A DNA stretch of 64,000 bases, taken from the NCBI GenBank assembly GCA_017853275.1, contig JAFMJV010000003.1, forward strand, positions 64,649 to 128,648, in the 5' to 3' direction. Below are positions 1 to 64,000 of this stretch, piece by piece. Each line of letters starts with the position of its first letter. The stretch's first letter is position 1. Source of the stretch: Chloroflexota bacterium. Its GTDB lineage: Bacteria; Chloroflexota; Limnocylindria; Limnocylindrales; CSP1-4. The translations under genes and the position numbers were made by a program. Under the pieces are notes generated by a model that did not search any database, was not told where the DNA came from, and saw nothing but the letters and a program-made list of their open reading frames with translations.

Positions 1-110
1 CCACGGCCACCCCGGCCCGGGGGCCGCAGGACGCGCCTTCGCTATCCTGCGTTCATCCTCGGGCGGCGCCGGCGCGCCGCCCTGTCCCCTTCCAGAGCGA
101 GGTGAGATGA
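1..110 (+). CDS. 3' end of an unidentified upstream ORF (partial)
   Basis: Frame is open from the window edge to TGA at 108-110, which overlaps the ATG at 107 of the next gene (ATGA coupling). The roughly 35 visible residues carry no recognisable motif. Confidence 0.2.
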   Translation, partial: TATPARGPQDAPSLSCVHPRAAPARRPVPFQSEVR

Positions 111-1153
111 CGGCGGACGAGCCGGGCACGCGGGTGCCGGGATCGGGATCGCGCGCGCCCGGTGGGAGCGGCGTCGCCTACTCGCCGCTCGCCCGTCCCA
201 CGGCCCGCCGCGGGGCGCGGGTCGTGGAGCGGATCGCCGTCCTCGTCTTCCGGAGCGCCTCGGCCATGGCGGCACGGATCCCCGCCCGCGCCGCGGACCT
301 CCTCGTCCGGGTCGCCTTCCGGATCGGCTACCACGCGTGGCCGCCGAAGCGCCGGATCATCCACCGCAACGCCTCCCGGATCCTCCGCCTCCCGGAGGAC
401 GATCCCGCCGTGGGCCGGCTCGCCCGGGACATCTACACCGGCTACGGGCGCTTCACCCTGGAGCTCCTCCGCCTTCCCCATGCGCCGGAGGACGAGCCGC
501 TCCGGCTCCTGCCGGGAGACGGGCCGGCACACACCGCCTTCCTTGCCGCGTGGGACCGGGCGAGCGCCCGGGGGACCGGGGTCATCGCGGTGAGCGGTCA
601 TATCGGGAGCATCGATCTCTTCGCCGGTTCGTATGCGCTCCGCGGCTACCCCACCTACGGGCTCGCGGACGACACCGCCTTCCCGGAGCTCTTCGACCTC
701 CTCAACCGCCAGCGGCGGCGCTGGGGCCTGGAGATCATCCCGTGGCGGAACCTGCGCGAGATCTTCCGCGTGATGCGGGCGCCCGCGATCCTCGGCATGG
801 TCGTGGACTGGGGCTACCGCCCGGATGACCTTCCGGTCCGGCTCTTCGGCTCGTGGACGACCCTCCCGGCCGGCCCGGCCACCCTTGCCGCCCGGAGCGG
901 CGCGGTCATCCTCCCGGTCGCCTCGATCCGCCAGGCGGATGGGACCTACCGCTCCGTCGCCGCGGAGGCGATCGAGGTCCCGGACGGGTCGCCGGCCGCG
1001 ATCCTCGCCGCGACCCAGCGGATCGCGGATGCCCTGGAGGCGCTCGTCCGGCCCGACCCACGCCAGTGGTTCGCCTTCAAGCCGCTCTGGCCGGCCACGG
1101 ATGCGGAGGGGCGGGCGCTCGAGGCGCGCGCCCGGGAGATCGCCGCGGGATGA
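107..1153 (+). CDS. Lysophospholipid / PIM acyltransferase (LpxL-HtrB-PatA family)
   Basis: 348-aa ORF with an HIGSID (HX4D) acyltransferase motif and family-like C-terminus (PDPRQWFAFKPLW). Stop overlaps the next start (ATGA at 1150). Confidence 0.75.
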   Translation: MTADEPGTRVPGSGSRAPGGSGVAYSPLARPTARRGARVVERIAVLVFRSASAMAARIPARAADLLVRVAFRIGYHAWPPKRRIIHRNASRILRLPEDDPAVGRLARDIYTGYGRFTLELLRLPHAPEDEPLRLLPGDGPAHTAFLAAWDRASARGTGVIAVSGHIGSIDLFAGSYALRGYPTYGLADDTAFPELFDLLNRQRRRWGLEIIPWRNLREIFRVMRAPAILGMVVDWGYRPDDLPVRLFGSWTTLPAGPATLAARSGAVILPVASIRQADGTYRSVAAEAIEVPDGSPAAILAATQRIADALEALVRPDPRQWFAFKPLWPATDAEGRALEARAREIAAG

Positions 1154-2142
1154 GCGAGAGCACCACCGCGCCGTCCCCGGAGCCCGGGTCCGCTCCCCCC
1201 ACGCGCGGCCAGCGGATCTCCGGCGCGCTCCTCATCGCCGCGCTCGGGATCGTCCGGCGCCTCCCCGAGCAGCTCGTCCTGCGGGCGGCCTGGAACGCGG
1301 GCCTCCATCTCCTGCCGCGGCTCCTGCCGGCCCGGCGCGCGGTCGTCCGGGCGAACCTCGGCCGGGTCGTGCGCTGGATGGCCGCCGAGGGCGTGGGAAG
1401 CGAGCGGGGGCGGGCCGCGGCCACGGACGCGCGGCTCCATGAGCGGCTCGTCCGGGAGGTCTTCGGCCACTGGGCGCTCACCTATGCCGAGAGCGCCCTG
1501 GCGACGCGCTATGACGCGGCGGTCCTCCGGGAACGCGTCCGCCTGCCGGACCCGGAGGCGGTCCGCGAGGGGCTCTCCGCGGTCCCCGACGGCGAGCCCG
1601 GCCGGATCTACATCTCGATCCACTTCGGGGCGGTGGAGATCGCCGGGGTCTTCGCGGCCCGGACCGGGGCGATCCCCCTTGCGGCGCCGATGGAGGTCGT
1701 GGCGAACCCGGTGATGGAGCGCTATATCCAGGCGGTCCGGGGCGAGTTCGGGGTGGAGGTCCTTCCTCTTCTCGGCGTGAGCGGGATCCTCAAGGAGCGG
1801 ATCCGGTCCGGCGGCGCGGTGGGGATCGTGGCCGATCGTCCGATCGGCGGCCCGGCCGCCACTCTCTCGCTCTTCGGGGCGCCGGCGCGGATCCCGGCGG
1901 GCCCGGCGATCCTCGCCGTGGAGACGCGCGCCCGGGTCGCCTTCATCAGCCTCGCCCGGGATGCGGGGCTGGGACGCTGGATCGGGCGGATGGATGCGGC
2001 GCTCCCGGCGGCCGACCTCCCGCGCGCCCGGCAGGTCCAGGCCCTCATCGGCGACCATGTGCGCTGGATGGAGCGGACGATCGCGTCCGCGCCGGAGCAG
2101 TGGTGGACGCTGCTCTTCCCGATCTGGGAGGAGGCTGCATGA
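1150..2142 (+). CDS. Second LpxL-HtrB-PatA family acyltransferase (tandem paralog)
   Basis: ATG at 1150 (MSESTT...) lies in frame inside track ORF 853-2142. HFGAVE (HX4E) motif and C-terminal APEQWWTLLFPIW parallel the preceding gene. Stop overlaps the next start at 2139. Confidence 0.7.
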   Translation: MSESTTAPSPEPGSAPPTRGQRISGALLIAALGIVRRLPEQLVLRAAWNAGLHLLPRLLPARRAVVRANLGRVVRWMAAEGVGSERGRAAATDARLHERLVREVFGHWALTYAESALATRYDAAVLRERVRLPDPEAVREGLSAVPDGEPGRIYISIHFGAVEIAGVFAARTGAIPLAAPMEVVANPVMERYIQAVRGEFGVEVLPLLGVSGILKERIRSGGAVGIVADRPIGGPAATLSLFGAPARIPAGPAILAVETRARVAFISLARDAGLGRWIGRMDAALPAADLPRARQVQALIGDHVRWMERTIASAPEQWWTLLFPIWEEAA

Positions 2143-3017
2143 CGACGGACGGGACGGGGGCGGCAGAGACGCCGTCCGCGCACGCCCGGCCGCGGGAGGG
2201 GAAGGCGGACCTCCACGTCCACACGCTCGCCTCGGACGGTGTCTCCGGCGTGGAGGAGATCCTCGCCTTCGTGGAGTCGAGCGACCTGGACGTCGTGGCG
2301 ATCACGGACCACGAGCGGATCGATGCGGGGATCGCGGCGCGCCGGATCGCCCTCGCCCGGGGCCTGCGGACGGAGATCATCGTGGGCGAGGAGATCACGA
2401 CCCGGAACGGCCACCTCATCGCCCTCTTCCTCGAGCGCAAGGTCGCCCCCTGGCGCTCGATGCGCGAGAGCGTCCTGCGCGTCCATGAGCAGGGCGGGAT
2501 CGCGATCGTCGCCCACCCGCTCGTCCCCTACCCCCTGTGCGCCTCCGCAGGCACGATCCGGCGCCTCCTGGACGACCCCGACCCCGCCGCCCATCCGGAT
2601 GCCATCGAGGCCTTCAACCCCACGACCGCGCGGATGCGCTGGAGCCGCCAGGTGCCGGGCTTCGTGGCGGAGGTCGGGCTCGCGGCGGTGGCCGCCTCGG
2701 ATGCCCACCGCGCGGACCTCATCGGGCGGGCGCGGACCCGCTTCCCGGGCCGGAGCGCGGAGGACCTGCGGGCCGCGATCCTCGCGCGGGAGACCGACTG
2801 GGAGGGACGTGGCTACGCCTGGGCCGAGCAGATGGGGATGTTCCGGCGCCAGATGACGAAGAACGTCCGCGCGCTCGGCGAGGAGATCGGCGGGAAGGTG
2901 ATCCGGCGGGACGGGACCGGGCGCGACCTGGGCTACCCGGGCGGGCGGCTCCGGCCGGTCCGCTTCGATCCGCGGGCGGCGGGGATCGAGGATGAGCCGG
3001 CGGCCGGCCCGCGATGA
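2139..3017 (+). CDS. PHP-domain metal-dependent phosphoesterase
   Basis: ADLHVHTLASDG...VVAITDHERID...IVAHP...ASDAHR histidine-rich PHP motifs. ATGA overlaps on both sides tie it to the flanking genes. Confidence 0.8.
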   Translation: MTTDGTGAAETPSAHARPREGKADLHVHTLASDGVSGVEEILAFVESSDLDVVAITDHERIDAGIAARRIALARGLRTEIIVGEEITTRNGHLIALFLERKVAPWRSMRESVLRVHEQGGIAIVAHPLVPYPLCASAGTIRRLLDDPDPAAHPDAIEAFNPTTARMRWSRQVPGFVAEVGLAAVAASDAHRADLIGRARTRFPGRSAEDLRAAILARETDWEGRGYAWAEQMGMFRRQMTKNVRALGEEIGGKVIRRDGTGRDLGYPGGRLRPVRFDPRAAGIEDEPAAGPR

Positions 3018-4231
3018 AGATCGGCCTCGTCACCCCCTACATCTACCCCCGCCCGGGCGGGGTGAACGCGCACGTCCAGGAGCTCTACGAGAACCTCGTC
3101 CTGCGCGGCCACGATGTCCGGATCATCAGCTCCACGCACGGCCCGCAGCGCTCGAGCGAGGGCGACATCATCCGGCTCGGCTACGGGATGAGCGTCCCCA
3201 CGAACGGCTCGGTCGGCACGCTCACCGTCTCCCACCGCTACCCCTCGCTCGTGAAGCGGATGCTCGAGCGCGAGCGCTTCGATCTCATCCACTTCCACGA
3301 GCCCTTCGTCCCCTTCCTCTCGCTCGAGGTGCTGCGGCATTCGAAGAGCGTGAACATCGCCACCTTCCACGCCTACTCCGGCTGGAGCCCCTCCTACGAG
3401 TTCGGCAAGCGGGCGATGGCCCACTACGCCGCGCGCCTCCACGGCCGGATCGCGGTGAGCGCGGCGGCGCGCCACTTCATCAGCCGCTACTTCCCCGCCG
3501 AGTACAAGGTGATCCCCAACGGCGTGGACCTGAACGACTACCGGAACCCCTCGCCCTTCGCGCGCTGGCGGGACGGCGTCCCGAACCTCCTCTTCATCGG
3601 GCGCTTCGAGAACCGGAAGGGGCTCCTCTACCTCCTGCGCGCCTTCCACGAGGTGCGCCGGGCCGGCGAGCCCGCGCGGCTCCTCGTCGTGGGTGGCGGC
3701 CCGCAGGAGCAGGAGGCACGCGACTACATCCGGAAGCACGACCTGCGGGACGTGGAGCTGCTCGGGCGGGTGAGCGACGCGGACAAGGTGCGCGCGCTCG
3801 TCACGTCGGACATCTACGTCTCCCCGGCCACCGGCCAGGAATCGTTCGGGATCGTCCTTCTCGAGGCGATGGCCGCGGGACGGGCGGTCGTCTGCTCGGA
3901 TATCCACGGCTACAAGGGGGTCGTGCGCCGGAACGAGCAGGCGCTCCTCGTCCCCCCCAAGGACGTGGATGCGCTTGCGGGCGCGCTCCTCACCCTCCTG
4001 CGGGATCCCGAGCGGCGGGCACGGATGGGCGAATCGGGCCGCCGGCGGGCGATCCAGTTCGGCTGGGAGAACATCACCGCGAAGGTGGACGACTACTACG
4101 CCTTCGTCATCCGGCGGCTCGCCCAGAGCGGTGAGCTCCCGCGCGGCTTCTCGGCGCCGGTGCCGCCGATGCCCCCCCGTCCCCCGGCTCAGCCCGGCCT
4201 CTGGAACGGCGCCGGAGACGAGGCCGGCTGA
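3014..4231 (+). CDS. pimA: GT4 glycosyltransferase resembling phosphatidylinositol alpha-mannosyltransferase PimA
   Basis: MKIGLVTPYIYPRPGGVNAHV...HFHEP...ATFHAY...ESFGIVLLEAMAAG tracks the mycobacterial PimA N- and C-terminal motifs as I recall them. It sits in an operon with PatA-like acyltransferases. Confidence 0.75.
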   Translation: MKIGLVTPYIYPRPGGVNAHVQELYENLVLRGHDVRIISSTHGPQRSSEGDIIRLGYGMSVPTNGSVGTLTVSHRYPSLVKRMLERERFDLIHFHEPFVPFLSLEVLRHSKSVNIATFHAYSGWSPSYEFGKRAMAHYAARLHGRIAVSAAARHFISRYFPAEYKVIPNGVDLNDYRNPSPFARWRDGVPNLLFIGRFENRKGLLYLLRAFHEVRRAGEPARLLVVGGGPQEQEARDYIRKHDLRDVELLGRVSDADKVRALVTSDIYVSPATGQESFGIVLLEAMAAGRAVVCSDIHGYKGVVRRNEQALLVPPKDVDALAGALLTLLRDPERRARMGESGRRRAIQFGWENITAKVDDYYAFVIRRLAQSGELPRGFSAPVPPMPPRPPAQPGLWNGAGDEAG

Positions 4232-4299
4232 GCGCTTTCGTCACCGAGCCGCCACCCGCGCGGACCCGAGCCGGTCTCCCGCGCCGGGCTCCGGCTCCG

Positions 4300-4305
4300 T
4301 AGAAT
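4300..4305 (+). promoter_or_regulatory. Possible -10 element (TAGAAT) for the BMP ABC operon
   Basis: TAGAAT lies 65 nt upstream of the RBS-supported ATG at 4370. No convincing -35 was seen. Confidence 0.25.
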
Positions 4306-4369
4306 GCGCTCGGTGGGAGAGAACGGGCCGTCGGCGCTGGACCGGCCCCGAGCGAAGGAGTCGCGATCG

Positions 4370-5605
4370 ATGGTCACAACTCGGTGGATGCGCGCGGCGC
4401 GTGCCGGTCTCGCGGGCGCGGTCCTGGGCACGGCGATCCTTGCGGGCGGCGGGCCCGCGACCCTCGCACAGGACGCGAACGCCTGCGAACCGGCGGGTGG
4501 CGTCCAGCTGCCCGAGGCGGTGGACGGGAAGTTCAACGTCGCGATGGTCCTCATCGGACCGCACGATGACGGTGGCTGGAGCCAGGCCCACTACGAGGGC
4601 CTCCTCCACGTCTGCGAGTACCTCCCGGAGACGCACATCGCCTACGTGGAGCTCGTCCCGGAGGGCCCGGACGCCGAGCAGGTCTTCCGCAGCCTTGCGC
4701 GCAAGGGCTTCGACTTCATCATCGGGACCTCGTTCGGCTACATGGACCCGATGGCGACGGTCGCCGAGGAGTTCCCGGACTCGACCTTCCTCCACCTCAC
4801 CGGCTTCAAGAGCAACGGCCGGAACTTCGGCAACTTCTTCGGCGCGATGGAGGACTACAAGTACCTCGCCGGGATGCTCGCCGGCTCGCGCGCCAAGATG
4901 GACGGCGAGACGAAGCTCGGCTACATGGCGACCTTCCCGATCCCGGAGGAGCTCCGGCTGGGGAACGCGATGATGCTGGGCATCAAGGAGACCTGCCCCG
5001 AGTGCACGATGGACATCCGCTTCATCAACACCTGGCATGACCCGGTGAAGGAGCGGGACGGCGCGGCGTCGCTCTTCGACGCGGGGGCGCACGTCGTCTT
5101 CACGGGCGCGGATACCCCCGCGAACGCGATCGTCGCCCAGGAGCGCGGCAAGTGGGCGGTCACCTACGACCACCCGAGCTCGTGCACCCTCGACTCCTGC
5201 CTCACGGCCCCCTACTGGATCTGGGGCCCGGAGTACCTCCGGATCGCCCAGCAGGTGAAGGACGGGACCTACACGGCGGGCTACGAGTACTTCGACGCCG
5301 ATTCGATGGCGATGGGCCTCTACGGCTTCGAGGAGGGCCAGGAGCTCCAGCCCGGCGTGGCAGAGCTGCCGGCCGAGGACATCCAGCTCGTCCGCGACAC
5401 CCTCGAGAAGATGCGCAACGGGGAGTTCACCCGCTTCGACGTCTTCGCCGGCCCGATCATGGACAACCAGGGGAACGTCGTCCTCGCGGAGGGCGAGCGC
5501 CTCGACCAGTCCGACCTCGACCAGTTCCCGCCCGGCGCCCCGGGTGCGGAGTGCGATCCGTGCATGTACTGGTGGGCGGACGGGATCACCGCCGAGCTCC
5601 CCTGA
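4370..5605 (+). CDS. BMP-family ABC transporter substrate-binding lipoprotein (nucleoside/purine type)
   Basis: GAAGGAG RBS 9 nt before ATG 4370 and a signal-like N-terminus (AGLAGAVLGTAILAGG). The FNVAMVLIGPHDDGGWSQAHYEGL block is typical of Bmp/PnrA proteins. Confidence 0.8.
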   Translation: MVTTRWMRAARAGLAGAVLGTAILAGGGPATLAQDANACEPAGGVQLPEAVDGKFNVAMVLIGPHDDGGWSQAHYEGLLHVCEYLPETHIAYVELVPEGPDAEQVFRSLARKGFDFIIGTSFGYMDPMATVAEEFPDSTFLHLTGFKSNGRNFGNFFGAMEDYKYLAGMLAGSRAKMDGETKLGYMATFPIPEELRLGNAMMLGIKETCPECTMDIRFINTWHDPVKERDGAASLFDAGAHVVFTGADTPANAIVAQERGKWAVTYDHPSSCTLDSCLTAPYWIWGPEYLRIAQQVKDGTYTAGYEYFDADSMAMGLYGFEEGQELQPGVAELPAEDIQLVRDTLEKMRNGEFTRFDVFAGPIMDNQGNVVLAEGERLDQSDLDQFPPGAPGAECDPCMYWWADGITAELP

Positions 5606-5627
5606 GCACGGCGAACCGGCCAGACCC

Positions 5628-5659
5628 GAGCCCCGGGGACCCCACGGTCCCCGGGGCTC
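5628..5659 (+). terminator. Perfect 13-bp GC-rich stem-loop after the SBP gene (attenuator/mRNA stabiliser)
   Basis: gagccccggggac (5628-5640) pairs with gtccccggggctc (5647-5659) around a 6-nt loop, 23 nt after the stop codon. There is no U-tract. Confidence 0.5.
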
Positions 5660-5693
5660 GTCCTTCCCCCGGCGGCGTGCCCCGCGGCGCGCG

Positions 5694-7247
5694 ATGATGG
5701 AGCCGATGACCGAGACCGCCACGCCCCTCGCGGTCGAGATGCGGGGGATCGTCAAGCGCTTCCCCGGCCTGGTCGCGAACGACCGGGTCGATCTGGACGT
5801 GCGGCGTGGCGAGGTCCATGCCCTTCTCGGCGAGAACGGCGCCGGGAAGAGCACCCTGATGAACATCCTCGCCGGGCTCTACAGCGCGGATGAGGGGACG
5901 GTCGCCGTGGATGGCCGGCCCGTCCGCTTCCGCTCCCCGCGCGAGGCGATCGCGGCCGGGATCGGGATGGTCCACCAGCACTTCACCCTCGTCCCCTCGC
6001 TCACCGTGACGGAGAACGTCCTCCTCGGCCTGGCGGAGCCGCGGATCCGTCTCGGGCTCGGGGCGCGCCACGCCGCGGTCGCTGCCTTCGCGGAGGAGCG
6101 GGGCCTGCGGGTCCCCGCGGACGCCCCCGTCTGGCAGCTCTCCGTGGGCGAGCAGCAGCGCGTCGAGATCCTGAAGATGCTCTGGCGCGGCGCCCGGATC
6201 CTGATCATGGACGAGCCGACCGCCGTCCTCGGGCCGGCGGAGACCGAGGAGCTCTTCCGCTCCCTGCGCGCGATGACCGCGGCCGGCGGGTCGGTCGTCC
6301 TCATCAGCCACAAGCTCGGCGAGGTCCTCTCCGTGGCGGACCGGATCACCGTCCTCCGGCGCGGCGCCGTCACGGCGGCGGGGATCGACGCCGCCGGGCG
6401 GACCCCCGCGGAGCTCGCCCGGCTGATGGTGGGCCGGGAGGTCCTGGAGCGCATCGAGAAGGCGCCCGCCACGCCCGGTCCCGTCGTCCTCGCCGTGCGT
6501 GGCCTCGCGGCGCAGAACGACCGCGGCCTCCCCGCGCTGCGGGGGATCGACCTCGAGGTCCGGGCGGGGGAGATCGTGGGCATCGCCGGCGTCGCCGGGA
6601 ACGGCCAGAGCGAGCTCGCGGAGGCGATCACCGGCCTGCGCGCCGCCACCGGCTCGATCACCCTGGACGGCCGGGAGATCGCGAACCGGCCGGTCCTGGA
6701 GATCATCGAGGCGGGGGTCGCGCATATCCCGGAGGACCGGACGGGGACCGGCAGCGCACCCGGTCTCTCGCTCGCGGACAACCTCGTGATGAAGCGCTAC
6801 CGGAGCGCGCCGGTCGGCGGGCGGATCCGCTTCCGGCGGCGCGCGGCGCGCGGGATCGCGGAGGCGCTGAAGGCGGACTACGCGGTGAGCGCCCCCTCGA
6901 TCGACACCCCGGCGCGGCTCCTCTCCGGCGGGAACCTCCAGCGGCTCATCCTCGCCCGCGAGCTCACATCGGGGCCGCGGCTGATCGTCGCGGTCCAGCC
7001 CACGCGCGGCCTGGACGTGGGCGCGATCGAGACCGTCCACCGGCTCCTCCTGGACCAGCGGCGGGCGGGGGCGGCGATCATCCTCATCAGCGAGGAGCTG
7101 GACGAGCTGACCGGGCTCGCCGACCGGATCCTCGTGATGTACGAGGGGCGGATCGCGGGCGATATCGAGCCCGAGCTCTTCGGCGAGATCGAGGAGATCG
7201 GGCTCCTGATGACCGGCAGCCGCGGGGCGGCGGAAGGCGCGGCATGA
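5694..7247 (+). CDS. ABC transporter ATP-binding protein, duplicated ATPase (BMP/sugar type)
   Basis: Two Walker A motifs (GENGAGKST, GVAGNGQSE) and two signature motifs (LSVGEQQR, LSGGNLQR). Start taken at ATG 5694 (MMEPMTE), inside track ORF 5544-7247. Confidence 0.85.
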   Translation: MMEPMTETATPLAVEMRGIVKRFPGLVANDRVDLDVRRGEVHALLGENGAGKSTLMNILAGLYSADEGTVAVDGRPVRFRSPREAIAAGIGMVHQHFTLVPSLTVTENVLLGLAEPRIRLGLGARHAAVAAFAEERGLRVPADAPVWQLSVGEQQRVEILKMLWRGARILIMDEPTAVLGPAETEELFRSLRAMTAAGGSVVLISHKLGEVLSVADRITVLRRGAVTAAGIDAAGRTPAELARLMVGREVLERIEKAPATPGPVVLAVRGLAAQNDRGLPALRGIDLEVRAGEIVGIAGVAGNGQSELAEAITGLRAATGSITLDGREIANRPVLEIIEAGVAHIPEDRTGTGSAPGLSLADNLVMKRYRSAPVGGRIRFRRRAARGIAEALKADYAVSAPSIDTPARLLSGGNLQRLILARELTSGPRLIVAVQPTRGLDVGAIETVHRLLLDQRRAGAAIILISEELDELTGLADRILVMYEGRIAGDIEPELFGEIEEIGLLMTGSRGAAEGAA

Positions 7248-8353
7248 GCGCGCCGGCCACGGATCGCGGGCTCCTCCCCGTCACGCTCCGCGTGGAGCGG
7301 CGGCTGGGGACACCGCGCTGGCTCCCCCTCGCGGCCACGCTTGCGGCGATCGGGGCCGCCCTCGTCCTCTCGGGCCTTCTCCTCGCGCTCATCGGCGCCG
7401 ATCCCTTCGCGGTCTTCGCGCATATCCTCGGCGCGTCCTTCGGCGACCTCTACGTCCTCTCGGACACGCTCGTCAAGGCGACCCCGCTCATCCTCACCGG
7501 CCTCGCCTGCTCGCTCGCCTTCCGGATGCGCCTCTGGAACATCGGTGCGGAAGGCCAGCTCCTCATGGGCGCCTGGGGAGCCTCCGCCGTGGTCCTCCTC
7601 GGGATCTTCCCCGCCGGGACGCCGGGGATCATCCTCATCCCGGCGATGGTCGTGGGAGGGATGGTCGCGGGCGCGCTGTGGGGCGGGATCGCGGGCGTCC
7701 TCCGGGCGCGCCTGAACGTGAACGAGATCATCACCACGCTGATGCTCAACTACGTCGCCCTCTCCTTCCTCCGCTTCTGGGTCTTCGGCCCGTGGAGCGA
7801 GGGTGGCTTCCAGCAGACGGTCCAGTTCCCGCGCGATGCCTGGCTGGGGCGCCTGACGGAGCTCTCGTGGCTCATCCCGGACGTGGCGGGGATGACCGTC
7901 CACGGCGGCTTCCTCCTTGCGCTCGTGGCGGCGGGGATCGTCTGGTGGGTCCTCTCGCGGACGCGGACCGGCTACGAGATCCGGCTCGCCGGGGACAACC
8001 CGCAGGCGGCGCGCTACGCGGGGATCGACCTGAAGCGGAAGATCGTGCTCGTCTTCCTCGCCTCGGGCGCCCTCGCGGGGCTCGCCGGGGCCTCCGAGGT
8101 GAGCGGGACGGTCCACCGGCTCCAGGACAGCCTGGCGCTGGGCTACGGCTTCACCGGGATCGTCATCGCGTATCTCGCCAAGTTCCACCCGCTCGGGGTG
8201 ATCGTGGCGGCGATCGGCTTCGGCGCGCTCATCCTCGCCGGCCGGGAGATCCAGCCCGCGGGGATCCCCGCGATGATCCAGGGGATCGTCCTCGTCTGCG
8301 TGATCGTCGCGGACGCCCTCACCCGCTACACGCTGCGGGTGGTCCGCCGATGA
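7244..8353 (+). CDS. ABC transporter permease (BMP-family system)
   Basis: Polytopic hydrophobic 369-aa ORF with ATGA overlaps to the ATPase gene and the following permease gene. Confidence 0.8.
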   Translation: MSAPATDRGLLPVTLRVERRLGTPRWLPLAATLAAIGAALVLSGLLLALIGADPFAVFAHILGASFGDLYVLSDTLVKATPLILTGLACSLAFRMRLWNIGAEGQLLMGAWGASAVVLLGIFPAGTPGIILIPAMVVGGMVAGALWGGIAGVLRARLNVNEIITTLMLNYVALSFLRFWVFGPWSEGGFQQTVQFPRDAWLGRLTELSWLIPDVAGMTVHGGFLLALVAAGIVWWVLSRTRTGYEIRLAGDNPQAARYAGIDLKRKIVLVFLASGALAGLAGASEVSGTVHRLQDSLALGYGFTGIVIAYLAKFHPLGVIVAAIGFGALILAGREIQPAGIPAMIQGIVLVCVIVADALTRYTLRVVRR

Positions 8354-9318
8354 GCCTCGAGGTCCTCCTCGCCGCAGGCGTGGCGAGCGGTACCGTCCTC
8401 CTCCTCGCCGCGCTCGGCGAGATCCTCACGGAGCGCTCGGGGATCCTCAACCTCGGGGTGGAGGGGATGCTCTTCGTGGGCGCCCTGGCCGGCTTCAAGG
8501 TGGGCCTCGAGACCGGGAACCCGTGGCTCGGGCTCGTGGCGGCGGTCCTCGCGGGGACGGCGCTCGCCCTCCTCCATGCCTTCGTCACCGTCCGGCTGGG
8601 GGCGGACCAGACGGTCTCCGGGCTCGCCCTCACGCTGCTCGGGACCGGGGTCGCGATGGTCCTCGGCGAAGGGCTCGCGGGCGGCGGGACCGGCGCCCTC
8701 CTCCCCACCCTGACGATCCCGCTCCTCTCCGCGATCCCCTTCCTCGGGCCGGTCCTCTTCACGGACCAGTCGATCATGGTCTACGTGGGGCTCCTCCTCG
8801 TGCCGCTCTGCTGGTGGTGGGTGGAGCGGACCCGGCCGGGGCTCCATCTCCGCGCGGTCGGCGAGAACCCCACCGCGGCGGACGCGCTCGGCGTCAACGT
8901 GATCCGGACGCGCGTCATCTACACCGCCCTCGGCGGCGCGCTCGTGGGTCTCGCGGGAGCCACGATCACGATGGCGATCAGCCCCGGCTGGAACGCGAAC
9001 CAGACGACCTCGGGCCAGGGCTGGATCGCGGTCGGGCTCGTGATCTTCGCCCGCTGGAGCCCGTGGCGGGCGCTCCTCGGGGCGTGGCTCATCGCGACGA
9101 TCCGCCGCCTCGCCCTCGACCTCCAGGGCCCGGACGAGATCCTCGGCATCCCGAACGTCTTCCACCTCTACCAGCCGGCGACCTTCTTCCTGGACATGCT
9201 CCCCTACCTCCTCGTCATCCTCGTCGTCGTCCTCGGCTCGCGGGAGGCGATCCGGCGGCGGCTCGGGGCACCCGCGGCGCTCGGCGTGCCGTGGCACCGG
9301 GGGGAGCGGGGGCTCTAG
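8350..9318 (+). CDS. ABC transporter permease (BMP-family system)
   Basis: ATG 8350 (MSLEVLLAAG...) lies in frame within track ORF 7678-9318. The product is polytopic and the gene ends at TAG 9316-9318, inside repeat copy 1. Confidence 0.8.
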   Translation: MSLEVLLAAGVASGTVLLLAALGEILTERSGILNLGVEGMLFVGALAGFKVGLETGNPWLGLVAAVLAGTALALLHAFVTVRLGADQTVSGLALTLLGTGVAMVLGEGLAGGGTGALLPTLTIPLLSAIPFLGPVLFTDQSIMVYVGLLLVPLCWWWVERTRPGLHLRAVGENPTAADALGVNVIRTRVIYTALGGALVGLAGATITMAISPGWNANQTTSGQGWIAVGLVIFARWSPWRALLGAWLIATIRRLALDLQGPDEILGIPNVFHLYQPATFFLDMLPYLLVILVVVLGSREAIRRRLGAPAALGVPWHRGERGL

Positions 9319-9359
9319 GGTCCGGTCAGCCCTCGGTGGATCGGGTGAGCGCGGCCGCG
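9246..9359. repeat. 114-bp direct repeat, copy 1 (left border of the 11-kb insert)
   Basis: Identical by eye, base for base, to 20391-20504. It contains the genuine 3' end of the permease gene plus a relic of the 3' end of the minus-strand protease gene. Confidence 0.9.
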
Positions 9360-9361
9360 GC

Positions 9362-9417
9362 TTGACAACGGCGATCGGGATGCCGCAGTCTCTGTGCCTC
9401 ATGTCGAAAGCGCTTTC
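9362..9417 (+). promoter_or_regulatory. Candidate promoter (TTGACA -35) and LacI-type operator palindrome GAAAGCGCTTTC
   Basis: TTGACA at 9362-9367 follows the repeat end by 2 nt. A perfect 12-bp palindrome at 9406-9417, with the CG-centred AANCGNTT core typical of LacI-family operators, begins 3 nt after the ATG at 9401-9403. Confidence 0.45.
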
Positions 9418-10453
9418 ATCCCGGGCACGACCACCGGCCGAGGACCTTCGCCGCCCCACGATCGATGACGTCGCGCGGCGAGCCGGAGTCTCGATCTCGA
9501 CGGTGAGCCGGGTCATGAACGGGTCGGCCCCGGTCGTCGATGCAAAGGCGGATCGCGTGCGCCGCGCGATGCGCGAGCTCGAGTACCGGCCGGCGACCGC
9601 CGCGCAGGTGCTCGCACGCCGACGCACGAAGACGGTCGGCCTCCTCCTCTCCCGGATCTCCGGTGACTACGTCGCCTCGCTCCTGAGGGGGATCGAGACG
9701 GAGGTCTCCGCCGCCGGCATGAACCTGCTCGTGAGCACAGCGGGGGCGGGGCGCTCGTCGGCGCTCGGCGAGCACAACACGGACGGGCTCCTCGTCTTCG
9801 CAGACGGGATGAGCGACGACGACCTTCGGTTCGCCTGGGCGAGACGGCATCCCGTCGTCCTGCTGCATCGCACGCCGCCCCGGGATCTCGCGATCCCCAG
9901 CGTCACGGTGGAGAACAAGGGGGGTGCCCGCCAGCTGGTCGACCACCTGATCGAGGCGCACGGAGCCCGGTCGATCGCCTACCTCCGCGGCCCTGCGGGG
10001 CATGAGGACTCCCGCTGGCGCGAGCTCGGCTATCGCGATTCGCTCGCTGCCCACGGGATCACCGTCGACCCGGACCTGATCGGGGATGGAGGCTTCACGA
10101 GCTCCGGGGGCGAACGACAGGCCGCCGCCTGGATCGCCGGTGGGCTCGCGTTCGACGCCGTCTTCGCCGGGGACGACGCTGCAGCGGTCGGCGTCCTGCA
10201 GGCGCTCCGGCGTCTGGCGCCGGAGCGGCGAGTCGCGGTCGTCGGCTTCGATGACACACCCCTCGCCCGCCATGTGGCGCCGTCGCTCACGACGGTCCGC
10301 GCGCCGACCGAAGCGGTCGGATCGGCCGCGGTCCGAAGGCTCCTGGAGATGGGGAGCGCGGATCCGGAAGCGCCGCTCCTCACGCTGCTGCCGACACACA
10401 TCGTCCTGCGCCGGTCGTGCGGGTGTCCCGGGGACCGGGAGGAGCAGGGATGA
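9401..10453 (+). CDS. LacI-family transcriptional regulator
   Basis: HTH TIDDVARRAGVSISTVSRVMNG followed by a periplasmic-binding-fold effector domain. Start is uncertain: ATG 9401 is preferred over TTG 9362 from the track. Confidence 0.85.
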   Translation: MSKALSSRARPPAEDLRRPTIDDVARRAGVSISTVSRVMNGSAPVVDAKADRVRRAMRELEYRPATAAQVLARRRTKTVGLLLSRISGDYVASLLRGIETEVSAAGMNLLVSTAGAGRSSALGEHNTDGLLVFADGMSDDDLRFAWARRHPVVLLHRTPPRDLAIPSVTVENKGGARQLVDHLIEAHGARSIAYLRGPAGHEDSRWRELGYRDSLAAHGITVDPDLIGDGGFTSSGGERQAAAWIAGGLAFDAVFAGDDAAAVGVLQALRRLAPERRVAVVGFDDTPLARHVAPSLTTVRAPTEAVGSAAVRRLLEMGSADPEAPLLTLLPTHIVLRRSCGCPGDREEQG

Positions 10454-11748
10454 TCAAGGTCGCGGTGATCGGCGGCGGATCGACCTACACGCCCGAGCTC
10501 ATCCAGGGGTTCCTCGCCCGTCGGGGACGGCTCCCGGTCGGAGAGGTCTGGCTCGTGGATCCCGACCCGGACCGCCTCGCGGTGGTGGGGGGGCTGACGG
10601 CCCGGATGGTGGCGGCGGCCGGCGGCCCGTTCCGCGTGGTCCTCACCGGCGATCGCCGTGCGGCGATCTCGGGTGCGGACTACGTGGTGACGCAGCTTCG
10701 GGTGGGCCGGATGGCGGCTCGCGAGGGAGACGAGCAGCTCGGGCGGCGCCACGGCCTGGTCGGCCAGGAGACGACCGGTGTGGGTGGGTTCGCGAAGGCG
10801 CTGCGCACGGTCCCGGTCATCCTCGAGATCGCTGCGGAGATCGCCGCGGAGGCACCGGCGGCACTCCTGGTGAACTTCACGAACCCCGCCGGCCTCGTCA
10901 CCGAGGCCCTCTTCCGCCACGCGCCACAGGTCCGGGCGGTCGGCGTCTGCAACGGACCGCCCCATCTGCAGATGGAGATCCTCGCTGCTCTCGCGGACGG
11001 AGGGCCGGCGATCGACCCGGAGCGCAGCGCCCTCGAGACCCTCGGCCTGAACCACCTCGGGTGGTACCGCGGCTTCCGCCTTGACGGGCGGGACCTGTGG
11101 CCGGAGGTGATGGACCGCTGGATCCGGCGGATGCGTGAGACCCCCGATCCTGCGTGGGACCCGGACCTGCTCGCCGCGCTGGGCATGATCCCGAACTCCT
11201 ATCTCCGCTACTTCTATGACACCGCGCGGGTCGTGGACGAGCAGGCCGGATCGCCGACACGCGCGAGCACGGTGATGGCGATCGAAGCGGAGCTTCTCCG
11301 TGATTACGCCGACCCGGACCGCGTGGCGCCGCCGGCCACACTGATGCAGCGGGGGGGCGCCTACTACTCCACGGTCGCCACGCAGCTGATCGACGCCCAT
11401 CACAACGGACGCGGAACCACGCACATCGTCAACGTCCGTCACGCGGGCGCCGTCCCCGGATGGGACCCGTCATGGGTCCTCGAGCTCCCCGCTCGCGTAG
11501 ACCGGGACGGGATCCACCCGATCCCGACCGAGCCGCTGCCGGCGGTCGTCGCGGGGCTCCTCCATCACGTGAAGGCCTACGAGCTGCTCGCCGTGGAAGC
11601 GGCCGTCCACGGAGACCCTCGGGTGGCCCTCCAGGCGCTCATCGCGCACCCGCTCGGGCCCTCGATGCGCCGAGCCGAGGCCCTGCTCGAGGACCTTCTG
11701 CAGACGAACGCCACCTACCTGCCGCGCTTCCGGACGCCGGCGCCATGA
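10450..11748 (+). CDS. GH4 family 6-phospho-beta-glucosidase (ChbF/CelF-like, NAD/Mn dependent)
   Basis: MIKVAVIGGGSTYTPELIQGF...VVTQLRVG...GQETTGVGGFAKALRTVPV...NFTNPAG...GVCN closely parallels E. coli ChbF as I recall it. Confidence 0.85.
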   Translation: MIKVAVIGGGSTYTPELIQGFLARRGRLPVGEVWLVDPDPDRLAVVGGLTARMVAAAGGPFRVVLTGDRRAAISGADYVVTQLRVGRMAAREGDEQLGRRHGLVGQETTGVGGFAKALRTVPVILEIAAEIAAEAPAALLVNFTNPAGLVTEALFRHAPQVRAVGVCNGPPHLQMEILAALADGGPAIDPERSALETLGLNHLGWYRGFRLDGRDLWPEVMDRWIRRMRETPDPAWDPDLLAALGMIPNSYLRYFYDTARVVDEQAGSPTRASTVMAIEAELLRDYADPDRVAPPATLMQRGGAYYSTVATQLIDAHHNGRGTTHIVNVRHAGAVPGWDPSWVLELPARVDRDGIHPIPTEPLPAVVAGLLHHVKAYELLAVEAAVHGDPRVALQALIAHPLGPSMRRAEALLEDLLQTNATYLPRFRTPAP

Positions 11749-12767
11749 GGATCTTCCTGGGTGGCGACCTCGGCGGGACCAAGTCCCATCTCCTGCTCGC
11801 GGACGAGGCGGGACGCGTCCTCGGCTTCGCGGCAGGGGGCGGGGCGAACCACGAGGCGGTGGGATACGGCGCGGTCACGGAGGTGGTCCGGTCGCTCTTC
11901 CGGGAGGTCCTCGCATCGGCGGGCATCGGCGCCACCCGGGTCACCGCCGCGGGCTTCGGCATCGCCGGTCTCGACTGGGGATCGGAGGAGCCGGCCCAGC
12001 TGGCAGCCCTCCGGGCGGCGGGGGTCGATGGCTTCCCGGTCACGGTCGTGAACGACGCGGTGGTCGGCCTCCTCGCGGGGGCGACGGAAGGGTGGGGGAT
12101 CGGCCTCGTCTCGGGGACCGGGTGCAACTGCTGGGGCCTCGATCGCGATGGTCGACTCGGACGGGTCCTGGGCATGGGTGCGCGGGTCGGGGAGTTCGCG
12201 GGGGCCTCCGCGCTCGTGACGCGGGCCGTCTGGGCGATCTCGCGAGCGGCCACGCGACGCGGGCCCGAGACCGCCCTCACGGATGCCTTCCTCACCGCCT
12301 TTCGGGCCGCTGATGCGCTCGCCTTTCTCGAGGGCTACTGCGAGGAGCGCTATCCGGTGGATGCCTCCCTCGCCCCGCTGGTCTTCTCCGTCGCCGAAGC
12401 CGGCGACCGGGTGGCGACGGAGTGCATCGCGTGGGCAGGGCGCGAGCTGGCCGACCTCGTCACGGGTGTCGCCCGGCAGCTCGACCTGACCGGCTCGTCC
12501 TTCGAGCTCGTCCTGATCGGGAGCCTCTTCCGGGGCGGACCCCTCCTCCTCGACCCACTCCTCGCCGCGGTCCGTGCGGAAGCCCCGGGCGCGCGGACAG
12601 TCACCCTCTCCGGTCCCCCGGTCATCGGCGGCGTGGTCCTCGCCATGCGCCGCGCGGGGATCGATCGACGCGATATCGACCGGCAGCGGCTTGCCGGGTC
12701 GATCCAGACGGACCGGTCGCCGGTGCTCGCCCCGCGACCCCATGAGCTCGAGGAGGTCTACTCATGA
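11745..12767 (+). CDS. BadF/BadG/BcrA/BcrD-type ATPase, N-acetylglucosamine-kinase-like sugar kinase
   Basis: MRIFLGGDLGGTKSHLLLADEAG...GGGANHEAVGY and GLVSGTGCNCWG are ASKHA-fold phosphate motifs. ATGA overlap at 11745. Confidence 0.7.
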   Translation: MRIFLGGDLGGTKSHLLLADEAGRVLGFAAGGGANHEAVGYGAVTEVVRSLFREVLASAGIGATRVTAAGFGIAGLDWGSEEPAQLAALRAAGVDGFPVTVVNDAVVGLLAGATEGWGIGLVSGTGCNCWGLDRDGRLGRVLGMGARVGEFAGASALVTRAVWAISRAATRRGPETALTDAFLTAFRAADALAFLEGYCEERYPVDASLAPLVFSVAEAGDRVATECIAWAGRELADLVTGVARQLDLTGSSFELVLIGSLFRGGPLLLDPLLAAVRAEAPGARTVTLSGPPVIGGVVLAMRRAGIDRRDIDRQRLAGSIQTDRSPVLAPRPHELEEVYS

Positions 12768-14041
12768 CGACGCTCGGCGATCCCGTGGGGACGAGCACGC
12801 TCCCTGCGATCCTCGGCGGACCGCGCGCGCGGCAGGACGACTACCCCGTCTGGCCCGAGCATGACGAGCGCGACGTTGAGGCAGTGGCGCGCGTCGTCCG
12901 CTCCGGGCGCTGGGGTGGCTTCCCGTTCCCCGGACCCGAGACGGCTCGCTTCGCGGAGCGGTTCGCTGCGCTCCAGGGGGGCGGGACCGCCGTCCCGATG
13001 GTCAACGGCACGATCACGATGGAGGTCGCGATGCGCGCGGCCGGCATCGGCTGGGGTGACGAGGTGATCGTCCCCGCCTACACCTTCCAGGCAACGGCGG
13101 CGGCTCCGATGGCGGCAGGGGCGCTGCCGGTCATCGTGGACATCGACCCCGAGACCTACTGCATCGACCCCGCAGCGGTGGAGGCGGCGATCACGCCCCG
13201 CACGCGCGCGATCATCCCCGTCCACCTGGGCGCCCAGATGGCGGACATGGACGCGATCATGCGCATCGCCGAGGCCCACGACCTGATCGTCGTGGAGGAC
13301 TGCGCGCATGTGCCCGGCGCTGCCTGGCAGGGACGCGGTGCCGGGACGATCGGCCACTTCGGCTCCTTCAGCCTCCAGTCATCGAAGACGCTCACCTCGG
13401 GCGAGGGCGGCGTCCTCCTCTGCCGCACCCCCGAGCTCGCCCGCCGTGCGAGCTCGATCATCGACTGCGGGCGACCCAAGGACCCCGCCGGGATCGAGTA
13501 CACGCAGGGTTCGAACTACCGGATGACGGAGCTGCAGGCCGCCCTCGCCAATGTCGGCCTGGACCGCCTCCCCGGGCAGATCGCCGAGCGCGCGGAGAGC
13601 CGCGCCTACGCGGACCGGGTCCTCGGCTCCGTCCCCGGGGTCCGGATCCTGCCCGCCGACCCCCGCATGACGATCCCTGCCTTCTACCGCTACGTCTTCG
13701 CCGTGGACCCGGACCGCTTCGGCCTCGATCACCTTCAGGTCACCCGGGCGCTCGCGGCCGAGGGGGTCCCGTCCTGGATCGGGTACGAGGCGATGCATCG
13801 GTACACGCTCTTCCAGCCGCAGACGACGCGCCTGCCGGTCCCGACCGCCTTCCCCGAGTACTTCCGGTTCGAGACGATGTCCTTCCCGGAAGCGGAGCGG
13901 GCCGCCGAGCGTGAGGCTGTCTGGCTCGATGAGCGGATCTTCCGCGCGGGGACGGACGGGGTGGACGCGGTGGTCGATGCGCTCCGGAAGATCCAGGCGC
14001 ACGCGCCCGCCATCGCCGGCCACCTGGGAGGAGCCGCCTGA
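12764..14041 (+). CDS. DegT/DnrJ/EryC1/StrS-family PLP-dependent sugar aminotransferase
   Basis: Family blocks NGTITMEVAMRAAGIGWGDEVIVPAYTF, IIPVHLGAQ and SFSLQSSKTLTSGEGG, the last containing the putative PLP lysine. Confidence 0.85.
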   Translation: MTTLGDPVGTSTLPAILGGPRARQDDYPVWPEHDERDVEAVARVVRSGRWGGFPFPGPETARFAERFAALQGGGTAVPMVNGTITMEVAMRAAGIGWGDEVIVPAYTFQATAAAPMAAGALPVIVDIDPETYCIDPAAVEAAITPRTRAIIPVHLGAQMADMDAIMRIAEAHDLIVVEDCAHVPGAAWQGRGAGTIGHFGSFSLQSSKTLTSGEGGVLLCRTPELARRASSIIDCGRPKDPAGIEYTQGSNYRMTELQAALANVGLDRLPGQIAERAESRAYADRVLGSVPGVRILPADPRMTIPAFYRYVFAVDPDRFGLDHLQVTRALAAEGVPSWIGYEAMHRYTLFQPQTTRLPVPTAFPEYFRFETMSFPEAERAAEREAVWLDERIFRAGTDGVDAVVDALRKIQAHAPAIAGHLGGAA

Positions 14042-14042
14042 G

Positions 14043-14840
14043 ATGACCGCGGGTGAGCTCGCGGGAGAGGTCGCCGTCGTGACCGGGGCCGCGCAGGGGA
14101 TCGGGGAGGCGATCGCGCGGCGGCTGGCCGCGGCCGGGGCGCGCGTCGCGCTGGCAGACCTCCAGGCGGAGAAGGCGGAGGGGGTCGCGGCTTCGATCCG
14201 CGCGGCAGGCGGCGAGGCGCTCGCCTTCCCCGTGGATATCGCCGATGGAGCCTCCCTCGACCGGCTCCGGTCACAGGTCCGGTCGGCCTTCGGCCCGGTC
14301 ACGATCCTCGTGGCGAACGCGGCCCGGATCACGATCCGGCCCTTCCTCGAGCTCACGGACGCGGAGTGGGAGGCGACGGTCGCGACGAACGTGACGGGGA
14401 CCTACCTCACGATCCGCCGTTTCTGCGATGAGATGATCGACGCACATCGCGGCAGCATCATCGTCATCTCGTCGGTGAACGGCCTGCGGGGACAGGTCGG
14501 GCTCTCGGCGTACAACGTCACAAAGGCTGCCCTCGTGATGCTCGCCCGGACGGTCGCCCTGGAGCTGGCCGGTCATGGGATCCGCGTGAATGCGATCGCT
14601 CCCGGGGACATCGCCACGGCCATCGTCGACCAGGTCGCGGACCAGGACGGAGCCCAGGGGACGATCCCGCTCCGGCGCTATGGCCGTCCCGAGGAGGTCG
14701 CCGAGACAGCCCTCTTCCTCGCCTCGGCACGCGCTGCATACACGACCGGCTCCGTCGTGACCGTCGATGGCGGTCTGGACGCACAGCTCTATCCGGGCGA
14801 CATCTTCGCCTCGGGAGAGGCTCCGGGGGCGAACGGATGA
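14043..14840 (+). CDS. Short-chain dehydrogenase/reductase (SDR)
   Basis: TGAAQGIGEAIA Rossmann motif together with SSVNG, a YNVTK catalytic Y/K and PGDIAT. Start ATG 14043 comes 2 nt after the preceding stop. Confidence 0.85.
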   Translation: MTAGELAGEVAVVTGAAQGIGEAIARRLAAAGARVALADLQAEKAEGVAASIRAAGGEALAFPVDIADGASLDRLRSQVRSAFGPVTILVANAARITIRPFLELTDAEWEATVATNVTGTYLTIRRFCDEMIDAHRGSIIVISSVNGLRGQVGLSAYNVTKAALVMLARTVALELAGHGIRVNAIAPGDIATAIVDQVADQDGAQGTIPLRRYGRPEEVAETALFLASARAAYTTGSVVTVDGGLDAQLYPGDIFASGEAPGANG

Positions 14841-16102
14841 CCGACGGGCTCACCGCGTCGCTGGAGGCCAGCATCAGGGAGATCCCGGTGGTGGACTGCC
14901 ACGAGCACACCTTCCTGCCGGACCGGCGGCCCGCGCGGGTGGATCTCGGGACGCTCGTAGCCGGCTCCGACCTCGCGGACGACCTGATCTCCGCCGGGAT
15001 GCCCGCCGAGGCCCGTGCCCGTCTCGGGTATGCCGACGCCGCGCCCTTCCTCGGCCACGTGCGGAACACGGGCTTCAGCCGCAGCCTGATGGCGGCCTTC
15101 GCGGAGCTCTTCGACTTCCGCGAGGAGACGATCTCGGCGACGGACTGGGAAGCGCTCTCGGAGCTCCTGGCAACGGCGAACACGCGACCCGGCTGGTACG
15201 ACGACGTCCTCGGGCGCGGCCGGGTGACGACCATCCTCCGGATCCAGGGCGATGAGCCGGACCCGCTCGCAGTGCCACGGCGCTGGTTCCGGCCGATCCT
15301 GCGGATCGACCCGTGGATCGTGGAGGCGGGGAGCACGACGGAGCGGGAGCGGATCGCCGAGCGCGCCGGGGGGCGTGGAACGACCCTCGCGGGCTACCTC
15401 GAGGCGCTCGACGGGTGGTTCTCGGCAGCGGCCGCGGGCGGAGCGGTCGGGATCAAGTCGATGCTCGCCTATCGTCGGCCGCTGACCCACGGGCGACCCA
15501 CGGCCGAGGAGGCCGAGCGCCTCTTCCAGGCGAAGCACCGCTCGGCAGCCGAGGAGCGTGCCCTCGAGGACGCGATCGTCCACGCCGTGGCGGAGCGTGC
15601 CGGCAGAGCCGGCCTCCCGTGGCAGATCCACGTGGGGATCGGGTCATGGCAGACGAACATCGTCGGCAACGGCGATCCCGTCATGCTCGATCCCCTCGTG
15701 TCCGCCCACCGGGGGACCACCTTCGTCCTCCTCCATGGGGGCTACCCCTACCTCGGACAGATCGGCTCCATGGCGAAGAACCACCCGAACGTGGTCATCG
15801 AGTGCGGCTGGCTCGCGTATATCGCGCCGGCCGCCTACCGGCGAGCCCTCGCCGAGTGGCTGGACTCGGTCCCTGTCTCCAAGATCCTCGCGGTGGGCGC
15901 CGACTGCGCGCACGTGGAGCAGACGCTCGGGGCGCTGCTCCTGACGCGACACGACCTGGCGCGCGTGCTTGCGGAGAAGATCCGCCACGACGGCTGGTCG
16001 GAGAAGGAGGCCATATCGTCGGCCCACGCCCTGCTGGGCGGGAACGCCGGCTCGGTCTACCGCCTGGACGGCGCCGGGGGAGGGGGTGGCACGCGGGCCT
16101 GA
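14837..16102 (+). CDS. Amidohydrolase-superfamily metal-dependent hydrolase (PF04909-like)
   Basis: N-terminal VVDCHEHTF metal motif, LLHGGYPY and a C-terminal LLGGNAGSVYRL are typical of TIM-barrel amidohydrolase_2 proteins. Substrate is unknown. Confidence 0.6.
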   Translation: MTDGLTASLEASIREIPVVDCHEHTFLPDRRPARVDLGTLVAGSDLADDLISAGMPAEARARLGYADAAPFLGHVRNTGFSRSLMAAFAELFDFREETISATDWEALSELLATANTRPGWYDDVLGRGRVTTILRIQGDEPDPLAVPRRWFRPILRIDPWIVEAGSTTERERIAERAGGRGTTLAGYLEALDGWFSAAAAGGAVGIKSMLAYRRPLTHGRPTAEEAERLFQAKHRSAAEERALEDAIVHAVAERAGRAGLPWQIHVGIGSWQTNIVGNGDPVMLDPLVSAHRGTTFVLLHGGYPYLGQIGSMAKNHPNVVIECGWLAYIAPAAYRRALAEWLDSVPVSKILAVGADCAHVEQTLGALLLTRHDLARVLAEKIRHDGWSEKEAISSAHALLGGNAGSVYRLDGAGGGGGTRA

Positions 16103-16136
16103 CATCCACTTTCCCTATCCGGACCTTCACCGACCG

Positions 16137-17468
16137 ATGAGAACCGTGGGAGGAACCATGCGTCGCCGAACCCTTCGGCTCCTGATCGCCGGGCTGATCC
16201 CGGCCACGATCGCGCTCGGCGCGGTCACCGGGCCGGTCGCGGCCCAGGATCCCCAGACGATCCGCATGTGGACGTGGAGCCAGTGGAACGGGGTCACGGG
16301 CCTCGAGCCCGACGGCCAGCCGCTCGACTGGTGGCGTGCCGCCGTGGATGCGTGGGCAGCCGAGCACCCCGGCGTCACCGTCGAGATCGAGGATCTCAAC
16401 GGCCAGGACCTGGACATCAATGCGAAGTACGACACCGCCGTGGCGGCCGGGAATATCGCCGACCTCATCTGGGTGGACGAGTCGTACTTCTCCAAGTACG
16501 CGTCTGCGGACGTGCTCGCCCCGATCGACGCCTACCTGACCGAGGAGGACCGCGCGGACTTCCTCGCCAAGAACCTGGAGCTGAGCGCCGCCGACGGCAA
16601 GCAGTGGTTCTGGCCCTACATCACCCAGGGGAACCACCTGGCGATCAACGTCGATCTCTTCCGCGCCGCAGGAGCGGAGGACCTGCTTCCCAAGGCGCCG
16701 GACTACACCTGGACGTGGGATGAGTTCGTGGCAGCGGCCAAGGCCGTCACGTCGCCCGAAGCGTTCGGTGTCGGGTTCAGCACGGATGGTGCCTACACGA
16801 TGGCCGAGGCGTGGGGGGACCACCTCTACGCCCAGGGCGACGAAAGCAAGGTCACGATCAACACCCAGAACACGGTCGATGCCTTCGAAGCCCTGATCGG
16901 GCTCACGAAGGACGGGACCGCCTTCCCGGGCTCCGGCACCGGTGCGGTGGACCTCGCGACAAACTTCCTCCAGGGCCGGATCGCCATGATCAACTCGTGG
17001 GGGATCATCAACGACATCGAGAAGCTCCCGGAGGGGGAGCGGTTCGACGCGATGCTCGTCCCCTTCCCGAGCGGGCCGAACGGCGAGCCGCTCGTCTGGG
17101 GTGGCGTCCATGGCCTGGCCGTCACGAAGCAGCCGAGCGCGGAGCGTGAGGCCCTCGTCATGGACCTTGCGCACTACCTCACCAGCTTCGAGGCGCTCAA
17201 GGACGTGCGCGCGTGGAGCAAGCCGGCCCGGCACTCGATCATCGCAGCCCAGGAAGCGGACGAGTCCTACCTCTTCCGCGACTTCCTGCCGATGTTCGAG
17301 GCGTACACGAACGTCGCGATCCCGCTCATGGGCCAGGGGCCGAACGCGGTCCCGGTCCTGATCAAGTACGAGCCCCTCGTCGAGGCGATGTTCACCGGGG
17401 ACCTGCCCCCCGCTGAAGCGCTCGCGCTCTTCGAGGCGGACGCGAACATGATCCTCGGAGCGCCCTGA
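16137..17468 (+). CDS. ABC transporter extracellular solute-binding protein (family 1, carbohydrate type)
   Basis: Signal-like RRRTLRLLIAGLIPATIALGAVTGPVAAQ followed by a family-1 SBP-like body. Start is ATG 16137 (or 16158) inside track ORF 15969-17468. Confidence 0.8.
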   Translation: MRTVGGTMRRRTLRLLIAGLIPATIALGAVTGPVAAQDPQTIRMWTWSQWNGVTGLEPDGQPLDWWRAAVDAWAAEHPGVTVEIEDLNGQDLDINAKYDTAVAAGNIADLIWVDESYFSKYASADVLAPIDAYLTEEDRADFLAKNLELSAADGKQWFWPYITQGNHLAINVDLFRAAGAEDLLPKAPDYTWTWDEFVAAAKAVTSPEAFGVGFSTDGAYTMAEAWGDHLYAQGDESKVTINTQNTVDAFEALIGLTKDGTAFPGSGTGAVDLATNFLQGRIAMINSWGIINDIEKLPEGERFDAMLVPFPSGPNGEPLVWGGVHGLAVTKQPSAEREALVMDLAHYLTSFEALKDVRAWSKPARHSIIAAQEADESYLFRDFLPMFEAYTNVAIPLMGQGPNAVPVLIKYEPLVEAMFTGDLPPAEALALFEADANMILGAP

Positions 17469-17482
17469 TCCACGGCTTCCAC

Positions 17483-17512
17483 CCCCGGGGCGGCCATCCG
17501 GCCGTCCCGGGG
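17483..17512 (+). terminator. 13-bp stem-loop (one G-U pair) between the SBP and permease genes
   Basis: ccccggggcggcc (17483-17495), atcc loop, ggccgtcccgggg (17500-17512). Intercistronic position matches mRNA-stability hairpins that follow SBP genes. Confidence 0.45.
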
Positions 17513-17538
17513 GGCGACCCATTCCCATCGAGGCATCG

Positions 17539-18489
17539 ATGACGGAGACGAACACAGCGACCGGAGACCGCACCCTGGGCCGACGGATCTGGCGCGCCCG
17601 GTGGGCCTATCTCTTCGTGCTCGTCCCCGCGGTCCTCTTCCTCGTCTTCGAGCTTTACCCCTTCATCCGGGCCACGGGCTACAGCGTCTCGTCGTGGACG
17701 ATCCGCGGCCCGGGTGAGTTCGTGGGCCTGGAGAACTACGCGGCGATCTTCCGGGACCGGATCTTCTGGAAGGCGCTCATGAACACGATCGCGTACGCGG
17801 TGATCGTGGTGGGGGGCAGCGTGGGTCTCTCGCTCGTCCTCTCCGCCGCGATGTACCCGCTGGCGACGCGCGCGAAGTCCTTTTTCAAGATGGCCTTCTA
17901 CCTGCCGGCGGTCGCTTCGATCGTCGTGGTCGCGCTGGTCTGGCGCTGGATGTACCAGCCTGCCTTCGGCCTCTTCAACCACCTCGCGGCGATCATCGGG
18001 ATCGGTCCGTTCGGCTTCCTCACGGACACCTCGCAGTCGCTCGCCTCGATCATGCTCATGCAGATCTTCTCCAACCCCACGATCGGGATCGGCGCCTCGG
18101 TCATCCTCGTGCTCGCGGCGATGAACAGCATCCCGACCCACCTCTACGAGGCGGCGATGCTGGACGGGGCGGGGACCGTCGCGCGCTTCCGGCGCATCAC
18201 CGTCCCCCTTCTCCGGCCGACCGTCGTCTTCCTCGTGATCATCGGGACGGTGGAGGCATTCCGGGAGTTCACGGCGATCTACCTGATGACCAGCTCCTCG
18301 TCGGGCCAGGCGCTGTCGGGGGGCGGGCCCTTCTACTCGACGACGACGCTCGCCTACTACACCTACGTCCAGGCCTTCCTCGCCCGGCAGGTCGGCGTGG
18401 CATCGGCGGCAGCGATGGTCCTCCTCGCGATCGTCTTCGTCGTGGCGGTCATCCAGTTCCGCCGGTTCAACACCGAGATCGAGTACTAG
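17539..18489 (+). CDS. Carbohydrate ABC transporter permease (MalF/UgpA-like)
   Basis: Six predicted TM segments and an EAA-loop-like YEAAMLDGAGTVARFRRITVPLLRP. Confidence 0.85.
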   Translation: MTETNTATGDRTLGRRIWRARWAYLFVLVPAVLFLVFELYPFIRATGYSVSSWTIRGPGEFVGLENYAAIFRDRIFWKALMNTIAYAVIVVGGSVGLSLVLSAAMYPLATRAKSFFKMAFYLPAVASIVVVALVWRWMYQPAFGLFNHLAAIIGIGPFGFLTDTSQSLASIMLMQIFSNPTIGIGASVILVLAAMNSIPTHLYEAAMLDGAGTVARFRRITVPLLRPTVVFLVIIGTVEAFREFTAIYLMTSSSSGQALSGGGPFYSTTTLAYYTYVQAFLARQVGVASAAAMVLLAIVFVVAVIQFRRFNTEIEY

Positions 18490-18498
18490 GGGAGAACG

Positions 18499-19389
18499 AT
18501 GGCGACCTTCGATCGGACGCGGCCATCCGCGCAGGCGGATCTGCCCGGGGGAGGACGCGGGCGGCTTCGCCCCGATTCGTTGCCGCGGATCCTGGCCTAC
18601 GTGATCGTGGGATCGATGGCGATCGCCTCGCTCATGCCCCTTTACTGGATGTTCACGACATCCCTGAAGGACCAGGCGGCCTACATGGCACAGCCGCCGG
18701 AGATGCTCCCCGGCGATCCGACCCTCGCGAACTTCGGGCAGCTCTTCGCGAACCCGAACATGCTCCGGTGGATCTTCAACAGCGCGTTCGTCGCCCTCTC
18801 GGTGACCGGCCTCAACCTGGTCTTCGCGACCCTGGCCGGGTATGCCTTCGCGAAGATGTCCTTTCCGGGGCGGCGCTGGATGTTCTGGATCTACCTCGCG
18901 ACGATGATGGTCCCCTTCCAGGTCACGATCTTCGCCCTCTTCCAGCTGATGGTCACGATCGGCTGGGTGAATACCTACTGGGCGCTGATCATCCCGGCGA
19001 TGGCCCTTCCCTACAACGTCTTCCTGATGCGCCAGTTCATGCATACGCTGCCCAACGAGATCCTGGACGCCGGGCGGATCGACGGTTGCTCAGAGATCCA
19101 GCTGGTTCGCAGGGTCGTCGTACCCATGAGCACGAATGGTCTTGCCGTCGTGGGGATCTTCACCTTCATCACCACCTGGAACAACTTCCTGTGGCCGCTG
19201 GTGATCCTGAACACGGAGGAGATGCGGACCCTTCCGATCGCGCTCTCGACCTTCCAGAGCACGAACGAGACGGACTACGGCCTGCTCATGGCCGGGGGTG
19301 TCCTGATGGCGATCCCGATGTTCATGATCTTCTTCGCGTTCCAGCGGTACTTCCTCCAGGGAGTCACCTTCGGTGGCCTGAAGGGGTAG
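18499..19389 (+). CDS. Carbohydrate ABC transporter permease (MalG/UgpE-like)
   Basis: Polytopic product with the EAA-loop-like motif LDAGRIDGCSEIQLVRRVVVPMS. Confidence 0.85.
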   Translation: MATFDRTRPSAQADLPGGGRGRLRPDSLPRILAYVIVGSMAIASLMPLYWMFTTSLKDQAAYMAQPPEMLPGDPTLANFGQLFANPNMLRWIFNSAFVALSVTGLNLVFATLAGYAFAKMSFPGRRWMFWIYLATMMVPFQVTIFALFQLMVTIGWVNTYWALIIPAMALPYNVFLMRQFMHTLPNEILDAGRIDGCSEIQLVRRVVVPMSTNGLAVVGIFTFITTWNNFLWPLVILNTEEMRTLPIALSTFQSTNETDYGLLMAGGVLMAIPMFMIFFAFQRYFLQGVTFGGLKG

Positions 19390-19393
19390 GAGG

Positions 19394-20386
19394 ATGACGA
19401 TGCGCCTCGGCTTCTCGGGAACGGGTTACATCGCGAAGATCCATGCGGACGCGGCGCAGGCGATCGGCGCCCGGGTCGCGTCCGTCGCGAACCACCGCCC
19501 GGAGTCCCGGGCGGCGTTCGCCGAACGCTTCGCGGTCGACCGGACCTTCGAGAACGTCCCCGATCTCCTCGCGGCCGGTGGCATCGACGGCCTCGTCGTG
19601 TGCACGCCGAACGCGCTCCACGCACCCGATACGCTGGCCGCGCTCGCGGCCGGGATCCCCGTCCTCGTCGAGAAACCGATGGCGCGGACCGCCGTCGAGG
19701 CGCAGACGATGCACGATGCGTCCGTCGCGTCCGTCGTGCCCCTCATGGTCGCCCACTGCTGGCGGTTCGACGCCGAGGCCCTCTGGCTGCGCGACGAGGT
19801 CCGCGCCGGCCGGCTGGGAAGGATCATCCGGACGAAGGGCTACGGGGTCCATGTCGACTGGGGCCCGAAGGGCTGGTTCACCCAGTCCGCCCTGGCGGGT
19901 GGCGGAGCGCTCGCAGACATGGGGATCCACGCGCTGGACACGGTCCGCTTCCTGCTCGGTGACCCGCTGCCGGAGCGCGTCTACGCGGCGGTGGGGACCT
20001 ACTACCGCGAGATCGACGTGGACGATACCGGGGTGATCGTCGTGACGTGGCAGGGCGGGATCACCTCGGTGATCGAATCGGGCTGGTTCCAGCCCCAGGC
20101 TGACGGCCCGGAAGCGGCGACCCAGCTTTACGGGACCGAGGGCTATGGACGCCTCTACCCCACCTCCCGCAAGGCATCGGGAGGGGAGCTCGTCGACCCG
20201 GGCTTCGTCTTCCCGCGGAAGCCGCACTGCCTCCCGGAGATGTACCAGGCGCAGATGCGCGCCTTCCTCGAGGTGATCCGCACCGGCCGCGTGGAGGAAG
20301 GGCGGTCGGACGTGAGCCTGGTGAACGCGCGGATCGTGGATGCGACCTACACGAGCTCGCAGAGAGGCGAGGTGGTCCACCTCTGA
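19394..20386 (+). CDS. Gfo/Idh/MocA-family NAD(P)-dependent oxidoreductase
   Basis: N-terminal Rossmann segment MRLGFSGTGYIAKIHA and the VLVEKPMART (EKP) motif. GGTAGGAGG RBS precedes the start; the stop at 20384-20386 lies 4 nt before repeat copy 2. Confidence 0.85.
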   Translation: MTMRLGFSGTGYIAKIHADAAQAIGARVASVANHRPESRAAFAERFAVDRTFENVPDLLAAGGIDGLVVCTPNALHAPDTLAALAAGIPVLVEKPMARTAVEAQTMHDASVASVVPLMVAHCWRFDAEALWLRDEVRAGRLGRIIRTKGYGVHVDWGPKGWFTQSALAGGGALADMGIHALDTVRFLLGDPLPERVYAAVGTYYREIDVDDTGVIVVTWQGGITSVIESGWFQPQADGPEAATQLYGTEGYGRLYPTSRKASGGELVDPGFVFPRKPHCLPEMYQAQMRAFLEVIRTGRVEEGRSDVSLVNARIVDATYTSSQRGEVVHL

Positions 20387-20390
20387 TCCG

Positions 20391-20504
20391 GGCGATCCGG
20401 CGGCGGCTCGGGGCACCCGCGGCGCTCGGCGTGCCGTGGCACCGGGGGGAGCGGGGGCTCTAGGGTCCGGTCAGCCCTCGGTGGATCGGGTGAGCGCGGC
20501 CGCG
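20391..20504. repeat. 114-bp direct repeat, copy 2 (right border of the 11-kb insert)
   Basis: Identical to 9246-9359. It holds a relic of the permease 3' end (including TAG 20461-20463) and the genuine 3' end of the protease gene (stop 20471-20473). Confidence 0.9.
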
Positions 20505-20953
20505 ATCGCCGCGGCGGCATCCCGCAGGGCGCCCTCCACCTCGGGGGAGAGCGGGTCCCCCATCCCGAAGGAGCGCCCGCCGATCCCCACGAAGCTCCCG
20601 GCCGGGACGCGCCCGCCGATGAGCGCCGCGAGGGCGATCGTCTCCTCCAGGGGAAGCTCGTGGGAGGAGCGCGGCCTGGGCCCGGGGCCTGCGGCACGTG
20701 CCGTCCCCATCCCCGCCAGCTCCGCGAGCGGCCGGATCCAGAGCGTCCCCGGCGGGATCCCCGCCACCGCGTCCACGATCACCGTCTCCGCCTCGGCAGG
20801 GAGGTCGAGGAGGAGCTGGACGTCCAGGCTCCCGGCGGGGATCACGCGGACGCCCGCGAGGAGCGCCGGGTCGAGGAGGTCGGCAGCCCGGAAGGCGGCG
20901 TCATCGTCCCCGCGGGCCGGCTCGCCGCACAGGACGAGCGTGCGCTCGGCCAC
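20471..20953 (-). CDS. [NiFe]-hydrogenase maturation endopeptidase (HoxW/HycI-like)
   Basis: 160-aa ORF reading LVLCGEPARGDDDAAF...VIVDAV, typical of hydrogenase maturation proteases. It lies 4 nt downstream of the large-subunit gene. Confidence 0.75.
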   Translation of the reverse strand: MAERTLVLCGEPARGDDDAAFRAADLLDPALLAGVRVIPAGSLDVQLLLDLPAEAETVIVDAVAGIPPGTLWIRPLAELAGMGTARAAGPGPRPRSSHELPLEETIALAALIGGRVPAGSFVGIGGRSFGMGDPLSPEVEGALRDAAAAIAAALTRSTEG

Positions 20954-20956
20954 CGC

Positions 20957-22288
20957 TCAGGCGCGGTCGATCGTGAGATCGAGGAAGTGGGTCGCGCAGC
21001 TGATGCAGGGGTCGTAGGAGCGGATCATCTGCTCCAGGCGGTGGGTCGCCTCGGCATGGGGGAGCGCCAGGACCTCGCGCGCGGCGACCACGAGATCGGC
21101 CTCGATCGCCGCCTGGTTCTGGCTCGTGGGCGGGACGATCTGCGCCTCCCGGATCCGGCCCCGATCGTCCACCACGTAGCGGTGGAAGAGGAGGCCGCGC
21201 GGGGCTTCCGTGGCCCACGCGGCGACCCCGGCGCGCGGCTCCCAGGCGGCGAGCGGGACGGAGGGCGGCACGTAGGCATCGATGAGGTCGAGCGCCTCCG
21301 CGTAGGCGTGGATGAGCTCCACCCCGCGGGCCACGATCGAGGCGTAGATGTTCGTCCGGATGAGCTCCGCGAAGCCGCTCTGGTCGAGCGCCTCGCGGGC
21401 GAGCGGGTGGAGCGTCCCGCCGGTGAGGGTGACGCGGGCTGCGGGGCCGAGGAGATAGGCGCCCTTCCCGTCCAGGGTCCGGGCATGGAGCGCGTTGCTC
21501 CCCTCCACCTGGTGCTCCTCGAAGATCGAGCGCCAGTCCGCCATCGGGATGTCGATCCCGTCCGAGCTCACGATCCGGCCGTGGTTGAAGGGGTACTCGT
21601 CCGGGTGGCGGAGGGAGACGAGGCGAGGCTCGCGCGCGAAGGCGGGCATCGGGAGGCTCGCCACGAAGCGGGTCGTCTCCTGCGCGATCGCGAGCCCGTC
21701 GGCGAGCGCGGGCCGGAGGGCGAGGAGCTCGGAGCGGCGCGGGGCGCGGCTCCAGCCGCCCACGCGGACGGAGACCGGGTGGATCGGCCGGCCGCCGAGG
21801 AGGCGGAGGAGGTCGTTCCCGGCCTTCTTCGCGCGGAGCGCCGCCTCCACCCGCTCCCGGTGGTCCGCGGCCATCGCGATCGCGGAGGGATAGCCGAGGA
21901 AGTCCGGCGCGTGGAGGAGCCAGATATGGAGGGCGTGGCTCTCGATCCACTCGCCGCAGTAGAGGAGCCGCCGGAGGGCGCGCACGGAGGGATCGATCGC
22001 GACGCCGAAGAGGTCCTCGAAGGCGTGGACCGCGCTCATCTGGTACGCCACGGGGCAGATCCCGCAGATGCGCGCGACGATGTCGATCACCTCGTCCGGC
22101 GTCCGATCCACCACGAGCGCCTCGAAGTAGCGCGGCGCCTCGAAGATCCCGAGGCGCGCCTCCACGATCTCGCCGCCGCGGACGACGAGGTGGAGCGAGC
22201 CCTCCCCCTCGACGCGGGTCAGCTCACCGACGGCATAGGTGCGGTCCTCGGGGACGGGGGCCGGGGTGGGGGTGGGACGCTCGGTCAT
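20957..22288 (-). CDS. hyhL: [NiFe]-hydrogenase large (alpha) subunit, group 3b-like
   Basis: N-terminal RICGICPVAY and C-terminal DPCISCATH Ni-Fe ligand motifs. The product is 443 aa from ATG 22288 (MTERPT...), and ATGA overlaps the small-subunit stop. Confidence 0.85.
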   Translation of the reverse strand: MTERPTPTPAPVPEDRTYAVGELTRVEGEGSLHLVVRGGEIVEARLGIFEAPRYFEALVVDRTPDEVIDIVARICGICPVAYQMSAVHAFEDLFGVAIDPSVRALRRLLYCGEWIESHALHIWLLHAPDFLGYPSAIAMAADHRERVEAALRAKKAGNDLLRLLGGRPIHPVSVRVGGWSRAPRRSELLALRPALADGLAIAQETTRFVASLPMPAFAREPRLVSLRHPDEYPFNHGRIVSSDGIDIPMADWRSIFEEHQVEGSNALHARTLDGKGAYLLGPAARVTLTGGTLHPLAREALDQSGFAELIRTNIYASIVARGVELIHAYAEALDLIDAYVPPSVPLAAWEPRAGVAAWATEAPRGLLFHRYVVDDRGRIREAQIVPPTSQNQAAIEADLVVAAREVLALPHAEATHRLEQMIRSYDPCISCATHFLDLTIDRA

Positions 22289-23151
22289 CGCGCTCCCTCC
22301 TGGGCCGCGCGGCGGGCGGCCTCCGGTGCCATGGGAAGCGAGCGGCGGCTCCCCTCCGGCGCTCCGCCCGTGGCGTCGATCGCGCTGCGGAAGGGCTGCG
22401 CCCAGGCCGTGAAGCCGGCGAGGAGCCGGCCCGCCTCCGCGGGGTCGTGGCCGAGATCGGCGGTGAGATGGCGGAGGAGGCCGTCCACGTTCGCGCCCTC
22501 GCGCGGCCCGAAGCAGCCGTAGCAGCCGCGCCCGTAGCGGGGGCAGATCGCGCCGCATCCACCCTGGGTCACCTGGCCGAGGCAGGGGACACCCTTCGCG
22601 ACCGCCACGCAGACCGCGCCGCGCCGCTTGCACTCCTGGCAGACCGATTCATCGCGCAGCTGCGGCCGGCGGCCGGTGGCGAGCGCGGCGAGAAGCTCCA
22701 GGAGCTGGTCCGGGTCGATCGGGCAGCCGCGCAGCTCGGCATCCACGGGGACGAGATCGGCGACGGGGAGGGAGCGGTCGAGCGAGGCGACCCATTCCGG
22801 CCGGGCGTAGACCGCGTCCCGGAAGGCCGCGTGGTCGCCCCAGTTCCGGAGCGCCTGGATCCCGCCCGCGGTGGCGCAGGCGCCGATCGTCACGAGGTAC
22901 CGCGTCCGGGCGCGCAGCTCCACGATCCGCTCCGCCTGGTGCGGGTCGGAGATCGAGCCCTCGATGAAGAGGACGTCGAAGGGGCCGGCGGAGCGCGCCG
23001 AGGAGGCCTCCGGGAAGTCGAGGATCTCGAAGCGCTCCGTGACGTCCAGGAGGCGCTCCTCGAGGTCGAGGATCGTGAGCTGGCAGCCATCGCAGGAGGC
23101 CATCTTCACGACCCCCACGCGGGGCCGGGCGGGCGCGGCGGAGGAAGCCAT
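22285..23151 (-). CDS. hyhS: [NiFe]-hydrogenase small (delta) subunit, group 3b-like
   Basis: VVKMASCDGCQ...IGACATAGGI plus C-terminal Cys clusters (CQECKRRGAVC, GGCGAICP, CYGCFGP) fit an NuoB-fold FeS subunit. Start is ATG 23151. Confidence 0.85.
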   Translation of the reverse strand: MASSAAPARPRVGVVKMASCDGCQLTILDLEERLLDVTERFEILDFPEASSARSAGPFDVLFIEGSISDPHQAERIVELRARTRYLVTIGACATAGGIQALRNWGDHAAFRDAVYARPEWVASLDRSLPVADLVPVDAELRGCPIDPDQLLELLAALATGRRPQLRDESVCQECKRRGAVCVAVAKGVPCLGQVTQGGCGAICPRYGRGCYGCFGPREGANVDGLLRHLTADLGHDPAEAGRLLAGFTAWAQPFRSAIDATGGAPEGSRRSLPMAPEAARRAAQEGAR

Positions 23152-25130
23152 CAGATCCCCTCCCGTCCGAAGGTGTCGCCGAGCTGGGCGATCGAGAAGA
23201 CCGGGCCGTCCTTGCAGATGAAGAGGCTCCCCATCTGGCAGTGGCCGCAGAGCCCGATCCCGCACTCCATGTGGCGCTCCAGGGTGACCCACGTGCGGGC
23301 CGCCCCGATCCCCCGCGCGGCGAGCGCCGCGACCGTCGCCTGCATCATCCGCTCCGGCCCGCACACGAAGGCGTGCGTCGCGCTGCCGTCCCAGGTCGCC
23401 CGGTCGAAGAGGTGGGTGACCACGCCGACCGGCCCGGACCAGTCGCTCCCCGCGCGGTCCACGGTGAGCGCGACCTCGATCCCGGCGTGCGGCCAGATCC
23501 CCTCCAGCTCATCGCGGAAGAGGAGGTCCGCCGGGGTCCGCGCGCCGTAGTAGAGGCGCACGCTGCCGAAGCGCTCCCGGTCCGCCACCACCGCGTCCAG
23601 GACCGGCCGGAGCGGCGCGAGACCGATCCCGCCGGTGACGATCACGAGGTCGCGGCCGGCGACCCGGTCGAGCGGCCAGGCGGTGCCGAGGGGTCCGCGG
23701 AGGCCCACCTCATCCCCCGGCTGGAGGCCGCACAGGACGCGCGTGGCGGGTCCTGCGCCGCGGATCGTGAGGACGAGACCGTCCGCGGTGAAGCGGCTGA
23801 TCGAGATCGGCAGGGGCGGGAAGCCGGGCAGGTCGACCATCGCGAACTGGCCCGGCCGGCCGGCCGCGAAGGCCGGGTCGAGGCGGTCGATCGCGAGCGT
23901 CGTGGTATCCGCGGTCTCGCTCCGGACCGCGCTCACCCGTCCCACCGCGAAGGCGCCGGGCGTGGCCGCCACCGGCGCGATGACCGGCTCCGGCGGGCGG
24001 ACCGGCGCGATCGCCGCGGCCTCCTCCCGGAGATCGATCCCGACCGGGCACCAGGTGACGCAGCGGCCGCAGCCGACGCATCCGGGCGTCCCGAACTGGT
24101 CCTCCCAGGTGGCGAGCTTGTGCGTCAGCCACTGGCGATAGCGGTCGCGCGGGCGGGAGCGGAAGGAGCCGCCCGCCACCTTCGCGAAGGACGGGCTGAA
24201 GCAGCTATCCCAGGTCCGGTTCATCACGACGTCCGCGCCCGCCAGGTCGGTCGTCTGGGTGACCGAGGTGCAGAAGCAGGTGGGGCAGACGCTCGTGCAG
24301 CTCCCGCAGGTGATGCAGCGCTCGGCCACCTCGGCCCAGCGGGGATGGTCCGGCTGCGCGAGGAGGCGCTCCTTGAGGCCGGGGAGGGCGACCGGGTCGC
24401 CGATCCTGGCGCGCGTGGCGGCGACCTCGTGGGTCGCCCGGGCCCGCTCCTCCGGCGTGGCGACGCGCGCGGCGAGGGCGGCGAGGAGCGTCTCGCCCGC
24501 AGGCGTGGCCGCCTCCACGAGGAGCCCGTCCTCCGTCTCCACGATCGCGAGGTCGTGGCCGGCGGTGAGCTCGGGTCCGCTCCCCATCGAGGTGCAGAAG
24601 CAGGTCGGGGCGCTCACCGTGCAGCCCACCGCCACGATCAGCGTGTCCGCGCGCCGGGCCGCGTAGTCCGTGTCCACGAAGGGGCCGCCCTGGAGGACGC
24701 GGTCGTGGATCCGGAGCGCCGCGATCTCGCAGGCACGGATGCCGAGGAAGGCGATCTTCGGCGGCTCGGGGAGGACGGGGTCGAAGGTGACCTTCCCCTC
24801 CGACCGGGTGGCGCGGGAGATCGGGACGAGGGACGGGAAGGTCCACGCCTTGGGCGAGGAGGGGCCGAGGTTGTAGCCGAAGAGCCGGTCGTCCTCGCGC
24901 CGGACGAGCCGGTAGCGGCCGGGCGCCTGGTCATCCCCCCAGCCGCGCGGGAGCTGGTCCGCGCTGACGATCTCGTCCATCACGATCGCCCCGTCCGCAA
25001 CGGTGGGGCCGATCACCCGGCGGCCGTCCGCGCGGAGGAGGTCGAGGAGGGGCTGGATCCCGTCCCGCGAGAGGAAGCGCGGTCCGGCCAGGGCCGGAAG
25101 GGGAGCGGGGGGTGGGGGCGTCATCACCAT
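23151..25130 (-). CDS. Fused hydrogenase beta-gamma subunit (AsrA-like 4Fe-4S protein fused to AsrB-like FAD/NAD(P)/2Fe-2S oxidoreductase)
   Basis: One uninterrupted frame. The N-terminal half carries CITCGSCTSVCPTCFC and CVGCGRCVTWCP. The C-terminal half carries RPGQFAMV, VTGGIGLAPL and CGIGLCGHCQMG. Start is ATG 25130 or 25124. Confidence 0.8.
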   Translation of the reverse strand: MVMTPPPPAPLPALAGPRFLSRDGIQPLLDLLRADGRRVIGPTVADGAIVMDEIVSADQLPRGWGDDQAPGRYRLVRREDDRLFGYNLGPSSPKAWTFPSLVPISRATRSEGKVTFDPVLPEPPKIAFLGIRACEIAALRIHDRVLQGGPFVDTDYAARRADTLIVAVGCTVSAPTCFCTSMGSGPELTAGHDLAIVETEDGLLVEAATPAGETLLAALAARVATPEERARATHEVAATRARIGDPVALPGLKERLLAQPDHPRWAEVAERCITCGSCTSVCPTCFCTSVTQTTDLAGADVVMNRTWDSCFSPSFAKVAGGSFRSRPRDRYRQWLTHKLATWEDQFGTPGCVGCGRCVTWCPVGIDLREEAAAIAPVRPPEPVIAPVAATPGAFAVGRVSAVRSETADTTTLAIDRLDPAFAAGRPGQFAMVDLPGFPPLPISISRFTADGLVLTIRGAGPATRVLCGLQPGDEVGLRGPLGTAWPLDRVAGRDLVIVTGGIGLAPLRPVLDAVVADRERFGSVRLYYGARTPADLLFRDELEGIWPHAGIEVALTVDRAGSDWSGPVGVVTHLFDRATWDGSATHAFVCGPERMMQATVAALAARGIGAARTWVTLERHMECGIGLCGHCQMGSLFICKDGPVFSIAQLGDTFGREGI

Positions 25131-25606
25131 GAGCGCACCTGCTCGGCAGCATAGAGATCGAGGAGCTGGAGGCGCGTCGCCGTGAGCCGCCGGGAGACGG
25201 CGAGGAGGACGCGCGGGTAGAGCGCCGCGGCGAGGGCAGGGTCCTCGTGGAGGGCCGCGCGGAGCGCGGTGCCGGGGAAGACGATCGCCTCGAGCGGCTC
25301 GATCGCGACGGCCGTCGAGGTGGCCCGGTAGGGCGGCACGAGCGCGGACCAGCCGTAGATGTCGCCCGGCTCCACGGTGAGGATCGTCGCCTCGCCGCGC
25401 TCGGGGACGAGCGTGCGCAGGGCGACCCGGCCGGTGATCACGACCCCCAGGAGGTCCGTCCCCTCGCCCTCGCGGAGGATGACCGTGCCGGCGGGCGCGG
25501 AGACCGGCCGGGCGAGCGCCGCGAGCCGGGCGGAGACCGCGGGCGCGAGCCCGGTGGCGAACCACGTGGAGGCAAGGGTCGCGACGAGGGTGGCCTGATC
25601 GTTCAT
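25124..25606 (-). CDS. Stand-alone cyclic-nucleotide-binding-domain protein (Crp-like effector domain, no HTH)
   Basis: 160-aa ORF with a cNMP beta-roll pattern (VILREGEGTDLLGVVITGRVAL...EPGDIYGWSALV...RATSTAVAIEP). Its stop (25124-25126) overlaps the beta-gamma start. Confidence 0.7.
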   Translation of the reverse strand: MNDQATLVATLASTWFATGLAPAVSARLAALARPVSAPAGTVILREGEGTDLLGVVITGRVALRTLVPERGEATILTVEPGDIYGWSALVPPYRATSTAVAIEPLEAIVFPGTALRAALHEDPALAAALYPRVLLAVSRRLTATRLQLLDLYAAEQVRSW

Positions 25607-25699
25607 GACCTCAGTCTCGCCTCCGGTGCGGGATGGGGAGAGGGCCGAGCGGCCCGGCGGAGCGTGACGAGCGTCCCACCGGGGCCGGTCCGGCCGGGG

Positions 25700-28600
25700 T
25701 CAGCCTCCGGGGGGGCGGCCGGCGGGCGGGGCCGGGCGGGAGCGGGCTGCGATCACCGTGGCCGCCACCGCGACGAGGATGAGGATGCCCATGACGATCG
25801 TGTCCGCGCGGATCGTGGAGCCCTCGACGCGCGGGTCCATGTTCACCGCGAACTGGAAGTCGTAGTTCCAGGTGGGGAGGAGCATCTGGTAGATGTTCGC
25901 CATCGCCGAGGGGACGGGGAGGCCGGAGAGGTTCGGGATGAAGGCGACGAGGAAGAGGATCGCGGCGAGGAGGATCCCCACCGCGAGCCGGCGCGGATCC
26001 CGGGCACGCAGGACGAGGATGGCCGCGATCCCGAGCGCGATCAGCGCCGGAAGGGCGATGAAGATGTCCGCGACCTCGACCGAGATCGGGTCACCGGAGA
26101 GGAGGAGGCGCGCGGCCACGACGCCGAGGAGCGTGGCGCCCCCGGTGCCGAGGAGCGCGACGCTCCCCCAGCGGCCGTTCCGGCCGGGCGCGCCGGTGCT
26201 TCCGGAGATCTGGACGATCCAGAGCGCGACGGCGATCCCCGCGAGGAGGACGAAGAGGATCCCGATCGCCTGCTGGCTGAGCGTGATCGTGCGGGTGACG
26301 GTCTCCGCGCAGGCGGTCGCTCCCGGGTTCATCTCCGTGACGCCCGCGATCGCGCAGAGCGGCTGGCGGAAGAGCCAGAGGAGCGGGGCGCCCACGAGCG
26401 AGAGGGCGGCGGCGATCCGCGCGATGAGCCAGGCGGCGCGCGAGGGGCCGTGCCACAGCTCCGCCACGAGGTAGCCGAGCCCGAGGACGATGAATGGGAG
26501 GCTCGCATAGACGTGGTACTGGAAGGTGGCCCGGTCGATCCGCGCCCACGGGATCCACATCGACAGGAAGAGGACGATGACGAGCGTGAGCGCGAGGCTC
26601 CGCCGCCGCCACGCCGCCCACGCGGAGAAGATGAGGCCCGCGATCCCCATCCAGAAGACGACGAGGTTCCCGGTGTCGTAGATCGAGCCGGTCCGGCCAC
26701 CTGCGAAGCCCTCCTGGTAGAACCAGACCGGCTTGAGGTCGAGCGGCCAGGCCCACCACGGCGAGGTGGCCGCGTGGGTCGCCCGCAGGCCGTCGTGGTA
26801 GTCGTACATCCCGAGCGTGAGCTGCCAGAGCGTCTGCCCGGTGTTCCCGGCCGGGAAGCCCGGCCAGAGCTGGTTGCCGAGCGCCGCCCAGGGGAGGTAG
26901 GCGGCCACGTAGACGGCGAGCGGGATCAGCGTGAGGCAGGCGAGCGCGAGGAGCCAGGGGATCCCCCCGGCGGCCCCGGGGAGGAGCCACGCGTGGGGTG
27001 GCGGTGCGGAGGGCTCCGGGCCCACGCGGGAGAGGCCGGGCCGGGCGAGCGGTCCGATCCCCGCCGCGCCCGCGAGGCGCCCCGCGACCAGGACGCCGAC
27101 CCCGAGGACGATGAGCCCGATCCCCGCGAGGAGCGCGAGCCGCGGGTCGGGCGGGGCAGGGGCGGCCGGGTCCGACGGGGCAAGGAAGAGGAGACCGCCC
27201 GCGATGAGCGCGAGGACGCCGAGGACGATCGGCACAAAGGTCGCGAAGCGGAGCTCGTCCAGGGTCATCCGGACCGGGCGCCGGACGATCGCCGCGGCGA
27301 GCGCGACGGTGAGCAGGATGATCACGATCGGGAAGAGCCAGTTCCGGCTCGGGTCCGGGACATCCGCCGCCCGGAGCGCCATCGCGCCGAGGACGGCGGA
27401 GAGGACGACCATCCCGGCGAGCGCGAGGAGCCGGCCGAGGGCGGAGCGGAAGAGGACGAGGAGGATGATCCCGCCGATCGCGTAGGCCGCGACCCACTTG
27501 GACGCGAGCGCAAGCCCGAGCAGGAGCCCGACCCCCATGAGCCCGGCGGCGATCTGCCAGGCGCGGGTCCAGCGACCGGTCCAGAGCCCGGCGAAGAGGG
27601 TGAGCGCCGCGACCACGAAGAACGTGATGTAGACGTCGTTCATCGCGATCCGGGCGTTCGCGAAGAGCATCCCCTCCGCGAGGGCGAGGACCGCGACCGC
27701 GACCGCGACGGCGCGGCGGCGGAAGAGGATCCGGGCGAGCAGGTAGAGGAGCGCCGCGGTGAGCGCGCCGAGGATGACGCCGGGGAGGCGCCAGGCGAAG
27801 GCGTTCCCGCCGACCCCCACGGTGGCGCTCGCCCCGTCCGCGGCGACCGCGATGAGCCCCGTCCGGTCCGCCTCCGGCCGGTCGGGCTGGAGGTCGAGCG
27901 TCACCGCGACCGGGGTGAAGGGGAGGCGGGCGTCCGCGAAGAGCGAGCTCCCGTTCGGCTCGATGACCCAGACGGTCGGCTCGCCCGCGGCCGTCCTGCC
28001 CACGACGTGGATGAGGGACGCGGTGTCGTTCCAGAGGACCGGGCCACCGCTCCCCGGAAGCCGGACCGGCTCACGCGGGATGGGGCCCGTCCGGTCGAAG
28101 CGCCACGCGGTCACCTCGCCCTCGCGGGCGACGTAGAGGAGGGGCTCGCCGGTCCCGTAGGGCATGTAGCCGAGACCGAGGACGGGGCTCTCCGTGCCGA
28201 GGGTGCGCAGGATGCGCAGCGAGGAGGGATCCACGATCTCCACGCCCGCGGGGGCCGCGACGGCGACCACGGGGACGGAGGCGAAGCTGACGCCGGTGAG
28301 CCGCCCGTCGTCGATCGGCCCCTGGAGGGTCTCGCGCACGAGATCGTCCGGCCAGGCGGCGAGGACGACCGGTCCGTCCGCCGTGCGGAGCCGCTCCTCG
28401 ATCGCCACGGCATCGATGCCGAGGGCTTCGGCGAGCGGGATCGCCGCGGTCGCGAGGTCGCCGATCAGGGTGGGGTCGGCAACGACCGCCTCGGCGTCCC
28501 CCGCGCGGGAGAGGGCGATGGAGCCGGGGAGGGAGAGCGAGGGACCGACCTGCCGGAGGGTGAGGTCGATCGTGTGCAGCGTCCCGTCCGCGTCGAGGAG

Positions 28601-30934
28601 GACGACCTCGTCCCAGGTCCGCACGAGGTCGATGACCGGGGCGCCGGGCGGGAGGGTCGCGATCTCGTCCGGGAGCGGGGGCCGGTCCGCGTTGCCGAGC
28701 CGGAGCGCATCCATCGCGACGGTGTCGATCGAGCGGAGGGTCCGGTCCTCGCCGGCGATCCAGAGCTGATGCTCGTCCGCGTCCAGCACGAGGGCGGTGG
28801 CGGCAGGACCGATCGGACCGGTGCGCTCGCCGGTGGCGAGATCGATCGCGGTCACTCCGTCCGGGCCGGCGATCCAGAGCCGGTCGCCCATCCGGCGGCC
28901 GGGGTCCCCATCCGGGCTCCAGCGCCGCTCCACGAGGGCGTCCGCCACCGCGCCGTCCGCGACCCGCCCGGTGGCGACCACGCGGTTCCCGCCCGTGAGA
29001 TCGACGCTCGCGGCCATCAGGTACTTCGCGAGGTGCGGGTGCGTGTACTCGTAGATCCCGTGCGGGTATCCGTAGCGCCAGTGCTGGAGGAACTCGAGCG
29101 CGGTCCGCGCGTGGTAGACCTCGTCGAAGTACATCCCGTAGGGGTGCGCGAGGTTGGCACCCCGCAGGACGAGGCCCGCGAGGACGATCGCGAGGAGGGC
29201 GGCGGCATCCTTCCGGGTGAGCGTCCCGCCCCGCTCGCGGGCGAGGCCGGCGCTCCGGTCCGCGCGGGCGCGGGGGGCGGAGAGGTAGCGGCCCACGCGG
29301 GACGCCGCGGTCCGCCAGGCATCCCAGCCGGCGGGCGCGGGCATGGCGGCCTCCATCCCGGCGGATGGCGTAGGCGCCGCGAGCGGCCCGGAGCCGCCCA
29401 CGCGGCGGGGGGCAGAGCCGGGTACGGGGGCTTCCATGGGAGCGCCGGGGATGGGGTCGCCCACCGGACGCGCGAGGTCCGGGATGACGCTCCGGCGGAC
29501 CGCCCCGGCGAGCTCGCCGGCGATCCGCTCGAAGGGGTCCGGTGCGATGCGCCGCCGGAGCTCCCAGCCCGCGAGGACGAGTCCCGTCCCCTGGAGGAGG
29601 ATCGCGACGAGGATCGGGAGCGGTCGGCCGGGCCCGAAGGCCTCGCCGAGCGGGAGGCCCGCGATGTTCTCCGTGGAGTAGCCGGGGACCATGAGGATCC
29701 CGTGGAGGTTGATGAAGGAGCCGGCCGCGACCGCGATCAGGGCGGCCATCCAGCGCGGCGAGGCGACGGCGAGGAGCGGCAGGAAGGCGAAGACCGGGAA
29801 GAGGTAGCGCTCGTGGACGCGCGTGGGGAGGAAGAAGAAGGCGAGCGAGAGCCAGACGGCCGCCAGGAGGATCGTCCAGCGGTCCGCGGCGAGGATGCTG
29901 CGCAGGAAGCCCCACAGGAAGCCGAGCGCAAGGAGGACCGTCCCGATGAGGATCCCGGGGAGCGGGCCGAGGAGCGGGACGTCGTCCGGGGACCAGGCGT
30001 AGGCGAGGGCGAGCGGCGGGCTGCCGCCGGCGCCCAGGAGCGCCCACAGGTTGTAGGCGTTCACCGAGAGATACGGATAGCCACCCGCCGTCTGGGACAT
30101 CAGGCTGAGGTACTGGATCGGCCCGATCCCGAAGGGGAGGGCGATGGCGAGGAAGACGAGGACGAAGGCGAGCCCGGCGGTGACGAGCCGGAGGGGTCCC
30201 TGCTCGGCGGCGAGCCACGGCCGGATGGCCGCCGGCCCCCACGGCCGGTTGCGCGGCGCGGATCCCCGGCGGAGGAGATGGCGCGAGATCAGGACGCCCA
30301 CGACGATCGGCGCGAGGACGATCCCGAACTGGGGCTTCATCAACGCCGCGACGGCGAGGAGCGCGGCGGATCCCTCGCCATTGCCGCGCACGAGGGCCGC
30401 GACGGCGAGGAGCATGACGAGCGCCCCCACCGCGTCCGTCTGCCCCCAGATCGCGGAGTCGTAGATCGTGACCGGGTTGAAGAGCCAGACGGCGGCGGCG
30501 ATGAGCGCCAGCTGCGGCGCGCGCCGGCCCGGCCAGGTCCAGCCGAGGACGAGCCGGTAGAGGAGGAACCCGACGGCCAGGTCCGCGGCGATCGCAGGGA
30601 GCTTGATCAGCTCCCCGGTGGCGTTCCCGCCGTCCCCGCCGAGGAACGAGCCGAGGAGACCGATCGGCCACAGGACGAGGAGATAGCCGGGCGGGTAGTC
30701 GGACCAGACGGATCCGTAGAAGCCGCCCGGTCCCCGCTCCGCCATGACGTTCGCCCAGGCGATATAGCTGTTGAGGTCCGTCGCGAAGCCCGATCCGGGG
30801 AAGAGGACATACGCGAGCGTGAGACGGAGGGCGAGAGCGCCGAGCAGGAGTAGGATGAGGGCGGGCGTCTGGGAGACCGGGGGCAGAGGACGCCCAGCCG
30901 ATCCGACCACCGAGCCGGACGAGGTCGGGAACAC
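25700..30934 (-). CDS. Giant polytopic double GT-C glycosyltransferase with a soluble insertion in the PMT/GT39 module
   Basis: The track ORF reaches 31360 (1886 aa). I prefer GTG 30934, which has GGAGG 11 nt upstream and TATACT about 41 nt upstream. Module 1 is a GT-C-like module (FATDLNSYIAWA...DYPPGY). Module 2 is PMT-like (MYFDEVYHAR...YEYTHPHLAKY...NAFAWRLPG...SPWWAWPL...FQYHVY). Confidence 0.75.
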   Translation of the reverse strand: MFPTSSGSVVGSAGRPLPPVSQTPALILLLLGALALRLTLAYVLFPGSGFATDLNSYIAWANVMAERGPGGFYGSVWSDYPPGYLLVLWPIGLLGSFLGGDGGNATGELIKLPAIAADLAVGFLLYRLVLGWTWPGRRAPQLALIAAAVWLFNPVTIYDSAIWGQTDAVGALVMLLAVAALVRGNGEGSAALLAVAALMKPQFGIVLAPIVVGVLISRHLLRRGSAPRNRPWGPAAIRPWLAAEQGPLRLVTAGLAFVLVFLAIALPFGIGPIQYLSLMSQTAGGYPYLSVNAYNLWALLGAGGSPPLALAYAWSPDDVPLLGPLPGILIGTVLLALGFLWGFLRSILAADRWTILLAAVWLSLAFFFLPTRVHERYLFPVFAFLPLLAVASPRWMAALIAVAAGSFINLHGILMVPGYSTENIAGLPLGEAFGPGRPLPILVAILLQGTGLVLAGWELRRRIAPDPFERIAGELAGAVRRSVIPDLARPVGDPIPGAPMEAPVPGSAPRRVGGSGPLAAPTPSAGMEAAMPAPAGWDAWRTAASRVGRYLSAPRARADRSAGLARERGGTLTRKDAAALLAIVLAGLVLRGANLAHPYGMYFDEVYHARTALEFLQHWRYGYPHGIYEYTHPHLAKYLMAASVDLTGGNRVVATGRVADGAVADALVERRWSPDGDPGRRMGDRLWIAGPDGVTAIDLATGERTGPIGPAATALVLDADEHQLWIAGEDRTLRSIDTVAMDALRLGNADRPPLPDEIATLPPGAPVIDLVRTWDEVVLLDADGTLHTIDLTLRQVGPSLSLPGSIALSRAGDAEAVVADPTLIGDLATAAIPLAEALGIDAVAIEERLRTADGPVVLAAWPDDLVRETLQGPIDDGRLTGVSFASVPVVAVAAPAGVEIVDPSSLRILRTLGTESPVLGLGYMPYGTGEPLLYVAREGEVTAWRFDRTGPIPREPVRLPGSGGPVLWNDTASLIHVVGRTAAGEPTVWVIEPNGSSLFADARLPFTPVAVTLDLQPDRPEADRTGLIAVAADGASATVGVGGNAFAWRLPGVILGALTAALLYLLARILFRRRAVAVAVAVLALAEGMLFANARIAMNDVYITFFVVAALTLFAGLWTGRWTRAWQIAAGLMGVGLLLGLALASKWVAAYAIGGIILLVLFRSALGRLLALAGMVVLSAVLGAMALRAADVPDPSRNWLFPIVIILLTVALAAAIVRRPVRMTLDELRFATFVPIVLGVLALIAGGLLFLAPSDPAAPAPPDPRLALLAGIGLIVLGVGVLVAGRLAGAAGIGPLARPGLSRVGPEPSAPPPHAWLLPGAAGGIPWLLALACLTLIPLAVYVAAYLPWAALGNQLWPGFPAGNTGQTLWQLTLGMYDYHDGLRATHAATSPWWAWPLDLKPVWFYQEGFAGGRTGSIYDTGNLVVFWMGIAGLIFSAWAAWRRRSLALTLVIVLFLSMWIPWARIDRATFQYHVYASLPFIVLGLGYLVAELWHGPSRAAWLIARIAAALSLVGAPLLWLFRQPLCAIAGVTEMNPGATACAETVTRTITLSQQAIGILFVLLAGIAVALWIVQISGSTGAPGRNGRWGSVALLGTGGATLLGVVAARLLLSGDPISVEVADIFIALPALIALGIAAILVLRARDPRRLAVGILLAAILFLVAFIPNLSGLPVPSAMANIYQMLLPTWNYDFQFAVNMDPRVEGSTIRADTIVMGILILVAVAATVIAARSRPAPPAGRPPGG

Positions 30935-30965
30935 GCGCTGACCGGCCTCCAGGAGCGAGCGGAGA

Positions 30966-32786
30966 GTGGACGGGAGTATAGCAACGGGCCCCCTGCCGCC
31001 ATTCCCCCCGGATGAAGCGGGTGATGGGCGGTCGCCGACGTCACCCCCGGCTCCGCCCCGGCCCTCGTGGGCACCCCCGGTGCGGCCCGGTCCGGCGACC
31101 CCGTCACCCGTCCCACCGGAGCCTCTCGTCCCCCCGCTCCCGCGCGCCTCGAACGCCGCCGCGGAGCGCTCGCTCGCGGGCTGGGCCGTGGCGGCGATCG
31201 GGGAACCCGCCGCGGAGCCCGGTGAGCCGCCGGCCGGCCGGACCGGCGACCTCCGCTCGCCGGGCGTCCCACCCCCGCCCGGTCCCGGCAGCGACCCCTG
31301 GCAGCTCGCGGCTCCGGCGCCGGGGGAGGCCGGCGGCCCGGCCGTCAGCCCGTGGATCACCGATCCCGGGGAGGTGCCGGCTCCGCCCGTGGCGCTCCCG
31401 GCGCGGCCGGGGAGGAAGCGGCGCGATCGCTCGACGATCCTCGGGCGCTTCCTCGACCGGGTCGACCCGCTGATCGTGGGTGCCCTCCTCTTCCTCGTCG
31501 CTGCGTGGGTCTACCTGGGGAGCAACCCGGGCCGGATCGACTTCTACGACCACTTCACGTGGCAGGCCGAGGCCTGGCTGAGCGGCCACGCGGGGATCCG
31601 CTGGCCCGTCTCGGAGGGGCCCTTCGTGAACGACTACTTCCAGGACGTGCTCCCCCTCGACGACGATCCGGGTCACGCCCTCATCCCCTTCCCGCCGCTC
31701 CCCGCGATCCTCCTTCTCCCCTTCGTGGCGGCCTTCGGGCTGGCGGCGAGCGCCTCCACCCTCGCGGCGGTCCTCGGCGCGCTGAACGTCGTGCTCTGCT
31801 GGCGGATGCTCCTGCGGGTGACGGATCGCCGGGATGCCGCGCTCCTGGGCGCGATCTTCTACGGCTTCGGGACGGTCGCGTGGTACGCGGCGATGCTCGG
31901 GAACACGTGGTTCTACGCTCACGTGGCGGCGTCCACCTTCGTCTTCCTCTCGATCACCGCCGCGCTGGACGCGGACCGGCGGGAGCAGACGGGCCAGGCC
32001 GCGCGGCGGATCGCGGGGATCCTCGTGCCGCGGGCGGTGTGGGCCGGCTTCCTCGCGGGGATCGGGATGCTCGCCCGGCTCCCCACCGGGTTCGGTGCGA
32101 TCTTCCTCGTCTTCGTGGGCGGCGGCGGCCACTGGTTCCGGCGCGGGCTCTCGGCGGCGATCGGGGCGCTGATCCCCGTCCTCCTCCTGCTCGGCTACAA
32201 CCTCACCGTGACCGGGCATCTCTTCCACCCGGCCTACGAGTACCTCTACCGCAACGAGTACCGGCCGGTGGGCGCCTTCTGGAACGATTCGTGGGCGATC
32301 GAGGACCCGCGCTACATCCCCCAGAACGCGATCATCATGCTCGCGTGGCCGCCGGAGCGGCCGATCGAGGAGGACCCCGAGTGCGCCGGCCGGGGGAACC
32401 TCCAGGGCGCGGACCTCCTCTTCGACCGCCAGTGCCCCCTCCTCCGGCCGAGCCCGATCGGGATGAGCATCCTCCTCACGAGCCCCGCCTACCTCCTCAT
32501 GCTCCCCGTCCTGTTGCGCGGGAGGCGGAACCGGCTCGTCCTGGGCGCCGGCCTCGCGGTCCTCCTCATCACGATCGTCAACCTCAGCCACTTCAGCCAG
32601 GGCTGGGTCCAGTTCGGGTACCGCTTCTCCAACGACTTCGCACCGTATGCCGCGATCCTCGTCACGCTGGGGATCGCGAGCGCGCTCCGGAACCGGACAG
32701 GGACCGCGATCGCCGTCCTCCTCGTGGGCGCCTCCGTCCTCGTCAACGCCTGGGGGGTCTGGTGGGGAGTGGCACGGGGATGGTGA
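30966..32786 (+). CDS. GT-C-fold membrane glycosyltransferase (ArnT/PMT_2-like)
   Basis: Polytopic body begins near residue 170 (VDPLIVGALLFLVAAWVYL) and has an acidic first loop (DFYDHF...NDYFQDVLPLDDDP). Start is uncertain: GTG 30966 from the track or GTG 31374. The N-terminus is Pro-rich and low complexity. Confidence 0.6.
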   Translation: MDGSIATGPLPPFPPDEAGDGRSPTSPPAPPRPSWAPPVRPGPATPSPVPPEPLVPPLPRASNAAAERSLAGWAVAAIGEPAAEPGEPPAGRTGDLRSPGVPPPPGPGSDPWQLAAPAPGEAGGPAVSPWITDPGEVPAPPVALPARPGRKRRDRSTILGRFLDRVDPLIVGALLFLVAAWVYLGSNPGRIDFYDHFTWQAEAWLSGHAGIRWPVSEGPFVNDYFQDVLPLDDDPGHALIPFPPLPAILLLPFVAAFGLAASASTLAAVLGALNVVLCWRMLLRVTDRRDAALLGAIFYGFGTVAWYAAMLGNTWFYAHVAASTFVFLSITAALDADRREQTGQAARRIAGILVPRAVWAGFLAGIGMLARLPTGFGAIFLVFVGGGGHWFRRGLSAAIGALIPVLLLLGYNLTVTGHLFHPAYEYLYRNEYRPVGAFWNDSWAIEDPRYIPQNAIIMLAWPPERPIEEDPECAGRGNLQGADLLFDRQCPLLRPSPIGMSILLTSPAYLLMLPVLLRGRRNRLVLGAGLAVLLITIVNLSHFSQGWVQFGYRFSNDFAPYAAILVTLGIASALRNRTGTAIAVLLVGASVLVNAWGVWWGVARGW

Positions 32787-34378
32787 GCGCGGCGCGGCCG
32801 GTGGAGCGACCCCGGCGGGAGCCCTTCCCGGACACGTGGGCTGCGGCCCCGCTCCTCGCAGCGGCGGCCGCCCTCGGGCTCTACCTCCCCACCCTCATGC
32901 CGGGGGTCGGGGTCTGGGACACCGCGGAGTTCCAGGCGCTCGGTCCCACGCTCGGGATCGCCCATCCCACCGGCTACCCGGCCTACACGCTCCTCCTCTG
33001 GCTCGCCTCCGTCGTCCTCCAGCCGTTCGGGGAGCCGGCCTTCCGGGCGAACCTCCTCTCGGCGCTCCTCACCGCCGGGGCGGCCGCCTTCGCCGCGATC
33101 GCCCTCATCCAGCTCACCCGCCGGACGGCGATCGCGCTTGCGGGCGGGATCGCGCTCGCCGTGGCGCCGGTCGCGTGGGCGAACGCGCTGCGCGCGGACC
33201 CCCATCCGTTCCACCTCTTCCTCAGCGCGCTCCTCCTCGTCCTCCTCATCGCCTGGGGCGAGCGGGTCCGCGCCGGCGAGGAGCGGGCGGGCCGCCTTCT
33301 CGTGGCCGCGTCGGCGGTCTGGGCCCTCTCCGTGGGGAACCACGCGCTCAGCCTCCTCCTCGCCCCGGGGATCGCGCTCTACGTCCTCCTCGTCGTGCCG
33401 CCGCGGGCGTGGCTGACGCGCCGGCACTGGGGGCTCGTCCTGGGCTGCATCGTCACGATCGTCGTCATCGTGGTGGCGACCTACGCCTACCTCCCGATCC
33501 GCTCCTCCATGGGACCCCCGCTGGACTACGCCCACCCCGCGGACTGGATCCGCACGGATGCGTGGGGGAACGTGACCGGCGGCTTCCGCTACCTCGTCCT
33601 CGGCGAGCAGTTCCAGGGGACCTTCCGCGAGCTCCCGGAGCTGCGCGAGGCGATCGCCACCGTCTGGGCGCAGCTGGAGGCGAACCTCGGGCCGGCGGCC
33701 TGGCTCGTCCTCCTCGGCATCCCGGCCGGGCTGATCCGGCGGACCCGCGAGACGATCCTCATGCTCGCCTGGTTCGTCATCACCTGGCGCTTCTCGCTCG
33801 GCTATCTGAACGCGGCGATCGAGCGCTACTACCTCGTCCCGATCCTCGTCGCGGTCCTGTGGGCCGGGATGGGGCTCGACCTCGTCTGGAGCGCGCTGGC
33901 CCGGGTGGGCCGGCTCGTCGCGGCACCGGGATCGCGGGCCGCGCAGGCCACCGGGCTCGCGGCTTCGATCCTCATCGGCGGGCTCGCGCTCGGCGTCGTC
34001 CTCCAGCCGGTCCAGGAGCGAGCGCGGATGCTGGACGCCTCCGGCGATACGTGGGCGCAGGCATGGCTGGACGAGGTCCTCGTGGCGCTCCCGCAGGACG
34101 CGGTCATCGTCAGCTGGTGGGGCTGGTCCACGCCGCTCTGGTATGCGATCCACGTGGAAGGCCGGCGGCCGGACCTCCTCGTCATCGACGATCGCAACGT
34201 CCTGGATGACGGCTACGGCGGCGCCGGGGTGGCGATCGATACCTGGCTCGGCCGGCGGCCGGTCTACATCATCCGGCTGGACGGGGATCTCCCCGCCTTC
34301 CAGGAGCGCTGGGGGCTGGAGCCTCTGCCGGGGATCACGACGGGTAGCCCGGTCTACCGGGTCATCCCGCCCTCCTGA
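32780..34378 (+). CDS. DUF2723/TMEM260-like GT-C membrane glycosyltransferase
   Basis: ATG 32780 overlaps the previous stop. The N-terminal loop motif VWDTAEFQALGPTLGIAHPTGYPAY resembles the WDxGEF...HPPG signature of DUF2723 proteins as I recall it. A polytopic N-terminal half is followed by a soluble C-terminal domain. Confidence 0.65.
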   Translation: MVSAARPVERPRREPFPDTWAAAPLLAAAAALGLYLPTLMPGVGVWDTAEFQALGPTLGIAHPTGYPAYTLLLWLASVVLQPFGEPAFRANLLSALLTAGAAAFAAIALIQLTRRTAIALAGGIALAVAPVAWANALRADPHPFHLFLSALLLVLLIAWGERVRAGEERAGRLLVAASAVWALSVGNHALSLLLAPGIALYVLLVVPPRAWLTRRHWGLVLGCIVTIVVIVVATYAYLPIRSSMGPPLDYAHPADWIRTDAWGNVTGGFRYLVLGEQFQGTFRELPELREAIATVWAQLEANLGPAAWLVLLGIPAGLIRRTRETILMLAWFVITWRFSLGYLNAAIERYYLVPILVAVLWAGMGLDLVWSALARVGRLVAAPGSRAAQATGLAASILIGGLALGVVLQPVQERARMLDASGDTWAQAWLDEVLVALPQDAVIVSWWGWSTPLWYAIHVEGRRPDLLVIDDRNVLDDGYGGAGVAIDTWLGRRPVYIIRLDGDLPAFQERWGLEPLPGITTGSPVYRVIPPS

Positions 34379-34409
34379 GCGGCGGGCGGACGGGTAGTAG
34401 GATGCAGCC

Positions 34410-35207
34410 GTGCAAGCCGTAGCCGATCCCGGGGAACGCCGGCGCGTCGCCGCCCTCAGCTACTTCTTCCCCGCGCACAACGAGGAGGAGAACCTCGAGG
34501 CGCTCGTGGACGAGGCCCTCGCGACGCTCCCCCTGCTCGCGGACGAGTTCGAGATCATCGCCGTGAACGACGGCAGCCGCGACCGGACCGGGGAGATCGC
34601 GGACCGGCTCGCCGCCGCGCACCCCGGACGCGTCCGTGCCGTCCACCACGAGGTGAACCGCGGCTATGGCGCCGCGCTCCGGAGCGGCTTCGGGGCGGCG
34701 CGCTACCCGCTCATCTGCTTCACGGACGGGGACCGGCAGTTCCGCGTGGCGGACCTCGGCCGCCTCCTCGACCTGCTCGACCCTGCCGGCGGGGCGCCGG
34801 ACGTGGTGGTGGGCTACCGGATCCAGCGCGCGGACCCCGCGGTCCGGCTCGCCTATGCGCGGGTCTACCGCGCCTGTCTGCGGCTCTTCTTCGGCCTCGG
34901 GGTCCGCGATGTGGACTGCGCCTGCAAGCTCTTCCGGCGCGATGCCCTTGCGGGGATCCGCCTCGAATCGGGCGGCGCCTTCCTCTCCGCGGAGCTGCTC
35001 ATCAAGCTGCGCGCCACGGGCCGCACGATCCGCGAGGTCGGCGTCCCCCATCACCCCCGGGTCGCGGGCCGGCAGTCGGGGGCGAACCCGCGCGTCGTGC
35101 TGCGTGCCGTGCGCGACTTCTGGCGGCTCCGGATCCGGCTCTGGCTGCGCCGGGACGCGGCGCTCCGCCGGGGCGTCCCGGTCCTCGGGGACGAGAGCGG
35201 CCGCTAG
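34410..35207 (+). CDS. GT2 polyprenol-phosphate glycosyltransferase (Ppm1/DPM-synthase-like)
   Basis: FPAHNEEENL...IIAVNDGSRDRT...NRGYGAALRSG...TDGDRQF are GT-A (DXD) motifs of dolichol/polyprenol-phosphate mannose or glucose synthases. GTG start. Confidence 0.8.
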   Translation: MQAVADPGERRRVAALSYFFPAHNEEENLEALVDEALATLPLLADEFEIIAVNDGSRDRTGEIADRLAAAHPGRVRAVHHEVNRGYGAALRSGFGAARYPLICFTDGDRQFRVADLGRLLDLLDPAGGAPDVVVGYRIQRADPAVRLAYARVYRACLRLFFGLGVRDVDCACKLFRRDALAGIRLESGGAFLSAELLIKLRATGRTIREVGVPHHPRVAGRQSGANPRVVLRAVRDFWRLRIRLWLRRDAALRRGVPVLGDESGR

Positions 35208-35710
35208 CCGGCCGCCGGTCCCTCGCTCCGCTCCTCGGGGTCGAGGTCGAGCGAGTTCACGAAGGAGCGGAAGACGGAGAGCCGTTGCTCCTCCTCGTTC
35301 TCCGCGATGACGCCCGCGCGATCCAGGACGCGCTCGCTCGCGTGGATCGGGCAGTCGGCGCGGATCGCGAGCGCGATCGCGTCGCTCGGACGGGCATCCA
35401 CCTCGCGCACGCCGCCGGGCCCGTCCAGGACGATGCGCGCGCGGAAGGTCTCCTCGGCGAGCTCCCGGATCTCCACCCTCTCCACGCTCACCCCAAGGGA
35501 GCGGAGCGTGCGCAGGAAGAGATCGTGGGTGAGGGGCCGCTCGGGGGCGATCCCCTGGAGCCGCATCGCGATCGCGTTCGCCTCCCAGGGGCCGATCCAG
35601 ATCGGCAGGTAGCGCTCGCGCTCCAGCTCCCGGAGGATGACCACGTGCTGGCCCGTGGGGCCATGGACGCGCACGCTCTCGACCACGACCTCGATCCCGA
35701 CCGGCTCCAT
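35204..35710 (-). CDS. Bifunctional nuclease family protein (DUF151/BFN)
   Basis: ATG 35710 follows a CAGGAGA RBS. LPIWIGPWEANAIAMRLQG...THDL...VDARPSDAIALA is the DUF151 signature. The gene overlaps the convergent GT2 gene by 4 nt. Confidence 0.8.
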   Translation of the reverse strand: MEPVGIEVVVESVRVHGPTGQHVVILRELERERYLPIWIGPWEANAIAMRLQGIAPERPLTHDLFLRTLRSLGVSVERVEIRELAEETFRARIVLDGPGGVREVDARPSDAIALAIRADCPIHASERVLDRAGVIAENEEEQRLSVFRSFVNSLDLDPEERSEGPAAG

Positions 35711-35720
35711 CGTCTCCTGC

Positions 35721-37967
35721 CTACGGCTCCGGCGACGCTTCGGCCGCCGGTGTCTTCTTCGGCTTCGGGGTCCGGTCCGGCTTCGGGGTCCGGTCCGGGC
35801 GGGGGGTCCGGTCGGGCGCCGGGGTGGTGAGCGGGGAGACCTTGCCATCCGGGTCGTCGATGAGCGGCGCGCGGTAGAGCCCGGTCCCGGTCACCCAGAC
35901 GACGTCCGGCGTCCCCTTGGCCCGCGCAGCCTCCACGAGATAGAAGCCGCGCACGTCCTCGAGGGGCGGGACCCGGTCGGCCGCGATCCACTGCTCGATG
36001 AACTCGCCGCTGCTCTCGTCGTAGGCGACGATCCGCTGCCACTTCGCGTCCCAGAGGTAGAAGCGCCCGTCCGTGTTCGCGAGGTAGCGGAAGTCGTGGC
36101 CCGGCCGCAGGTCCGCATCGTCCGGTGGCGTCTCGAGCTCGAAGTCGTCCTGGATCCGGCCCTGGTAGTGGCGGACGAGCCCGCGATCGTCCAGCGTGAA
36201 GAGGCTGGACGAGACGTGCATGTCCCGGAAGGTGGAGACGTCCTCGTTCGCCGCGGCCAGGTAGTCGTTCACGTCCGCGAAGCCGGTCCCGTCCCCGGTG
36301 GGGATATAGCGCCGGATCTGGTTCCCTTCCGGGTCCGCCACGTAGAGGTTGTAGAAGTTGCTCTCCGCGCTGAGGAGGTAGGTCTCCATCGCCACGGCGC
36401 GGCTGGAGAGGACCGGGTCCTCCGGCTTGCGGACCTCCGTGAGCGTCCCGGTCCCCGCGGTGCGCCAGCGCCAGATCGCGCCGAGGTCGTCCAGGATGAG
36501 GAGGTCGACCCCGCCCGTGGCGAGGAGATGGGGGGCGGCCACCACGAGCCGCCCGATGCCGTCACCCTGGCGGACGACCGCCCGCTGCTCGCCGGTCCGC
36601 GGATCGACCGTCCAGACGGCGCCCGCCGCCCGGTCGATGAAGTAGGGGTTGCGGTCCGGGCCCTCCACGAGCGCGGCGGGCTCCATCCCCTCGGTCTTCA
36701 TGAGCAGCGTGGCGCGCAGCCGGCGGACGCCATGGAGGCGCTCCAGGCAGAGCCGCACCGACTCGCCGACGGGGGCGATCACCTCTTCCGTGACACCGCC
36801 GTCCCGAGCGCGGCCGAGCGCGGCCCAGGCATCCCGGCAGAGGGAGAGCGCCTCCACCCGGTCCGTCCCCACGAGCTCGCTGCCGCGATCGCCCTTCTCC
36901 TTCGCCTCCACCCAGGCGCGCTCACCGGTGGTGAGGGTGACGACCGGGTCCTCCTTCCCCTGCGGGAAGATCCAGATCCCGAGACCGAGGACGAGGACGA
37001 CGGTGAGGAGGCCGATCAGGGCGCTCGCGATCCGGCGCTCGCGCTCCCGCTGGCTGACGGACGGCGCGACGCGGCGGACGCTCACGGAGCGCGCCGGGAG
37101 GCGGGAGATCACCCGGTCCGTGAGGACCGCGACGCTCCGCGAGATCCGCGAGCCGGCGCCGCTCACCGCTCCCGCAGCGCCGGTGACGGCATCGGTCACG
37201 GTGTCCGTGCCGGGGAGCGCGCCGCCCGGGAGCTCCGCATAGGCATCGCTCCGGCCGGCGGGCGGGACGGGGCGCCGCTCGGGACGGATCGTGGATCCAT
37301 CCACCGCCTCGATCGCGATCAGGCCGTCCGACCCCTCTCCACCCGCCGCGACGAAGAGATGGTGGAGATGCTCCGCCGCGGACTGCGGGTGGAGGGTGAC
37401 GACCGCGTTCTTCAGCTCCTCGGTACCCACCGTCCGGGTGACGTTCCGGGAGACGAGGAGGATCGCGTCGCCGATCGCGAGCTCGCCGCGCCAGACGTCG
37501 ATCCGGACCCCCTCCTCGGCGGGAAGGCCGGGCGATGGGGTCTGATCCGGCATGAGCAGCCGCGCCGCCCGGACGAGGTAGGCGTCCGTCTCGCCGATCG
37601 AGGCGACATAGAGCTCGCCCTGGCGGACCACCGCGACCGCGATCCCGATCGCCCCCTCGACCGGCGCCCCGGGGTCGCGCATCCCGCGCAGCCGTCGGTT
37701 GACGGAGCGGATCGCCTTCTCCAGGCAGATCGGGATCCCCGCGCTCTCGTCGTAGTAGTAGTCACGGCGGATCGCGGCGGCGACGAGCTGGGTGACCTCT
37801 GCGCTCCGGGCCGAGGTCCCGTCGCTCGTGACGAGGAGGTAGAGGTTCCCCTTCGAGCGGATCTTCGACCCGATGACGGGCACCTCGACGAGCTGTGCGT
37901 CCGCGGAGCCGGCGATCCGCTCGGCCTCCGCGACCAGGCCGTGCCGCAGCTCCAGTCGCGCTCCCAT
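35721..37967 (-). CDS. Membrane protein: cytoplasmic PP2C-like domain, single TM, extracytoplasmic repeat (propeller-like) domain
   Basis: ATG 37967 follows a GAAGG RBS. The N-terminal 230 aa resemble a PPM/PP2C fold (YLLVTSDG...VASIGETDAYLV...AILLVSRNV). A TM segment (IASALIGLLTVVLVLGLGIWIF) is followed by repeated beta-strand motifs. Confidence 0.6.
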   Translation of the reverse strand: MGARLELRHGLVAEAERIAGSADAQLVEVPVIGSKIRSKGNLYLLVTSDGTSARSAEVTQLVAAAIRRDYYYDESAGIPICLEKAIRSVNRRLRGMRDPGAPVEGAIGIAVAVVRQGELYVASIGETDAYLVRAARLLMPDQTPSPGLPAEEGVRIDVWRGELAIGDAILLVSRNVTRTVGTEELKNAVVTLHPQSAAEHLHHLFVAAGGEGSDGLIAIEAVDGSTIRPERRPVPPAGRSDAYAELPGGALPGTDTVTDAVTGAAGAVSGAGSRISRSVAVLTDRVISRLPARSVSVRRVAPSVSQRERERRIASALIGLLTVVLVLGLGIWIFPQGKEDPVVTLTTGERAWVEAKEKGDRGSELVGTDRVEALSLCRDAWAALGRARDGGVTEEVIAPVGESVRLCLERLHGVRRLRATLLMKTEGMEPAALVEGPDRNPYFIDRAAGAVWTVDPRTGEQRAVVRQGDGIGRLVVAAPHLLATGGVDLLILDDLGAIWRWRTAGTGTLTEVRKPEDPVLSSRAVAMETYLLSAESNFYNLYVADPEGNQIRRYIPTGDGTGFADVNDYLAAANEDVSTFRDMHVSSSLFTLDDRGLVRHYQGRIQDDFELETPPDDADLRPGHDFRYLANTDGRFYLWDAKWQRIVAYDESSGEFIEQWIAADRVPPLEDVRGFYLVEAARAKGTPDVVWVTGTGLYRAPLIDDPDGKVSPLTTPAPDRTPRPDRTPKPDRTPKPKKTPAAEASPEP
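35760..35813 (-). repeat. Three tandem 18-bp units encoding (PDRTPK/R)3 at the C-terminus of the PP2C-like protein
   Basis: cggcttcggggtccggtc occurs twice and is followed by cgggcggggggtccggtc. The translation is PDRTPRPDRTPKPDRTPKP. Confidence 0.85.
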
Positions 37968-37977
37968 CCTTCGGAGT

Positions 37978-38337
37978 CTACACGGGGCGCCCGGCGTCCC
38001 CGGGGGGGCGGCCCGGCCGGGGAGCGGAGCGGATGACGATGCGCAGCTCGCGCAGGCGGGAACCACCGGGTGCGGCGGCGAAGGCATCGAGGAGGATCCC
38101 CGAGCGGAGGCGGAGCTCCTGGGCGGTGAGCGGATCGGGCGCGCTGACCACGAGGACAGGGGGAGCGACCTCGAGGAGGCGCGAGGTCCCGGTGGCGGGC
38201 GGGACCTGCTCGGCCACGACCCGCTCCCAGCTCGCCATCGCGGTCGCGAGCTTCAGCTCCGGCTCCAGGCCGAGCTCGTTCGCGAGCCCGGGGATGAGGT
38301 CGCCGATCCGGCGCATCGGCCGGCGCGGCCGGGTCAT
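37978..38337 (-). CDS. DUF721 (DciA-like) protein
   Basis: Position immediately after recF (ATGA overlap at 38334-38337) and the pattern IGDLIPGL...W..VVAEQV...TSRLLEV..PVLVVSAPDPLTAQELR are typical of DUF721/DciA. Confidence 0.7.
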   Translation of the reverse strand: MTRPRRPMRRIGDLIPGLANELGLEPELKLATAMASWERVVAEQVPPATGTSRLLEVAPPVLVVSAPDPLTAQELRLRSGILLDAFAAAPGGSRLRELRIVIRSAPRPGRPPGDAGRPV

Positions 38338-39446
38338 CCTGCGCGCTCGAGACGGCCATCCACGACGCGCCACGCCGTGGAGGCGGCGACGAGCGCCGGG
38401 TCGAGGTCGTCCAGGGTCGTCGTCGTGACGAAGGCCTGGGGGAGGGCGCCGATCCGCCGGACGAGGTGGGCCCGCCGGTCCGGGTCGAGCTCGGAGAAGA
38501 CGTCGTCGAGGAGGAGGAGCGGCGGGCGGCCGTCCACCTCGCGGAGGACCTCGAGCTCCGCGAGCTTCAGGGCGAGGATCGCCGTCCGCTGCTGGCCGCG
38601 GGAGGCGAAGCCCGCGAGGTCGCGTCCGTCCAGGCGGAAGACGAGGTCGTCCCGGTGCGGACCGATGAGCGTGGCGCCGTTCCAGAGCTCCTTCTCGGCG
38701 GTCTCCGCGAGCCGGCGGCGCAGGGCGTCCTCCGGCTCCTCCCCGGGTCCGGCCGGCGCGTTCGTGACGAGCTCGAGGGTGAGCCGCCCCTCGCCCGGTG
38801 CGATCTCCGCGTGGGCATCCGCGAGCGGTCCGGCGAGCGCTGCGAGCGTCTCCTGGCGCCAGCGGACGATCCGTCCGCCCTCGGTGACCACGACCCGGTC
38901 CCAGAAAGGGAGCTCGTCGCGCGACGCCTGCTCCTCCCGGATCCGCCGGAGGAGCGTGTTCCGCTGGGTGATCGCCCGGGCGTAGGTGGCGAGGACGGAG
39001 GCGCCCTCCGGCTCCCGTCCGGCCACGAGCGTATCGATCGTCTCCCGGCGCAGGCCCGGCGCGCCGACGACGAGGAGCATCTCCTCCGGTGCGAAGAGGA
39101 CGGTCCGGAAGGCGGAGGGGAGGGCCGTGGTGCGGCGCGGGACGCCGTTGATCCGGACCCGCTTCCGGGCGCCGGGGTCGCCTCCCGGCTTCGCCAGCAC
39201 GACCTCGATCACCGGCCCCGGGTCGAGCGTCGCCTCCACGCGCGCGAGACCCGCGCTCCAGCCCACGAGCTCCGCATCCACCGAGGCGCGGTGGGAACGC
39301 CCACGGGAGCAGACGACGATCGATTCCACGAGGTTCGTCTTGCCCGCCGCGTTCGCACCCACGATCACCTGGGGGCCGGGCGGGAAGTCCACCTCCAGGG
39401 AGGCGTAGCTGCGGTAGCCGGCGAGCGAGAGGTGGCGGACGATCAT
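38334..39446 (-). CDS. recF: DNA replication and repair protein RecF
   Basis: MIVRHLSLAGYRSY...GANAAGKTNLVESI (Walker A), SRGQQRT signature and LLLDDVFSELD (Walker B). Conserved dnaN-recF synteny. Confidence 0.92.
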   Translation of the reverse strand: MIVRHLSLAGYRSYASLEVDFPPGPQVIVGANAAGKTNLVESIVVCSRGRSHRASVDAELVGWSAGLARVEATLDPGPVIEVVLAKPGGDPGARKRVRINGVPRRTTALPSAFRTVLFAPEEMLLVVGAPGLRRETIDTLVAGREPEGASVLATYARAITQRNTLLRRIREEQASRDELPFWDRVVVTEGGRIVRWRQETLAALAGPLADAHAEIAPGEGRLTLELVTNAPAGPGEEPEDALRRRLAETAEKELWNGATLIGPHRDDLVFRLDGRDLAGFASRGQQRTAILALKLAELEVLREVDGRPPLLLLDDVFSELDPDRRAHLVRRIGALPQAFVTTTTLDDLDPALVAASTAWRVVDGRLERAG

Positions 39447-39486
39447 GCGCGCTCCACCGACCGGGAGCGGCCGGGGATGGCCCCGC

Positions 39487-40608
39487 TCAGGAGGGCGTCC
39501 GCACCGGCATGATCACGTGGACGTAGCGATCGTCGCCGATCATCCGCAGGACGCCCGGCGAGAGCGGCCCGCTCAGCTCCAGGGCGACCTGCTCGGCCAC
39601 CATGTTCTGGAGCGCCTCCGCGAGGTAGCGCGCGTTGAAGGCGATGGCGACCGCGTCGCCCTCCACCATCGCCTCCACCTCACCCTCGGTGTCCCCGATA
39701 TCCGCGCTCGCGGCGATCCGGATGGCGGAAGGTCCGCTCGTCCCGATCGCGAGCCGGACGACGTTCGCGGACGACGACGCGATGAGCGCCGAGAGCCGGA
39801 CCGACTTCAGGAGCTCCTCGCGATCGACGACGACGCGCGTGGCGTGGCTCGCCGGCAGGACCTGCTGGTAGTTCGGGAACTGGCCGTCGATGAGGCGGCT
39901 GACGAGCTCCGTGCCGTCCACCGAGAAGATCACCTGGCTGCGCGACGGAGCGAGCCGGATCTCCACGGGATCATCCGTCTCACCGAGGATCCGGGTGAGC
40001 TCGGAGTAGGAGCGGGCGGGGACGACGATGCTCGCCTCCTCCGCGGGGGCACCGAGCGGGACGGTCCGCACGGCGATCCGGTAGTTGTCCGCTGCCGCGA
40101 GCGTGAGCGAGTCGCCGGAGAAGCGGGTGAGCACGCCGGTGAGGATCGGGCGCGCCTCGTCCGAGGCAGCCGCGAAGGTGACCCCGGCGAGCGCATGGCG
40201 CAGCTGCTTCTGGGGGATGCGCACGGAAGGGCGCTCGCCCGCGGTGGGCAGGCTCGGGAAGTCCTCCGGGTCGATCCCCCGGATGCGCGCCTGGGAGCGA
40301 CCGGAGCGGAGGTGGAGGGTCGTCCCGTCCTCCACCTCGAGGTCGACGCGCTCACCCGCCCGCAAGCCGGCGACGACATCCGTGATCAGGCGGGCCGGGA
40401 CCGTCAGGGAGCCTTCTCCCTCGATCTTGCCGGGGACCCATGTGGCGATCCCGATCTCGAGGTTCGTGGCGGCGAGCTTCAGCCCGGCGTCCTCCGTCCG
40501 GAGAAGGACGTTCGCGAGGACGGGCAGGGTGGGCCGCCCGCCGCTCACGGCGCGGCTGACCACGGAGAGGCCGCGCGCCAGGTTCTCCTGCATCAGCGAA
40601 AGCTTCAC
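39487..40608 (-). CDS. dnaN: DNA polymerase III beta sliding clamp
   Basis: (V)KLSLMQENLARGLSVVSRAV...LPVLANVLL...LKLAATNLEI is the canonical DnaN N-terminus. GTG 40608 is preferred over the track start at 40650. Confidence 0.92.
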   Translation of the reverse strand: MKLSLMQENLARGLSVVSRAVSGGRPTLPVLANVLLRTEDAGLKLAATNLEIGIATWVPGKIEGEGSLTVPARLITDVVAGLRAGERVDLEVEDGTTLHLRSGRSQARIRGIDPEDFPSLPTAGERPSVRIPQKQLRHALAGVTFAAASDEARPILTGVLTRFSGDSLTLAAADNYRIAVRTVPLGAPAEEASIVVPARSYSELTRILGETDDPVEIRLAPSRSQVIFSVDGTELVSRLIDGQFPNYQQVLPASHATRVVVDREELLKSVRLSALIASSSANVVRLAIGTSGPSAIRIAASADIGDTEGEVEAMVEGDAVAIAFNARYLAEALQNMVAEQVALELSGPLSPGVLRMIGDDRYVHVIMPVRTPS

Positions 40609-40719
40609 GTCCGTCCGGCTCCTGCGTCGTGAATGGCGGATGACCGTCATCTCCCGGCGGGATCCGATCCCCCGGTCGTTGCCCGTATCTTCGCACCCCT
40701 CCGCCCTGCGCGTCCGGAG

Positions 40720-40982
40720 CTCTCCACGGTCCGGGAAGAGATGGTTCTTCTTTCATTCTTCATCCCGTCATCGTCATCAGGACGTTGGCGGTGTGGAGAT
40801 CCGCCCCTCCTCCACGAGGGCGGACGCTCGGGATCCGGCCCGGAAGGGTGTGGACGGCGCGGCGCCACCACGCGGCCGGCCGGGATCCGCCCTGTGGGCG
40901 CCGCGTGGACGATCCCGGGGATCTTCCCCATCCCATCCCCGGAGAGGGGCGCCGACCCCGGATCCGGAGCCACTTCTCCACA
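40720..40982. other. Candidate oriC: six DnaA-box-like 9-mers plus an AT-rich patch
   Basis: Boxes with a TCCAC core: CTCTCCACG at 40720, ATCTCCACA (reverse complement of 40792-40800), TCCTCCACG at 40808, CCGTCCACA (reverse complement of 40849-40857), TCGTCCACG (reverse complement of 40903-40911) and TTCTCCACA at 40974-40982. The stretch 40741-40780 is about 42% GC. Confidence 0.55.
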
Positions 40983-41084
40983 GCGCATCCAGCCCCGCAG
41001 ATCCCCCATCCGACCCGCTCGCCGCGGCGAAGATGGGATACTCGACCAATGATGCGTTCCCCAGGACGCCGTGAGGAGACCCGG

Positions 41085-42227
41085 ATGCTTCGCCGAACCG
41101 CCCTCCTGATCCTCGCCGCAACGCTCGTGATCCCGGCGGCGGCCACCGCCCAGGTCCCGCGCGCCGCCAACGGCCAGGCGTGCACGATCGTGGGCACCGC
41201 AGCGGCAGACACGCTGCGGGGGACGAAGGGCAACGACGTCATCTGCGGCCTGGGCGGGAACGACCGGATGCTCGGCGGGACCGGGAGCGACACGCTGGAC
41301 GGTGGCGCCGGCGCAGACCGGCTCTCCGGGGAGGGCGGCACGGACCTCCTCCTCGGCGGCCTCGCGGTGGACACCCTGGATGGAGGAGCCGCCGCGGACC
41401 GGATCGTGGGCGGGGATGGCAACGACGCGGTGACCGCGGGGACCGGCGACGTCTGTGCCGCGCCCGGTGGGGACAGCATGACCGGGACCTGCACCGCGGA
41501 TACCGCGGGGCCCGTGATCTCCGCGGTCTCGGTCGCCGCGCAGGTCGCAGCCGGCTCCCTCCTCACCGTCACCTGGCGGCTCGCGGACGCGACCGGCGTC
41601 GGCATCCTCGAGGGCGGCCCCGCTTCCTGGCTCCAGATCGGGGGCGCCCCGGGCTGGCTCACCTGGTGCGGGTTCCAGATCCCCGCCACGCGGCTCTCCG
41701 GCGATGCGCTGGACGGGACCTACCAGGCCACCTGCGCGATCCCGGCCGGCGTCCCGAACGGCGAGTACGGCCTGTGGATCGGCGCCTACGACCTCGCCGG
41801 GACCACGACCCCCGCCGATGAGCGGGCGACCTTCCGGATCGGGGGCGGGACGGACGACACCACCGCCCCCGTCGTCACGGAGGTCCGCCTCGGCGGGCCG
41901 GTCCCGGGGCCCGGCGGCACGCTCATCCTCGAGTGGCGGGCGGCGGATCCGTCCGGGATCGACTACGTCCTTCCCTGGGTCTTCGGGCCGAACGGGCTCC
42001 TCGTGAGCCAGCCGAGCGGCGCCCAGTGGTTCGGGATGGGGAGCGACCCGGTGCGGCTCACCGGCGACGGCACGGACGGGACCTACCGCCAGTCACTCCC
42101 CGCCTCCGCGGAGCTGGTCCCGGGCGTCTACTCCGTCTGGTTCAGCGGCCGTGACGTCCCCGGGAACCGCTTCTACGACGGCGGCCCCGGCGGCACGGGC
42201 TACCTGACCTTCACCGTCCCGGGCTGA
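41085..42227 (+). CDS. Secreted calcium-binding protein with RTX-like GGxGxD repeats and two beta-sandwich repeats
   Basis: GGAG RBS 7 nt before ATG 41085, signal peptide MLRRTALLILAATLVIPAAATAQ, and GNDVICGLGGNDRMLGGTGSDTLDGGAGADRLSGEGGTD repeats. Confidence 0.75.
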   Translation: MLRRTALLILAATLVIPAAATAQVPRAANGQACTIVGTAAADTLRGTKGNDVICGLGGNDRMLGGTGSDTLDGGAGADRLSGEGGTDLLLGGLAVDTLDGGAAADRIVGGDGNDAVTAGTGDVCAAPGGDSMTGTCTADTAGPVISAVSVAAQVAAGSLLTVTWRLADATGVGILEGGPASWLQIGGAPGWLTWCGFQIPATRLSGDALDGTYQATCAIPAGVPNGEYGLWIGAYDLAGTTTPADERATFRIGGGTDDTTAPVVTEVRLGGPVPGPGGTLILEWRAADPSGIDYVLPWVFGPNGLLVSQPSGAQWFGMGSDPVRLTGDGTDGTYRQSLPASAELVPGVYSVWFSGRDVPGNRFYDGGPGGTGYLTFTVPG

Positions 42228-42259
42228 GGGCGGGGCGCAGGCCCCGGCGCCGCTCAGCC
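42222..42259. terminator. Imperfect bidirectional hairpin spanning both convergent stop codons
   Basis: Outer stem ggctgag (42222-42228) pairs with ctcagcc (42253-42259). Inner stem ggggc/gcccc encloses a 4-nt loop. Confidence 0.35.
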
Positions 42260-43465
42260 GCGCGCGATCTCCTCGGCGACCACGGACCACGCGGCCGCCG
42301 GGTCGGGGAAGCCGGCCCGGTCCACGAGCAGCCGGCGCGCTGACCGGAGGCAGGCGGCGGCGGCGCTCGCGCGCTCGGCGTCCGGGAGCGAGTCGATGTC
42401 GCTCACGTGGGCGAAGCCCGCGATCCGGCGGACGAGCTCCGTGGCCATGTAGCCGAGCGCGTCATCCCAGGTCCGCCGCAGCCACGCCGCGAGGAAGGCA
42501 TCCGGGTAGAAGCGATCCGCCCGCTCCGGCCAGAGGCGCCGGACCTCGCCGGTGAAGGCGTCCCAGCTCTCCGGCAGGATCGCGGCGACGTGCGCCCGGA
42601 AGGCCTCCGGCCGGCCGAGCCGTGCCCCGCGGGCCGCCGCGAAGCCCGCGTTCGCCCACAGGTTGCCGAGGTCGAAGCCGACCGGGCCGTAGAAGGCGAA
42701 CTCCGGGTCGATCGCCACCGCGCGGCCTCCGCCGACCATGACGCTCCCGGTGTGGAGGTCCCCGTGGATGTGGGCCTCGGCGCCGGTGAGGAAGCGGTGC
42801 TTGAGGGTCGCCACGGCGAGCCGGACGCGGTCGTCCGCCCGCAGCCCGGCGATCAGCGGCTCCACCCCGGGGACCGCGCGGTTCCGCTCATGCTCGATGT
42901 ACGGGTCCGTGAGGACGAGGTCCTCGGTGATCCGGCACAGCTCCGGGTTCGTGGCGAGCGCGGCCTGGCGCTTGCGCACCTCCGGCTCCAGGCCGAAGTC
43001 CGAGGTCCGCATGGCGATGCGCGCGATGAAGGTGCCGATCTCCCCCGCCGCGCCCGGGTGGATCTCCCCCTCGTTCAGCGCCGTGCGCCAGATCCGCAGG
43101 TCCGCGAGGTCCTCCATCGCCAGGACGTACCAGACGGGGTCGAAGCCGTGGTAGTCCGGGTTCGTGGCGCCCGCGAAGGGCCGGTAGGCCTCGTAGGCGT
43201 CCGCCTCGTGGCGCGCCCGCTCCACGGTGAGGGGCCAGCCCTTACCGAAGACACGGACCCAGGGGAGCGATTGCTTGAGGACGATCCCCGGCCGGTCCGG
43301 GTCGTCCCGCACGATGAAGACGAGGTTCAGGTTGCCGTCCCCGACCTCGCGGACATGGAGGGGAGAGCCCGGCACGCGCGCCCGCAGGTGTGGGCGGGCG
43401 TCGAGCCAGGCAGGGACGGTCTCCACGGTGAGCGGCGTGTAGCCGCCGGAGGTCGTCATCGGCAT
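42254..43465 (-). CDS. mtnK: 5-methylthioribose (or 5-deoxyribose) kinase, MtnK family
   Basis: HVREVGDGNLNLVFIV...VLKQSLPWVRV...HGDLHTGSVMV are MtnK/APH-fold signatures. Confidence 0.85.
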   Translation of the reverse strand: MPMTTSGGYTPLTVETVPAWLDARPHLRARVPGSPLHVREVGDGNLNLVFIVRDDPDRPGIVLKQSLPWVRVFGKGWPLTVERARHEADAYEAYRPFAGATNPDYHGFDPVWYVLAMEDLADLRIWRTALNEGEIHPGAAGEIGTFIARIAMRTSDFGLEPEVRKRQAALATNPELCRITEDLVLTDPYIEHERNRAVPGVEPLIAGLRADDRVRLAVATLKHRFLTGAEAHIHGDLHTGSVMVGGGRAVAIDPEFAFYGPVGFDLGNLWANAGFAAARGARLGRPEAFRAHVAAILPESWDAFTGEVRRLWPERADRFYPDAFLAAWLRRTWDDALGYMATELVRRIAGFAHVSDIDSLPDAERASAAAACLRSARRLLVDRAGFPDPAAAWSVVAEEIARG

Positions 43466-43523
43466 CCTCCGATCGGCCGTCCCGGCGTGCCGGCAGGCGT
43501 GCCGGCACCGGGACCGGCGGGTC

Positions 43524-43961
43524 TCAGCCCTTCTTCTCCTCGTCCAGCCAGACGCGGTCCTGGTTCACCGGATCGTCCACCGGCGACGAGATGAAGAGGA
43601 CCTGGGGGGCGTCCTCGAAGCGCCCGCCGTGGGGCGTGTTCGCGGGGATCACCCAGACATCGCCCTTCTTCACCGGCCGGGTCACCCCACCCACGGTCAC
43701 CTCGCCCGTCCCCTCGAGGACGTAGCCGATCTCGTCGTGGGTCTCGTGGACGTGGGTCCGGAAGGGGCCGGGATGGCCCTGGAAGACGAAGACCGAGGAC
43801 ATCGTGCCGTGGCCGATATAGGTCCGCCGGAAGACGTCCTTCTCGGTCAGCTTGTCCGCCTGCACCGCCGCCGCGACATCGACGACATCGATCTTCGTGA
43901 GCGGCATCTCCTGCTGGCAGTTCGGGCACAGGTACGGCCCGTCGTGGTGGTGTGCTCCCAT
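43524..43961 (-). CDS. Cupin-domain protein with an N-terminal CxxC element
   Basis: Cupin motifs HVHETHDEIGYVLEG and GDVWVIPANTPHGG, plus an N-terminal CPNC. Function is unknown; a role as an acireductone-dioxygenase analogue is speculative. Confidence 0.6.
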   Translation of the reverse strand: MGAHHHDGPYLCPNCQQEMPLTKIDVVDVAAAVQADKLTEKDVFRRTYIGHGTMSSVFVFQGHPGPFRTHVHETHDEIGYVLEGTGEVTVGGVTRPVKKGDVWVIPANTPHGGRFEDAPQVLFISSPVDDPVNQDRVWLDEEKKG

Positions 43962-43968
43962 TCCTTCC

Positions 43969-44604
43969 TTACCCTCCTGTGCGGCGCGAGCGCCGCGCTA
44001 CCGTTGCCTCGAAGAGGTAGTGGTACGTCTCCGTGTGGCGCTTCGCCTCCCAGATGTCCGCACCCCAGACATAGACCCCATGGTCCTCCACGACGACCGC
44101 GAAGGTGCGCGCGAAGCGCGGATCGGCGATCGCCGCCGCCATGTTCCCCACCAGCTCGATCTCCCGTGGGGTGTTCCGGATGACGGGGATCGCGTGCTGC
44201 TCCGTGTTCGCGAAGCCGCGGATCCCCTTGAGCATCTCGAGCCGCTCCACGGTCACCGCATCTCCGCCCTCCGCGAGGTCGCCGAAGAGGACGGCGGAGA
44301 GCGCATGGGTGTGGACGACGCTCGTGGCGCCCCGCTCCCGGGCGATGAGGGTGAAGATCGGCGTGCACTCGCTCGGCCGCAGCCCCGGCCGCTCGGGCGC
44401 CACGACCACGGCCTCCGTGTGGTGGTCCACCGTGAAGAGCTCATCCGGCTCCACGAGCTCCTTGTGGACGCCGGTGGGCGCCACGAGAAGGCCGCCCCCG
44501 TCCGCCGGCCCGCAGATGCCACCCCCGGTCCCGGAGATCCAGCCACGCGCGTAGAGGACGCGCAGCTGCTCCACGAGGAACCGGCGGGTCTCCTGCTCGG
44601 TCAT
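43969..44604 (-). CDS. Class II aldolase/adducin-family protein (MtnB dehydratase-like or DrdA/Ald2-like aldolase)
   Basis: YARGWISGTGGGI...VAPTGVHKE...CTPIF...VVHTHA follows the class II aldolase fold pattern. ATGA overlap with the mtnA-like gene. Confidence 0.75.
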   Translation of the reverse strand: MTEQETRRFLVEQLRVLYARGWISGTGGGICGPADGGGLLVAPTGVHKELVEPDELFTVDHHTEAVVVAPERPGLRPSECTPIFTLIARERGATSVVHTHALSAVLFGDLAEGGDAVTVERLEMLKGIRGFANTEQHAIPVIRNTPREIELVGNMAAAIADPRFARTFAVVVEDHGVYVWGADIWEAKRHTETYHYLFEATVARRSRRTGG

Positions 44605-45695
44605 GCGTCCTCCGCTCCGCGCGCGTGGCGGGCGATCCCCGGTCCGTAGGGTGCGACGAGGGTCCCGCGGTCCGTCACGATCCCGGTGATCAGCTCCGCC
44701 GGTGTGACATCGAAGGCGGGGTTCCAGGCGCCGGCGCCCGCGGGCGACCAGCGCACGTCACGGTAGCCGAAGACCTCCGCGGGGTCCCGCTCCTCCACGA
44801 CGATCGCGGCGCCGTCCGGCGTGGCGGGGTCCACCGTGCTCCACGGGGCGGCGACCCAGAAGGGGATCCCATGGTGGCGCGCGAGGACGGCGAGCGCGTA
44901 GGTCCCGATCTTGTTCGCGGTATCCCCGTTCGCGGCGATCCGGTCCGCGCCCACGATCACCGCCTCCACGAGACCGGCGGCCATCGCCGCGCCGGCCGCG
45001 CCGTCCACGATCACGCGGCTCGGCACCCCGGCCATGACGAGCTCCCAGGCGGTGAGCCGCCCGCCCTGGAGGAGGGGGCGCGCCTCGCACGCGAGGACCT
45101 CGTCCAGCTCACCTGCGGCGTGGAGCGCGTAGACGACCGCAAGCGCCGTCCCGTCCCCGCCCGTGGCGAGCCGGCCGGTGTTGCAGTGGGTGAGGATCCG
45201 CCGCCGGCCCGCGAGCGCCATCCGTCCGTGGTGCGCGATCGCGGCGCACGAGGCCCGGTCCGCCGCGTGGATCGCGAGGGCCTCCGTGAGCGCGGCCTCC
45301 CGGACGGCCGCCGGACCCCGGTCCGCCGCCGCGAGCGCGGCCTCGCGCACCCGCCCCACGTCGTGCGCGAGGTTCACCGCCGTGGGGCGGGCTGCCGCGA
45401 TCCGGTCCGCGAGGTCGCCCACGAGCGCCCGGAGCGTGTCACCCGAGGACGAGGCCAGGCCGGCGGCATCCAGGGCCGCCACCAGGCCGTAGGCGCCGGC
45501 GATCCCGATCGCGGGCGCACCGCGCACCGCGAGCGTGCGGATCGCCTCGATCGTCTCCGCGGCGTCCGTGAGGCGCCGGTGGACGACCTCGCCGGGGAGG
45601 AGCCGCTGGTCCACGATCACCGGCGCGCCGCCATCCCAGGTGACGCTCATGACGGGGGCATCCGGGGTCAGGGGGGCAGGTCCGGGTCGGCTCAC
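44601..45695 (-). CDS. mtnA: S-methyl-5-thioribose-1-phosphate isomerase family (MtnA/eIF-2B-like)
   Basis: VDQRLLPGE...LAVRGAPAIGIAGAYGL...THCNTG.LAT...EARPLLQGGRLTAWEL...VGADRIAANGDTANKIGTY. Start is GTG 45695 or ATG 45650. Confidence 0.85.
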   Translation of the reverse strand: MSRPGPAPLTPDAPVMSVTWDGGAPVIVDQRLLPGEVVHRRLTDAAETIEAIRTLAVRGAPAIGIAGAYGLVAALDAAGLASSSGDTLRALVGDLADRIAAARPTAVNLAHDVGRVREAALAAADRGPAAVREAALTEALAIHAADRASCAAIAHHGRMALAGRRRILTHCNTGRLATGGDGTALAVVYALHAAGELDEVLACEARPLLQGGRLTAWELVMAGVPSRVIVDGAAGAAMAAGLVEAVIVGADRIAANGDTANKIGTYALAVLARHHGIPFWVAAPWSTVDPATPDGAAIVVEERDPAEVFGYRDVRWSPAGAGAWNPAFDVTPAELITGIVTDRGTLVAPYGPGIARHARGAEDA

Positions 45696-45741
45696 AGGTG
45701 GGGAGGCTATCGGCTTCCCCGGGGCCTGTCGAGCCCGTCCG

Positions 45742-47136
45742 TCAGTCGGCGTAGATCAGCTCGCGGACGGCTTCCAGCTCCCGCCGGAGCTCCTCGTTCC
45801 GCTGGAGCTCCTTCTCGATCTTGTCGCAGGCGTGGAGGACGGTGGAGTGGTCCCGTCCGCCGAGCTCGGCACCGATGCGCAGGAGGGAGACGTCCGTCTC
45901 CGCGCGCATCAGGTACATCGCGATCTGGCGGGGGGTGACGATCGCCCGGTCCCGCTTCTGGCCGCGCAGCGCATCCAGCTCCACCGCGTAGTAGTCGGAG
46001 ACCGCGCGGGCGATCCGCTCCGTGGTGACCGCGCGCTTGCGGGGGTTGTAGAGGACGTTGGAGAGGACCGCCTGGGCGAGATCCGGGGTGATCGGCAGGC
46101 CCTGCATCGTGGCGTAGGCGGAGATCCGGTTGAGCGCGCCCTCGAGCTCCCGGATGTTCGAGGCGACCTTGCGGGCGAGGAACTCGATCGCCTCGCCGGA
46201 GATCGTCACCCCCAGCTCCTCCGCCTTGGTACGCACGATCGCGATCCGCGTCTCCAGGTCCGGTGTCCCGATATCCGCGATCAGGCCCCACTCGAAGCGG
46301 CTCCGGAGGCGCTCCTCCAGCGTGGCGATCTGGCGCGGCGGGCGGTCCGAGGAGAGGACGATCTGCTTCCCGTCATCGTGGATCGCGTTGAAGGTGTGGA
46401 AGAACTCCTCCTGCGTCCGCTCCTTGTCCGCGATGAACTGGATGTCGTCGATGAGGAGGACGTCGATCCGCCGGTAGCGCGCCCGGAAGTCCTCGATCCG
46501 CCCCTGCTGGATGCTCGCGATGAAGTCGTTCGTGAACTTCTCGCTCGTCACGTAGAGGACCTTGCGGCGCGGGTGGCGGGCGAGGACGGCGTTCCCGATC
46601 GCGTGCATCAGGTGGGTCTTGCCGAGGCCCACACCGCCGTAGAGGAAGAGCGGGTTGTAGGCCTGGCCGGGCCGCTCTGCCACCGAGAGGCCGGCCGCGT
46701 GGGCGAGCCGGTTGGCGGAGCCCACGATGAAGGAGCGGAAGGAGTAGCGGGGGTTGAGGGTCGTGGGCGCCGGCTCGTTCGCACCGACCCGGCCGGGTTC
46801 CAGGCGGACCCGCGGTGACGGCTCCTCCGCGACGGCCGCCGCGGGGCTTTCCGTGGCGCCGGATCCCGGGTCCATGGGGGCGGGCGCCGGGGTCTCGCGG
46901 ACCTCGAACTCCACGATGACGCTGTAGCCCACGACCCGGGCGAGCGTCTGGCTGATCAGGGAGCGGTAGCGCGCCTCGAGCCAGTCCTTGGCGAAGCCGT
47001 TCGGGACCGCGACGGTGAATCGGTTCTCGTCCACCCGGACGAGCCGCGTCTCCCGCAGCCAGGTCTCGTAGTTGGCCTGGGAGAGGGCCACCTGGAGCTC
47101 GCCCAGGGTCGCCCGCCAGACCTGCTTCGCATCCAT
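45742..47136 (-). CDS. dnaA: Chromosomal replication initiator protein DnaA
   Basis: ATG 47136 ([15 protein letters not shown]). Walker [38 protein letters not shown], and C-terminal DNA-binding [15 protein letters not shown]. Confidence 0.93.
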
Positions 47137-47609
47137 CGGTCGATGTATCGCCCCGTCCTGGCCCGCTCCGGCAGCCCGCGGGCCACCAGGGCCCGGACCA
47201 CCACGATCCAACCGACCGGGGGCCATGGAGGGGCCGTCAGCGAACGGCCTCCGGTGGGCTCCGGAAGGAGGTCCCGCAGGGTCGTTCCCGGCCCCGGGGC
47301 GGCATACGTTACCGCTCGCCGGGGGACCCCGCAACCGCCTCTACCGATACCTCCCGGGGGTATCGTGCGGACCCACGCTCGGCGACGCCTCCCGGGCCTC
47401 CGCGGACCACTGGATCCGGCTCTCCGCCGGCACCCGCCGGGGCCCCCGGCAGGACGGTATACGAACGCTCCGCGATGGGCTATCATCCCCGCCTTGCACC
47501 CGCCACGGTCCGTGGGCTCGCCGATCCGCGAGCGCTCGGGCTCCGGCATCACAGCGGAAAAGGGACCGGCTGCACGCTCACCCGCGGCCCCGGGCCCGCG
47601 AGAGGACCC

Positions 47610-47747
47610 ATGACCAAGCAGACCTACCAGCCCAAGAAGCGCCACCGGATGAAGGAGCATGGCTTCCGCGCGCGGATGAAGACCCGCGGTGGCCGGAACG
47701 TCCTGGCGGCGCGGCGCGCGCGCGGACGGAAGAAGCTCACCGTCTGA
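47610..47747 (+). CDS. rpmH: 50S ribosomal protein L34
   Basis: [45 protein letters not shown] is the canonical L34 sequence. Confidence 0.95.
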
Positions 47748-47764
47748 CGGCCCCGCGCGACACC

Positions 47765-48115
47765 GTGACGGGCGCCCTCGTGATGCTGCGAACGCCGCGT
47801 GATTTCGCGGCCTTCGAGGGTGTCCGGGGCAGGTCGCACCCGCTCCTCTCGGTCCGGGCGCGACGGAACACCCTGGGGCACCAGCGCTTCGGGATCTCCA
47901 CCGGTCGCGCGGTCGGTCCCTCCGTCGTCCGCAACCGCGTCCGCCGCCGGATCCGCGAGATCCTCCGAGCGTGGGCGGGGCCGCTGACGCCGGGCTGGGA
48001 CCTCCTCATCGTCGCCCGTGCCGGGAGCGCGAGCGCCAGCTTCGCCGACCTGCGCAGCGTCCTCCTCGACCTCCTCGGTCGTCTCACCGCCAGGGAAGGG
48101 ACCTCCAACCCGTGA
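47765..48115 (+). CDS. rnpA: Ribonuclease P protein component
   Basis: Position after rpmH, plus LRTPRDFAAFEGVRGRSHPLLSVRA...VRNRVRRRIRE (RNR motif). Start is GTG 47765 or ATG 47783. Confidence 0.85.
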   Translation: MTGALVMLRTPRDFAAFEGVRGRSHPLLSVRARRNTLGHQRFGISTGRAVGPSVVRNRVRRRIREILRAWAGPLTPGWDLLIVARAGSASASFADLRSVLLDLLGRLTAREGTSNP

Positions 48116-48318
48116 CCCGGATCGCCGTCGGCCTGATCCACGCCTACCGGTTCCTCTTCGCGTGGCTCCCCTCGCCGTGCCGCTTCGAGCCCTCCTGCTC
48201 GCGCTACACGGAGCAGGCGATCGTCCGGTACGGCGTCGTCCGCGGCAGCTGGATGGGGATGCGCCGGATCGCCCGCTGCGGTCCGTGGAACCCCGGCGGC
48301 TTCGACCCGGTCCGCTGA
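48112..48318 (+). CDS. yidD: Membrane protein insertion efficiency factor YidD
   Basis: LIHAYRFLFAWLPSPCRFEPSCSRYTEQAI..YG..RG is the YidD signature. GTGA overlaps the rnpA stop. Confidence 0.88.
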   Translation: MTRIAVGLIHAYRFLFAWLPSPCRFEPSCSRYTEQAIVRYGVVRGSWMGMRRIARCGPWNPGGFDPVR

Positions 48319-49685
48319 TGCGCGCTTCCCTCTCCCTCCGCTCCTTCCCGCGCCTGCTTGCGGCGCTTCTCCTCGCGCTCGTCGCGAGCGGCCTCGCAGG
48401 CCCGGTCCTCGCCCAGAGCCCCGCGCCCGCCTCACCTGCGCCGGCTGCCTCGCCCGCACGCTCGGCGGAGCCCCTGCTCTCGCCCGCGCCGGCGGTCTCG
48501 CCGGGCACCGCGGACGCGGCCGCCGCCTCGCCCCGGCCGCCCTGCCCGAACCCGGTCGCGACCCCCGCGCCCACGCTCGCCCCCGGCCAGAGCCCGGTCC
48601 CCACGATCCACCCGAACCTGTGCCCCGCCCAGCCCAGCGGCGCGGACCCGTTCAGCCTCATCGCCTGGATCTTCACGCCGATCTTCCAGGCCCTCTTCAT
48701 GGGCCTCGCGGTCTTCTACAACCTCTTCCACGACATCGGCCTCGCGATCGTCGCCCTGACGATCCTCATCCGCCTCCTGCTCGTCCCCGTCTTCCGGGCG
48801 CAGATCGTCTCGCAGCGGCGGATGCAGATGCTCCAGCCGGAGCTCAAGGCGATCCAGGCCAAGCACAAGGGCGACCGGGCCAAGATCTCGGAAGAGCAGA
48901 TGAAGCTCTACAAGGAGCGCGGCGTGAACCCGGCCCAGGGCTGTCTGCCGGCGCTCCTCCAGATGGTCCTCCTCGTCCCCATGTACAACGTCTTCTCGCA
49001 GGGCCTGAACGCCCCGGACATCTCCTCGATGCTCCAGGTCTTCGGCCAGCCCGTGATCACGGTCACCTGCCAGGACCCCGGGAACCCCTACGTCCCGTGC
49101 ATCGATCCGACCGTCGGCTGGCTCGCCTGGATCCCCAGCATCACCCCGGAGGGTCTCCAGTTCTACTTCGGCGTGGGCGGCATGCCTGCGAACGTCCCGG
49201 AGATCTTCCTCATGGTCCTCCCCGGGGTCTTCGGGCTCTCGCTCCTCGCCCTCGTCGCGGCGATCCTCCAGGTCGTCCAGACCCGGATGATGGCGACCCC
49301 CTCGGATGACCCGCAGATGCGCAGCCAGCAGCGGATCTTCCTCATCCTCCCGCTCTTCTCGCTGATCTACGGCTGGTTCCTGCCGGCCGGCCTCTTCATC
49401 TACTGGATCGTCACCACGCTCTTCTCCATCGTCCAGCAGTACCTGATCAACGGCTGGGGGGCGCTCTTCCCGCTCTTCGGCTGGAACCCCGCATTCGCCC
49501 GGAACCACACACCGCGGTTCCCCGTCAAGCCGATCACCCCGCGTGTCGACCCCCGCACCCCGGGATCCGGAGGCCTCGGAGACAGCTCCACCCCCGCCTC
49601 CGCCCGGCGCTCGGCGTCCGACAGCGCGGCAGGCACCATCAAGCCCGCTCGCGGTCGGTCGAGCAGGCGAGGGAGGCGTCGATGA
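48318..49685 (+). CDS. yidC: Membrane protein insertase YidC
   Basis: ATG 48318 overlaps the yidD stop. The core reads LLVPVFRAQIVSQRRMQMLQPELKAIQAKHKGD...MKLYKERGVNPAQGCLPALLQ. The N-terminal linker is Pro/Ala-rich. Confidence 0.9.
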   Translation: MRASLSLRSFPRLLAALLLALVASGLAGPVLAQSPAPASPAPAASPARSAEPLLSPAPAVSPGTADAAAASPRPPCPNPVATPAPTLAPGQSPVPTIHPNLCPAQPSGADPFSLIAWIFTPIFQALFMGLAVFYNLFHDIGLAIVALTILIRLLLVPVFRAQIVSQRRMQMLQPELKAIQAKHKGDRAKISEEQMKLYKERGVNPAQGCLPALLQMVLLVPMYNVFSQGLNAPDISSMLQVFGQPVITVTCQDPGNPYVPCIDPTVGWLAWIPSITPEGLQFYFGVGGMPANVPEIFLMVLPGVFGLSLLALVAAILQVVQTRMMATPSDDPQMRSQQRIFLILPLFSLIYGWFLPAGLFIYWIVTTLFSIVQQYLINGWGALFPLFGWNPAFARNHTPRFPVKPITPRVDPRTPGSGGLGDSSTPASARRSASDSAAGTIKPARGRSSRRGRRR

Positions 49686-50749
49686 CCGAGTACCAGGAGT
49701 TCACGGGAAAGACCGTCGAGGAGGCGATCCGCACCGCCACGGAGGCGCTCGGCGTCTCGGGCCTCGCGGACCTCGACTTCGAGATCCTCACGCCCGGGTC
49801 CCGCGGCGTGCTGGGGATGGGCGCGGAGCCCGCGCGGATCATCGCTGCGCCGCGCTCTGCGCTCGGCGGAGCTGCGCCACGCGTCCAGGCGGCGAGCAAG
49901 GCCCCGCTCCCCGCCCAGCCCCCGCGCGAGGATCGCGGCCCGCGGCCGGAACGCCGGGATGATCGCGGCCCGCGCACGGACGACCGAGGTCCCCGCCGCG
50001 ACGACCGCGGCCCCCGCCCGGAGCGCCGCGACGATCGCGCCCCGCGCACGGACGACCGCCCCGCGCGGACGGACGACCGTGGCCCCCGCCCGGAGCGCCG
50101 CGACGATCGCGCTCCCCGCCGCGATGACCGTGGCCCCCGCCCGGAGCGCCGGGACGACCGCGGCCCCCGCCGCGACGACCGGCGTGGGAGCGGCCTCTCG
50201 CAGCACGAGGCGGACGAGGTGAAGAACGCCCGCGCCTCGGTCGTCAGCGAGCGCGAGGAGATCCAGGCGGCGGAGGCTTCCCCGGAGGCGCTCGCGGCCG
50301 GCCGGGAGATCGTGGAGCAGCTGATCGGCCTCATGGGCTACCGCGCGAGCGTGACGGTCGCGGAGAGCGGCACCGCGCGGATCGAGGTCCATGCGGAGGA
50401 CGAGGACGAGAAGGAGGCGCTCGGCGCCCTCATCGGGCGGAAGGGCGAGCGGCTCTCCGCTCTCCAGCACCTCGTCAACCTGATGCTCTCGCGGAAGATG
50501 GGCGAGTGGACCCGCGTCCTCGTGGACGTGGAGGACTACCGTGGCCGGCGCGAGCGCCAGCTGACGGAGCTCGCCCGCCGTGCGGCGGACCGGGTCATCG
50601 AGACCGGGATGATGCTCCAGCTCGACCCGATGCCCCCGCTCGAGCGCCGCTGGGTCCACCTCGCGCTCAAGGCGATCCCCGGGGTCGCCACGCAGTCGAT
50701 CGGCGAGGAGCCGGAGCGCCGGATCGTCATCCTGCCCGTCGCCGACTGA
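49682..50749 (+). CDS. jag: Jag/SpoIIIJ-associated RNA-binding protein (Jag_N, KH, R3H)
   Basis: Position after yidC (ATGA overlap). Jag_N start MTEYQEFTGKTVEEAI, a KH-like middle region, and an R3H end LDPMPPLERRWVHLAL. Confidence 0.85.
   Translation: MTEYQEFTGKTVEEAIRTATEALGVSGLADLDFEILTPGSRGVLGMGAEPARIIAAPRSALGGAAPRVQAASKAPLPAQPPREDRGPRPERRDDRGPRTDDRGPRRDDRGPRPERRDDRAPRTDDRPARTDDRGPRPERRDDRAPRRDDRGPRPERRDDRGPRRDDRRGSGLSQHEADEVKNARASVVSEREEIQAAEASPEALAAGREIVEQLIGLMGYRASVTVAESGTARIEVHAEDEDEKEALGALIGRKGERLSALQHLVNLMLSRKMGEWTRVLVDVEDYRGRRERQLTELARRAADRVIETGMMLQLDPMPPLERRWVHLALKAIPGVATQSIGEEPERRIVILPVAD
49928..50184 (+). repeat. Imperfect tandem repeats encoding an Arg/Asp-rich (DRGPRPERRDDRxPRxDDR)n linker within jag
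   Basis: Nucleotide blocks gaccgYggcccccgcccggagcgccgSgacga recur. The peptide is EDRGPRPERRDDRGPRTDDRGPRRDDRGPRPERRDDRAPRTDDRPARTDDRGPRPERRDDRAPRRDDRGPRPERRDDRGPRRDDRR. Confidence 0.85.
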
Positions 50750-50803
50750 GCCGGGGCGGGGGGAGACCCGGAGACCATTCCCCGTTCCGGACCAGGAGGT
50801 TCC

Positions 50804-51802
50804 ATGCTCACTCTCGGCTATAAGGCGTCCGCGGAGCAGTTCGGCCCGCGCAGGCTTCTCGACCTCGCCGTCGCCGCGGAGCGCGCAGGCTTCGACAGCG
50901 TCTGGACGAGCGACCACTTCCAGCCCTGGAAGCACACGGACGGCCATGCGCCGAACGCGCTCGTCTGGCTCGGGGCTGCCGCCCAGGCGACGGAGCGGGT
51001 CATCCTCGGCACGAGCGTCCTCACGCCCGGCTACCGCTATAACCCGGGCGTGATCGCCCAGGCCTTCGCGACGCTCGCCTGCCTCGCCCCCGGCCGGGTG
51101 ATCCTCGGATCGGGGACCGGTGAGTCCCTGAACGAGGTCGTCGTGGGGATGGACTGGCCGGAGCAGAGCGAGCGCTTCGCCCGCTTCAAGGAGGCGCTCG
51201 ATCTCATCGCCCGGCTGTGGCGCGAGGAGCGGCTCACCTACGAGGGCCAGTTCTACAAGACCCACAACGCCACGATCTATGACCGCCCCGAGCAGCCCGT
51301 CCCGATCTACATCGCGGCGGCCGGCCCGGCCGCGGCCAAGCTCGCCGGCCGGACCGCGGACGGCTTCATCTGCACCTCCGGCAAGCCGAAGGAGCTCTAC
51401 CTGGACACCCTGATCCCGGGGATCCGGGAGGGCGCCGAGAAGGCGGGCCGGGATGCGTCCGCGATCCCGATGATGATCGAGATGAAGGTCTCCTTCGACA
51501 CCGACCGCGAGCGGGCGATGGAGGACACGAAGCTGTGGGCGGCGCTCGCGCTGCCGGCCGAGATGAAGATGGGGGTCGAGGACCCCGTGGAGATGGAGAA
51601 GCTCGCGAAGCAGGTGGAGGGGAACGCCCACCGCCGCTGGCTCGTCTCGGACGACCCCGAGGAGCACATCGAGCAGATCCGCCCCTACATCGAGTGGGGC
51701 TTCACCCACCTCGTCTTCCACTTCCCGGGCAACGACCAGGAGGCGGCGATCGCCCGCTACGGGCAGACGATCCTCCCGCTCCTGCGCAAGCGCTTCGGCT
51801 GA
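50804..51802 (+). CDS. fgd: F420-dependent glucose-6-phosphate dehydrogenase (LLM class)
   Basis: LGYKASAEQFGPR...SDHFQPWKHTDGHAP...GTSVLTPGYRYNPGVIAQAFATL...GFICTSGK...HLVFHFPG tracks mycobacterial Fgd1 almost block for block as I recall it. AGGAGG RBS. Confidence 0.88.
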   Translation: MLTLGYKASAEQFGPRRLLDLAVAAERAGFDSVWTSDHFQPWKHTDGHAPNALVWLGAAAQATERVILGTSVLTPGYRYNPGVIAQAFATLACLAPGRVILGSGTGESLNEVVVGMDWPEQSERFARFKEALDLIARLWREERLTYEGQFYKTHNATIYDRPEQPVPIYIAAAGPAAAKLAGRTADGFICTSGKPKELYLDTLIPGIREGAEKAGRDASAIPMMIEMKVSFDTDRERAMEDTKLWAALALPAEMKMGVEDPVEMEKLAKQVEGNAHRRWLVSDDPEEHIEQIRPYIEWGFTHLVFHFPGNDQEAAIARYGQTILPLLRKRFG

Positions 51803-51823
51803 GCCCCCTCCGCACCAGGGTCC

Positions 51824-51850
51824 GATGCCCCCGGCGACGCCGGGGGCATC
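51824..51850. terminator. Perfect 11-bp stem-loop between convergent genes (bidirectional terminator candidate)
   Basis: gatgcccccgg (51824-51834), cgacg loop, ccgggggcatc (51840-51850). It lies between the fgd stop (51802) and the TrxR-fusion stop (51875). Confidence 0.55.
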
Positions 51851-51874
51851 GTCATCTCCGGCTCCCGGCGGGGC

Positions 51875-53080
51875 TCACTCCGTGGGCGGCTCCGCGATGA
51901 GGCGCCGGCTCTCCAGGTGGTGGCGGATCGCGAGGAGCGCGGCGATCCCCTCGCCCACCGCGCTCCCCACCTGGCGCGTCGCCCCCCGGCGCACGTCGCC
52001 CGCGGCGAAGAGGCCGGGCATGGAGGTCGCGAAGCGGTCATCGGTGACGATGAAGCCACGCTCGTCCAGGTCGATGACGCCGCGCAGGAAGGCCGTGTTC
52101 GGGTCGAGGCCCACGAAGACGAAGGCGGCCGGGGCGGGGATCCGGAGCTCCTCGCCCGTCTCGCGGACGCGGGCGAGGACGGCGCCCAGGCGGCCATCCT
52201 GCGCCTCGAAGTCGACGAGGTCCGTCCCCGTGTGGACGGTGATCCGCGGGTGGCCCATCACCTTGTCCACGATCAGCCGGCTCGCCGAGAGCCCGCTCCG
52301 GGCGAGGATCGTCACGTGCTCCCCGATGCCCACGAGGAAGAGCGCCTCCTCCAGCGCGGAGTTCCCGCCGCCGATGACGACGAGGTCGCGCGCGCCGCGG
52401 TAGAAGGGGCCGTCGCAGGTGGCGCAGTAGTGGACGCCAAGGCCGATCAGGCCCTCCTCCCCGGGGACCCCCGCGCGCCGGTAGCGCGACCCCGTGGCGA
52501 GGAGGGCCGCCTCCGCGATGTAGCGGTCCCCGGTGGAGGTCGTGACCGCGATCCGGCCCAGCTCCGTCGCCACGCCGGCGACCTCCACGGCAGGGAGGAG
52601 CTCCACCTCGTAGCGCCGCGCGTGGGCGATCAGCCGGTCGGCGAGCTCGGCGCCGGTGAGGCCCTCCGGGAAGCCGGGGTAGTTGTCGATCCGCTCCGTC
52701 GTCCCTGCCTGGCCGCCGAGCCCGCCGCGCTCGATGACGAGCGCGGAGATCCCCTCGCGCGCGGCGTAGATCGCGGCCGCGAGCCCTGCCGGCCCGCCGC
52801 CCACGATCGCCAGGTCATAGGCGCTCCGGGTCGCCTTCAGCTGCAGGCCGAGCTTCGCGGCGAGCTCCGTGTTCGACGGCTCCAGGAGGACCGAGCCGTC
52901 CGGGAAGACGATCGTGGGGATCGTCCGGCCGCCGCCCTGGAGGCGCTCCACGTAGGCGCGACCCTCGGCGTCCTGGTCGATATCGACCCACGCGTAGTCG
53001 ATCCGCTGCTCGTTGAGGAAGCCCTTGGACCGGCGGCAATCGGGGCACCACGGGGCCCCATAGACGGTGATCCGGTCCAT
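51875..53080 (-). CDS. Glutaredoxin/NrdH-like domain fused to thioredoxin-disulfide reductase
   Basis: GGAGGATGGG precedes ATG 53080. N-terminal ITVYGAPWCPDCRRSK (CPxC). The body carries IVGGGPAGLAAAIYAAR, the CATCDG redox centre and GGGNSALEEALFL. Only the C-terminal 401 aa of track ORF 51875-54634 are used. Confidence 0.85.
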   Translation of the reverse strand: MDRITVYGAPWCPDCRRSKGFLNEQRIDYAWVDIDQDAEGRAYVERLQGGGRTIPTIVFPDGSVLLEPSNTELAAKLGLQLKATRSAYDLAIVGGGPAGLAAAIYAAREGISALVIERGGLGGQAGTTERIDNYPGFPEGLTGAELADRLIAHARRYEVELLPAVEVAGVATELGRIAVTTSTGDRYIAEAALLATGSRYRRAGVPGEEGLIGLGVHYCATCDGPFYRGARDLVVIGGGNSALEEALFLVGIGEHVTILARSGLSASRLIVDKVMGHPRITVHTGTDLVDFEAQDGRLGAVLARVRETGEELRIPAPAAFVFVGLDPNTAFLRGVIDLDERGFIVTDDRFATSMPGLFAAGDVRRGATRQVGSAVGEGIAALLAIRHHLESRRLIAEPPTE

Positions 53081-53193
53081 CCCATCCTCCAGCGATCGCT
53101 CCGCCGCGAGCCGCGGCCAACCGATCGTATCGGATTCAAGGCGGGGATCGCCGGGGCGGCCGGCGAAGGCGGAGTCCGGTGGCGGGCGCCGGC

Positions 53194-54405
53194 TCAGGCC
53201 CCGGCGGTCACCCTCCGCGCCACCGCCGCATAGGTAGCGGCACCGAGCGCCATCGACTCCTCGTCGAAGACGATCCGGTTCGAGTGGTTCCGCGGCGCGG
53301 TCGCGGGATCCTCGCCCGCGGGGCGGGCCCCGAGGAAGGCCATCGCACCGGGGACCTCGTCGATGACGTAGCTGAAGTCCTCGGCACCCATGAGCGGCGC
53401 GCTCATCTCGCGCACCACATCGGGTCCCGCGACCCTCCGCCCGACCTCCCGGACGAGCTCCGTGAAGGCCGCGTCGTTGAAGGTGACGGGGAAGCCGGGG
53501 TCGATCTCGATCTCCACGCTCGCGCCGTGCGCCGCGCAGATCCCCTCGGCGACCTGGTGGAGCCGTTGGCGCATCGCAGCGCGCGTCTCGCGGGAGAGGG
53601 AGCGGATCGTCCCCTCGAGGACGGCGACCTCCGGGATGATGTTGTTCGTCGTGCCCGCGCTCACCCGGCCGATCGTGAGGACGACCGGGTCGGCGGGCGC
53701 GTCCACCCGGCGGGTGACCATCAGCTGGAGCGCGATGATCAGCTCCGCGGCGACCGTGATCGGGTCCAGCGCGTTGTGCGGTGCGGACGCGTGGCCGCCG
53801 CGCCCGCGGATCGTGACCACGATCCGGTCCGCGCACGCGAGGAGCGGTCCGCTCCGGATGTTCAGGGTCCCGGCCGGGAAGTCGTTCGAGATGTGGATCG
53901 CGAATGCGCCCACCGGCCGCTCCCCGGCCCGCGCGAGCAGCCCTTCCTCGAGCATGAAGCGCGCCCCGTGGAAGCCTTCCTCGCCCGGCTGGAGCATGAG
54001 GAGGACCTTCCCCGCGAGCGAGGCGCGCTCGGCGAGAAGGAGCCGCGCCGCCCCGAGGAGCATCGCCACGTGCGTGTCGTGGCCGCACGCATGCATCCGG
54101 CCCGCGTGCTCGGAGCTGAAGGGGAGGCCGGTCTCCTCGGTGAGCGGGAGACCGTCCATGTCGGCGCGGAGGAGGACGACCGGACCCGGCCGCCCGCCCT
54201 CGATCACCGCGGTCACGCCCGAGGTCGTCCGGTCCAGGGTCGGCTCGAGGCCGATCTCCCGGAGCGCCGCAAGGACGATCTCCCGGGTGAGCGGCGTCTC
54301 GAGCCCGACCTCGGGGACCCGGTGGAGGCGCCGGCGGAGGTCCACGATCCAGGGAAGGATGCTGCGGGCGGCAGCGAGGTCGGCGGGCGAGGCGGTGGGC
54401 TCCAT
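53194..54405 (-). CDS. M20D-family amidohydrolase (N-acyl-amino-acid / hippurate hydrolase-like)
   Basis: ATG 54405. RRRLHRVPEVGLE...LLRADMDGLP..E...MHACGHDTH...HISND are M20 metal-ligand blocks. Confidence 0.8.
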   Translation of the reverse strand: MEPTASPADLAAARSILPWIVDLRRRLHRVPEVGLETPLTREIVLAALREIGLEPTLDRTTSGVTAVIEGGRPGPVVLLRADMDGLPLTEETGLPFSSEHAGRMHACGHDTHVAMLLGAARLLLAERASLAGKVLLMLQPGEEGFHGARFMLEEGLLARAGERPVGAFAIHISNDFPAGTLNIRSGPLLACADRIVVTIRGRGGHASAPHNALDPITVAAELIIALQLMVTRRVDAPADPVVLTIGRVSAGTTNNIIPEVAVLEGTIRSLSRETRAAMRQRLHQVAEGICAAHGASVEIEIDPGFPVTFNDAAFTELVREVGRRVAGPDVVREMSAPLMGAEDFSYVIDEVPGAMAFLGARPAGEDPATAPRNHSNRIVFDEESMALGAATYAAVARRVTAGA

Positions 54406-54458
54406 GCGCCGAGGATAGCGGGGCGCCGGTGTCGGAACGGGCGCTCCGCGCGTGGCGC

Positions 54459-55415
54459 TCAGCCCGCTCGGCCGAGATCGATGGGGACGCCCGGCAGGAG
54501 CTGCGGGTGCCGCTCCCCGAGCCAGCGACGGAAGGTCCGGTAGGCGGCCTCGCTCGCGGCCGTGTACGGCGGCAGGAGCCGGAGCGGCAGGCGCTCCTCG
54601 GTGACCCGCTGGAGCATCTTCTCGTACGCCCCATCGATATGGGGTCCGTCGCCGGCGAAGCGTGTGAGCGCTTCCTCGATCGCGAGGTAGGCCGGGTGCA
54701 TCGCCGCGAGCGTCTCGTGGTCGCCGGCTACCCCGGCCTCGAAGAAGCGCCAGGCGTGGGGGTCGTTCGTGGAGCTCAGCGACTGGAGCAGCCCGGGCTC
54801 GCCGATCGCGCACCCGATCGGGTAGCCGACCTCCGTCAGGAAGTGCCGGAGCATCGGCGCCTCCGTGAGGAGCGCGTGGATGCGCAGCGTGTCGCCGGTC
54901 CCGTTCTTGGTCCCCACCAGGTTCGGGTGCTCGGCCGCGAGCTCCGCGTAGAGCGGTGCAGCGATCAGTCGTCCCGCACGCAGCAGGTTGTAGTGGAGGA
55001 AGCGCGCCTCCGGCAGCCGCCACAGGAGGCCGCGCACGAAGGTCCGCACCTCGTCATCGGTGAGGACGCCCCATGCGGGTAGGGTGAACTGGAAGTCCCG
55101 GACCCCGGCCGCCATCGCCCGCTCCGCGCGCGCGATCAGGATGCCCATGGACTGGCCGATCAGGCCGACCATGGGGTGGGCATCCGGCGTATCCGCGCAC
55201 GCCGCCACGAAGTGACCGACGATCTCGTCGAACTGGGCGTCGGTCACCGCGTAGCCTTCGCCGGCGGTCCCGAAGACGTAGAGGTGACGGATGCCGCCCG
55301 CGAGACGCGAGCGCACGATCGACCGGAAGAGATCGGCGTCCAGCCGGTGCTCGGTGGTCCATGGGATGCAGACCGTGGGCAGGATCGTGCGTGGGAAGCG
55401 CGCTTCGAGGGACAT
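54459..55415 (-). CDS. DapA/NAL-family class I aldolase-like protein
   Basis: GGAGG RBS. LYVFGTAGEGYAVT (GTxGE motif) fits the dihydrodipicolinate synthase family. Substrate is unknown. Confidence 0.6.
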   Translation of the reverse strand: MSLEARFPRTILPTVCIPWTTEHRLDADLFRSIVRSRLAGGIRHLYVFGTAGEGYAVTDAQFDEIVGHFVAACADTPDAHPMVGLIGQSMGILIARAERAMAAGVRDFQFTLPAWGVLTDDEVRTFVRGLLWRLPEARFLHYNLLRAGRLIAAPLYAELAAEHPNLVGTKNGTGDTLRIHALLTEAPMLRHFLTEVGYPIGCAIGEPGLLQSLSSTNDPHAWRFFEAGVAGDHETLAAMHPAYLAIEEALTRFAGDGPHIDGAYEKMLQRVTEERLPLRLLPPYTAASEAAYRTFRRWLGERHPQLLPGVPIDLGRAG

Positions 55416-55471
55416 CAGGGCCTCCGTTCCGATGGATGCGAGCCGTTGGGCATGGTCCGTTGGCCGGCGGG

Positions 55472-56494
55472 TCAGCGCTGCGCCGCAGCGTGGGCGGCCA
55501 TCATCGCGCGCAGCGATCCGATCGGGCAGGTGGCCGGATCGGCCTGGAGCGCGCGCGCGACATCCGAGAGCGGACCCAGCTTGGCGAGGACGACTGCGGT
55601 CCCCATGCTCTCGATCTTGCGCCTGGCCTGGCGCCGGTCAAGGTGGTCGATGTCTCCCGAGGTGGCGATCCCGACCCGCAGGTGCCCCCGGCCGCGGCTC
55701 TCGGCGGCGAGCGTCGCCGCCCAGACGAGCATCTCGGGGTCGTCGACGCCCGGTTTCCGCGCATCGGCGGCACCGACCACGACCCCCTGCTCGGCCGGCA
55801 GCTGCTCGATGAGCCGCCACGCGTCCTCGCCGGCGGTCACGTCGATGAGGAAGCTCCGATAGGGGAGCGCCGCGATCCGGTCATGCGTGGAGCGATGCGG
55901 CGCCGCGCCGGTGAGCGCGAGCGAGAGGTGGGTCCCCTCCGGAACGGCCGCGACGAGCGCTTCCAGGGCGCCGGCGGCATCGTGCAGGGCGCCGGGGTCG
56001 TCGCCGAGCGCGGCGAGACCGGGCTCCTGGACCTGGATCACCGGGCAGGTCGCATCAAGGAGGGCGCGGGTCGTGGCGGCGAGGGCGTCCGCGAGCGCCG
56101 GCCGGATCGACGCCGCGCGCGCCGGGTCGCCGTCCGCGAGGGCCAGGCTCGCCGACCAGGGGCCGGGCAGGACCTGCTTGACGACCGCGTCGATCCCGTC
56201 GTCCGCCCAGCGCCACGCGGTGGCGATCTCGGCCGGCCCGATCGTCCCCGCGAGGAGACCGCGGGCGAGGGCGAGGCCGTCGCCGCCGGGCCAGCGCACC
56301 CATGCATCGTGGACCATCGCGAGCCCGGCGGCCGCCTGCTCGGCGACCAGCTCCGTGACCACGCGGTCGGCCGCGTCGGCATGGGCATCCGGCGATGACA
56401 GGTCGGAGGCCCGGCGATGCCGGGCCTCCGCCAGGGGATCCGTGACGCCGGGGAGAGCCCCCAGGGGGTACCCGCCGGCGAGCGTCGCGAACAC
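55472..56494 (-). CDS. Cobalamin-independent methionine-synthase-like (Meth_synt_2 / URO-D-like) protein
   Basis: 340 aa from a GTG start. The IQVQEPGL block resembles the IQIDEP motif of MetE C-terminal domains. Assignment is weak. Confidence 0.45.
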   Translation of the reverse strand: MFATLAGGYPLGALPGVTDPLAEARHRRASDLSSPDAHADAADRVVTELVAEQAAAGLAMVHDAWVRWPGGDGLALARGLLAGTIGPAEIATAWRWADDGIDAVVKQVLPGPWSASLALADGDPARAASIRPALADALAATTRALLDATCPVIQVQEPGLAALGDDPGALHDAAGALEALVAAVPEGTHLSLALTGAAPHRSTHDRIAALPYRSFLIDVTAGEDAWRLIEQLPAEQGVVVGAADARKPGVDDPEMLVWAATLAAESRGRGHLRVGIATSGDIDHLDRRQARRKIESMGTAVVLAKLGPLSDVARALQADPATCPIGSLRAMMAAHAAAQR

Positions 56495-56517
56495 CGCGAT
56501 CCGTCAGAAGGATGGCG

Positions 56518-56549
56518 CGACCCGGGGTCGCCGGAGCGACCCCGGGTCG
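56518..56549. terminator. Perfect 14-bp stem-loop between the SBP gene and the next gene (minus-strand operon)
   Basis: cgacccggggtcgc (56518-56531), cgga loop, gcgaccccgggtcg (56536-56549). It lies 10 nt downstream of the SBP stop at 56559. Confidence 0.5.
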
Positions 56550-56558
56550 GGATCCGTG

Positions 56559-57917
56559 TCAGGCCAGGAGCCACTCCTGGATGACCGCCTGGACCCCATC
56601 GATCGCGGCCTGATGGGCCGCGGCCGCGTCGTACTCGCCGGAGATCATCTTCGCTAGGACCTCGTCGAAGACCGGGTTCCAGTCGTACGGAGCGCCCCAG
56701 CGGTTCATCCCACCCTGGGACTGGACGGCCCAGATCGGGGTGAGGTCGGCGTCGTACTCCTGGATCGCCGGATCCTCCAGGACCGAGGTCCGCGTGGGCG
56801 GGTAGCGGTCCGGAGAGAGGGCGACCTGGAGGCAGACATCGCGCGAGAACTGGGTGAGCAGGTAGCTCTTGCCCGCGTCCTGGTTGAGGCTGAACCTGGA
56901 GAGGCCCAGGCCGTCCGAGCCGTTCACCGTGCCGGTCGAGCCGTCCACGATGCCCGGGTTCGCCATCCGGCCGAACTTCTCGATGAAGTCCCCCTCCGGG
57001 ACCGAATCCTCGCCGGCGATGATGAACGCGATGTTCCCCTGGGTGAAGAGGACGAACGTGTCGTGCTCGTTCTTCGTGTTGTTGTAGTCCGGATCCCAGA
57101 ACCCTTCCTTGAGACCGCGCTCGATGGTCTGGAAGGTCCGCAGGCCCTCCTCGCCGTCGAACATCAGCTGGGTCCGGTCATCGCTGAACATCGGCTTGCC
57201 CAGCGAGTTGTACATCTGCATGAAGTAGAAGGCCGCGAAGATGCCGCCCTCGCCCAGCCACGGCTGGACGCTCGGGATGATCCCCTGCTCCTTGAACTTC
57301 GGCGTGAGGTCGATCAGCTCGTCCCACGTCTTCGGCGGCTCGCTCAGCCCGATCTTCTCGAAGAGCTCCCGGTTGTAGGCGCTCAGGAAGCCGGAGTAGT
57401 GGATCGGCAGGCCGCGCAGGACACCATCGCTCGCCGTGAAGGTGGAGAGCGCGGAGGGGTAGTAGTCCTCCGTATCCAGCTCGCCCCACTCCGCGACCGG
57501 GGTCAGGATGCGGGCCCCGAAGCGAGCCATGAAATTGTCGCTCGTGTAGATCGTGTCCCAGTTCGAATCGGCGGTCGCGATCATCGCCGCGAGGACCGCC
57601 GGCTTCTCCGTGAACGGCACGTTCGTGAACGTCGCGTTGCCACCGGTCTGCGCATTCCAGACCGCCAGGCCGATGTGCTCGGCGTTCATGGAGTAGCCGC
57701 CGCTGAACCCCTGGAGGTTGACGCCCGCGAACGAGCCATCGCCCTCCAGCGCAGGGGTCGGCTGCGGGGTCGGCGACGCGTCCTGCGCCTTCACCGACCG
57801 AGCGCCTGCTGCGGCGGCGAACGCCGCCGCCCCGGCCGCGAGCCCGCCGGCGAGCACCTGCCGCCGAGAGACCTGCGCGTGGGTCAGGGCCTCCGCGCCC
57901 TTCTTGAGATCCGCCAT
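56559..57917 (-). CDS. ABC transporter solute-binding protein (family 1) with Tat-like signal
   Basis: GGAGGAGG RBS before ATG 57917. Twin-arginine signal SRRQVLAGGLAAGAAAFAAAAGARSVKA, then a family-1 SBP body. Confidence 0.8.
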   Translation of the reverse strand: MADLKKGAEALTHAQVSRRQVLAGGLAAGAAAFAAAAGARSVKAQDASPTPQPTPALEGDGSFAGVNLQGFSGGYSMNAEHIGLAVWNAQTGGNATFTNVPFTEKPAVLAAMIATADSNWDTIYTSDNFMARFGARILTPVAEWGELDTEDYYPSALSTFTASDGVLRGLPIHYSGFLSAYNRELFEKIGLSEPPKTWDELIDLTPKFKEQGIIPSVQPWLGEGGIFAAFYFMQMYNSLGKPMFSDDRTQLMFDGEEGLRTFQTIERGLKEGFWDPDYNNTKNEHDTFVLFTQGNIAFIIAGEDSVPEGDFIEKFGRMANPGIVDGSTGTVNGSDGLGLSRFSLNQDAGKSYLLTQFSRDVCLQVALSPDRYPPTRTSVLEDPAIQEYDADLTPIWAVQSQGGMNRWGAPYDWNPVFDEVLAKMISGEYDAAAAHQAAIDGVQAVIQEWLLA

Positions 57918-58011
57918 TCCCGCTACCTCCTCCAGGACCATCCGCTCCGGCCGGGCGGCCGGACACGGCTCATCTGAAGCACCGTGCAAGACACCCCCGG
58001 GGCGCCGCTCG

Positions 58012-59913
58012 TCAACCCTTCACAAGCCCCTCCGTGAGGCCGGCGATGATCCGCCGATGGAAGAGGAGGACGAGCAGGAGGCAGGGGAGCACCGCGACGA
58101 TGCCGGCGCTCGCGAGCATATTCGGCGGGGGCGTCTGGTTGAGCGTCTCGCCGAAGCCGAAGTTGTTCGTGCTCACGATGCGGCGGGTGATCGTGATCGT
58201 GTCCCGCTGCCCGAGCACGACCGCGAAGAGGAACTCATTCCAGGTGCCGATGAGCAGGAGGATCGCAGTCGCCGCGATCCCCGGCGCCGAGGCAGGCACG
58301 ACGATGCGGAAGAGGGTCCCCAGGCGTGAGCAGCCGTCGATCCGGGCTGCCTTCTCGAGCGAGATCGAGACGTCCGCGAAGAAGTTCCGCAGGAGCCAGA
58401 CGACGAGCGGGACCCAGAACGCCACGTTGACCAGGACGAGCGCCAGGACGGTGTCCGTGATGCGCAGGATCTGGAAGATCCGCAGCACCGGGATCGCCAT
58501 CACGACCGCCGGGACCATCTGGGTGAAGATCAGGATCGCGATGACCCCTCTCTTGCCGGGGAGGTCGTAGCGGGCGAGCGCGTATGCCGCAGGCGCGGAG
58601 AGGACGATGACGACGAGGGTCGTGATCAGCGAGACCTCGAGGCTCGTGATGAGCGAGGAGAACCAGACCGGGTCCCCATAGACCGTCCGGTATCCGTCGA
58701 GCCACAGGTCGAGCGTCAGCGTGGGCGGCATCGTCGTGAGGTTCCGCTCCGGCTGGACGCTGGAGATCATCACCCATGCGATCGGCGCGAAGAAGAAGAG
58801 GAAGAGGGCGATCGTCACGATGGCGAAGCCGACCTTGCCCGCTCGCGGGGGGATCCTCAGCCGCCGCCGTGGACCGCTCTCGTAGCGGGTCCCGGCCACG
58901 GCTGCCAGCTGCGCCGCCCGCCCTGCCACCGTCCAGGCACGCTGGTCGGATGCCCCGTCGTCTCCGCCGGACATCCCGGATGCGCGACGCCGTCCCTGGA
59001 TGAGGACGAGGAGGAGCGAGCACGCGACGATGAGCCCGAAGAGGATCACCGTGAGCGTGGACGCGTAGCCCAGGCTCAGGTTGTTGAACGCCTTGTCGTA
59101 GATCGCGTAGATCAGCACGTAGGTCTGACGCCCGGGACCACCGCTCGTGAGGCTGAAGAGCAGGTCGAAGACCTGGAGCCCGATGATGATCTGGAGGACG
59201 GCCACCACCAGCACCGTGGGGCGGATCGCCGGCAGGACGACCCACCGGAAGGTCTCCCAGCCGGTGGCTCCGTCCATGCGTGCCGCGCGGTAGTGCGAGG
59301 AGGGGATCGTGCGCAGGGCGGCGAGCAGGAGGAGCGCGAGGAGAGGCACCGACCGCCACGCGGTGGCGACGATCGCGATGACCACGGCGTTGCCGGTGTC
59401 CTGGAGCCAGTTGACCGGCTCCGCGATCAACCCGAGCCCGATGAGGAGCCCGTTCACGATCCCGAAGTGGGTGTCGAAGATGAAGCGCCAGAAGACGCCC
59501 GCCACGACCGAGGCGACCGCCCACGGTGTGAGCACGGCCATGAGGAAGATCCCCGATCCGCGGAAGCGCCGGTTGAGCACGAGCGCCGTGACGAGGGCGA
59601 GCGGGATCGTGACGAGCGTGACCGCTGCGGCGAAGAGCAGCGTGCGCGGGATCGTCTGAAGGACGACCTCGTCGATGGGCAGCCGCTCGAGGTAGTTGCG
59701 CAGGCCGACGAATGGCGTCAGATCGTCCTTGGCAAGCTCCACGCGGAAGAAGCTCAGACCGAAGACAGAGAGGATCGGGGGGAGAACGAAGGCCGCCACA
59801 AGGAGGAGCGCGGGTACGCTCACGAGCAGACCGAACCGCCGGTCGCTCAACCGGTCGAGGCGCGCCGTGATCGTCCCCCCTGCACGACCAAGCACCGTAC
59901 CGACCATGGACAT
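58012..59913 (-). CDS. Fused two-domain carbohydrate-type ABC permease (MalF-like plus MalG-like in one polypeptide)
   Basis: A single uninterrupted frame encodes two complete permease modules joined by the linker QGRRRASGMSGGDDGASDQRAW. Each has an EAA-loop-like motif (AARMDGATGWETFRWVVLPAI and AARIDGCSRLGTLFRIVVPAS). Confidence 0.75.
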   Translation of the reverse strand: MSMVGTVLGRAGGTITARLDRLSDRRFGLLVSVPALLLVAAFVLPPILSVFGLSFFRVELAKDDLTPFVGLRNYLERLPIDEVVLQTIPRTLLFAAAVTLVTIPLALVTALVLNRRFRGSGIFLMAVLTPWAVASVVAGVFWRFIFDTHFGIVNGLLIGLGLIAEPVNWLQDTGNAVVIAIVATAWRSVPLLALLLLAALRTIPSSHYRAARMDGATGWETFRWVVLPAIRPTVLVVAVLQIIIGLQVFDLLFSLTSGGPGRQTYVLIYAIYDKAFNNLSLGYASTLTVILFGLIVACSLLLVLIQGRRRASGMSGGDDGASDQRAWTVAGRAAQLAAVAGTRYESGPRRRLRIPPRAGKVGFAIVTIALFLFFFAPIAWVMISSVQPERNLTTMPPTLTLDLWLDGYRTVYGDPVWFSSLITSLEVSLITTLVVIVLSAPAAYALARYDLPGKRGVIAILIFTQMVPAVVMAIPVLRIFQILRITDTVLALVLVNVAFWVPLVVWLLRNFFADVSISLEKAARIDGCSRLGTLFRIVVPASAPGIAATAILLLIGTWNEFLFAVVLGQRDTITITRRIVSTNNFGFGETLNQTPPPNMLASAGIVAVLPCLLLVLLFHRRIIAGLTEGLVKG

Positions 59914-60088
59914 CCGCCGACCAACCCCCACCGGTACCCCGAGGCGGCCCGTCCGGGCCGGATTCGACGGTAGCAGCGCCCGAGGCCGGGCGTCAATGAT
60001 CTTTGATCTGACGGAGCCCTCCGCGCCCGCTATCGTTCGACGTGCAGATGGACCGGCCCATCGCTCCGGCCCGACCCCGAGGTGCCAC

Positions 60089-61087
60089 GTGTCGTTCACG
60101 GTCGTCCAGGTCGATCCCAGCCCCGACCTCGAGCCGTATGCGTGGGAGCGCGCCCGGCTCGCGGAGGCGGGCGGCACGCTCCGCGTCGCCGGCTGCACGG
60201 ATGCCGCGCAGGTCGTCCCCGCGCTCGCGGACGCGGACGTCGCGTGGCTCTCGTGGTCGCCGCCCATCGACCGCACCATCCTCCAGGGGCTCGCCCGCTG
60301 CCGGCTCGTGATCCGCTGGGGGATCGGCTACGACCAGATCGACGCGCAGGCGGCGACGGAGCTGGGGATCGCGGTCGCCAACTCGCCCACGTACGGCACG
60401 GAGGACGTGGCGGAGCTCGCCATCGGGCATCTCTTCGCGGTGATGCGCCGGATGCCCTGGGCCCACGCGGCGATGACCGCGGGCGGCTGGGTCGTCCCCG
60501 AGGAGCCGACCGTCCACCGGATCACCGGACGGACGCTGGGGCTCCTGGGCGTCGGCCGGATCGGCTCGGCGGTCGCACGGCGAGCGATCGGGCTCGGGAT
60601 GCGTGTGATGGGGACGGATATCGCGCGCAGCGACGCGGAGCTGCGGGCGATCGGCGTGGAGCCGGTGGGCCACGCGGAGCTCGCGGCGGCGTCGGATGCG
60701 ATCAGTGTCCACGTCCCCTACTCCGCCGCGAACCACCACCTTGTGGATGCCGCGTTCATCGCGCGGATGCGCCCCGGCGCCGTCCTCGTCAACACGAGCC
60801 GGGGCAAGGTGATCGACCAGGCGGCGCTCGTCGCGGCGCTCCGCGAGGGCCGGCTGGGCGGGGCGGGGATCGATGTCTACGAGGTGGAGCCGCCCGCATC
60901 GGACGATCCGATCCGCAGCGCGCCGAATGTCTCGCTCACCTGCCACCACGCCGGATTCACCCAGGAGGCGATCGTGGACCTGCGCGCGGAGATGGTGCGC
61001 ACCACGATCGACTTCATCACGACCGGCTGGTCGGACGCGATCGTCAACCCGGAGGTGCGGGGACGGCTCCGCCCGCCCGCCCGCTGA
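60089..61087 (+). CDS. D-isomer-specific 2-hydroxyacid dehydrogenase family protein
   Basis: GAGG lies 6 nt before GTG 60089 (alternative ATG 59996). GLLGVGRIGSAVARRA NAD motif, plus NTSRG and DVYEVEP blocks. Confidence 0.8.
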   Translation: MSFTVVQVDPSPDLEPYAWERARLAEAGGTLRVAGCTDAAQVVPALADADVAWLSWSPPIDRTILQGLARCRLVIRWGIGYDQIDAQAATELGIAVANSPTYGTEDVAELAIGHLFAVMRRMPWAHAAMTAGGWVVPEEPTVHRITGRTLGLLGVGRIGSAVARRAIGLGMRVMGTDIARSDAELRAIGVEPVGHAELAAASDAISVHVPYSAANHHLVDAAFIARMRPGAVLVNTSRGKVIDQAALVAALREGRLGGAGIDVYEVEPPASDDPIRSAPNVSLTCHHAGFTQEAIVDLRAEMVRTTIDFITTGWSDAIVNPEVRGRLRPPAR

Positions 61088-61097
61088 GTGGGGGCGC

Positions 61098-62450
61098 CTA
61101 GCGCGCGGGCAGCGTCGGCCCGACCGCCGCGAAGGTCGCCACCAGCCGCCGCGATAGCTCGCCGAGCTCCTCATCCGTGATCGTGAGCGGCGGGTAGAGG
61201 CTGATGATGTCGCCGCGGGCCCCGTCCGCCATCCCGGTCCCCGGGTAGACGACGATCCCGTTCCGCAGGCCCGCCTCGCGCAGCTTCACCGCGACCCCGT
61301 CAGTGCTCTCGAAGGGTTCCTTCGTCTCCCGGTCGCGCACCAGCTCGATCCCCGCCATGAGGCCGCGGATCCGGATGTCGCCGACCCAGGGGTAGGCCCA
61401 CAGCGGATCGAGCGCGGCACGGAAGGCAGGCTCCATCGTGGCCGCCCGGCCGATCAGGCCCTCGCGATCCACGATGTCCAGGACCGCCAGCCCGGCCGCC
61501 ATCGAGACCGGGTTGCCGCCGAACGTGAAGATGTGCTCGAACGACGAGCCCGAGCGCCGGAACGCCTCGCGCAGCGGGTCGCGCACTGCGACCGCGCCGA
61601 GTGGCGCATAGCCCCCGGAGATCCCCTTGCCCATCGCGAGCAGGTCCGGCACGACCCCCCAGCGATCGATCGCGAACGGGGTCCCGGTCCGGCCGAAGCC
61701 GGTCACCACCTCGTCCACGATGAGCAGGACGCCGTACCGGTCGCAGATCTCCCGGATGAGCGGCCAGTAGTCATCCGGTGGGCTGATCGCCCCGCCGACC
61801 GATGCGATGACCGGCTCTGCGATGAACGCGGCGACACGGCCCGGCCCGGCATCGAGGATGGCCCGCTCCAGCTCCGCCGCGTAGCGCTCGCCGCAGCCGC
61901 CGTGGTCGCCACCCGCGGTGCATCGGTAGCAGTAGGGCGGGGAGATGTGCGGCACGTCCAGGAGGAGCGGCTCGTACTTCCTGCGCCGCATCCGTGCGCC
62001 ACCCACGGAGAGCGTGCCGAGCGTGGCGCCGTGGTAGCTGGTCCAGCGCGAGATGAAGACGCTCCGGTCCGGCTCGCCATGTTCCACGTGGACCTGGCGG
62101 GCCAGCTTGAGCGCGACCTCCACGGCCTCCGAGCCGCCCGACGTGAAATGGACCCAGCCGAGATCGCCGGGCGCCATGGCGGCGATGCGGGCGGCCAGCC
62201 GCTCGGCCGGCTCGGTCGCGAAGATGTTGCTTACCGCGAACGGGAGCCGGCGGGCCTGCGCCGCCATCGCATCCACGACCTCGTCCCGTCCGTAGCCCGC
62301 GTTGACGACCGCGATCCCGGCGATCGCGTCCAGGTAGCGGTTCCCCGCCACATCCGTCACCCAGACCCCGTTCGCCGAGGCGAGCACGGGGTAGGTCCGG
62401 CGCGGGTCGAGGGTGAAGAGGTGGTCGCGGTGCTCCACAGCGGTCGTCAT
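61098..62450 (-). CDS. Class III (omega-type) PLP aminotransferase
   Basis: VVNAGYGRDEV, SGGSEAVEVALKLA, LIVDEVVTGFGRTG and a putative PLP lysine in MGKGISGG. Confidence 0.85.
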   Translation of the reverse strand: MTTAVEHRDHLFTLDPRRTYPVLASANGVWVTDVAGNRYLDAIAGIAVVNAGYGRDEVVDAMAAQARRLPFAVSNIFATEPAERLAARIAAMAPGDLGWVHFTSGGSEAVEVALKLARQVHVEHGEPDRSVFISRWTSYHGATLGTLSVGGARMRRRKYEPLLLDVPHISPPYCYRCTAGGDHGGCGERYAAELERAILDAGPGRVAAFIAEPVIASVGGAISPPDDYWPLIREICDRYGVLLIVDEVVTGFGRTGTPFAIDRWGVVPDLLAMGKGISGGYAPLGAVAVRDPLREAFRRSGSSFEHIFTFGGNPVSMAAGLAVLDIVDREGLIGRAATMEPAFRAALDPLWAYPWVGDIRIRGLMAGIELVRDRETKEPFESTDGVAVKLREAGLRNGIVVYPGTGMADGARGDIISLYPPLTITDEELGELSRRLVATFAAVGPTLPAR

Positions 62451-62460
62451 GCCGCCATCA

Positions 62461-63564
62461 TCACGCGCCGATGCGGACCCCGCTCGCCGCGTCGAAGAGG
62501 TGCGCGCGTCCGGGAGCGATCGCCATGCGTACCGGTTGGCCGATCGCCAGCGGCATGTCCGGGCTCACCCGTGCGACCACCGTCGATGGGCCGAGCGACA
62601 GCTCCACGAAGGTGTCCGATCCGATCGGCTCAAGGAGCGCGACCGTGGCCGCGATCCCGTCCGTCGCGTCCGCGGACGGGTCGACCCGTACGTCCTCGGC
62701 GCGCACGCCCAGTGCCACGAGCGTGGGCGGCGTCCCGGTGAGCCCGAGCGCACCAGGGGCGCCAAGGGGCAGCTCCAGCCCATCCGCCACCAGGGTCGCG
62801 GCCTCCGCGCCCAGCCGGAGCGCTCCCTCCACGAGGCTCATCCGCGGCTTGCCCACGAAGGTCGCCACGTAGGTCGTGGCGGGCCGGCGGTAGATCTCCG
62901 TGGTCGTTCCGAACTGGACGAGCTTCCCGTCGCGCATGACCGCCACCACGTCGGAGAGGGTCATCGCCTCTTCCTGGTCGTGGGTCACGAAGACGCTCGT
63001 CGTGCCCAGGGCGAGGTGGAGGTGCTTCACCTCCGTGCGCATCCGGGCGCGCAGGGCGGCGTCCAGGTTGCTGAACGGCTCGTCGAGCAGGAAGACGAGT
63101 GGCTGCTTCACGAGCGCCCGGCCGAGCGCGACGCGTTGCTGCTGCCCGCCCGAGAGCTGGCCCGGCTTGCGCTCCAGGAGGTGCCCGATATCGAGCATCT
63201 CCGCGACCGCGCGGACGCGTGTGCGGACCTCGTCCGAGGGCCGGCGCAGGAGGCGCAGGCTGAACGCGATGTTGTCGAACGCGGTCATGTGCGGGTAGAG
63301 CGCGTAGTTCTGGAAGACCATCGCCATCCGTCGCTCGTTCGGGGGCATCCGAGTGATCTCGGTCTCGCCCAGCCGCACCACGCCGGTATCCGGGGTGTCC
63401 AGCCCGGCCACGATGTTGAGGGTCGTGCTCTTCCCGCAGCCGGACGGCCCAAGGAGCGTGACGAACGCCCCTGCGGGGATGGAGAGCGAGAGCTCGTCGA
63501 GGGCCCGCACCCGGCCGTAGTGGCGGGAGACGCCCTCAAGGTGGAGCGATGCGTCCTCGGTCAT
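62461..63564 (-). CDS. ABC transporter ATP-binding protein (MalK/UgpC/MsiK-like)
   Basis: ATG 63564 overlaps the upstream stop. Walker A GPSGCGKST, LSGGQQQRVALGRAL, LLDEPFSNLD, and a C-terminal TOBE-like regulatory domain. Confidence 0.88.
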   Translation of the reverse strand: MTEDASLHLEGVSRHYGRVRALDELSLSIPAGAFVTLLGPSGCGKSTTLNIVAGLDTPDTGVVRLGETEITRMPPNERRMAMVFQNYALYPHMTAFDNIAFSLRLLRRPSDEVRTRVRAVAEMLDIGHLLERKPGQLSGGQQQRVALGRALVKQPLVFLLDEPFSNLDAALRARMRTEVKHLHLALGTTSVFVTHDQEEAMTLSDVVAVMRDGKLVQFGTTTEIYRRPATTYVATFVGKPRMSLVEGALRLGAEAATLVADGLELPLGAPGALGLTGTPPTLVALGVRAEDVRVDPSADATDGIAATVALLEPIGSDTFVELSLGPSTVVARVSPDMPLAIGQPVRMAIAPGRAHLFDAASGVRIGA

Positions 63565-64000
63565 CGCGCGGCAGCCTCCGTGGTCGTGTCGCCGGCGCCG
63601 GTATCGAGCCGGGGCGCCAGCCTGGTCAGGGTCCATGCGAGCGCAGCGCGGATCGTCGTCTCGGCAGCCGGGCCGTCATGGGCGACGGCCGCGGCCAGGA
63701 GCCGCTCGCTGTAGCCGATCTCGAAGCCGGGGGTGCCGTCGAGCGCGAGCCGGACATAGCGATCGGCGCGCTCGCGCCACGACCGTACCTGCGCGAGGAG
63801 CTGCGGCCGTCCCGCGGCGCGGTAGCACTCGTCCTCGAACGCGGTCTCCGTCGGGAGGAAGCTCTCCAGGTCGCCGCGGGCTGCGCTCGCCCGCATGACG
63901 CCGAGCAGGTCGCTCATCCGCTGCAGCCCGCGGTCATCGATGCGCCTCGCGCCAAGGCGCGCGGCGAGACCCTCCAGCCCCGAGCGGATCGCCTGGATCT
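63561..64000 (-). CDS. GntR/FadR-family regulator, C-terminal FCD-like domain (5' end outside the window)
   Basis: The frame stays open to the window edge. The helical C-terminal domain (LEGLAARLGARRIDD..L..M..LL) resembles an FCD ligand-binding domain. The HTH is not visible. Confidence 0.5.
   Translation of the reverse strand, partial: IQAIRSGLEGLAARLGARRIDDRGLQRMSDLLGVMRASAARGDLESFLPTETAFEDECYRAAGRPQLLAQVRSWRERADRYVRLALDGTPGFEIGYSERLLAAAVAHDGPAAETTIRAALAWTLTRLAPRLDTGAGDTTTEAAAR

Follow-up and report, generated by a model that had tools for sequence, protein, structure and literature searches.

The Giant Gene and Its Neighbors

The window analyzed here, by which we mean the whole 64,000-nucleotide stretch of Chloroflexota DNA, contains on its minus strand a complete coding sequence of 1744 amino acids plus stop codon (25700..30934, start GTG 30934), the product of which is identical to entry P0001 of our protein collection. 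This giant gene lies head-to-head with a plus-strand operon encoding two GT-C-like proteins and a GT2 enzyme, across a divergent junction (30935–30965) of 31 nt. The first operon gene (30966..32786) encodes a polytopic protein of 606 amino acids, present in 73 of 82 loci, which matches the NCBIfam LA_3751/LA_3752 putative glycosyltransferase model at E 2e-8 (below cutoff) and the C-terminal third module of P0170, a 2012-residue relative, with 30% identity over 457 aa (E 1e-20), and is probably another GT-C-type transferase. As the coding signal (GC3) is weak across its first ∼170 Pro-rich codons, its true start may lie downstream. It is followed by a TMEM260-like GT-C protein of 532 amino acids (32780..34378, plus strand; PF11028, E 4e-23; in 50 of 82 loci), from a family whose single characterized member is described in PMC10214176 as a protein O-mannosyltransferase. 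The third gene (34410..35207, plus strand; PF00535) encodes a 265-residue GT2 of the polyprenyl-phosphate-sugar synthase type, with NCBIfam matches to ArnC, dolichyl-phosphate hexose transferase, and PpgS; found in 65 of 82 loci at 59–78% identity, it is the best-conserved member of the cluster and the likely source of a lipid-linked donor. No flippase-like gene was recognized among the called neighbors in the window.

The earlier note, made from the sequence alone, read a single ORF here with a product of either 1744 residues from GTG 30934 or 1886 residues from position 31360. The ORF is indeed present in the ORF listing (25700..31360, minus strand), and the start candidates inside it are GTG 30934, GTG 30910, and ATG 30745 only. 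The 1744-residue form is supported by a GGAGG upstream of GTG 30934, ending 11 nt before the codon, by the use of the equivalent start in 115 of 120 homologues, and by the absence of a GC3 signature from 30935–31360, a stretch that would moreover run into the divergent gene; on the last three of these grounds, the 1886-residue form was rejected. The minus frame of the giant ORF has a GC3 of 95.4%, and every Pfam match falls on the minus-strand translation. The antisense ORF of 1868 aa (25247..30853, plus strand; GC1 = 95.5%) was set aside as a high-GC mirror artifact.

A PMT-Type Catalytic Core Interrupted in EL1

The C-terminal part of the protein (module 2) had been proposed to be a complete PMT/GT39-type module, in agreement with matches above the Pfam gathering thresholds to both PF02366 (44.6 bits, threshold 22.7) and PF16192 (36.9 bits, threshold 32.4), and with the alignment of its DE motif to yeast Pmt1. 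The PF02366 match is split, with profile positions 4–62 falling on aa ∼584–649 and positions 80–199 on aa 1043–1163, such that ∼390 amino acids stand where the profile has 18 positions. The first part comprises TM1 and the N-terminal half of EL1 (aa 571–647; 28994..29224, minus strand), with the conserved elements FDEVYHARTAxEFLQ...YEYTHPHLAKY aligning to yeast Pmt1 residues 47–∼115, and the second comprises the rest of the module from TM2 onward (aa 1047–1744; 25703..27796, minus strand), which is also matched by PF13231 and PF16192. When the insert is removed in silico, module 2 aligns contiguously to yeast Pmt1 residues 47–251 (HPHLAKY against HPPLAKM), bearing out the suggestion that the EL1 elements have been pulled apart by an insertion.

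Within this core, the DE motif (Asp604-Glu605; 29120..29125, minus strand) lies upstream of the first loop helix and is invariant in the homologue alignment, with F603-D604-E605 aligning to the FDEV of Pmt1. The R-x4-D motif, RIAMND (27635–27652, minus strand), aligns as R1095-IAMN-D1100 to Pmt1 SRYILLD and is conserved as RIaMND in 120 homologues. Further downstream, R1468-x2-F1471 (26522–26533, minus strand) falls inside the PMT_4TMC match (PF16192, aa 1368–1527; 26354–26833, minus strand); R1468-A-T-F1471 is conserved among homologues, domains 2–3 of the Pmt1 alignment in this region not being significant. The EL4 motif HxATSPWWAWP is likewise retained in the homologue alignment. Residues matching the DE and R-x4-D positions and, judging by motif, the R-x2-F and HxATSPWWAWP positions are essential in MtPMT, including D74, the counterpart of Asp604, and the EL4 region of MtPMT has been proposed to recognize the acceptor peptide (PMC12331936). 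Hydrophobic helices make up the stretch from the PMT match to the 4TMC match, and extra C-terminal helices carry a conserved DPRR...IPN..LP.P...LLPTW..FQF. No MIR domain was found in a Pfam scan of the whole protein and of its segments, and the NCBIfam Pmt equivalog NF058602 is matched with 29.8 bits, far below its cutoff of 800. Profile and alignment evidence places module 2 in the PMT/GT39 superfamily, with the predicted catalytic DE and R-x4-D motifs kept.

The Insertion is a Predicted β-Propeller

The insert (aa 648–1046; 27797..28993, minus strand) is 399 amino acids long and splits EL1 ∼45 residues after the DE motif, following the second EL1 helix and immediately preceding TM2; the location given previously (27806–28993) holds, with the boundary now moved to 27797. 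Its AlphaFold2 model (pLDDT 93.8, pTM 0.91) consists of four-strand blades with ∼30 strands in all. Foldseek returns WD40 and Tako8 propellers at E values of about 1e-10 to 1e-11, and among 1524 PDB matches at E ≤ 1e-3, the best 50 are WD40-type or designed propellers; profile matches to PDB sequences include Ika8/Tako8, BamB, and YncE. The insert is thus predicted to be a propeller of the WD40/BamB type with 7–8 blades, in line with the soluble β-propeller that had been suspected in the catalytic loop from six or more repeats; the repeats stand, with the count raised to the 7–8 blades of the model.

We note that the earlier note did not separate out a helical subdomain of ∼60 residues that lies within one blade (aa 820–881; 28292..28477, minus strand), where DSSP assigns helices at insert residues 180–191, 195–204, and 217–228. 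At the profile level, this subdomain resembles residues 30–99 of SpoVD (7rcz) with a domain E value of 8e-5, a similarity that is absent with the single sequence and absent in Pfam; a likeness to the N-terminal pedestal/head segment of class B PBPs may be taken as a lead.

We also considered whether the insert could be a common accessory domain already annotated in PMTs. The insert of the window has no Pfam match, even at E = 10, and PQQ_2 (PF13360)/BamB matches are weak and confined to 11 of 28 homologues (best E 4.6e-6), such that the insert does not count among the annotated accessory domains of PMTs, MIR or otherwise; no family model covers the insertion. The insert is acidic (56 D/E vs 30 K/R), its occupancy is about 1.0 among 120 homologues, and its best-conserved part is the last ∼100 residues, before TM2 and beside the catalytic loop.

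The propeller may act as a substrate-recognition domain. It could instead be a scaffold that tethers the enzyme to an envelope machine, such as the cell-wall synthases or the secretion apparatus, or that mediates oligomerization, with acceptor choice left to the EL1/EL4/EL5 groove alone. This alternative concerns the role of the propeller and fits either class of acceptor discussed below. BamB-type propellers are assembly scaffolds, and the insert has both PQQ_2/BamB and BamB structure matches; the PBP-like helical subdomain points the same way, as does the retention of HxATSPWWAWP in EL4, the MtPMT counterpart of which has been proposed to take part in acceptor-peptide recognition (PMC12331936). 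However, the PBP likeness is not reproduced with a single sequence or in Pfam, and the concentration of conservation in the segment beside the catalytic loop fits a role at the active site. Taking both sides into account, we consider a pure scaffolding role rather improbable.

Module 1 and the Linker

The N-terminal module (module 1, aa 1–475; 29510..30934, minus strand) is predicted to be a GT-C unit of the ALG6/PimE type with ∼12 helices. The homologue alignment gives as invariant motifs SGFxxD, DYPP, YDSAxWGQxD, KPQ(F/Y)G, and LPTRVHERY, with SGFATD running from aa 48 and DYPPGY from aa 79 in the present protein. When aa 1–480 are searched in isolation, Pfam returns PIG-U (E 2.7e-6), GT87 (8e-6), and Alg6_Alg8 (2e-5); the corresponding scores of 27.2 (cutoff 24.5), 26.1 (PF09594, cutoff 25), and 24.3 bits (cutoff 25) place all three families near threshold, with no clear best. 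Searches with the sequence of module 1 gave no useful match to solved structures, and the module was placed by fold search: its AlphaFold2 model (pLDDT 82, pTM 0.86) matches ALG6 (6snh, E 1e-6, TM 0.60–0.63) and PimE (9dm5, E 1.6e-5) in Foldseek, with further matches to PIG-U, ALG3, and GPI-MT-I. On the basis of these models, module 1 has a predicted GT-C fold closest to those of ALG6, PimE, PIG-U, ALG3, and PIG-M. An N-terminal polytopic GT-C with a DYPPGYLL loop had been recognized from the sequence, and the quoted motifs as well as the Pfam and fold matches agree with that reading. PIG-U itself is a subunit of the GPI transamidase.

Asp53 (30776..30778, minus strand), located in the first extracytoplasmic loop of this module, is invariant in the alignment and is a candidate catalytic base, with a Tyr or Phe at +4 (here Tyr57); this spacing recalls the D58/Y62 pair of PimE (PMC12041525).

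The modules are joined by a variable, Pro/Ala-rich linker (aa 476–570; 29225..29509, minus strand) that is poorly conserved, with an occupancy of 0.53–0.58 in the homologue alignment, and ends, before TM1 of module 2, in a conserved R-A-D-R-S..L..E.GG. The linker is predicted to be cytoplasmic, with both predicted catalytic loops facing the outside of the cytoplasmic membrane. The charge distribution is in line with this topology, the linker being net basic (19 K/R vs 11 D/E in aa 460–576) and the propeller acidic. Pfam, AlphaFold2, and Foldseek agree with the initial view of two GT-C modules on one chain, which together form a single polytopic protein with a predicted dependence on polyprenyl-phosphate sugars.

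Conservation of the Architecture

Full-length homologues with both modules and the insertion number more than 120, at 43–66% identity and 95–100% query coverage. Related loci were sought with an alignment of EL1 and the propeller start, the propeller alignment having no sufficiently conserved stretch of its own, and the EL1 loop signature was found in at least 594 species genomes; the best 80 of those loci are nearly all titled Chloroflexota or Limnocylindria. Variants of the Rosetta-stone kind occur in both directions: in locus L083, the protein is split into 702 and 1439 aa, module 1 being an overlapping upstream gene, and in P0170, the C-terminal third module is a homologue of the 606-residue neighbor. 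Proteins of 1100–1500 aa with PMT and propeller parts were considered as a separate architecture, but for at least part of them the gene call at this same locus is split or truncated, the 90% clusters of these forms also containing members of 1798 and 2127 aa; P0160 (981 aa, locus L084) appears to stand alone outside the cluster.

These data bear directly on whether the giant protein is an artifact, in which two or three separate genes have been merged by misassembly or a miscalled frame, or in which the opposite strand is the coding one. The long opposite-strand ORF could be read in this way, as could the 10 of 81 related loci in which the modules lie in different frames. However, GC3 reaches 95% in the minus frame only, Pfam matches are confined to that strand, and the identical protein is obtained independently from ENA and Logan assemblies. 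As more than 120 independent full-length proteins keep the fusion, and 71 of 81 loci show it as a single uninterrupted frame, an assembly fusion, which the earlier note had raised against its own reading, is excluded; the artifact explanation as a whole is already refuted, and we assign it a vanishing probability.

The architecture had also appeared novel. This stands insofar as no description of a double GT-C with a propeller was found in the literature on PMT/GT-C propellers or on Chloroflexi/Limnocylindria O-mannosyltransferases, glycosyltransferases, and PIM, but the layout is not unique to the window: it has been conserved throughout an entire bacterial class, and public databases list the family under generic names.

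Protein or Glycolipid Acceptor

The acceptor candidates are protein Ser/Thr, by homology, and a PI-anchored glycolipid, by context. Our tentative preference, held with a little less than even confidence, is for protein Ser/Thr O-glycosylation by the PMT module, with the propeller docking the acceptor and module 1 extending the first sugar. The adjacent GT2 would make a polyprenyl-phosphate-hexose, probably mannose, which would be flipped and used by the PMT module to glycosylate Ser/Thr residues of exported proteins. The propeller, lying over the EL1/EL4/EL5 groove, would provide a docking platform for the acceptor, comparable in role to MIR in eukaryotic PMTs, the TPRs in TMTC/TMEM260, or the WW-like hairpin in the M. 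tuberculosis PMT, and the ALG6/PimE-like module alongside on the same chain would extend the first sugar; the two GT-C-like proteins of the divergent operon may add more sugars or serve other acceptors. In favor of a protein acceptor are the PMT-type profile matches and motifs of module 2, the conserved GT2 as a donor supply, the closeness of the propeller to protein-interaction scaffolds of the BamB/WD40 kind and the TMEM260-like neighbor, from a family with a characterized protein O-mannosyltransferase. Against it stand the remoteness of the PMT match (NF058602, 29.8 bits against 800) and the fact that the proteins nearest in structure to module 1 all have lipid-linked glycans as substrates, as does the lack of a flippase-like gene among the called neighbors.

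A glycolipid or lipoglycan acceptor, which the earlier note did not consider, is indicated by the adjacency of the giant gene to a PI/PIM-type glycolipid operon in 66 of 84 related loci. In the window, a PIM-like block of two PatA-like acyltransferases, a PHP protein, and a GT4 (107..4231, plus strand) lies 21.5 kb from the giant gene; it adjoins the 3′ end of the gene in most relatives, and the best NCBIfam match of both acyltransferases is PIM acyltransferase. In L083, convergent genes for a GT4, a PHP protein, two PatA-like acyltransferases, Ino1, and a CDP-alcohol phosphatidyltransferase stand beside the giant gene, and the 10-kb flanks of the 84 loci contain GT4 in 66 cases, acyltransferases in 61, Ino1 in 49, and a CDP-OH transferase in 46. 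By analogy with PimE, MptA, and MptB in Actinobacteria, the two modules, the two neighboring GT-C proteins, and the GT2 would then elaborate, on the outer face, a PI-anchored glycolipid whose PI-sugar core comes from the adjacent Ino1/PIP-synthase/PatA-like/GT4 operon, with the PMT fold turned to a non-protein acceptor and the propeller binding or guiding the growing glycan. This would account for the matches of module 1 to ALG6, PimE, ALG3, and PIG-M-type GPI mannosyltransferase, which act on lipid-linked glycans, and one GT2 with four GT-C modules is the pattern of lipoglycan assembly. However, the PIM-like block is convergent and hence not cotranscribed with the giant gene, the 21.5 kb of unrelated genes that intervene in the window show the linkage to be breakable, and synteny within a single class may stem from shared ancestry rather than function. 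Moreover, no characterized member of the PMT/PMT_4TMC family is known to use a non-protein acceptor, which we count against this alternative. Where GT-Cs that act on glycans have soluble domains, as in Emb, these are jelly-rolls rather than BamB-like propellers (PMC7305291). We regard a glycolipid acceptor as possible but doubtful.

The more specific proposal that Limnocylindria have an actinobacterial-style PI-mannoside/lipomannan-like pathway, in which a PMT fold with its propeller, welded to a PimE/ALG6-like module, forms a single-chain, two-site lipoglycan synthase, appears unlikely; if true, it would give the PMT family its first member that acts on something other than proteins.

Comparison with Known Systems

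No principle is overturned by these observations, which offer structural biology and biochemistry a clearly delimited target and a natural system in which the coupling of acceptor selection to successive sugar additions on the outside of a membrane could be studied. The family marks an abundant, uncultured class of soil and freshwater bacteria and forms a conserved supercluster with the PIM-like operon. It offers a lead to the cell-envelope glycoconjugates of Chloroflexota and bears on the age and spread of PI-anchored mannolipids and O-mannosylation, thought to be mainly actinobacterial.

In comparison with PimE, ALG6, ALG3, and PIG-M-type enzymes, the model of module 1 superposes with TM scores of 0.5–0.66 and shares a conserved Lys and His later in the chain and, by prediction, a polyprenyl-P-monosaccharide donor. 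It differs in its low identity (13–18%) and in never being free-standing in most genomes.

Module 2 shares with MtPMT (Rv1002c) and yeast Pmt1/Pmt2 the GT-C fold, DE in EL1, and R-x4-D in EL2 (the second essential Asp, within R/D-x4-6-D, being D176 in MtPMT and D1100 here). A candidate EL5 R-x2-F/Y, assigned by motif and conservation as R1468/F1471, would correspond to R441/Y444 in MtPMT and R649/F652 in ScPmt1. Module 2 also shares PMT_4TMC with the HxxxSPWWxWP hairpin region, probably a polyprenyl-P-sugar donor and, with bacterial PMTs, the absence of a MIR domain. Bacterial PMTs are about 520 aa long, whereas module 2 has 785 aa without the insert, owing to additional helices at its C-terminus and in the stretch from the PMT part to the 4TMC part. 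It differs further in being joined to another GT-C, in scoring very poorly against the curated Pmt equivalog, and in having its EL1 split by a 399-residue propeller where PMTs have ∼18 profile positions from the HPPLxK helix to TM2.

The ArnC/DPM1/PpgS-type GT2 beside GT-C enzymes recalls three-component systems (GT2, flippase, and GT-C), with the difference that four GT-C modules accompany one GT2 and that no flippase was recognized among the called neighbors. A precedent for a soluble domain between the first two GT-C helices is found in the Emb arabinosyltransferases (GT53), where the periplasmic domain PDN lies between TMH1 and TMH2 (PMC7305291); PDN is, however, a jelly-roll, the catalytic DDX lies in the later loop PL2, such that the catalytic loop is uninterrupted, and Emb acts on arabinan.

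Eukaryotic PMTs have a MIR β-trefoil in EL4, and MtPMT has a WW-like hairpin there; TPR arrays occur in TMTC1–4 and TMEM260. The giant protein shares with these systems the combination of a non-catalytic extracytoplasmic protein-interaction module, if the propeller is one, with a membrane catalytic core. In characterized protein-glycosylating GT-Cs, however, the soluble recognition domain is in EL4 or C-terminal, whereas here a predicted propeller fold is placed inside EL1, where the catalytic Asp is located.

Gene Assignment and Domain Architecture

Because the G+C content of the window is ~74%, long open reading frames occur on both strands, and two of them oppose each other here, one of 1886 aa on the minus strand (25700..31360) and one of 1868 aa on the plus strand (25247–30853). 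The GC1/2/3 values of the minus frame (0.73/0.53/0.95) carry the signature of a genuine high-GC gene; the plus-strand frame has the mirror GC pattern (GC1 95.5%), which arises from the high G+C, and was rejected as a gene. The first 260 codons of the minus frame offer only GTG 31360, GTG 30934, GTG 30910, and ATG 30745 as starts. A GGAGG ends 11 nt 5′ of GTG 30934, the GC3 signal is absent over 30935–31360, 115/120 homologues begin at the equivalent codon, and independent gene callers chose it in two assemblies. We therefore assign a protein of 1744 aa (25700–30934, minus strand), retaining the shorter of the two lengths given in an earlier note on this DNA and discarding the 1886-aa form that starts at 31360.

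In a Pfam scan of the whole protein, PMT (PF02366), PMT_2, and PMT_4TMC all score above threshold, with PF02366 profile positions 80–199 at aa 1043–1163 and PMT_4TMC at aa 1368–1527. When segments are scanned alone, aa 560–665 match the missing N-terminal part of PF02366 (profile positions 4–62), aa 1–480 match PIG-U, GT87, and Alg6_Alg8, each near threshold, and aa 655–1045 have no Pfam match even at E = 10. As the segments match in this way, ~390 residues take up the space of 18 positions in the PMT profile. Moreover, once the insert is cut out in silico, the joined sequence matches residues 47–251 of yeast Pmt1 contiguously (6p25_A, E 1.7e-6), placing FDEV on the Pmt1 FDEV (D77–E78), HPHLAKY on HPPLAKM, and ARIAMND on SRYILLD. 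The motifs and coordinates of the earlier note are correct, with our insert limits at 27797–28993 as against its 27806–28993. No NCBIfam model fits the giant protein (Pmt equivalog, 29.8 bits vs a cutoff of 800).

The insert, which splits the first extracytoplasmic loop (EL1) of the PMT module, was modeled with AlphaFold2 from a 28-sequence family alignment (A1), giving a mean pLDDT of 93.8, a pTM of 0.91, and ~30 β-strands grouped by four. Foldseek against the PDB gave 1524 hits at E ≤ 1e-3, led by WD40 domains with seven blades and by Tako8, an eight-bladed design (E ~1e-10 to 1e-11; target-normalized TM mostly 0.6–0.75, lowest 0.22; identity 9–13%), which upholds the β-propeller that had been proposed from the sequence. 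The insert family profile matches Ika8/Tako8, BamB, and YncE in sequence, and 11/28 family members match Pfam PQQ_2 (BamB type). The insert is acidic and the linker before it basic, as expected if the propeller is extracytoplasmic and the linker cytoplasmic.

The model also contains a subdomain of three helices and one strand at insert residues ~173–234 (28292–28477, minus strand; aa 820–881). Profile-level alignments pair it with two class B PBPs, over residues 30–99 of SpoVD, which form a pedestal/head segment (domain E 8e-5), and over residues 75–149 of 4ovd. The SpoVD likeness is absent when a single sequence is searched, and we thus treat the class B PBP likeness as a lead. In some relatives (P0166, P0159, and P0165; at locus L083, 9.2–9.5 kb), a Ser/Thr/Pro-rich low-complexity run of 40–60 aa directly precedes this subdomain, on the extracytoplasmic side and beside the active site. 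Since runs of this composition are commonly O-glycosylated, these enzymes might be their own substrates.

For module 1, AlphaFold2 (18 sequences; pLDDT 82, pTM 0.86) gives ~12 membrane helices plus juxtamembrane helices. Its nearest Foldseek matches are yeast ALG6 (E 1e-6), PimE (E 1.6e-5), PIG-U, ALG3, and GPI mannosyltransferase I, with OST, ArnT, and Emb ranking lower. A study of PimE assigns it to subclass GT-C_A along with ALG6, ArnT, and PglB, and identifies its catalytic base as D58, which sits at the first juxtamembrane helix tip and is stabilized by Y62 (PMC12041525). In module 1, Asp53 of the first outer loop (SGFxxD) is invariant and is followed at +4 by Tyr/Phe, a pair that we infer to correspond to D58/Y62; KPQ(F/Y)G and TRVHERY, later in the module, are also invariant.

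Distribution and Architectural Variants

An identical sequence of the giant protein is present in the protein collection, together with >120 full-length relatives (1650–1900 aa, 43–66% identity, query coverage mostly 95–100%), and the insert is kept in 120/120 homologues at an occupancy of ~1.0. An exhaustive search with the insert profile gave 995 representatives at E ≤ 1e-3, of which 123 reach E ≤ 1e-30; fragments are numerous among them. In species-representative genomes, the EL1 signature (YHART[AG]xEFL, IYE[YF]THPH) occurs in at least 594 genomes, and nearly all of the best 80 loci bear the title Chloroflexota, Limnocylindria, or CSP1-4. In 71/81 loci examined, a single uninterrupted frame spans the two modules; together with the >120 full-length relatives, this excludes a mis-assembly or gene fusion artifact, one of the outcomes that the earlier note had named as refuting its proposal. 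Its finding is, overall, real and correctly described, and the giant protein represents a class-wide, uncharacterized family, carried in source databases under generic names only, such as "phospholipid carrier-dependent glycosyltransferase" and "Gpi18-like mannosyltransferase".

In the other 10/81 loci, split genes or indels put the modules in different frames. The split at L083 is genuine, the genes for module 1 (702 aa) and for PMT+propeller (1439 aa) overlapping over 11 nt. Further modules are found in P0170 (2012 aa; a third, C-terminal) and P0207 (2390 aa; an additional middle one). P0160 (981 aa) is a shorter PMT+propeller protein without module 1 or the C-terminal extension; because it sits apart, in an unrelated neighborhood (locus L084) beside a sigma-70 factor and a methyltransferase, the propeller-bearing PMT also appears to be a stand-alone gene in some genomes.

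Genomic Context

Upstream lies a divergent three-gene operon encoding a 606-aa polytopic protein (weak match to the LA_3751/LA_3752 putative glycosyltransferase family), a 532-aa TMEM260-like GT-C (PF11028, E 4e-23), and a 265-aa GT2 resembling ArnC, dolichyl-phosphate hexose transferase, and PpgS. These genes recur in 73, 50, and 65 of the 82 loci examined, respectively, and no other gene of the cluster is as well conserved as the GT2, which is 59–78% identical across loci. P0170 has a C-terminal module homologous to the 606-aa protein (30% over 457 aa, E 1e-20), and this fusion ties the 606-aa protein functionally to the giant protein. Only 31 nt (30935–30965) separate the two start codons. 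The first ~170 codons of the 606-aa frame (30966–31475) are Pro-rich with a weak coding signature (GC3 0.86, as against 0.96 in the remainder). Translation of this gene may in truth begin further downstream, in which case the divergent junction would have an intergenic region of normal size. A dnaN, a recF-like gene, and a DciA gene lie at 37978–40608 (minus strand), 4–9 kb past the glycosylation cluster; the locus is probably near the chromosomal replication origin.

In most relatives, a convergent phosphatidylinositol mannoside (PIM)-like block lies directly 3′ of the giant gene. At L083, it comprises a GT4, a PHP protein, two PF03279 acyltransferases, inositol-1-phosphate synthase, a CDP-alcohol phosphatidyltransferase, and an HTH regulator, which we take to be the content of the actinobacterial PI/PIM operon (pgsA1-patA-pimA); among the flanks of 84 loci, GT4 occurs in 66 and Ino1 in 49. 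The window has two PF03279 acyltransferases, the PHP protein, and the GT4 at 107–4231 (plus strand), in the order and orientation of the relatives, and "phosphatidylinositol mannoside acyltransferase" is the best NCBIfam match of both acyltransferases. Ino1 and PIP synthase are expected left of the window start. Between block and giant gene lie ~21.5 kb (~4240–25699) that look like a lineage-specific insertion or rearrangement, encoding an amidohydrolase, an ABC sugar transporter, a GFO_IDH oxidoreductase, a ferredoxin/NAD-binding protein, a cNMP-binding protein, and a NiFe-hydrogenase set with its HycI-type protease.

Proposed Mechanism and Comparison with Known Systems

Both GT-C modules have intact candidate catalytic acids, and an outward-facing catalytic loop is predicted in each; the propeller lies within the PMT catalytic loop, and a conserved GT2 of the polyprenyl-P-sugar synthase type adjoins the gene. 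We propose that the GT2 would supply lipid-linked hexose, that the PMT module would start glycosylation, that module 1 would extend the sugar so begun, and that the propeller would place the acceptor above the EL1/EL4/EL5 groove, which in MtPMT has been proposed to hold the acceptor peptide (PMC12331936). We tentatively favor a protein as this acceptor because the signatures of PMT and 4TMC are still present, as is every catalytic motif tested; the propeller type and the TMEM260-like neighbor are also consistent with recognition of proteins. To the main rival acceptor, a glycolipid or lipoglycan anchored on PI, we give somewhat less weight; it is supported by the conserved neighborhood and by the relatives of module 1, which act on lipids. 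A scaffold role of the propeller is compatible with either the favored protein or the glycolipid.

Eukaryotic PMTs carry a MIR domain inserted in EL4, and TMTC and TMEM260 use TPRs. Bacterial PMTs are without the eukaryotic MIR domain, and MtPMT has been proposed to use a WW-like hairpin in EL4 (PMC12331936). Our search of the non-subscription literature brought up neither a propeller within the catalytic loop of a GT-C nor a PMT joined to an ALG6/PimE-like module. In Emb arabinosyltransferases, TMH1 and TMH2 are separated by a jelly-roll domain, and the catalytic DDX motif belongs to a later loop (PMC7305291). Whereas the soluble domain of Emb is a jelly-roll located off the DDX loop, that of the giant protein is a propeller inside the catalytic loop itself.

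Follow-up and report, generated by a model that had tools for sequence, protein, structure and literature searches.

A conserved Limnocylindrales locus combines four GT-C modules with a putative polyprenyl-phosphate sugar synthase

A locus at positions 25700-35207 of a 64-kb window of Chloroflexota DNA (GCA_017853275.1 JAFMJV010000003.1:64649-128648; the window being the whole stretch analysed) brings together four GT-C modules and a GT2 enzyme of the polyprenyl-phosphate glycosyltransferase type. The best explanation for the whole, to which we assign a probability of about 0.6, is that the GT2 would load a lipid carrier with a sugar and that the GT-C modules would transfer this sugar extracytoplasmically. 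The host is an uncultured soil/freshwater member of the Chloroflexota belonging to Ca. Limnocylindrales. Our survey of the locus found four genes (A to D) and no others, flanked by genes for a cNMP-binding protein and a BFN-domain protein. All four are supported as coding by codon-position GC (GC3 0.93-0.98), and this frame analysis bears out the coordinates and orientations given in a preliminary description of the window. The presence of four GT-C modules and a GT2 of the polyprenyl-phosphate-sugar-synthase type, also claimed there, was supported by Pfam for A, C and D and by a predicted structure for B.

Gene A (25700..30934, minus strand) encodes a protein of 1744 aa, identical to a public protein (P0001), in which a GT-C module is fused to a PMT-type GT-C module. 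The double architecture described earlier is a true fusion: of the best-scoring 120 cluster representatives, nearly all measure 1650-1913 aa and most cover at least 95% of A, ruling out an assembly artefact. The N-terminal module (residues 1-460; 29555..30934, minus strand) has about 10 predicted TM helices. The first 600 aa match the Pfam families PIG-U (26.5 bits, cutoff 24.5) and GT87 (25.6 bits, cutoff 25), with Alg6_Alg8 below its threshold (23.2 vs. 25 bits). All three matches fall on residues 80-270, and all three families were taken to be GT-C. When homologues were scanned at full length, Alg6_Alg8 was matched in 8 of 26 and GT87 in one. Invariant in 26 homologues are D53, which immediately follows TM1, and the motif D79-Y-P-P; D53 would lie in the first extracytoplasmic loop, given the outward orientation that we infer for it. 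The profile matches and invariant residues are consistent with a module of the GT-C superfamily, without one clear family. The Arg/Pro/Ala-rich linker that joins it to the second module (residues 461-575; 29210..29554, minus strand) contains no TM segment, is weakly conserved across homologue alignments and would be cytoplasmic according to the positive-inside rule.

The second module of A opens with its own TM1 and the first part of outer loop 1 (residues 576-649; 28988..29209, minus strand), as delimited by invariant columns and helices in the model. The loop carries the motif F603-D604-E605-V-Y-H-A-R-T, which is invariant in homologues. The C-terminal half of the protein matches Pfam PMT (44.6 bits, gathering 22.7), PMT_4TMC (36.9 bits vs. 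32.4) and PMT_2 (30.7 bits, above gathering). The first two, on residues 1043-1163 and 1368-1527, respectively, were recovered in 26/26 homologues, and the A family profile matches yeast Pmt1 (6p25, E=3.6e-5). Together with the loop-1 Asp-Glu, these profiles point to a module of the GT39/PMT type. In an AF2 model of residues 546-1744 (pLDDT 85.9, pTM 0.85), helices at model residues 29-47, 58-76 and 90-102 precede an all-beta region at model residues 105-495. The top Foldseek matches of this insert (residues ~650-1040 of A; 27815..28987, minus strand) are WD40/Tako8 propellers (probability 1.0, target-normalised TM 0.6-0.73); by sequence, the region matches propellers weakly, with PQQ_2 in one homologue. 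According to the model, then, the PMT-type module carries a beta-propeller of ~390 residues in its outer loop 1. The remainder of the protein (residues 1041-1744; 25700..27814, minus strand) comprises the PMT-type TM core, the PMT_4TMC region and, at the C-terminal end, an additional block of ~4-5 TM helices in which the motif LLPTWN..FQF is conserved.

Gene B (31374..32786, plus strand) encodes a membrane protein of 470 aa from its probable start at 31374, within an open reading frame spanning 30966..32786. The source gene call starts at 30966 and gives 606 aa, adding a Pro-rich N-terminal extension of 136 codons. Apart from B's own 606-aa cluster, its listed relatives measure 424-552 aa, and the A-B spacer is only 35 bp in a related locus (L003). 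In the interval 30935..31373, either divergent A-B spacer or this extension, searches found neither a sigma-70-like promoter nor a terminator or an Rfam match. No Pfam family other than a chance DUF match was found for B at E<=1, precomputed Pfam annotation is empty for B and all 120 listed homologues, and the family profile has no match among PDB sequences. There are 2373 homologues, and the source names of the top 120 are all 'hypothetical protein', bar one uninformative MGnify tag; a weak NCBIfam match (33.7 bits) is to the LA_3751/LA_3752 family of putative glycosyltransferases. With a confident predicted structure of B (AF2; pLDDT 88.5, pTM 0.90) as query, ranks 1-17 of a Foldseek search against the PDB are all GT-C enzymes (AglB, ArnT, ALG12, STT3, Pmt4, ALG3, DPY19 and Emb; probability 0.84-1.0, TM 0.36-0.48), while unrelated transporters follow below rank 17 at probability <0.1. 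Residues Y58, H60, F61, W63, Q64, N86, Q90, D91 and P105-x-P107-P108 are invariant in the outer loops, N86 and D91 being located in the first. B is thus predicted to adopt a GT-C enzyme fold. Its earlier label, ArnT/PMT_2-like, is right as to fold, with ArnT the second-best structural match, but no PMT_2/ArnT-type profile matches and, lacking any Pfam match, B is not a member of this family by sequence.

Gene C (32780..34378, plus strand; 532 aa) encodes a TMEM260-like GT-C protein, a type of which our literature searches revealed no characterised bacterial member. The assignment to DUF2723/TMEM260 made in the preliminary description holds: the protein scores 82.6 bits against PF11028 (gathering 24.2) and the loop motif quoted there is present as GVWDTAEFQALGPTLGIAHPTGYP. 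Residues 29-473 align with human TMEM260 (PDB 9rql, E=6e-17), across the GT-C core and into the Rossmann-like domain. D47, E50, H62 and a PTG[YF]P motif are conserved in 55 relatives, with P63-T64-G65-P67 invariant and Y66 present in 46/55. In human TMEM260, the donor site includes D52 and H67, and D441 is the catalytic base (published TMEM260 study). D52 and H67 correspond to D47 and H62 of C in the alignment, both invariant in the 55 relatives. D441, on the other hand, is not kept; the aligned residue is G448, with Ser in 48/53 relatives, in a region where the alignment is of modest confidence. The family stretch SWW-S-[YF]-STPLWY contains no acidic residue. C also differs from the human enzyme in lacking the TPR 'fingers': it has no TPR Pfam match, and its match to the solved chain (532 vs. 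729 aa) stops at residue 467, ahead of the TPR domain.

Gene D (34410..35207, plus strand; 265 aa) encodes a soluble GT2 protein (Pfam GT2, 90.8 bits). Its best PDB relatives are all polyprenyl-phosphate glycosyltransferases: ArnC (three distinct sequences; E about 6e-11 over residues 15-215), PfDPMS (E 1.2e-8, residues 16-240) and GtrB (E 2e-6). Its DGDRQ motif (D-x-D-x-Q) aligns with DADLQ of ArnC, and D106, G107, D108 and Q110 occur in 58/59 relatives and R109 in 59/59; in a VDDGS motif, the D protein of the window has Asn where 59/59 relatives carry Asp. No TM or other hydrophobic segment was detected in D, unlike ArnC, GtrB and PfDPMS. This does not exclude function, since soluble or peripheral synthases of the DPM1/Ppm1 type also lack TM helices. 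D reaches none of the NCBIfam equivalog cut-offs (best scores 55-59 bits vs. cut-offs of 375-529); PgaC is the top-scoring model, and scores and cut-offs are 56/529 for ArnC, 55.3/375 for the Halo Dol-P-hexose transferase, 42.9/370 for PpgS and 37.5/500 for PgfS. NCBIfam therefore assigns neither donor nor product to D. On the strength of its PDB relatives and motif, D is probably a GT2 of the polyprenyl-phosphate glycosyltransferase type and a putative lipid-linked sugar synthase.

Genes B, C and D form an operon-like arrangement, the B stop and C start overlapping by 7 nt both in the window and in L003, and C and D being separated by 31 nt. We examined gene order in 56 species-level Limnocylindrales genomes with enough flanking DNA. 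A is accompanied by B and D in all 56 and by C in 50, down to ~32-36% identity in A, while the opposite side of A is variable. The conserved block continues through the genes for BFN, a 747-aa protein, DciA, recF and dnaN (55-56/56), and D has the highest median identity of the block (72%). Because dnaN-recF-DciA and the two other genes, unrelated to glycosylation, are equally conserved, the synteny is no specific evidence for shared function; it may mean no more than that a block near the origin is stable within one order. The comparative genomics suggested earlier as a check thus confirmed co-conservation with A across the order, but the signal is unspecific. No flippase (GtrA or ArnEF-like) or sugar-nucleotide gene is found at 25700-35207, and a Pfam scan of the larger ORFs of the 64-kb window revealed no GtrA-type family. 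The same genomes have propeller-PMT paralogues of A at other sites, where no GT2 adjoins them, so that D, if it makes a donor, is likely a shared supplier. On both counts, the 'self-contained' system of the preliminary description is overstated.

We propose that D would act as a peripheral GT2 at the cytoplasmic face of the membrane, where it would take a monosaccharide from a nucleotide sugar and attach it to polyprenyl phosphate. The sugar would probably be a hexose, with mannose or glucose as the best guesses; to name mannose would be a guess. The lipid-linked sugar would then be flipped by a component encoded outside the locus, and such donors could be used outside the membrane by four GT-C active sites, two in A and one each in B and C. 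Polyprenyl-monophosphate hexoses are the donors of the PMT, GT87 PimE and ALG6/8 families, which with TMEM260 are the closest characterised families to the GT-C modules of the locus. TMEM260 likewise uses such a donor (published TMEM260 study). The loop-1 propeller of the PMT-type module in A would most likely bind or position the acceptor; candidates for this are envelope proteins rich in Ser/Thr/Pro, a lipoglycan and a polysaccharide of the wall.

Several known systems follow a similar scheme. In the actinobacterial Ppm1/Pmt system (M. tuberculosis Rv2051c/Rv1002c; Streptomyces), whose genes are usually not adjacent, polyprenyl-phosphate-mannose is the product of a GT2, and a GT-C of the GT39 PMT type transfers it to Ser/Thr of exported proteins. 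The C-terminal module of A resembles Pmt in matching PMT and PMT_4TMC and in keeping the loop-1 Asp-Glu, but it is placed behind a second GT-C, has the large loop-1 propeller and extra C-terminal TM helices, and scores only 29.8 bits against the NCBIfam bacterial Pmt equivalog (NF058602, cut-off 800). D had been called Ppm1/DPM-synthase-like; it is of the polyprenyl-phosphate GT2 type, but shows no detectably greater similarity to DPM/Ppm1 than to ArnC. In GtrA/GtrB/GtrC and ArnC/ArnEF/ArnT, a GT2 loads undecaprenyl phosphate and a GT-C transfers the sugar outside the membrane (PMC11127046). The best solved relatives of D (ArnC and GtrB) and the ArnT match of B recall these systems, whereas the missing flippase gene, the four GT-C modules vs. 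one and the lack in D of C-terminal TM helices such as those of GtrB and ArnC set the locus apart. The Pgf cluster of S. mutans encodes the GT2 PgfS, the GT-C proteins PgfM1 and PgfM2 and the epimerase PgfE, and targets extracytoplasmic Ser/Thr-rich disordered regions (bioRxiv 10.1101/2024.05.05.592596). Like our locus, it combines a GT2 lipid-sugar synthase with several GT-C genes, the D-PgfS match being weak. However, PgfM1 and PgfM2 are YfhO-family GT-C proteins with no sequence relation to A, B or C, and the locus has no epimerase. The Pgf acceptors are cluster-encoded in S. mutans; casting the 747-aa neighbour in this role here is speculation.

The pathway could instead yield a glycolipid, a lipoglycan or a decorated wall polysaccharide rather than a glycoprotein, on the model of the mycobacterial PPM-dependent enzymes that lead from PIM to lipomannan. 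We consider this unlikely. In mycobacteria, glycolipids are elongated by PimE (GT87) and MptA/MptB, GT-C enzymes with polyprenyl-phosphate-mannose as donor, and GT-C enzymes in series are typical of glycan elongation, as in LM/LAM assembly, a pattern that the several GT-C enzymes of the locus would fit. The N-terminal module of A does match the PimE family, but barely over the cut-off, no better than it matches PIG-U or ALG6/8, and GT87 was found in only the one homologue of 26. The window also holds two acyltransferases with PIM acyltransferase as their best NCBIfam match and one GT4. The naming of 'PIM genes' in the preliminary description is overstated: these genes lie 21 kb away, the acyltransferases score 99 and 86 bits vs. 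a cut-off of 209, and the host, which has no established PI-based acceptor pathway, belongs to the Chloroflexota and is not an actinobacterium. No PI synthase was seen within the window, and the best-supported families, PMT and TMEM260, are both protein O-mannosyltransferases.

It is rather unlikely, in our view, that the genes are simply inherited neighbours that use lipid-linked donors for different products, A for example in protein O-glycosylation, B on a wall polysaccharide and C on another target, with D as housekeeping donor synthase for every GT-C in the genome. The frozen block as far as dnaN, the dispensability of C in 6/56 genomes, the propeller-PMT paralogues in unrelated neighbourhoods without a GT2, and the lack of detectable sequence similarity among the A, B and C families would all agree with this. 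Against it, the overlap of B with C and the small distance from C to D suggest that at least B-C-D are co-transcribed, and A, B and D are unseparated in 56 species while the other side of A varies. We regard it as very improbable that D is a cytoplasmic GT2 of the ordinary kind, with a soluble or undecaprenyl-diphosphate-linked acceptor, and that the GT-C donors come from elsewhere. The missing TM helix, the scores below all equivalog cut-offs with PgaC on top, and the presence of PglI-type and GalT1-type GT2 enzymes among the PDB matches are compatible with this idea. Yet the match of these other GT2 enzymes ends at ~residue 109 (the first ~95 residues) and covers only the N-terminal half, which binds the nucleotide; ArnC and DPMS reach ~residues 215-240. 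The D-x-D-x-Q motif aligns exactly with that of ArnC, soluble DPM1/Ppm1-type synthases are known, and D is the best-conserved gene of the block, always adjoining GT-C genes.

The reading that we favour, with D loading the carrier and the GT-C modules transferring the sugar, can be pushed further, to an extent that we think quite improbable. A might be a one-polypeptide 'assembly line' specific to Limnocylindria, whose extracellular propeller would capture an envelope acceptor and present it to an initiating and then an extending GT-C site; B and C would add residues, D would feed all four sites, and the acceptor might be Ser/Thr/Pro-rich tails, for example of the neighbouring 747-aa membrane protein. 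If this were true, the fixed position beside dnaN-recF in small (~2.4 Mb) genomes would reflect an envelope glycan that is essential and defines the lineage.

The Limnocylindria are an abundant, uncultured group, and to our knowledge nothing is known of their envelope. The locus provides a concrete, universally conserved candidate for the way in which they glycosylate proteins or glycans at their surface. For glycobiology, three points stand out: a TMEM260-type enzyme of bacterial origin that shares an operon-like cluster with a probable donor synthase; the GT-C family of B, which lies outside every Pfam model; and a PMT-type enzyme that has a beta-propeller in loop 1 and is fused to a second GT-C. 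We know of no characterised O-mannosyltransferase with the domain layout of A; those described use MIR or TPR domains. Overall, these data leave current understanding intact and carry the GT2 plus GT-C scheme familiar from Ppm1/Pmt, Gtr, Arn and Pgf into a new lineage, where it takes on new architectures.

The G+C content of the window is 72-75%, so that open reading frames are abundant in all six frames; genes were called on codon-position GC content. These calls, together with the same genes called in the source assemblies, bear out the preliminary description of four genes at 25700-35207, with A divergent from B, C and D. A (25700-30934, minus strand), which encodes a double GT-C glycosyltransferase of 1744 aa, begins at a GTG codon with GGAGG just before it. 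On the plus strand, B (470 aa) lies in the frame of the ORF at 30966-32786 and probably starts at 31374; its stop codon is overlapped by the ATG of C (ATGGTGA; 32780-34378, 532 aa). D (34410-35207, 265 aa) lies 31 nt past C; a BFN-domain gene converges on it, the two stop codons overlapping. The ORF at 32647-34209 (+) was rejected as a wrong-frame Arg/Pro-rich artefact; C is in fact read in the frame of 31352-34378, from a start at 32780. A wrong-frame translation of B (31373-32786) gave tblastn matches at 35-59% identity in relatives because the underlying DNA is conserved, and also matched two public entries, P0121 and P0122, that are apparently frameshifted gene calls. Thus, wrong-frame ORFs are conserved too in very GC-rich genomes. 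The 440-bp A-B spacer (30935-31373) is very GC-rich at every codon position; in an alternative reading it extends B by a Pro-rich stretch of 136 codons, to the 606 aa given in the source gene calls. B measures 424-552 aa in relatives, and the spacer is just 35 bp in one related locus (L003), where the B/C overlap is also seen. No structured RNA, promoter or terminator was found in the spacer and its surroundings.

The C-terminal half of A matches Pfam PMT (residues 1043-1163) and PMT_4TMC (residues 1368-1527), both above gathering scores, and the two matches recur in 26/26 homologues, with an invariant loop-1 motif, F-D604-E605-V-Y-H, in the homologue alignment. In the N-terminal 600 residues, three GT-C Pfam families all match over residues 80-270: PIG-U (26.5 bits) and GT87 (25.6 bits) each barely above cut-off, and Alg6_Alg8 (23.2 bits) barely below it. 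This region also has an invariant Asp53 directly past the first TM helix and carries a DYPP motif. The family matches and these motifs mark the N-terminal part as a GT-C module, of a family not clearly assigned, in agreement with the earlier reading of A as a double GT-C gene. A profile search found no solved-structure relatives of the N-terminal module; it matched Pmt1, through the C-terminal module, and weakly some propellers, but nothing else.

An AlphaFold model of A residues 546-1744 (pLDDT 85.9, pTM 0.85) places an all-beta domain at residues ~650-1040, between the first TM helix with the loop-1 helices and the remaining PMT core. Foldseek points to a 7-8-bladed propeller. In characterised PMT-type enzymes, loop 5 bears MIR domains, while TMTC and TMEM260 have TPR domains; the predicted loop-1 propeller of A would thus be a different solution. 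A literature search for proteins with double or tandem GT-C modules, or for PMT enzymes bearing a beta-propeller, returned nothing relevant except the Pgf system. Shorter paralogues of the second half of A (1029-1589 aa; propeller and PMT core, without the N-terminal GT-C module) are found in MAGs that also carry the full-length gene (L082, 9881-12970; L069, 9380-13888; L074, 9380-14149). Their neighbours are unrelated, with no GT2 alongside, and include housekeeping genes (adenylate kinase, Ogt, seryl-tRNA synthetase, ECF sigma factor).

No Pfam family was found for B, and its single NCBIfam match, to the LA_3751/LA_3752 putative glycosyltransferase family, is weak (33.7 bits). Among the top 120 of its 2373 detected homologues, all source-given names are 'hypothetical protein', except for one uninformative MGnify tag. 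A confident structure model built from 52 sequences (pLDDT 88.5, pTM 0.90) gave GT-C enzymes as all 17 best PDB matches (probability 0.84-1.0), followed by unrelated transporters at probability <0.1. The model therefore predicts B to be a GT-C enzyme by fold; its earlier description as 'ArnT/PMT_2-like' is right at the level of fold only. We rejected B as a paralogue of an A module, there being no similarity by BLASTP or hhalign.

The description of C as TMEM260-like was upheld, by a Pfam score of 82.6 bits and by alignment of residues 29-473 with the solved human TMEM260 (E=6e-17). The donor-site residues of the human enzyme, D52 and H67, correspond to D47 and H62 of C, invariant in 55 relatives, while its catalytic base, D441, aligns with Gly/Ser in C and its relatives. 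Unlike the human protein, C has no TPR domain. The gene has been lost in six species (L045, L046, L059, L070, L071, L075) with the order of A, B and D unchanged; in L046, D directly adjoins B.

D is a GT2 protein without a TM helix; among solved structures, its best relatives are those of ArnC, P. furiosus DPMS and GtrB. Their alignments to D extend through the acceptor half, whereas other GT2 enzymes match the first ~95 residues only. Its DGDRQ motif aligns with DADLQ of ArnC and hardly varies among relatives (D106, G107, D108 and Q110 in 58/59, R109 in 59/59). The 'Ppm1/DPM-like' label is thus right as to the group of enzymes, but D stands no closer to the DPM synthases than to ArnC, and since it approaches no NCBIfam equivalog cut-off, its sugar cannot be assigned. 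Codon 53 of D (34566-34568) is AAC, giving Asn (VNDGS) where 59/59 relatives have Asp (VDDGS). Two independent assemblies (L001, L002) share this substitution, which lies within the nucleotide-sugar-binding motif and could alter or reduce activity.

The exact sequence of A and its 120 best-scoring homologues, nearly all of 1650-1913 aa and mostly covering at least 95% of A, are from Chloroflexota, many labelled Candidatus Limnocylindrales. An actinobacterial origin, implied by the reported PIM genes and the high GC, was rejected, since close relatives are all Chloroflexota/Limnocylindrales. The locus is near the replication origin, with yidC-jag at 48018-50749 and dnaA at 45742-47340. Past dnaA come a methionine-salvage/RTX insertion and then dnaN, recF, DciA, a 747-aa membrane protein gene and the BFN-domain gene, all minus strand from dnaN onwards and running up to D. 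The gap of ~5 kb between dnaA and dnaN (40785-45755) is unusual for this pair; it contains methionine-salvage-like genes (IF-2B/MtnA family, class II aldolase, cupin, APH-type kinase) and, in the opposite orientation, a gene for an RTX calcium-binding repeat protein. Immediately downstream of A, 20471-25606 (-) encodes a [NiFe]-hydrogenase large subunit, a HycI-type maturation protease, an FeS/NAD-binding subunit and a cNMP-binding protein.

Scanning one genome per GTDB species for relatives of A yielded 304 stretches, the best 80 of which are all Chloroflexota; among these 80, only L005 has the hydrogenase-side neighbourhood in common. Co-conservation, on whose absence the proposal of a shared system could have foundered, was counted in the 56 loci in which the N-terminal module of A is present and preceded by at least 5.2 kb. 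A is co-conserved with B (56/56), D (56/56) and C (50/56), at median identities of 72% for D, 57% for B, ~50% for A (propeller 40%) and 50% for C, and the same arrangement is kept where A is only 32-36% identical. The BFN and 747-aa protein genes are equally constant (56/56), as nearly are DciA, recF and dnaN (55/56). As the whole origin-proximal block is frozen, synteny carries less weight as evidence for a common function; a better argument is that B, C and D are packed like an operon.

From the observed folds, motifs, layout and conservation, we infer a product for D, a common donor and an acceptor. D would put a monosaccharide onto polyprenyl phosphate at the inner membrane face, an unlinked flippase would carry the lipid-linked sugar across, and four GT-C sites in A, B and C would draw on such donors outside the membrane, the propeller of A engaging the acceptor. 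The same logic operates in Ppm1/Pmt, GtrABC and ArnC/ArnT (PMC11127046), and the streptococcal Pgf cluster likewise pairs one GT2 with several GT-C enzymes, in that case two (bioRxiv 10.1101/2024.05.05.592596). The preliminary description of donor synthase and transferases is therefore confirmed as an observation and partly supported as an interpretation. The label 'self-contained' is not supported: no flippase or sugar-nucleotide gene was found at the locus, and the second-half paralogues of A elsewhere presumably depend on this donor as well.

As to the acceptor, we favour protein O-glycosylation, because of the PMT and TMEM260 assignments. Elaboration of a lipoglycan is kept open as the other route: it would accord with the marginal GT87 match of A and with the acyltransferase and GT4 genes in the window, earlier described as PIM genes. 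These, at 107-4231 (+), comprise two Lip_A_acyltrans genes, a PHP-domain gene and a GT4 glycosyltransferase gene, arranged in a PIM-like way in this Chloroflexota genome, but they are 21 kb from A-D and score below cut-offs, the best NCBIfam match of both acyltransferases being phosphatidylinositol-mannoside acyltransferase at 99 and 86 bits against a cut-off of 209. The start of the window cuts into the cluster, which is why no PI synthase is visible. For protein O-glycosylation, a plausible target is the Ser/Thr/Pro-rich tail (TPRPDRTPKPDRTPKPKKTP...) of the 747-aa protein (35721-37964, minus strand), whose gene lies between DciA and the BFN gene. The tail is present here and in about half of the homologues, the others being without it. 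This protein has no Pfam family, a faint PP2C-like N-terminus (22 bits), a single TM helix (residues 315-333) and a C-terminal part rich in beta structure; kinship of its ectodomain with the propeller of A was rejected, no similarity being found.

The glycosylation scheme itself is already known, and its parts here are uncharacterised. What is new lies in architecture and family: a double GT-C protein with a predicted loop-1 propeller (A), a GT-C family, by modelled fold, without a Pfam model (B), and a TPR-less bacterial relative of TMEM260 (C).
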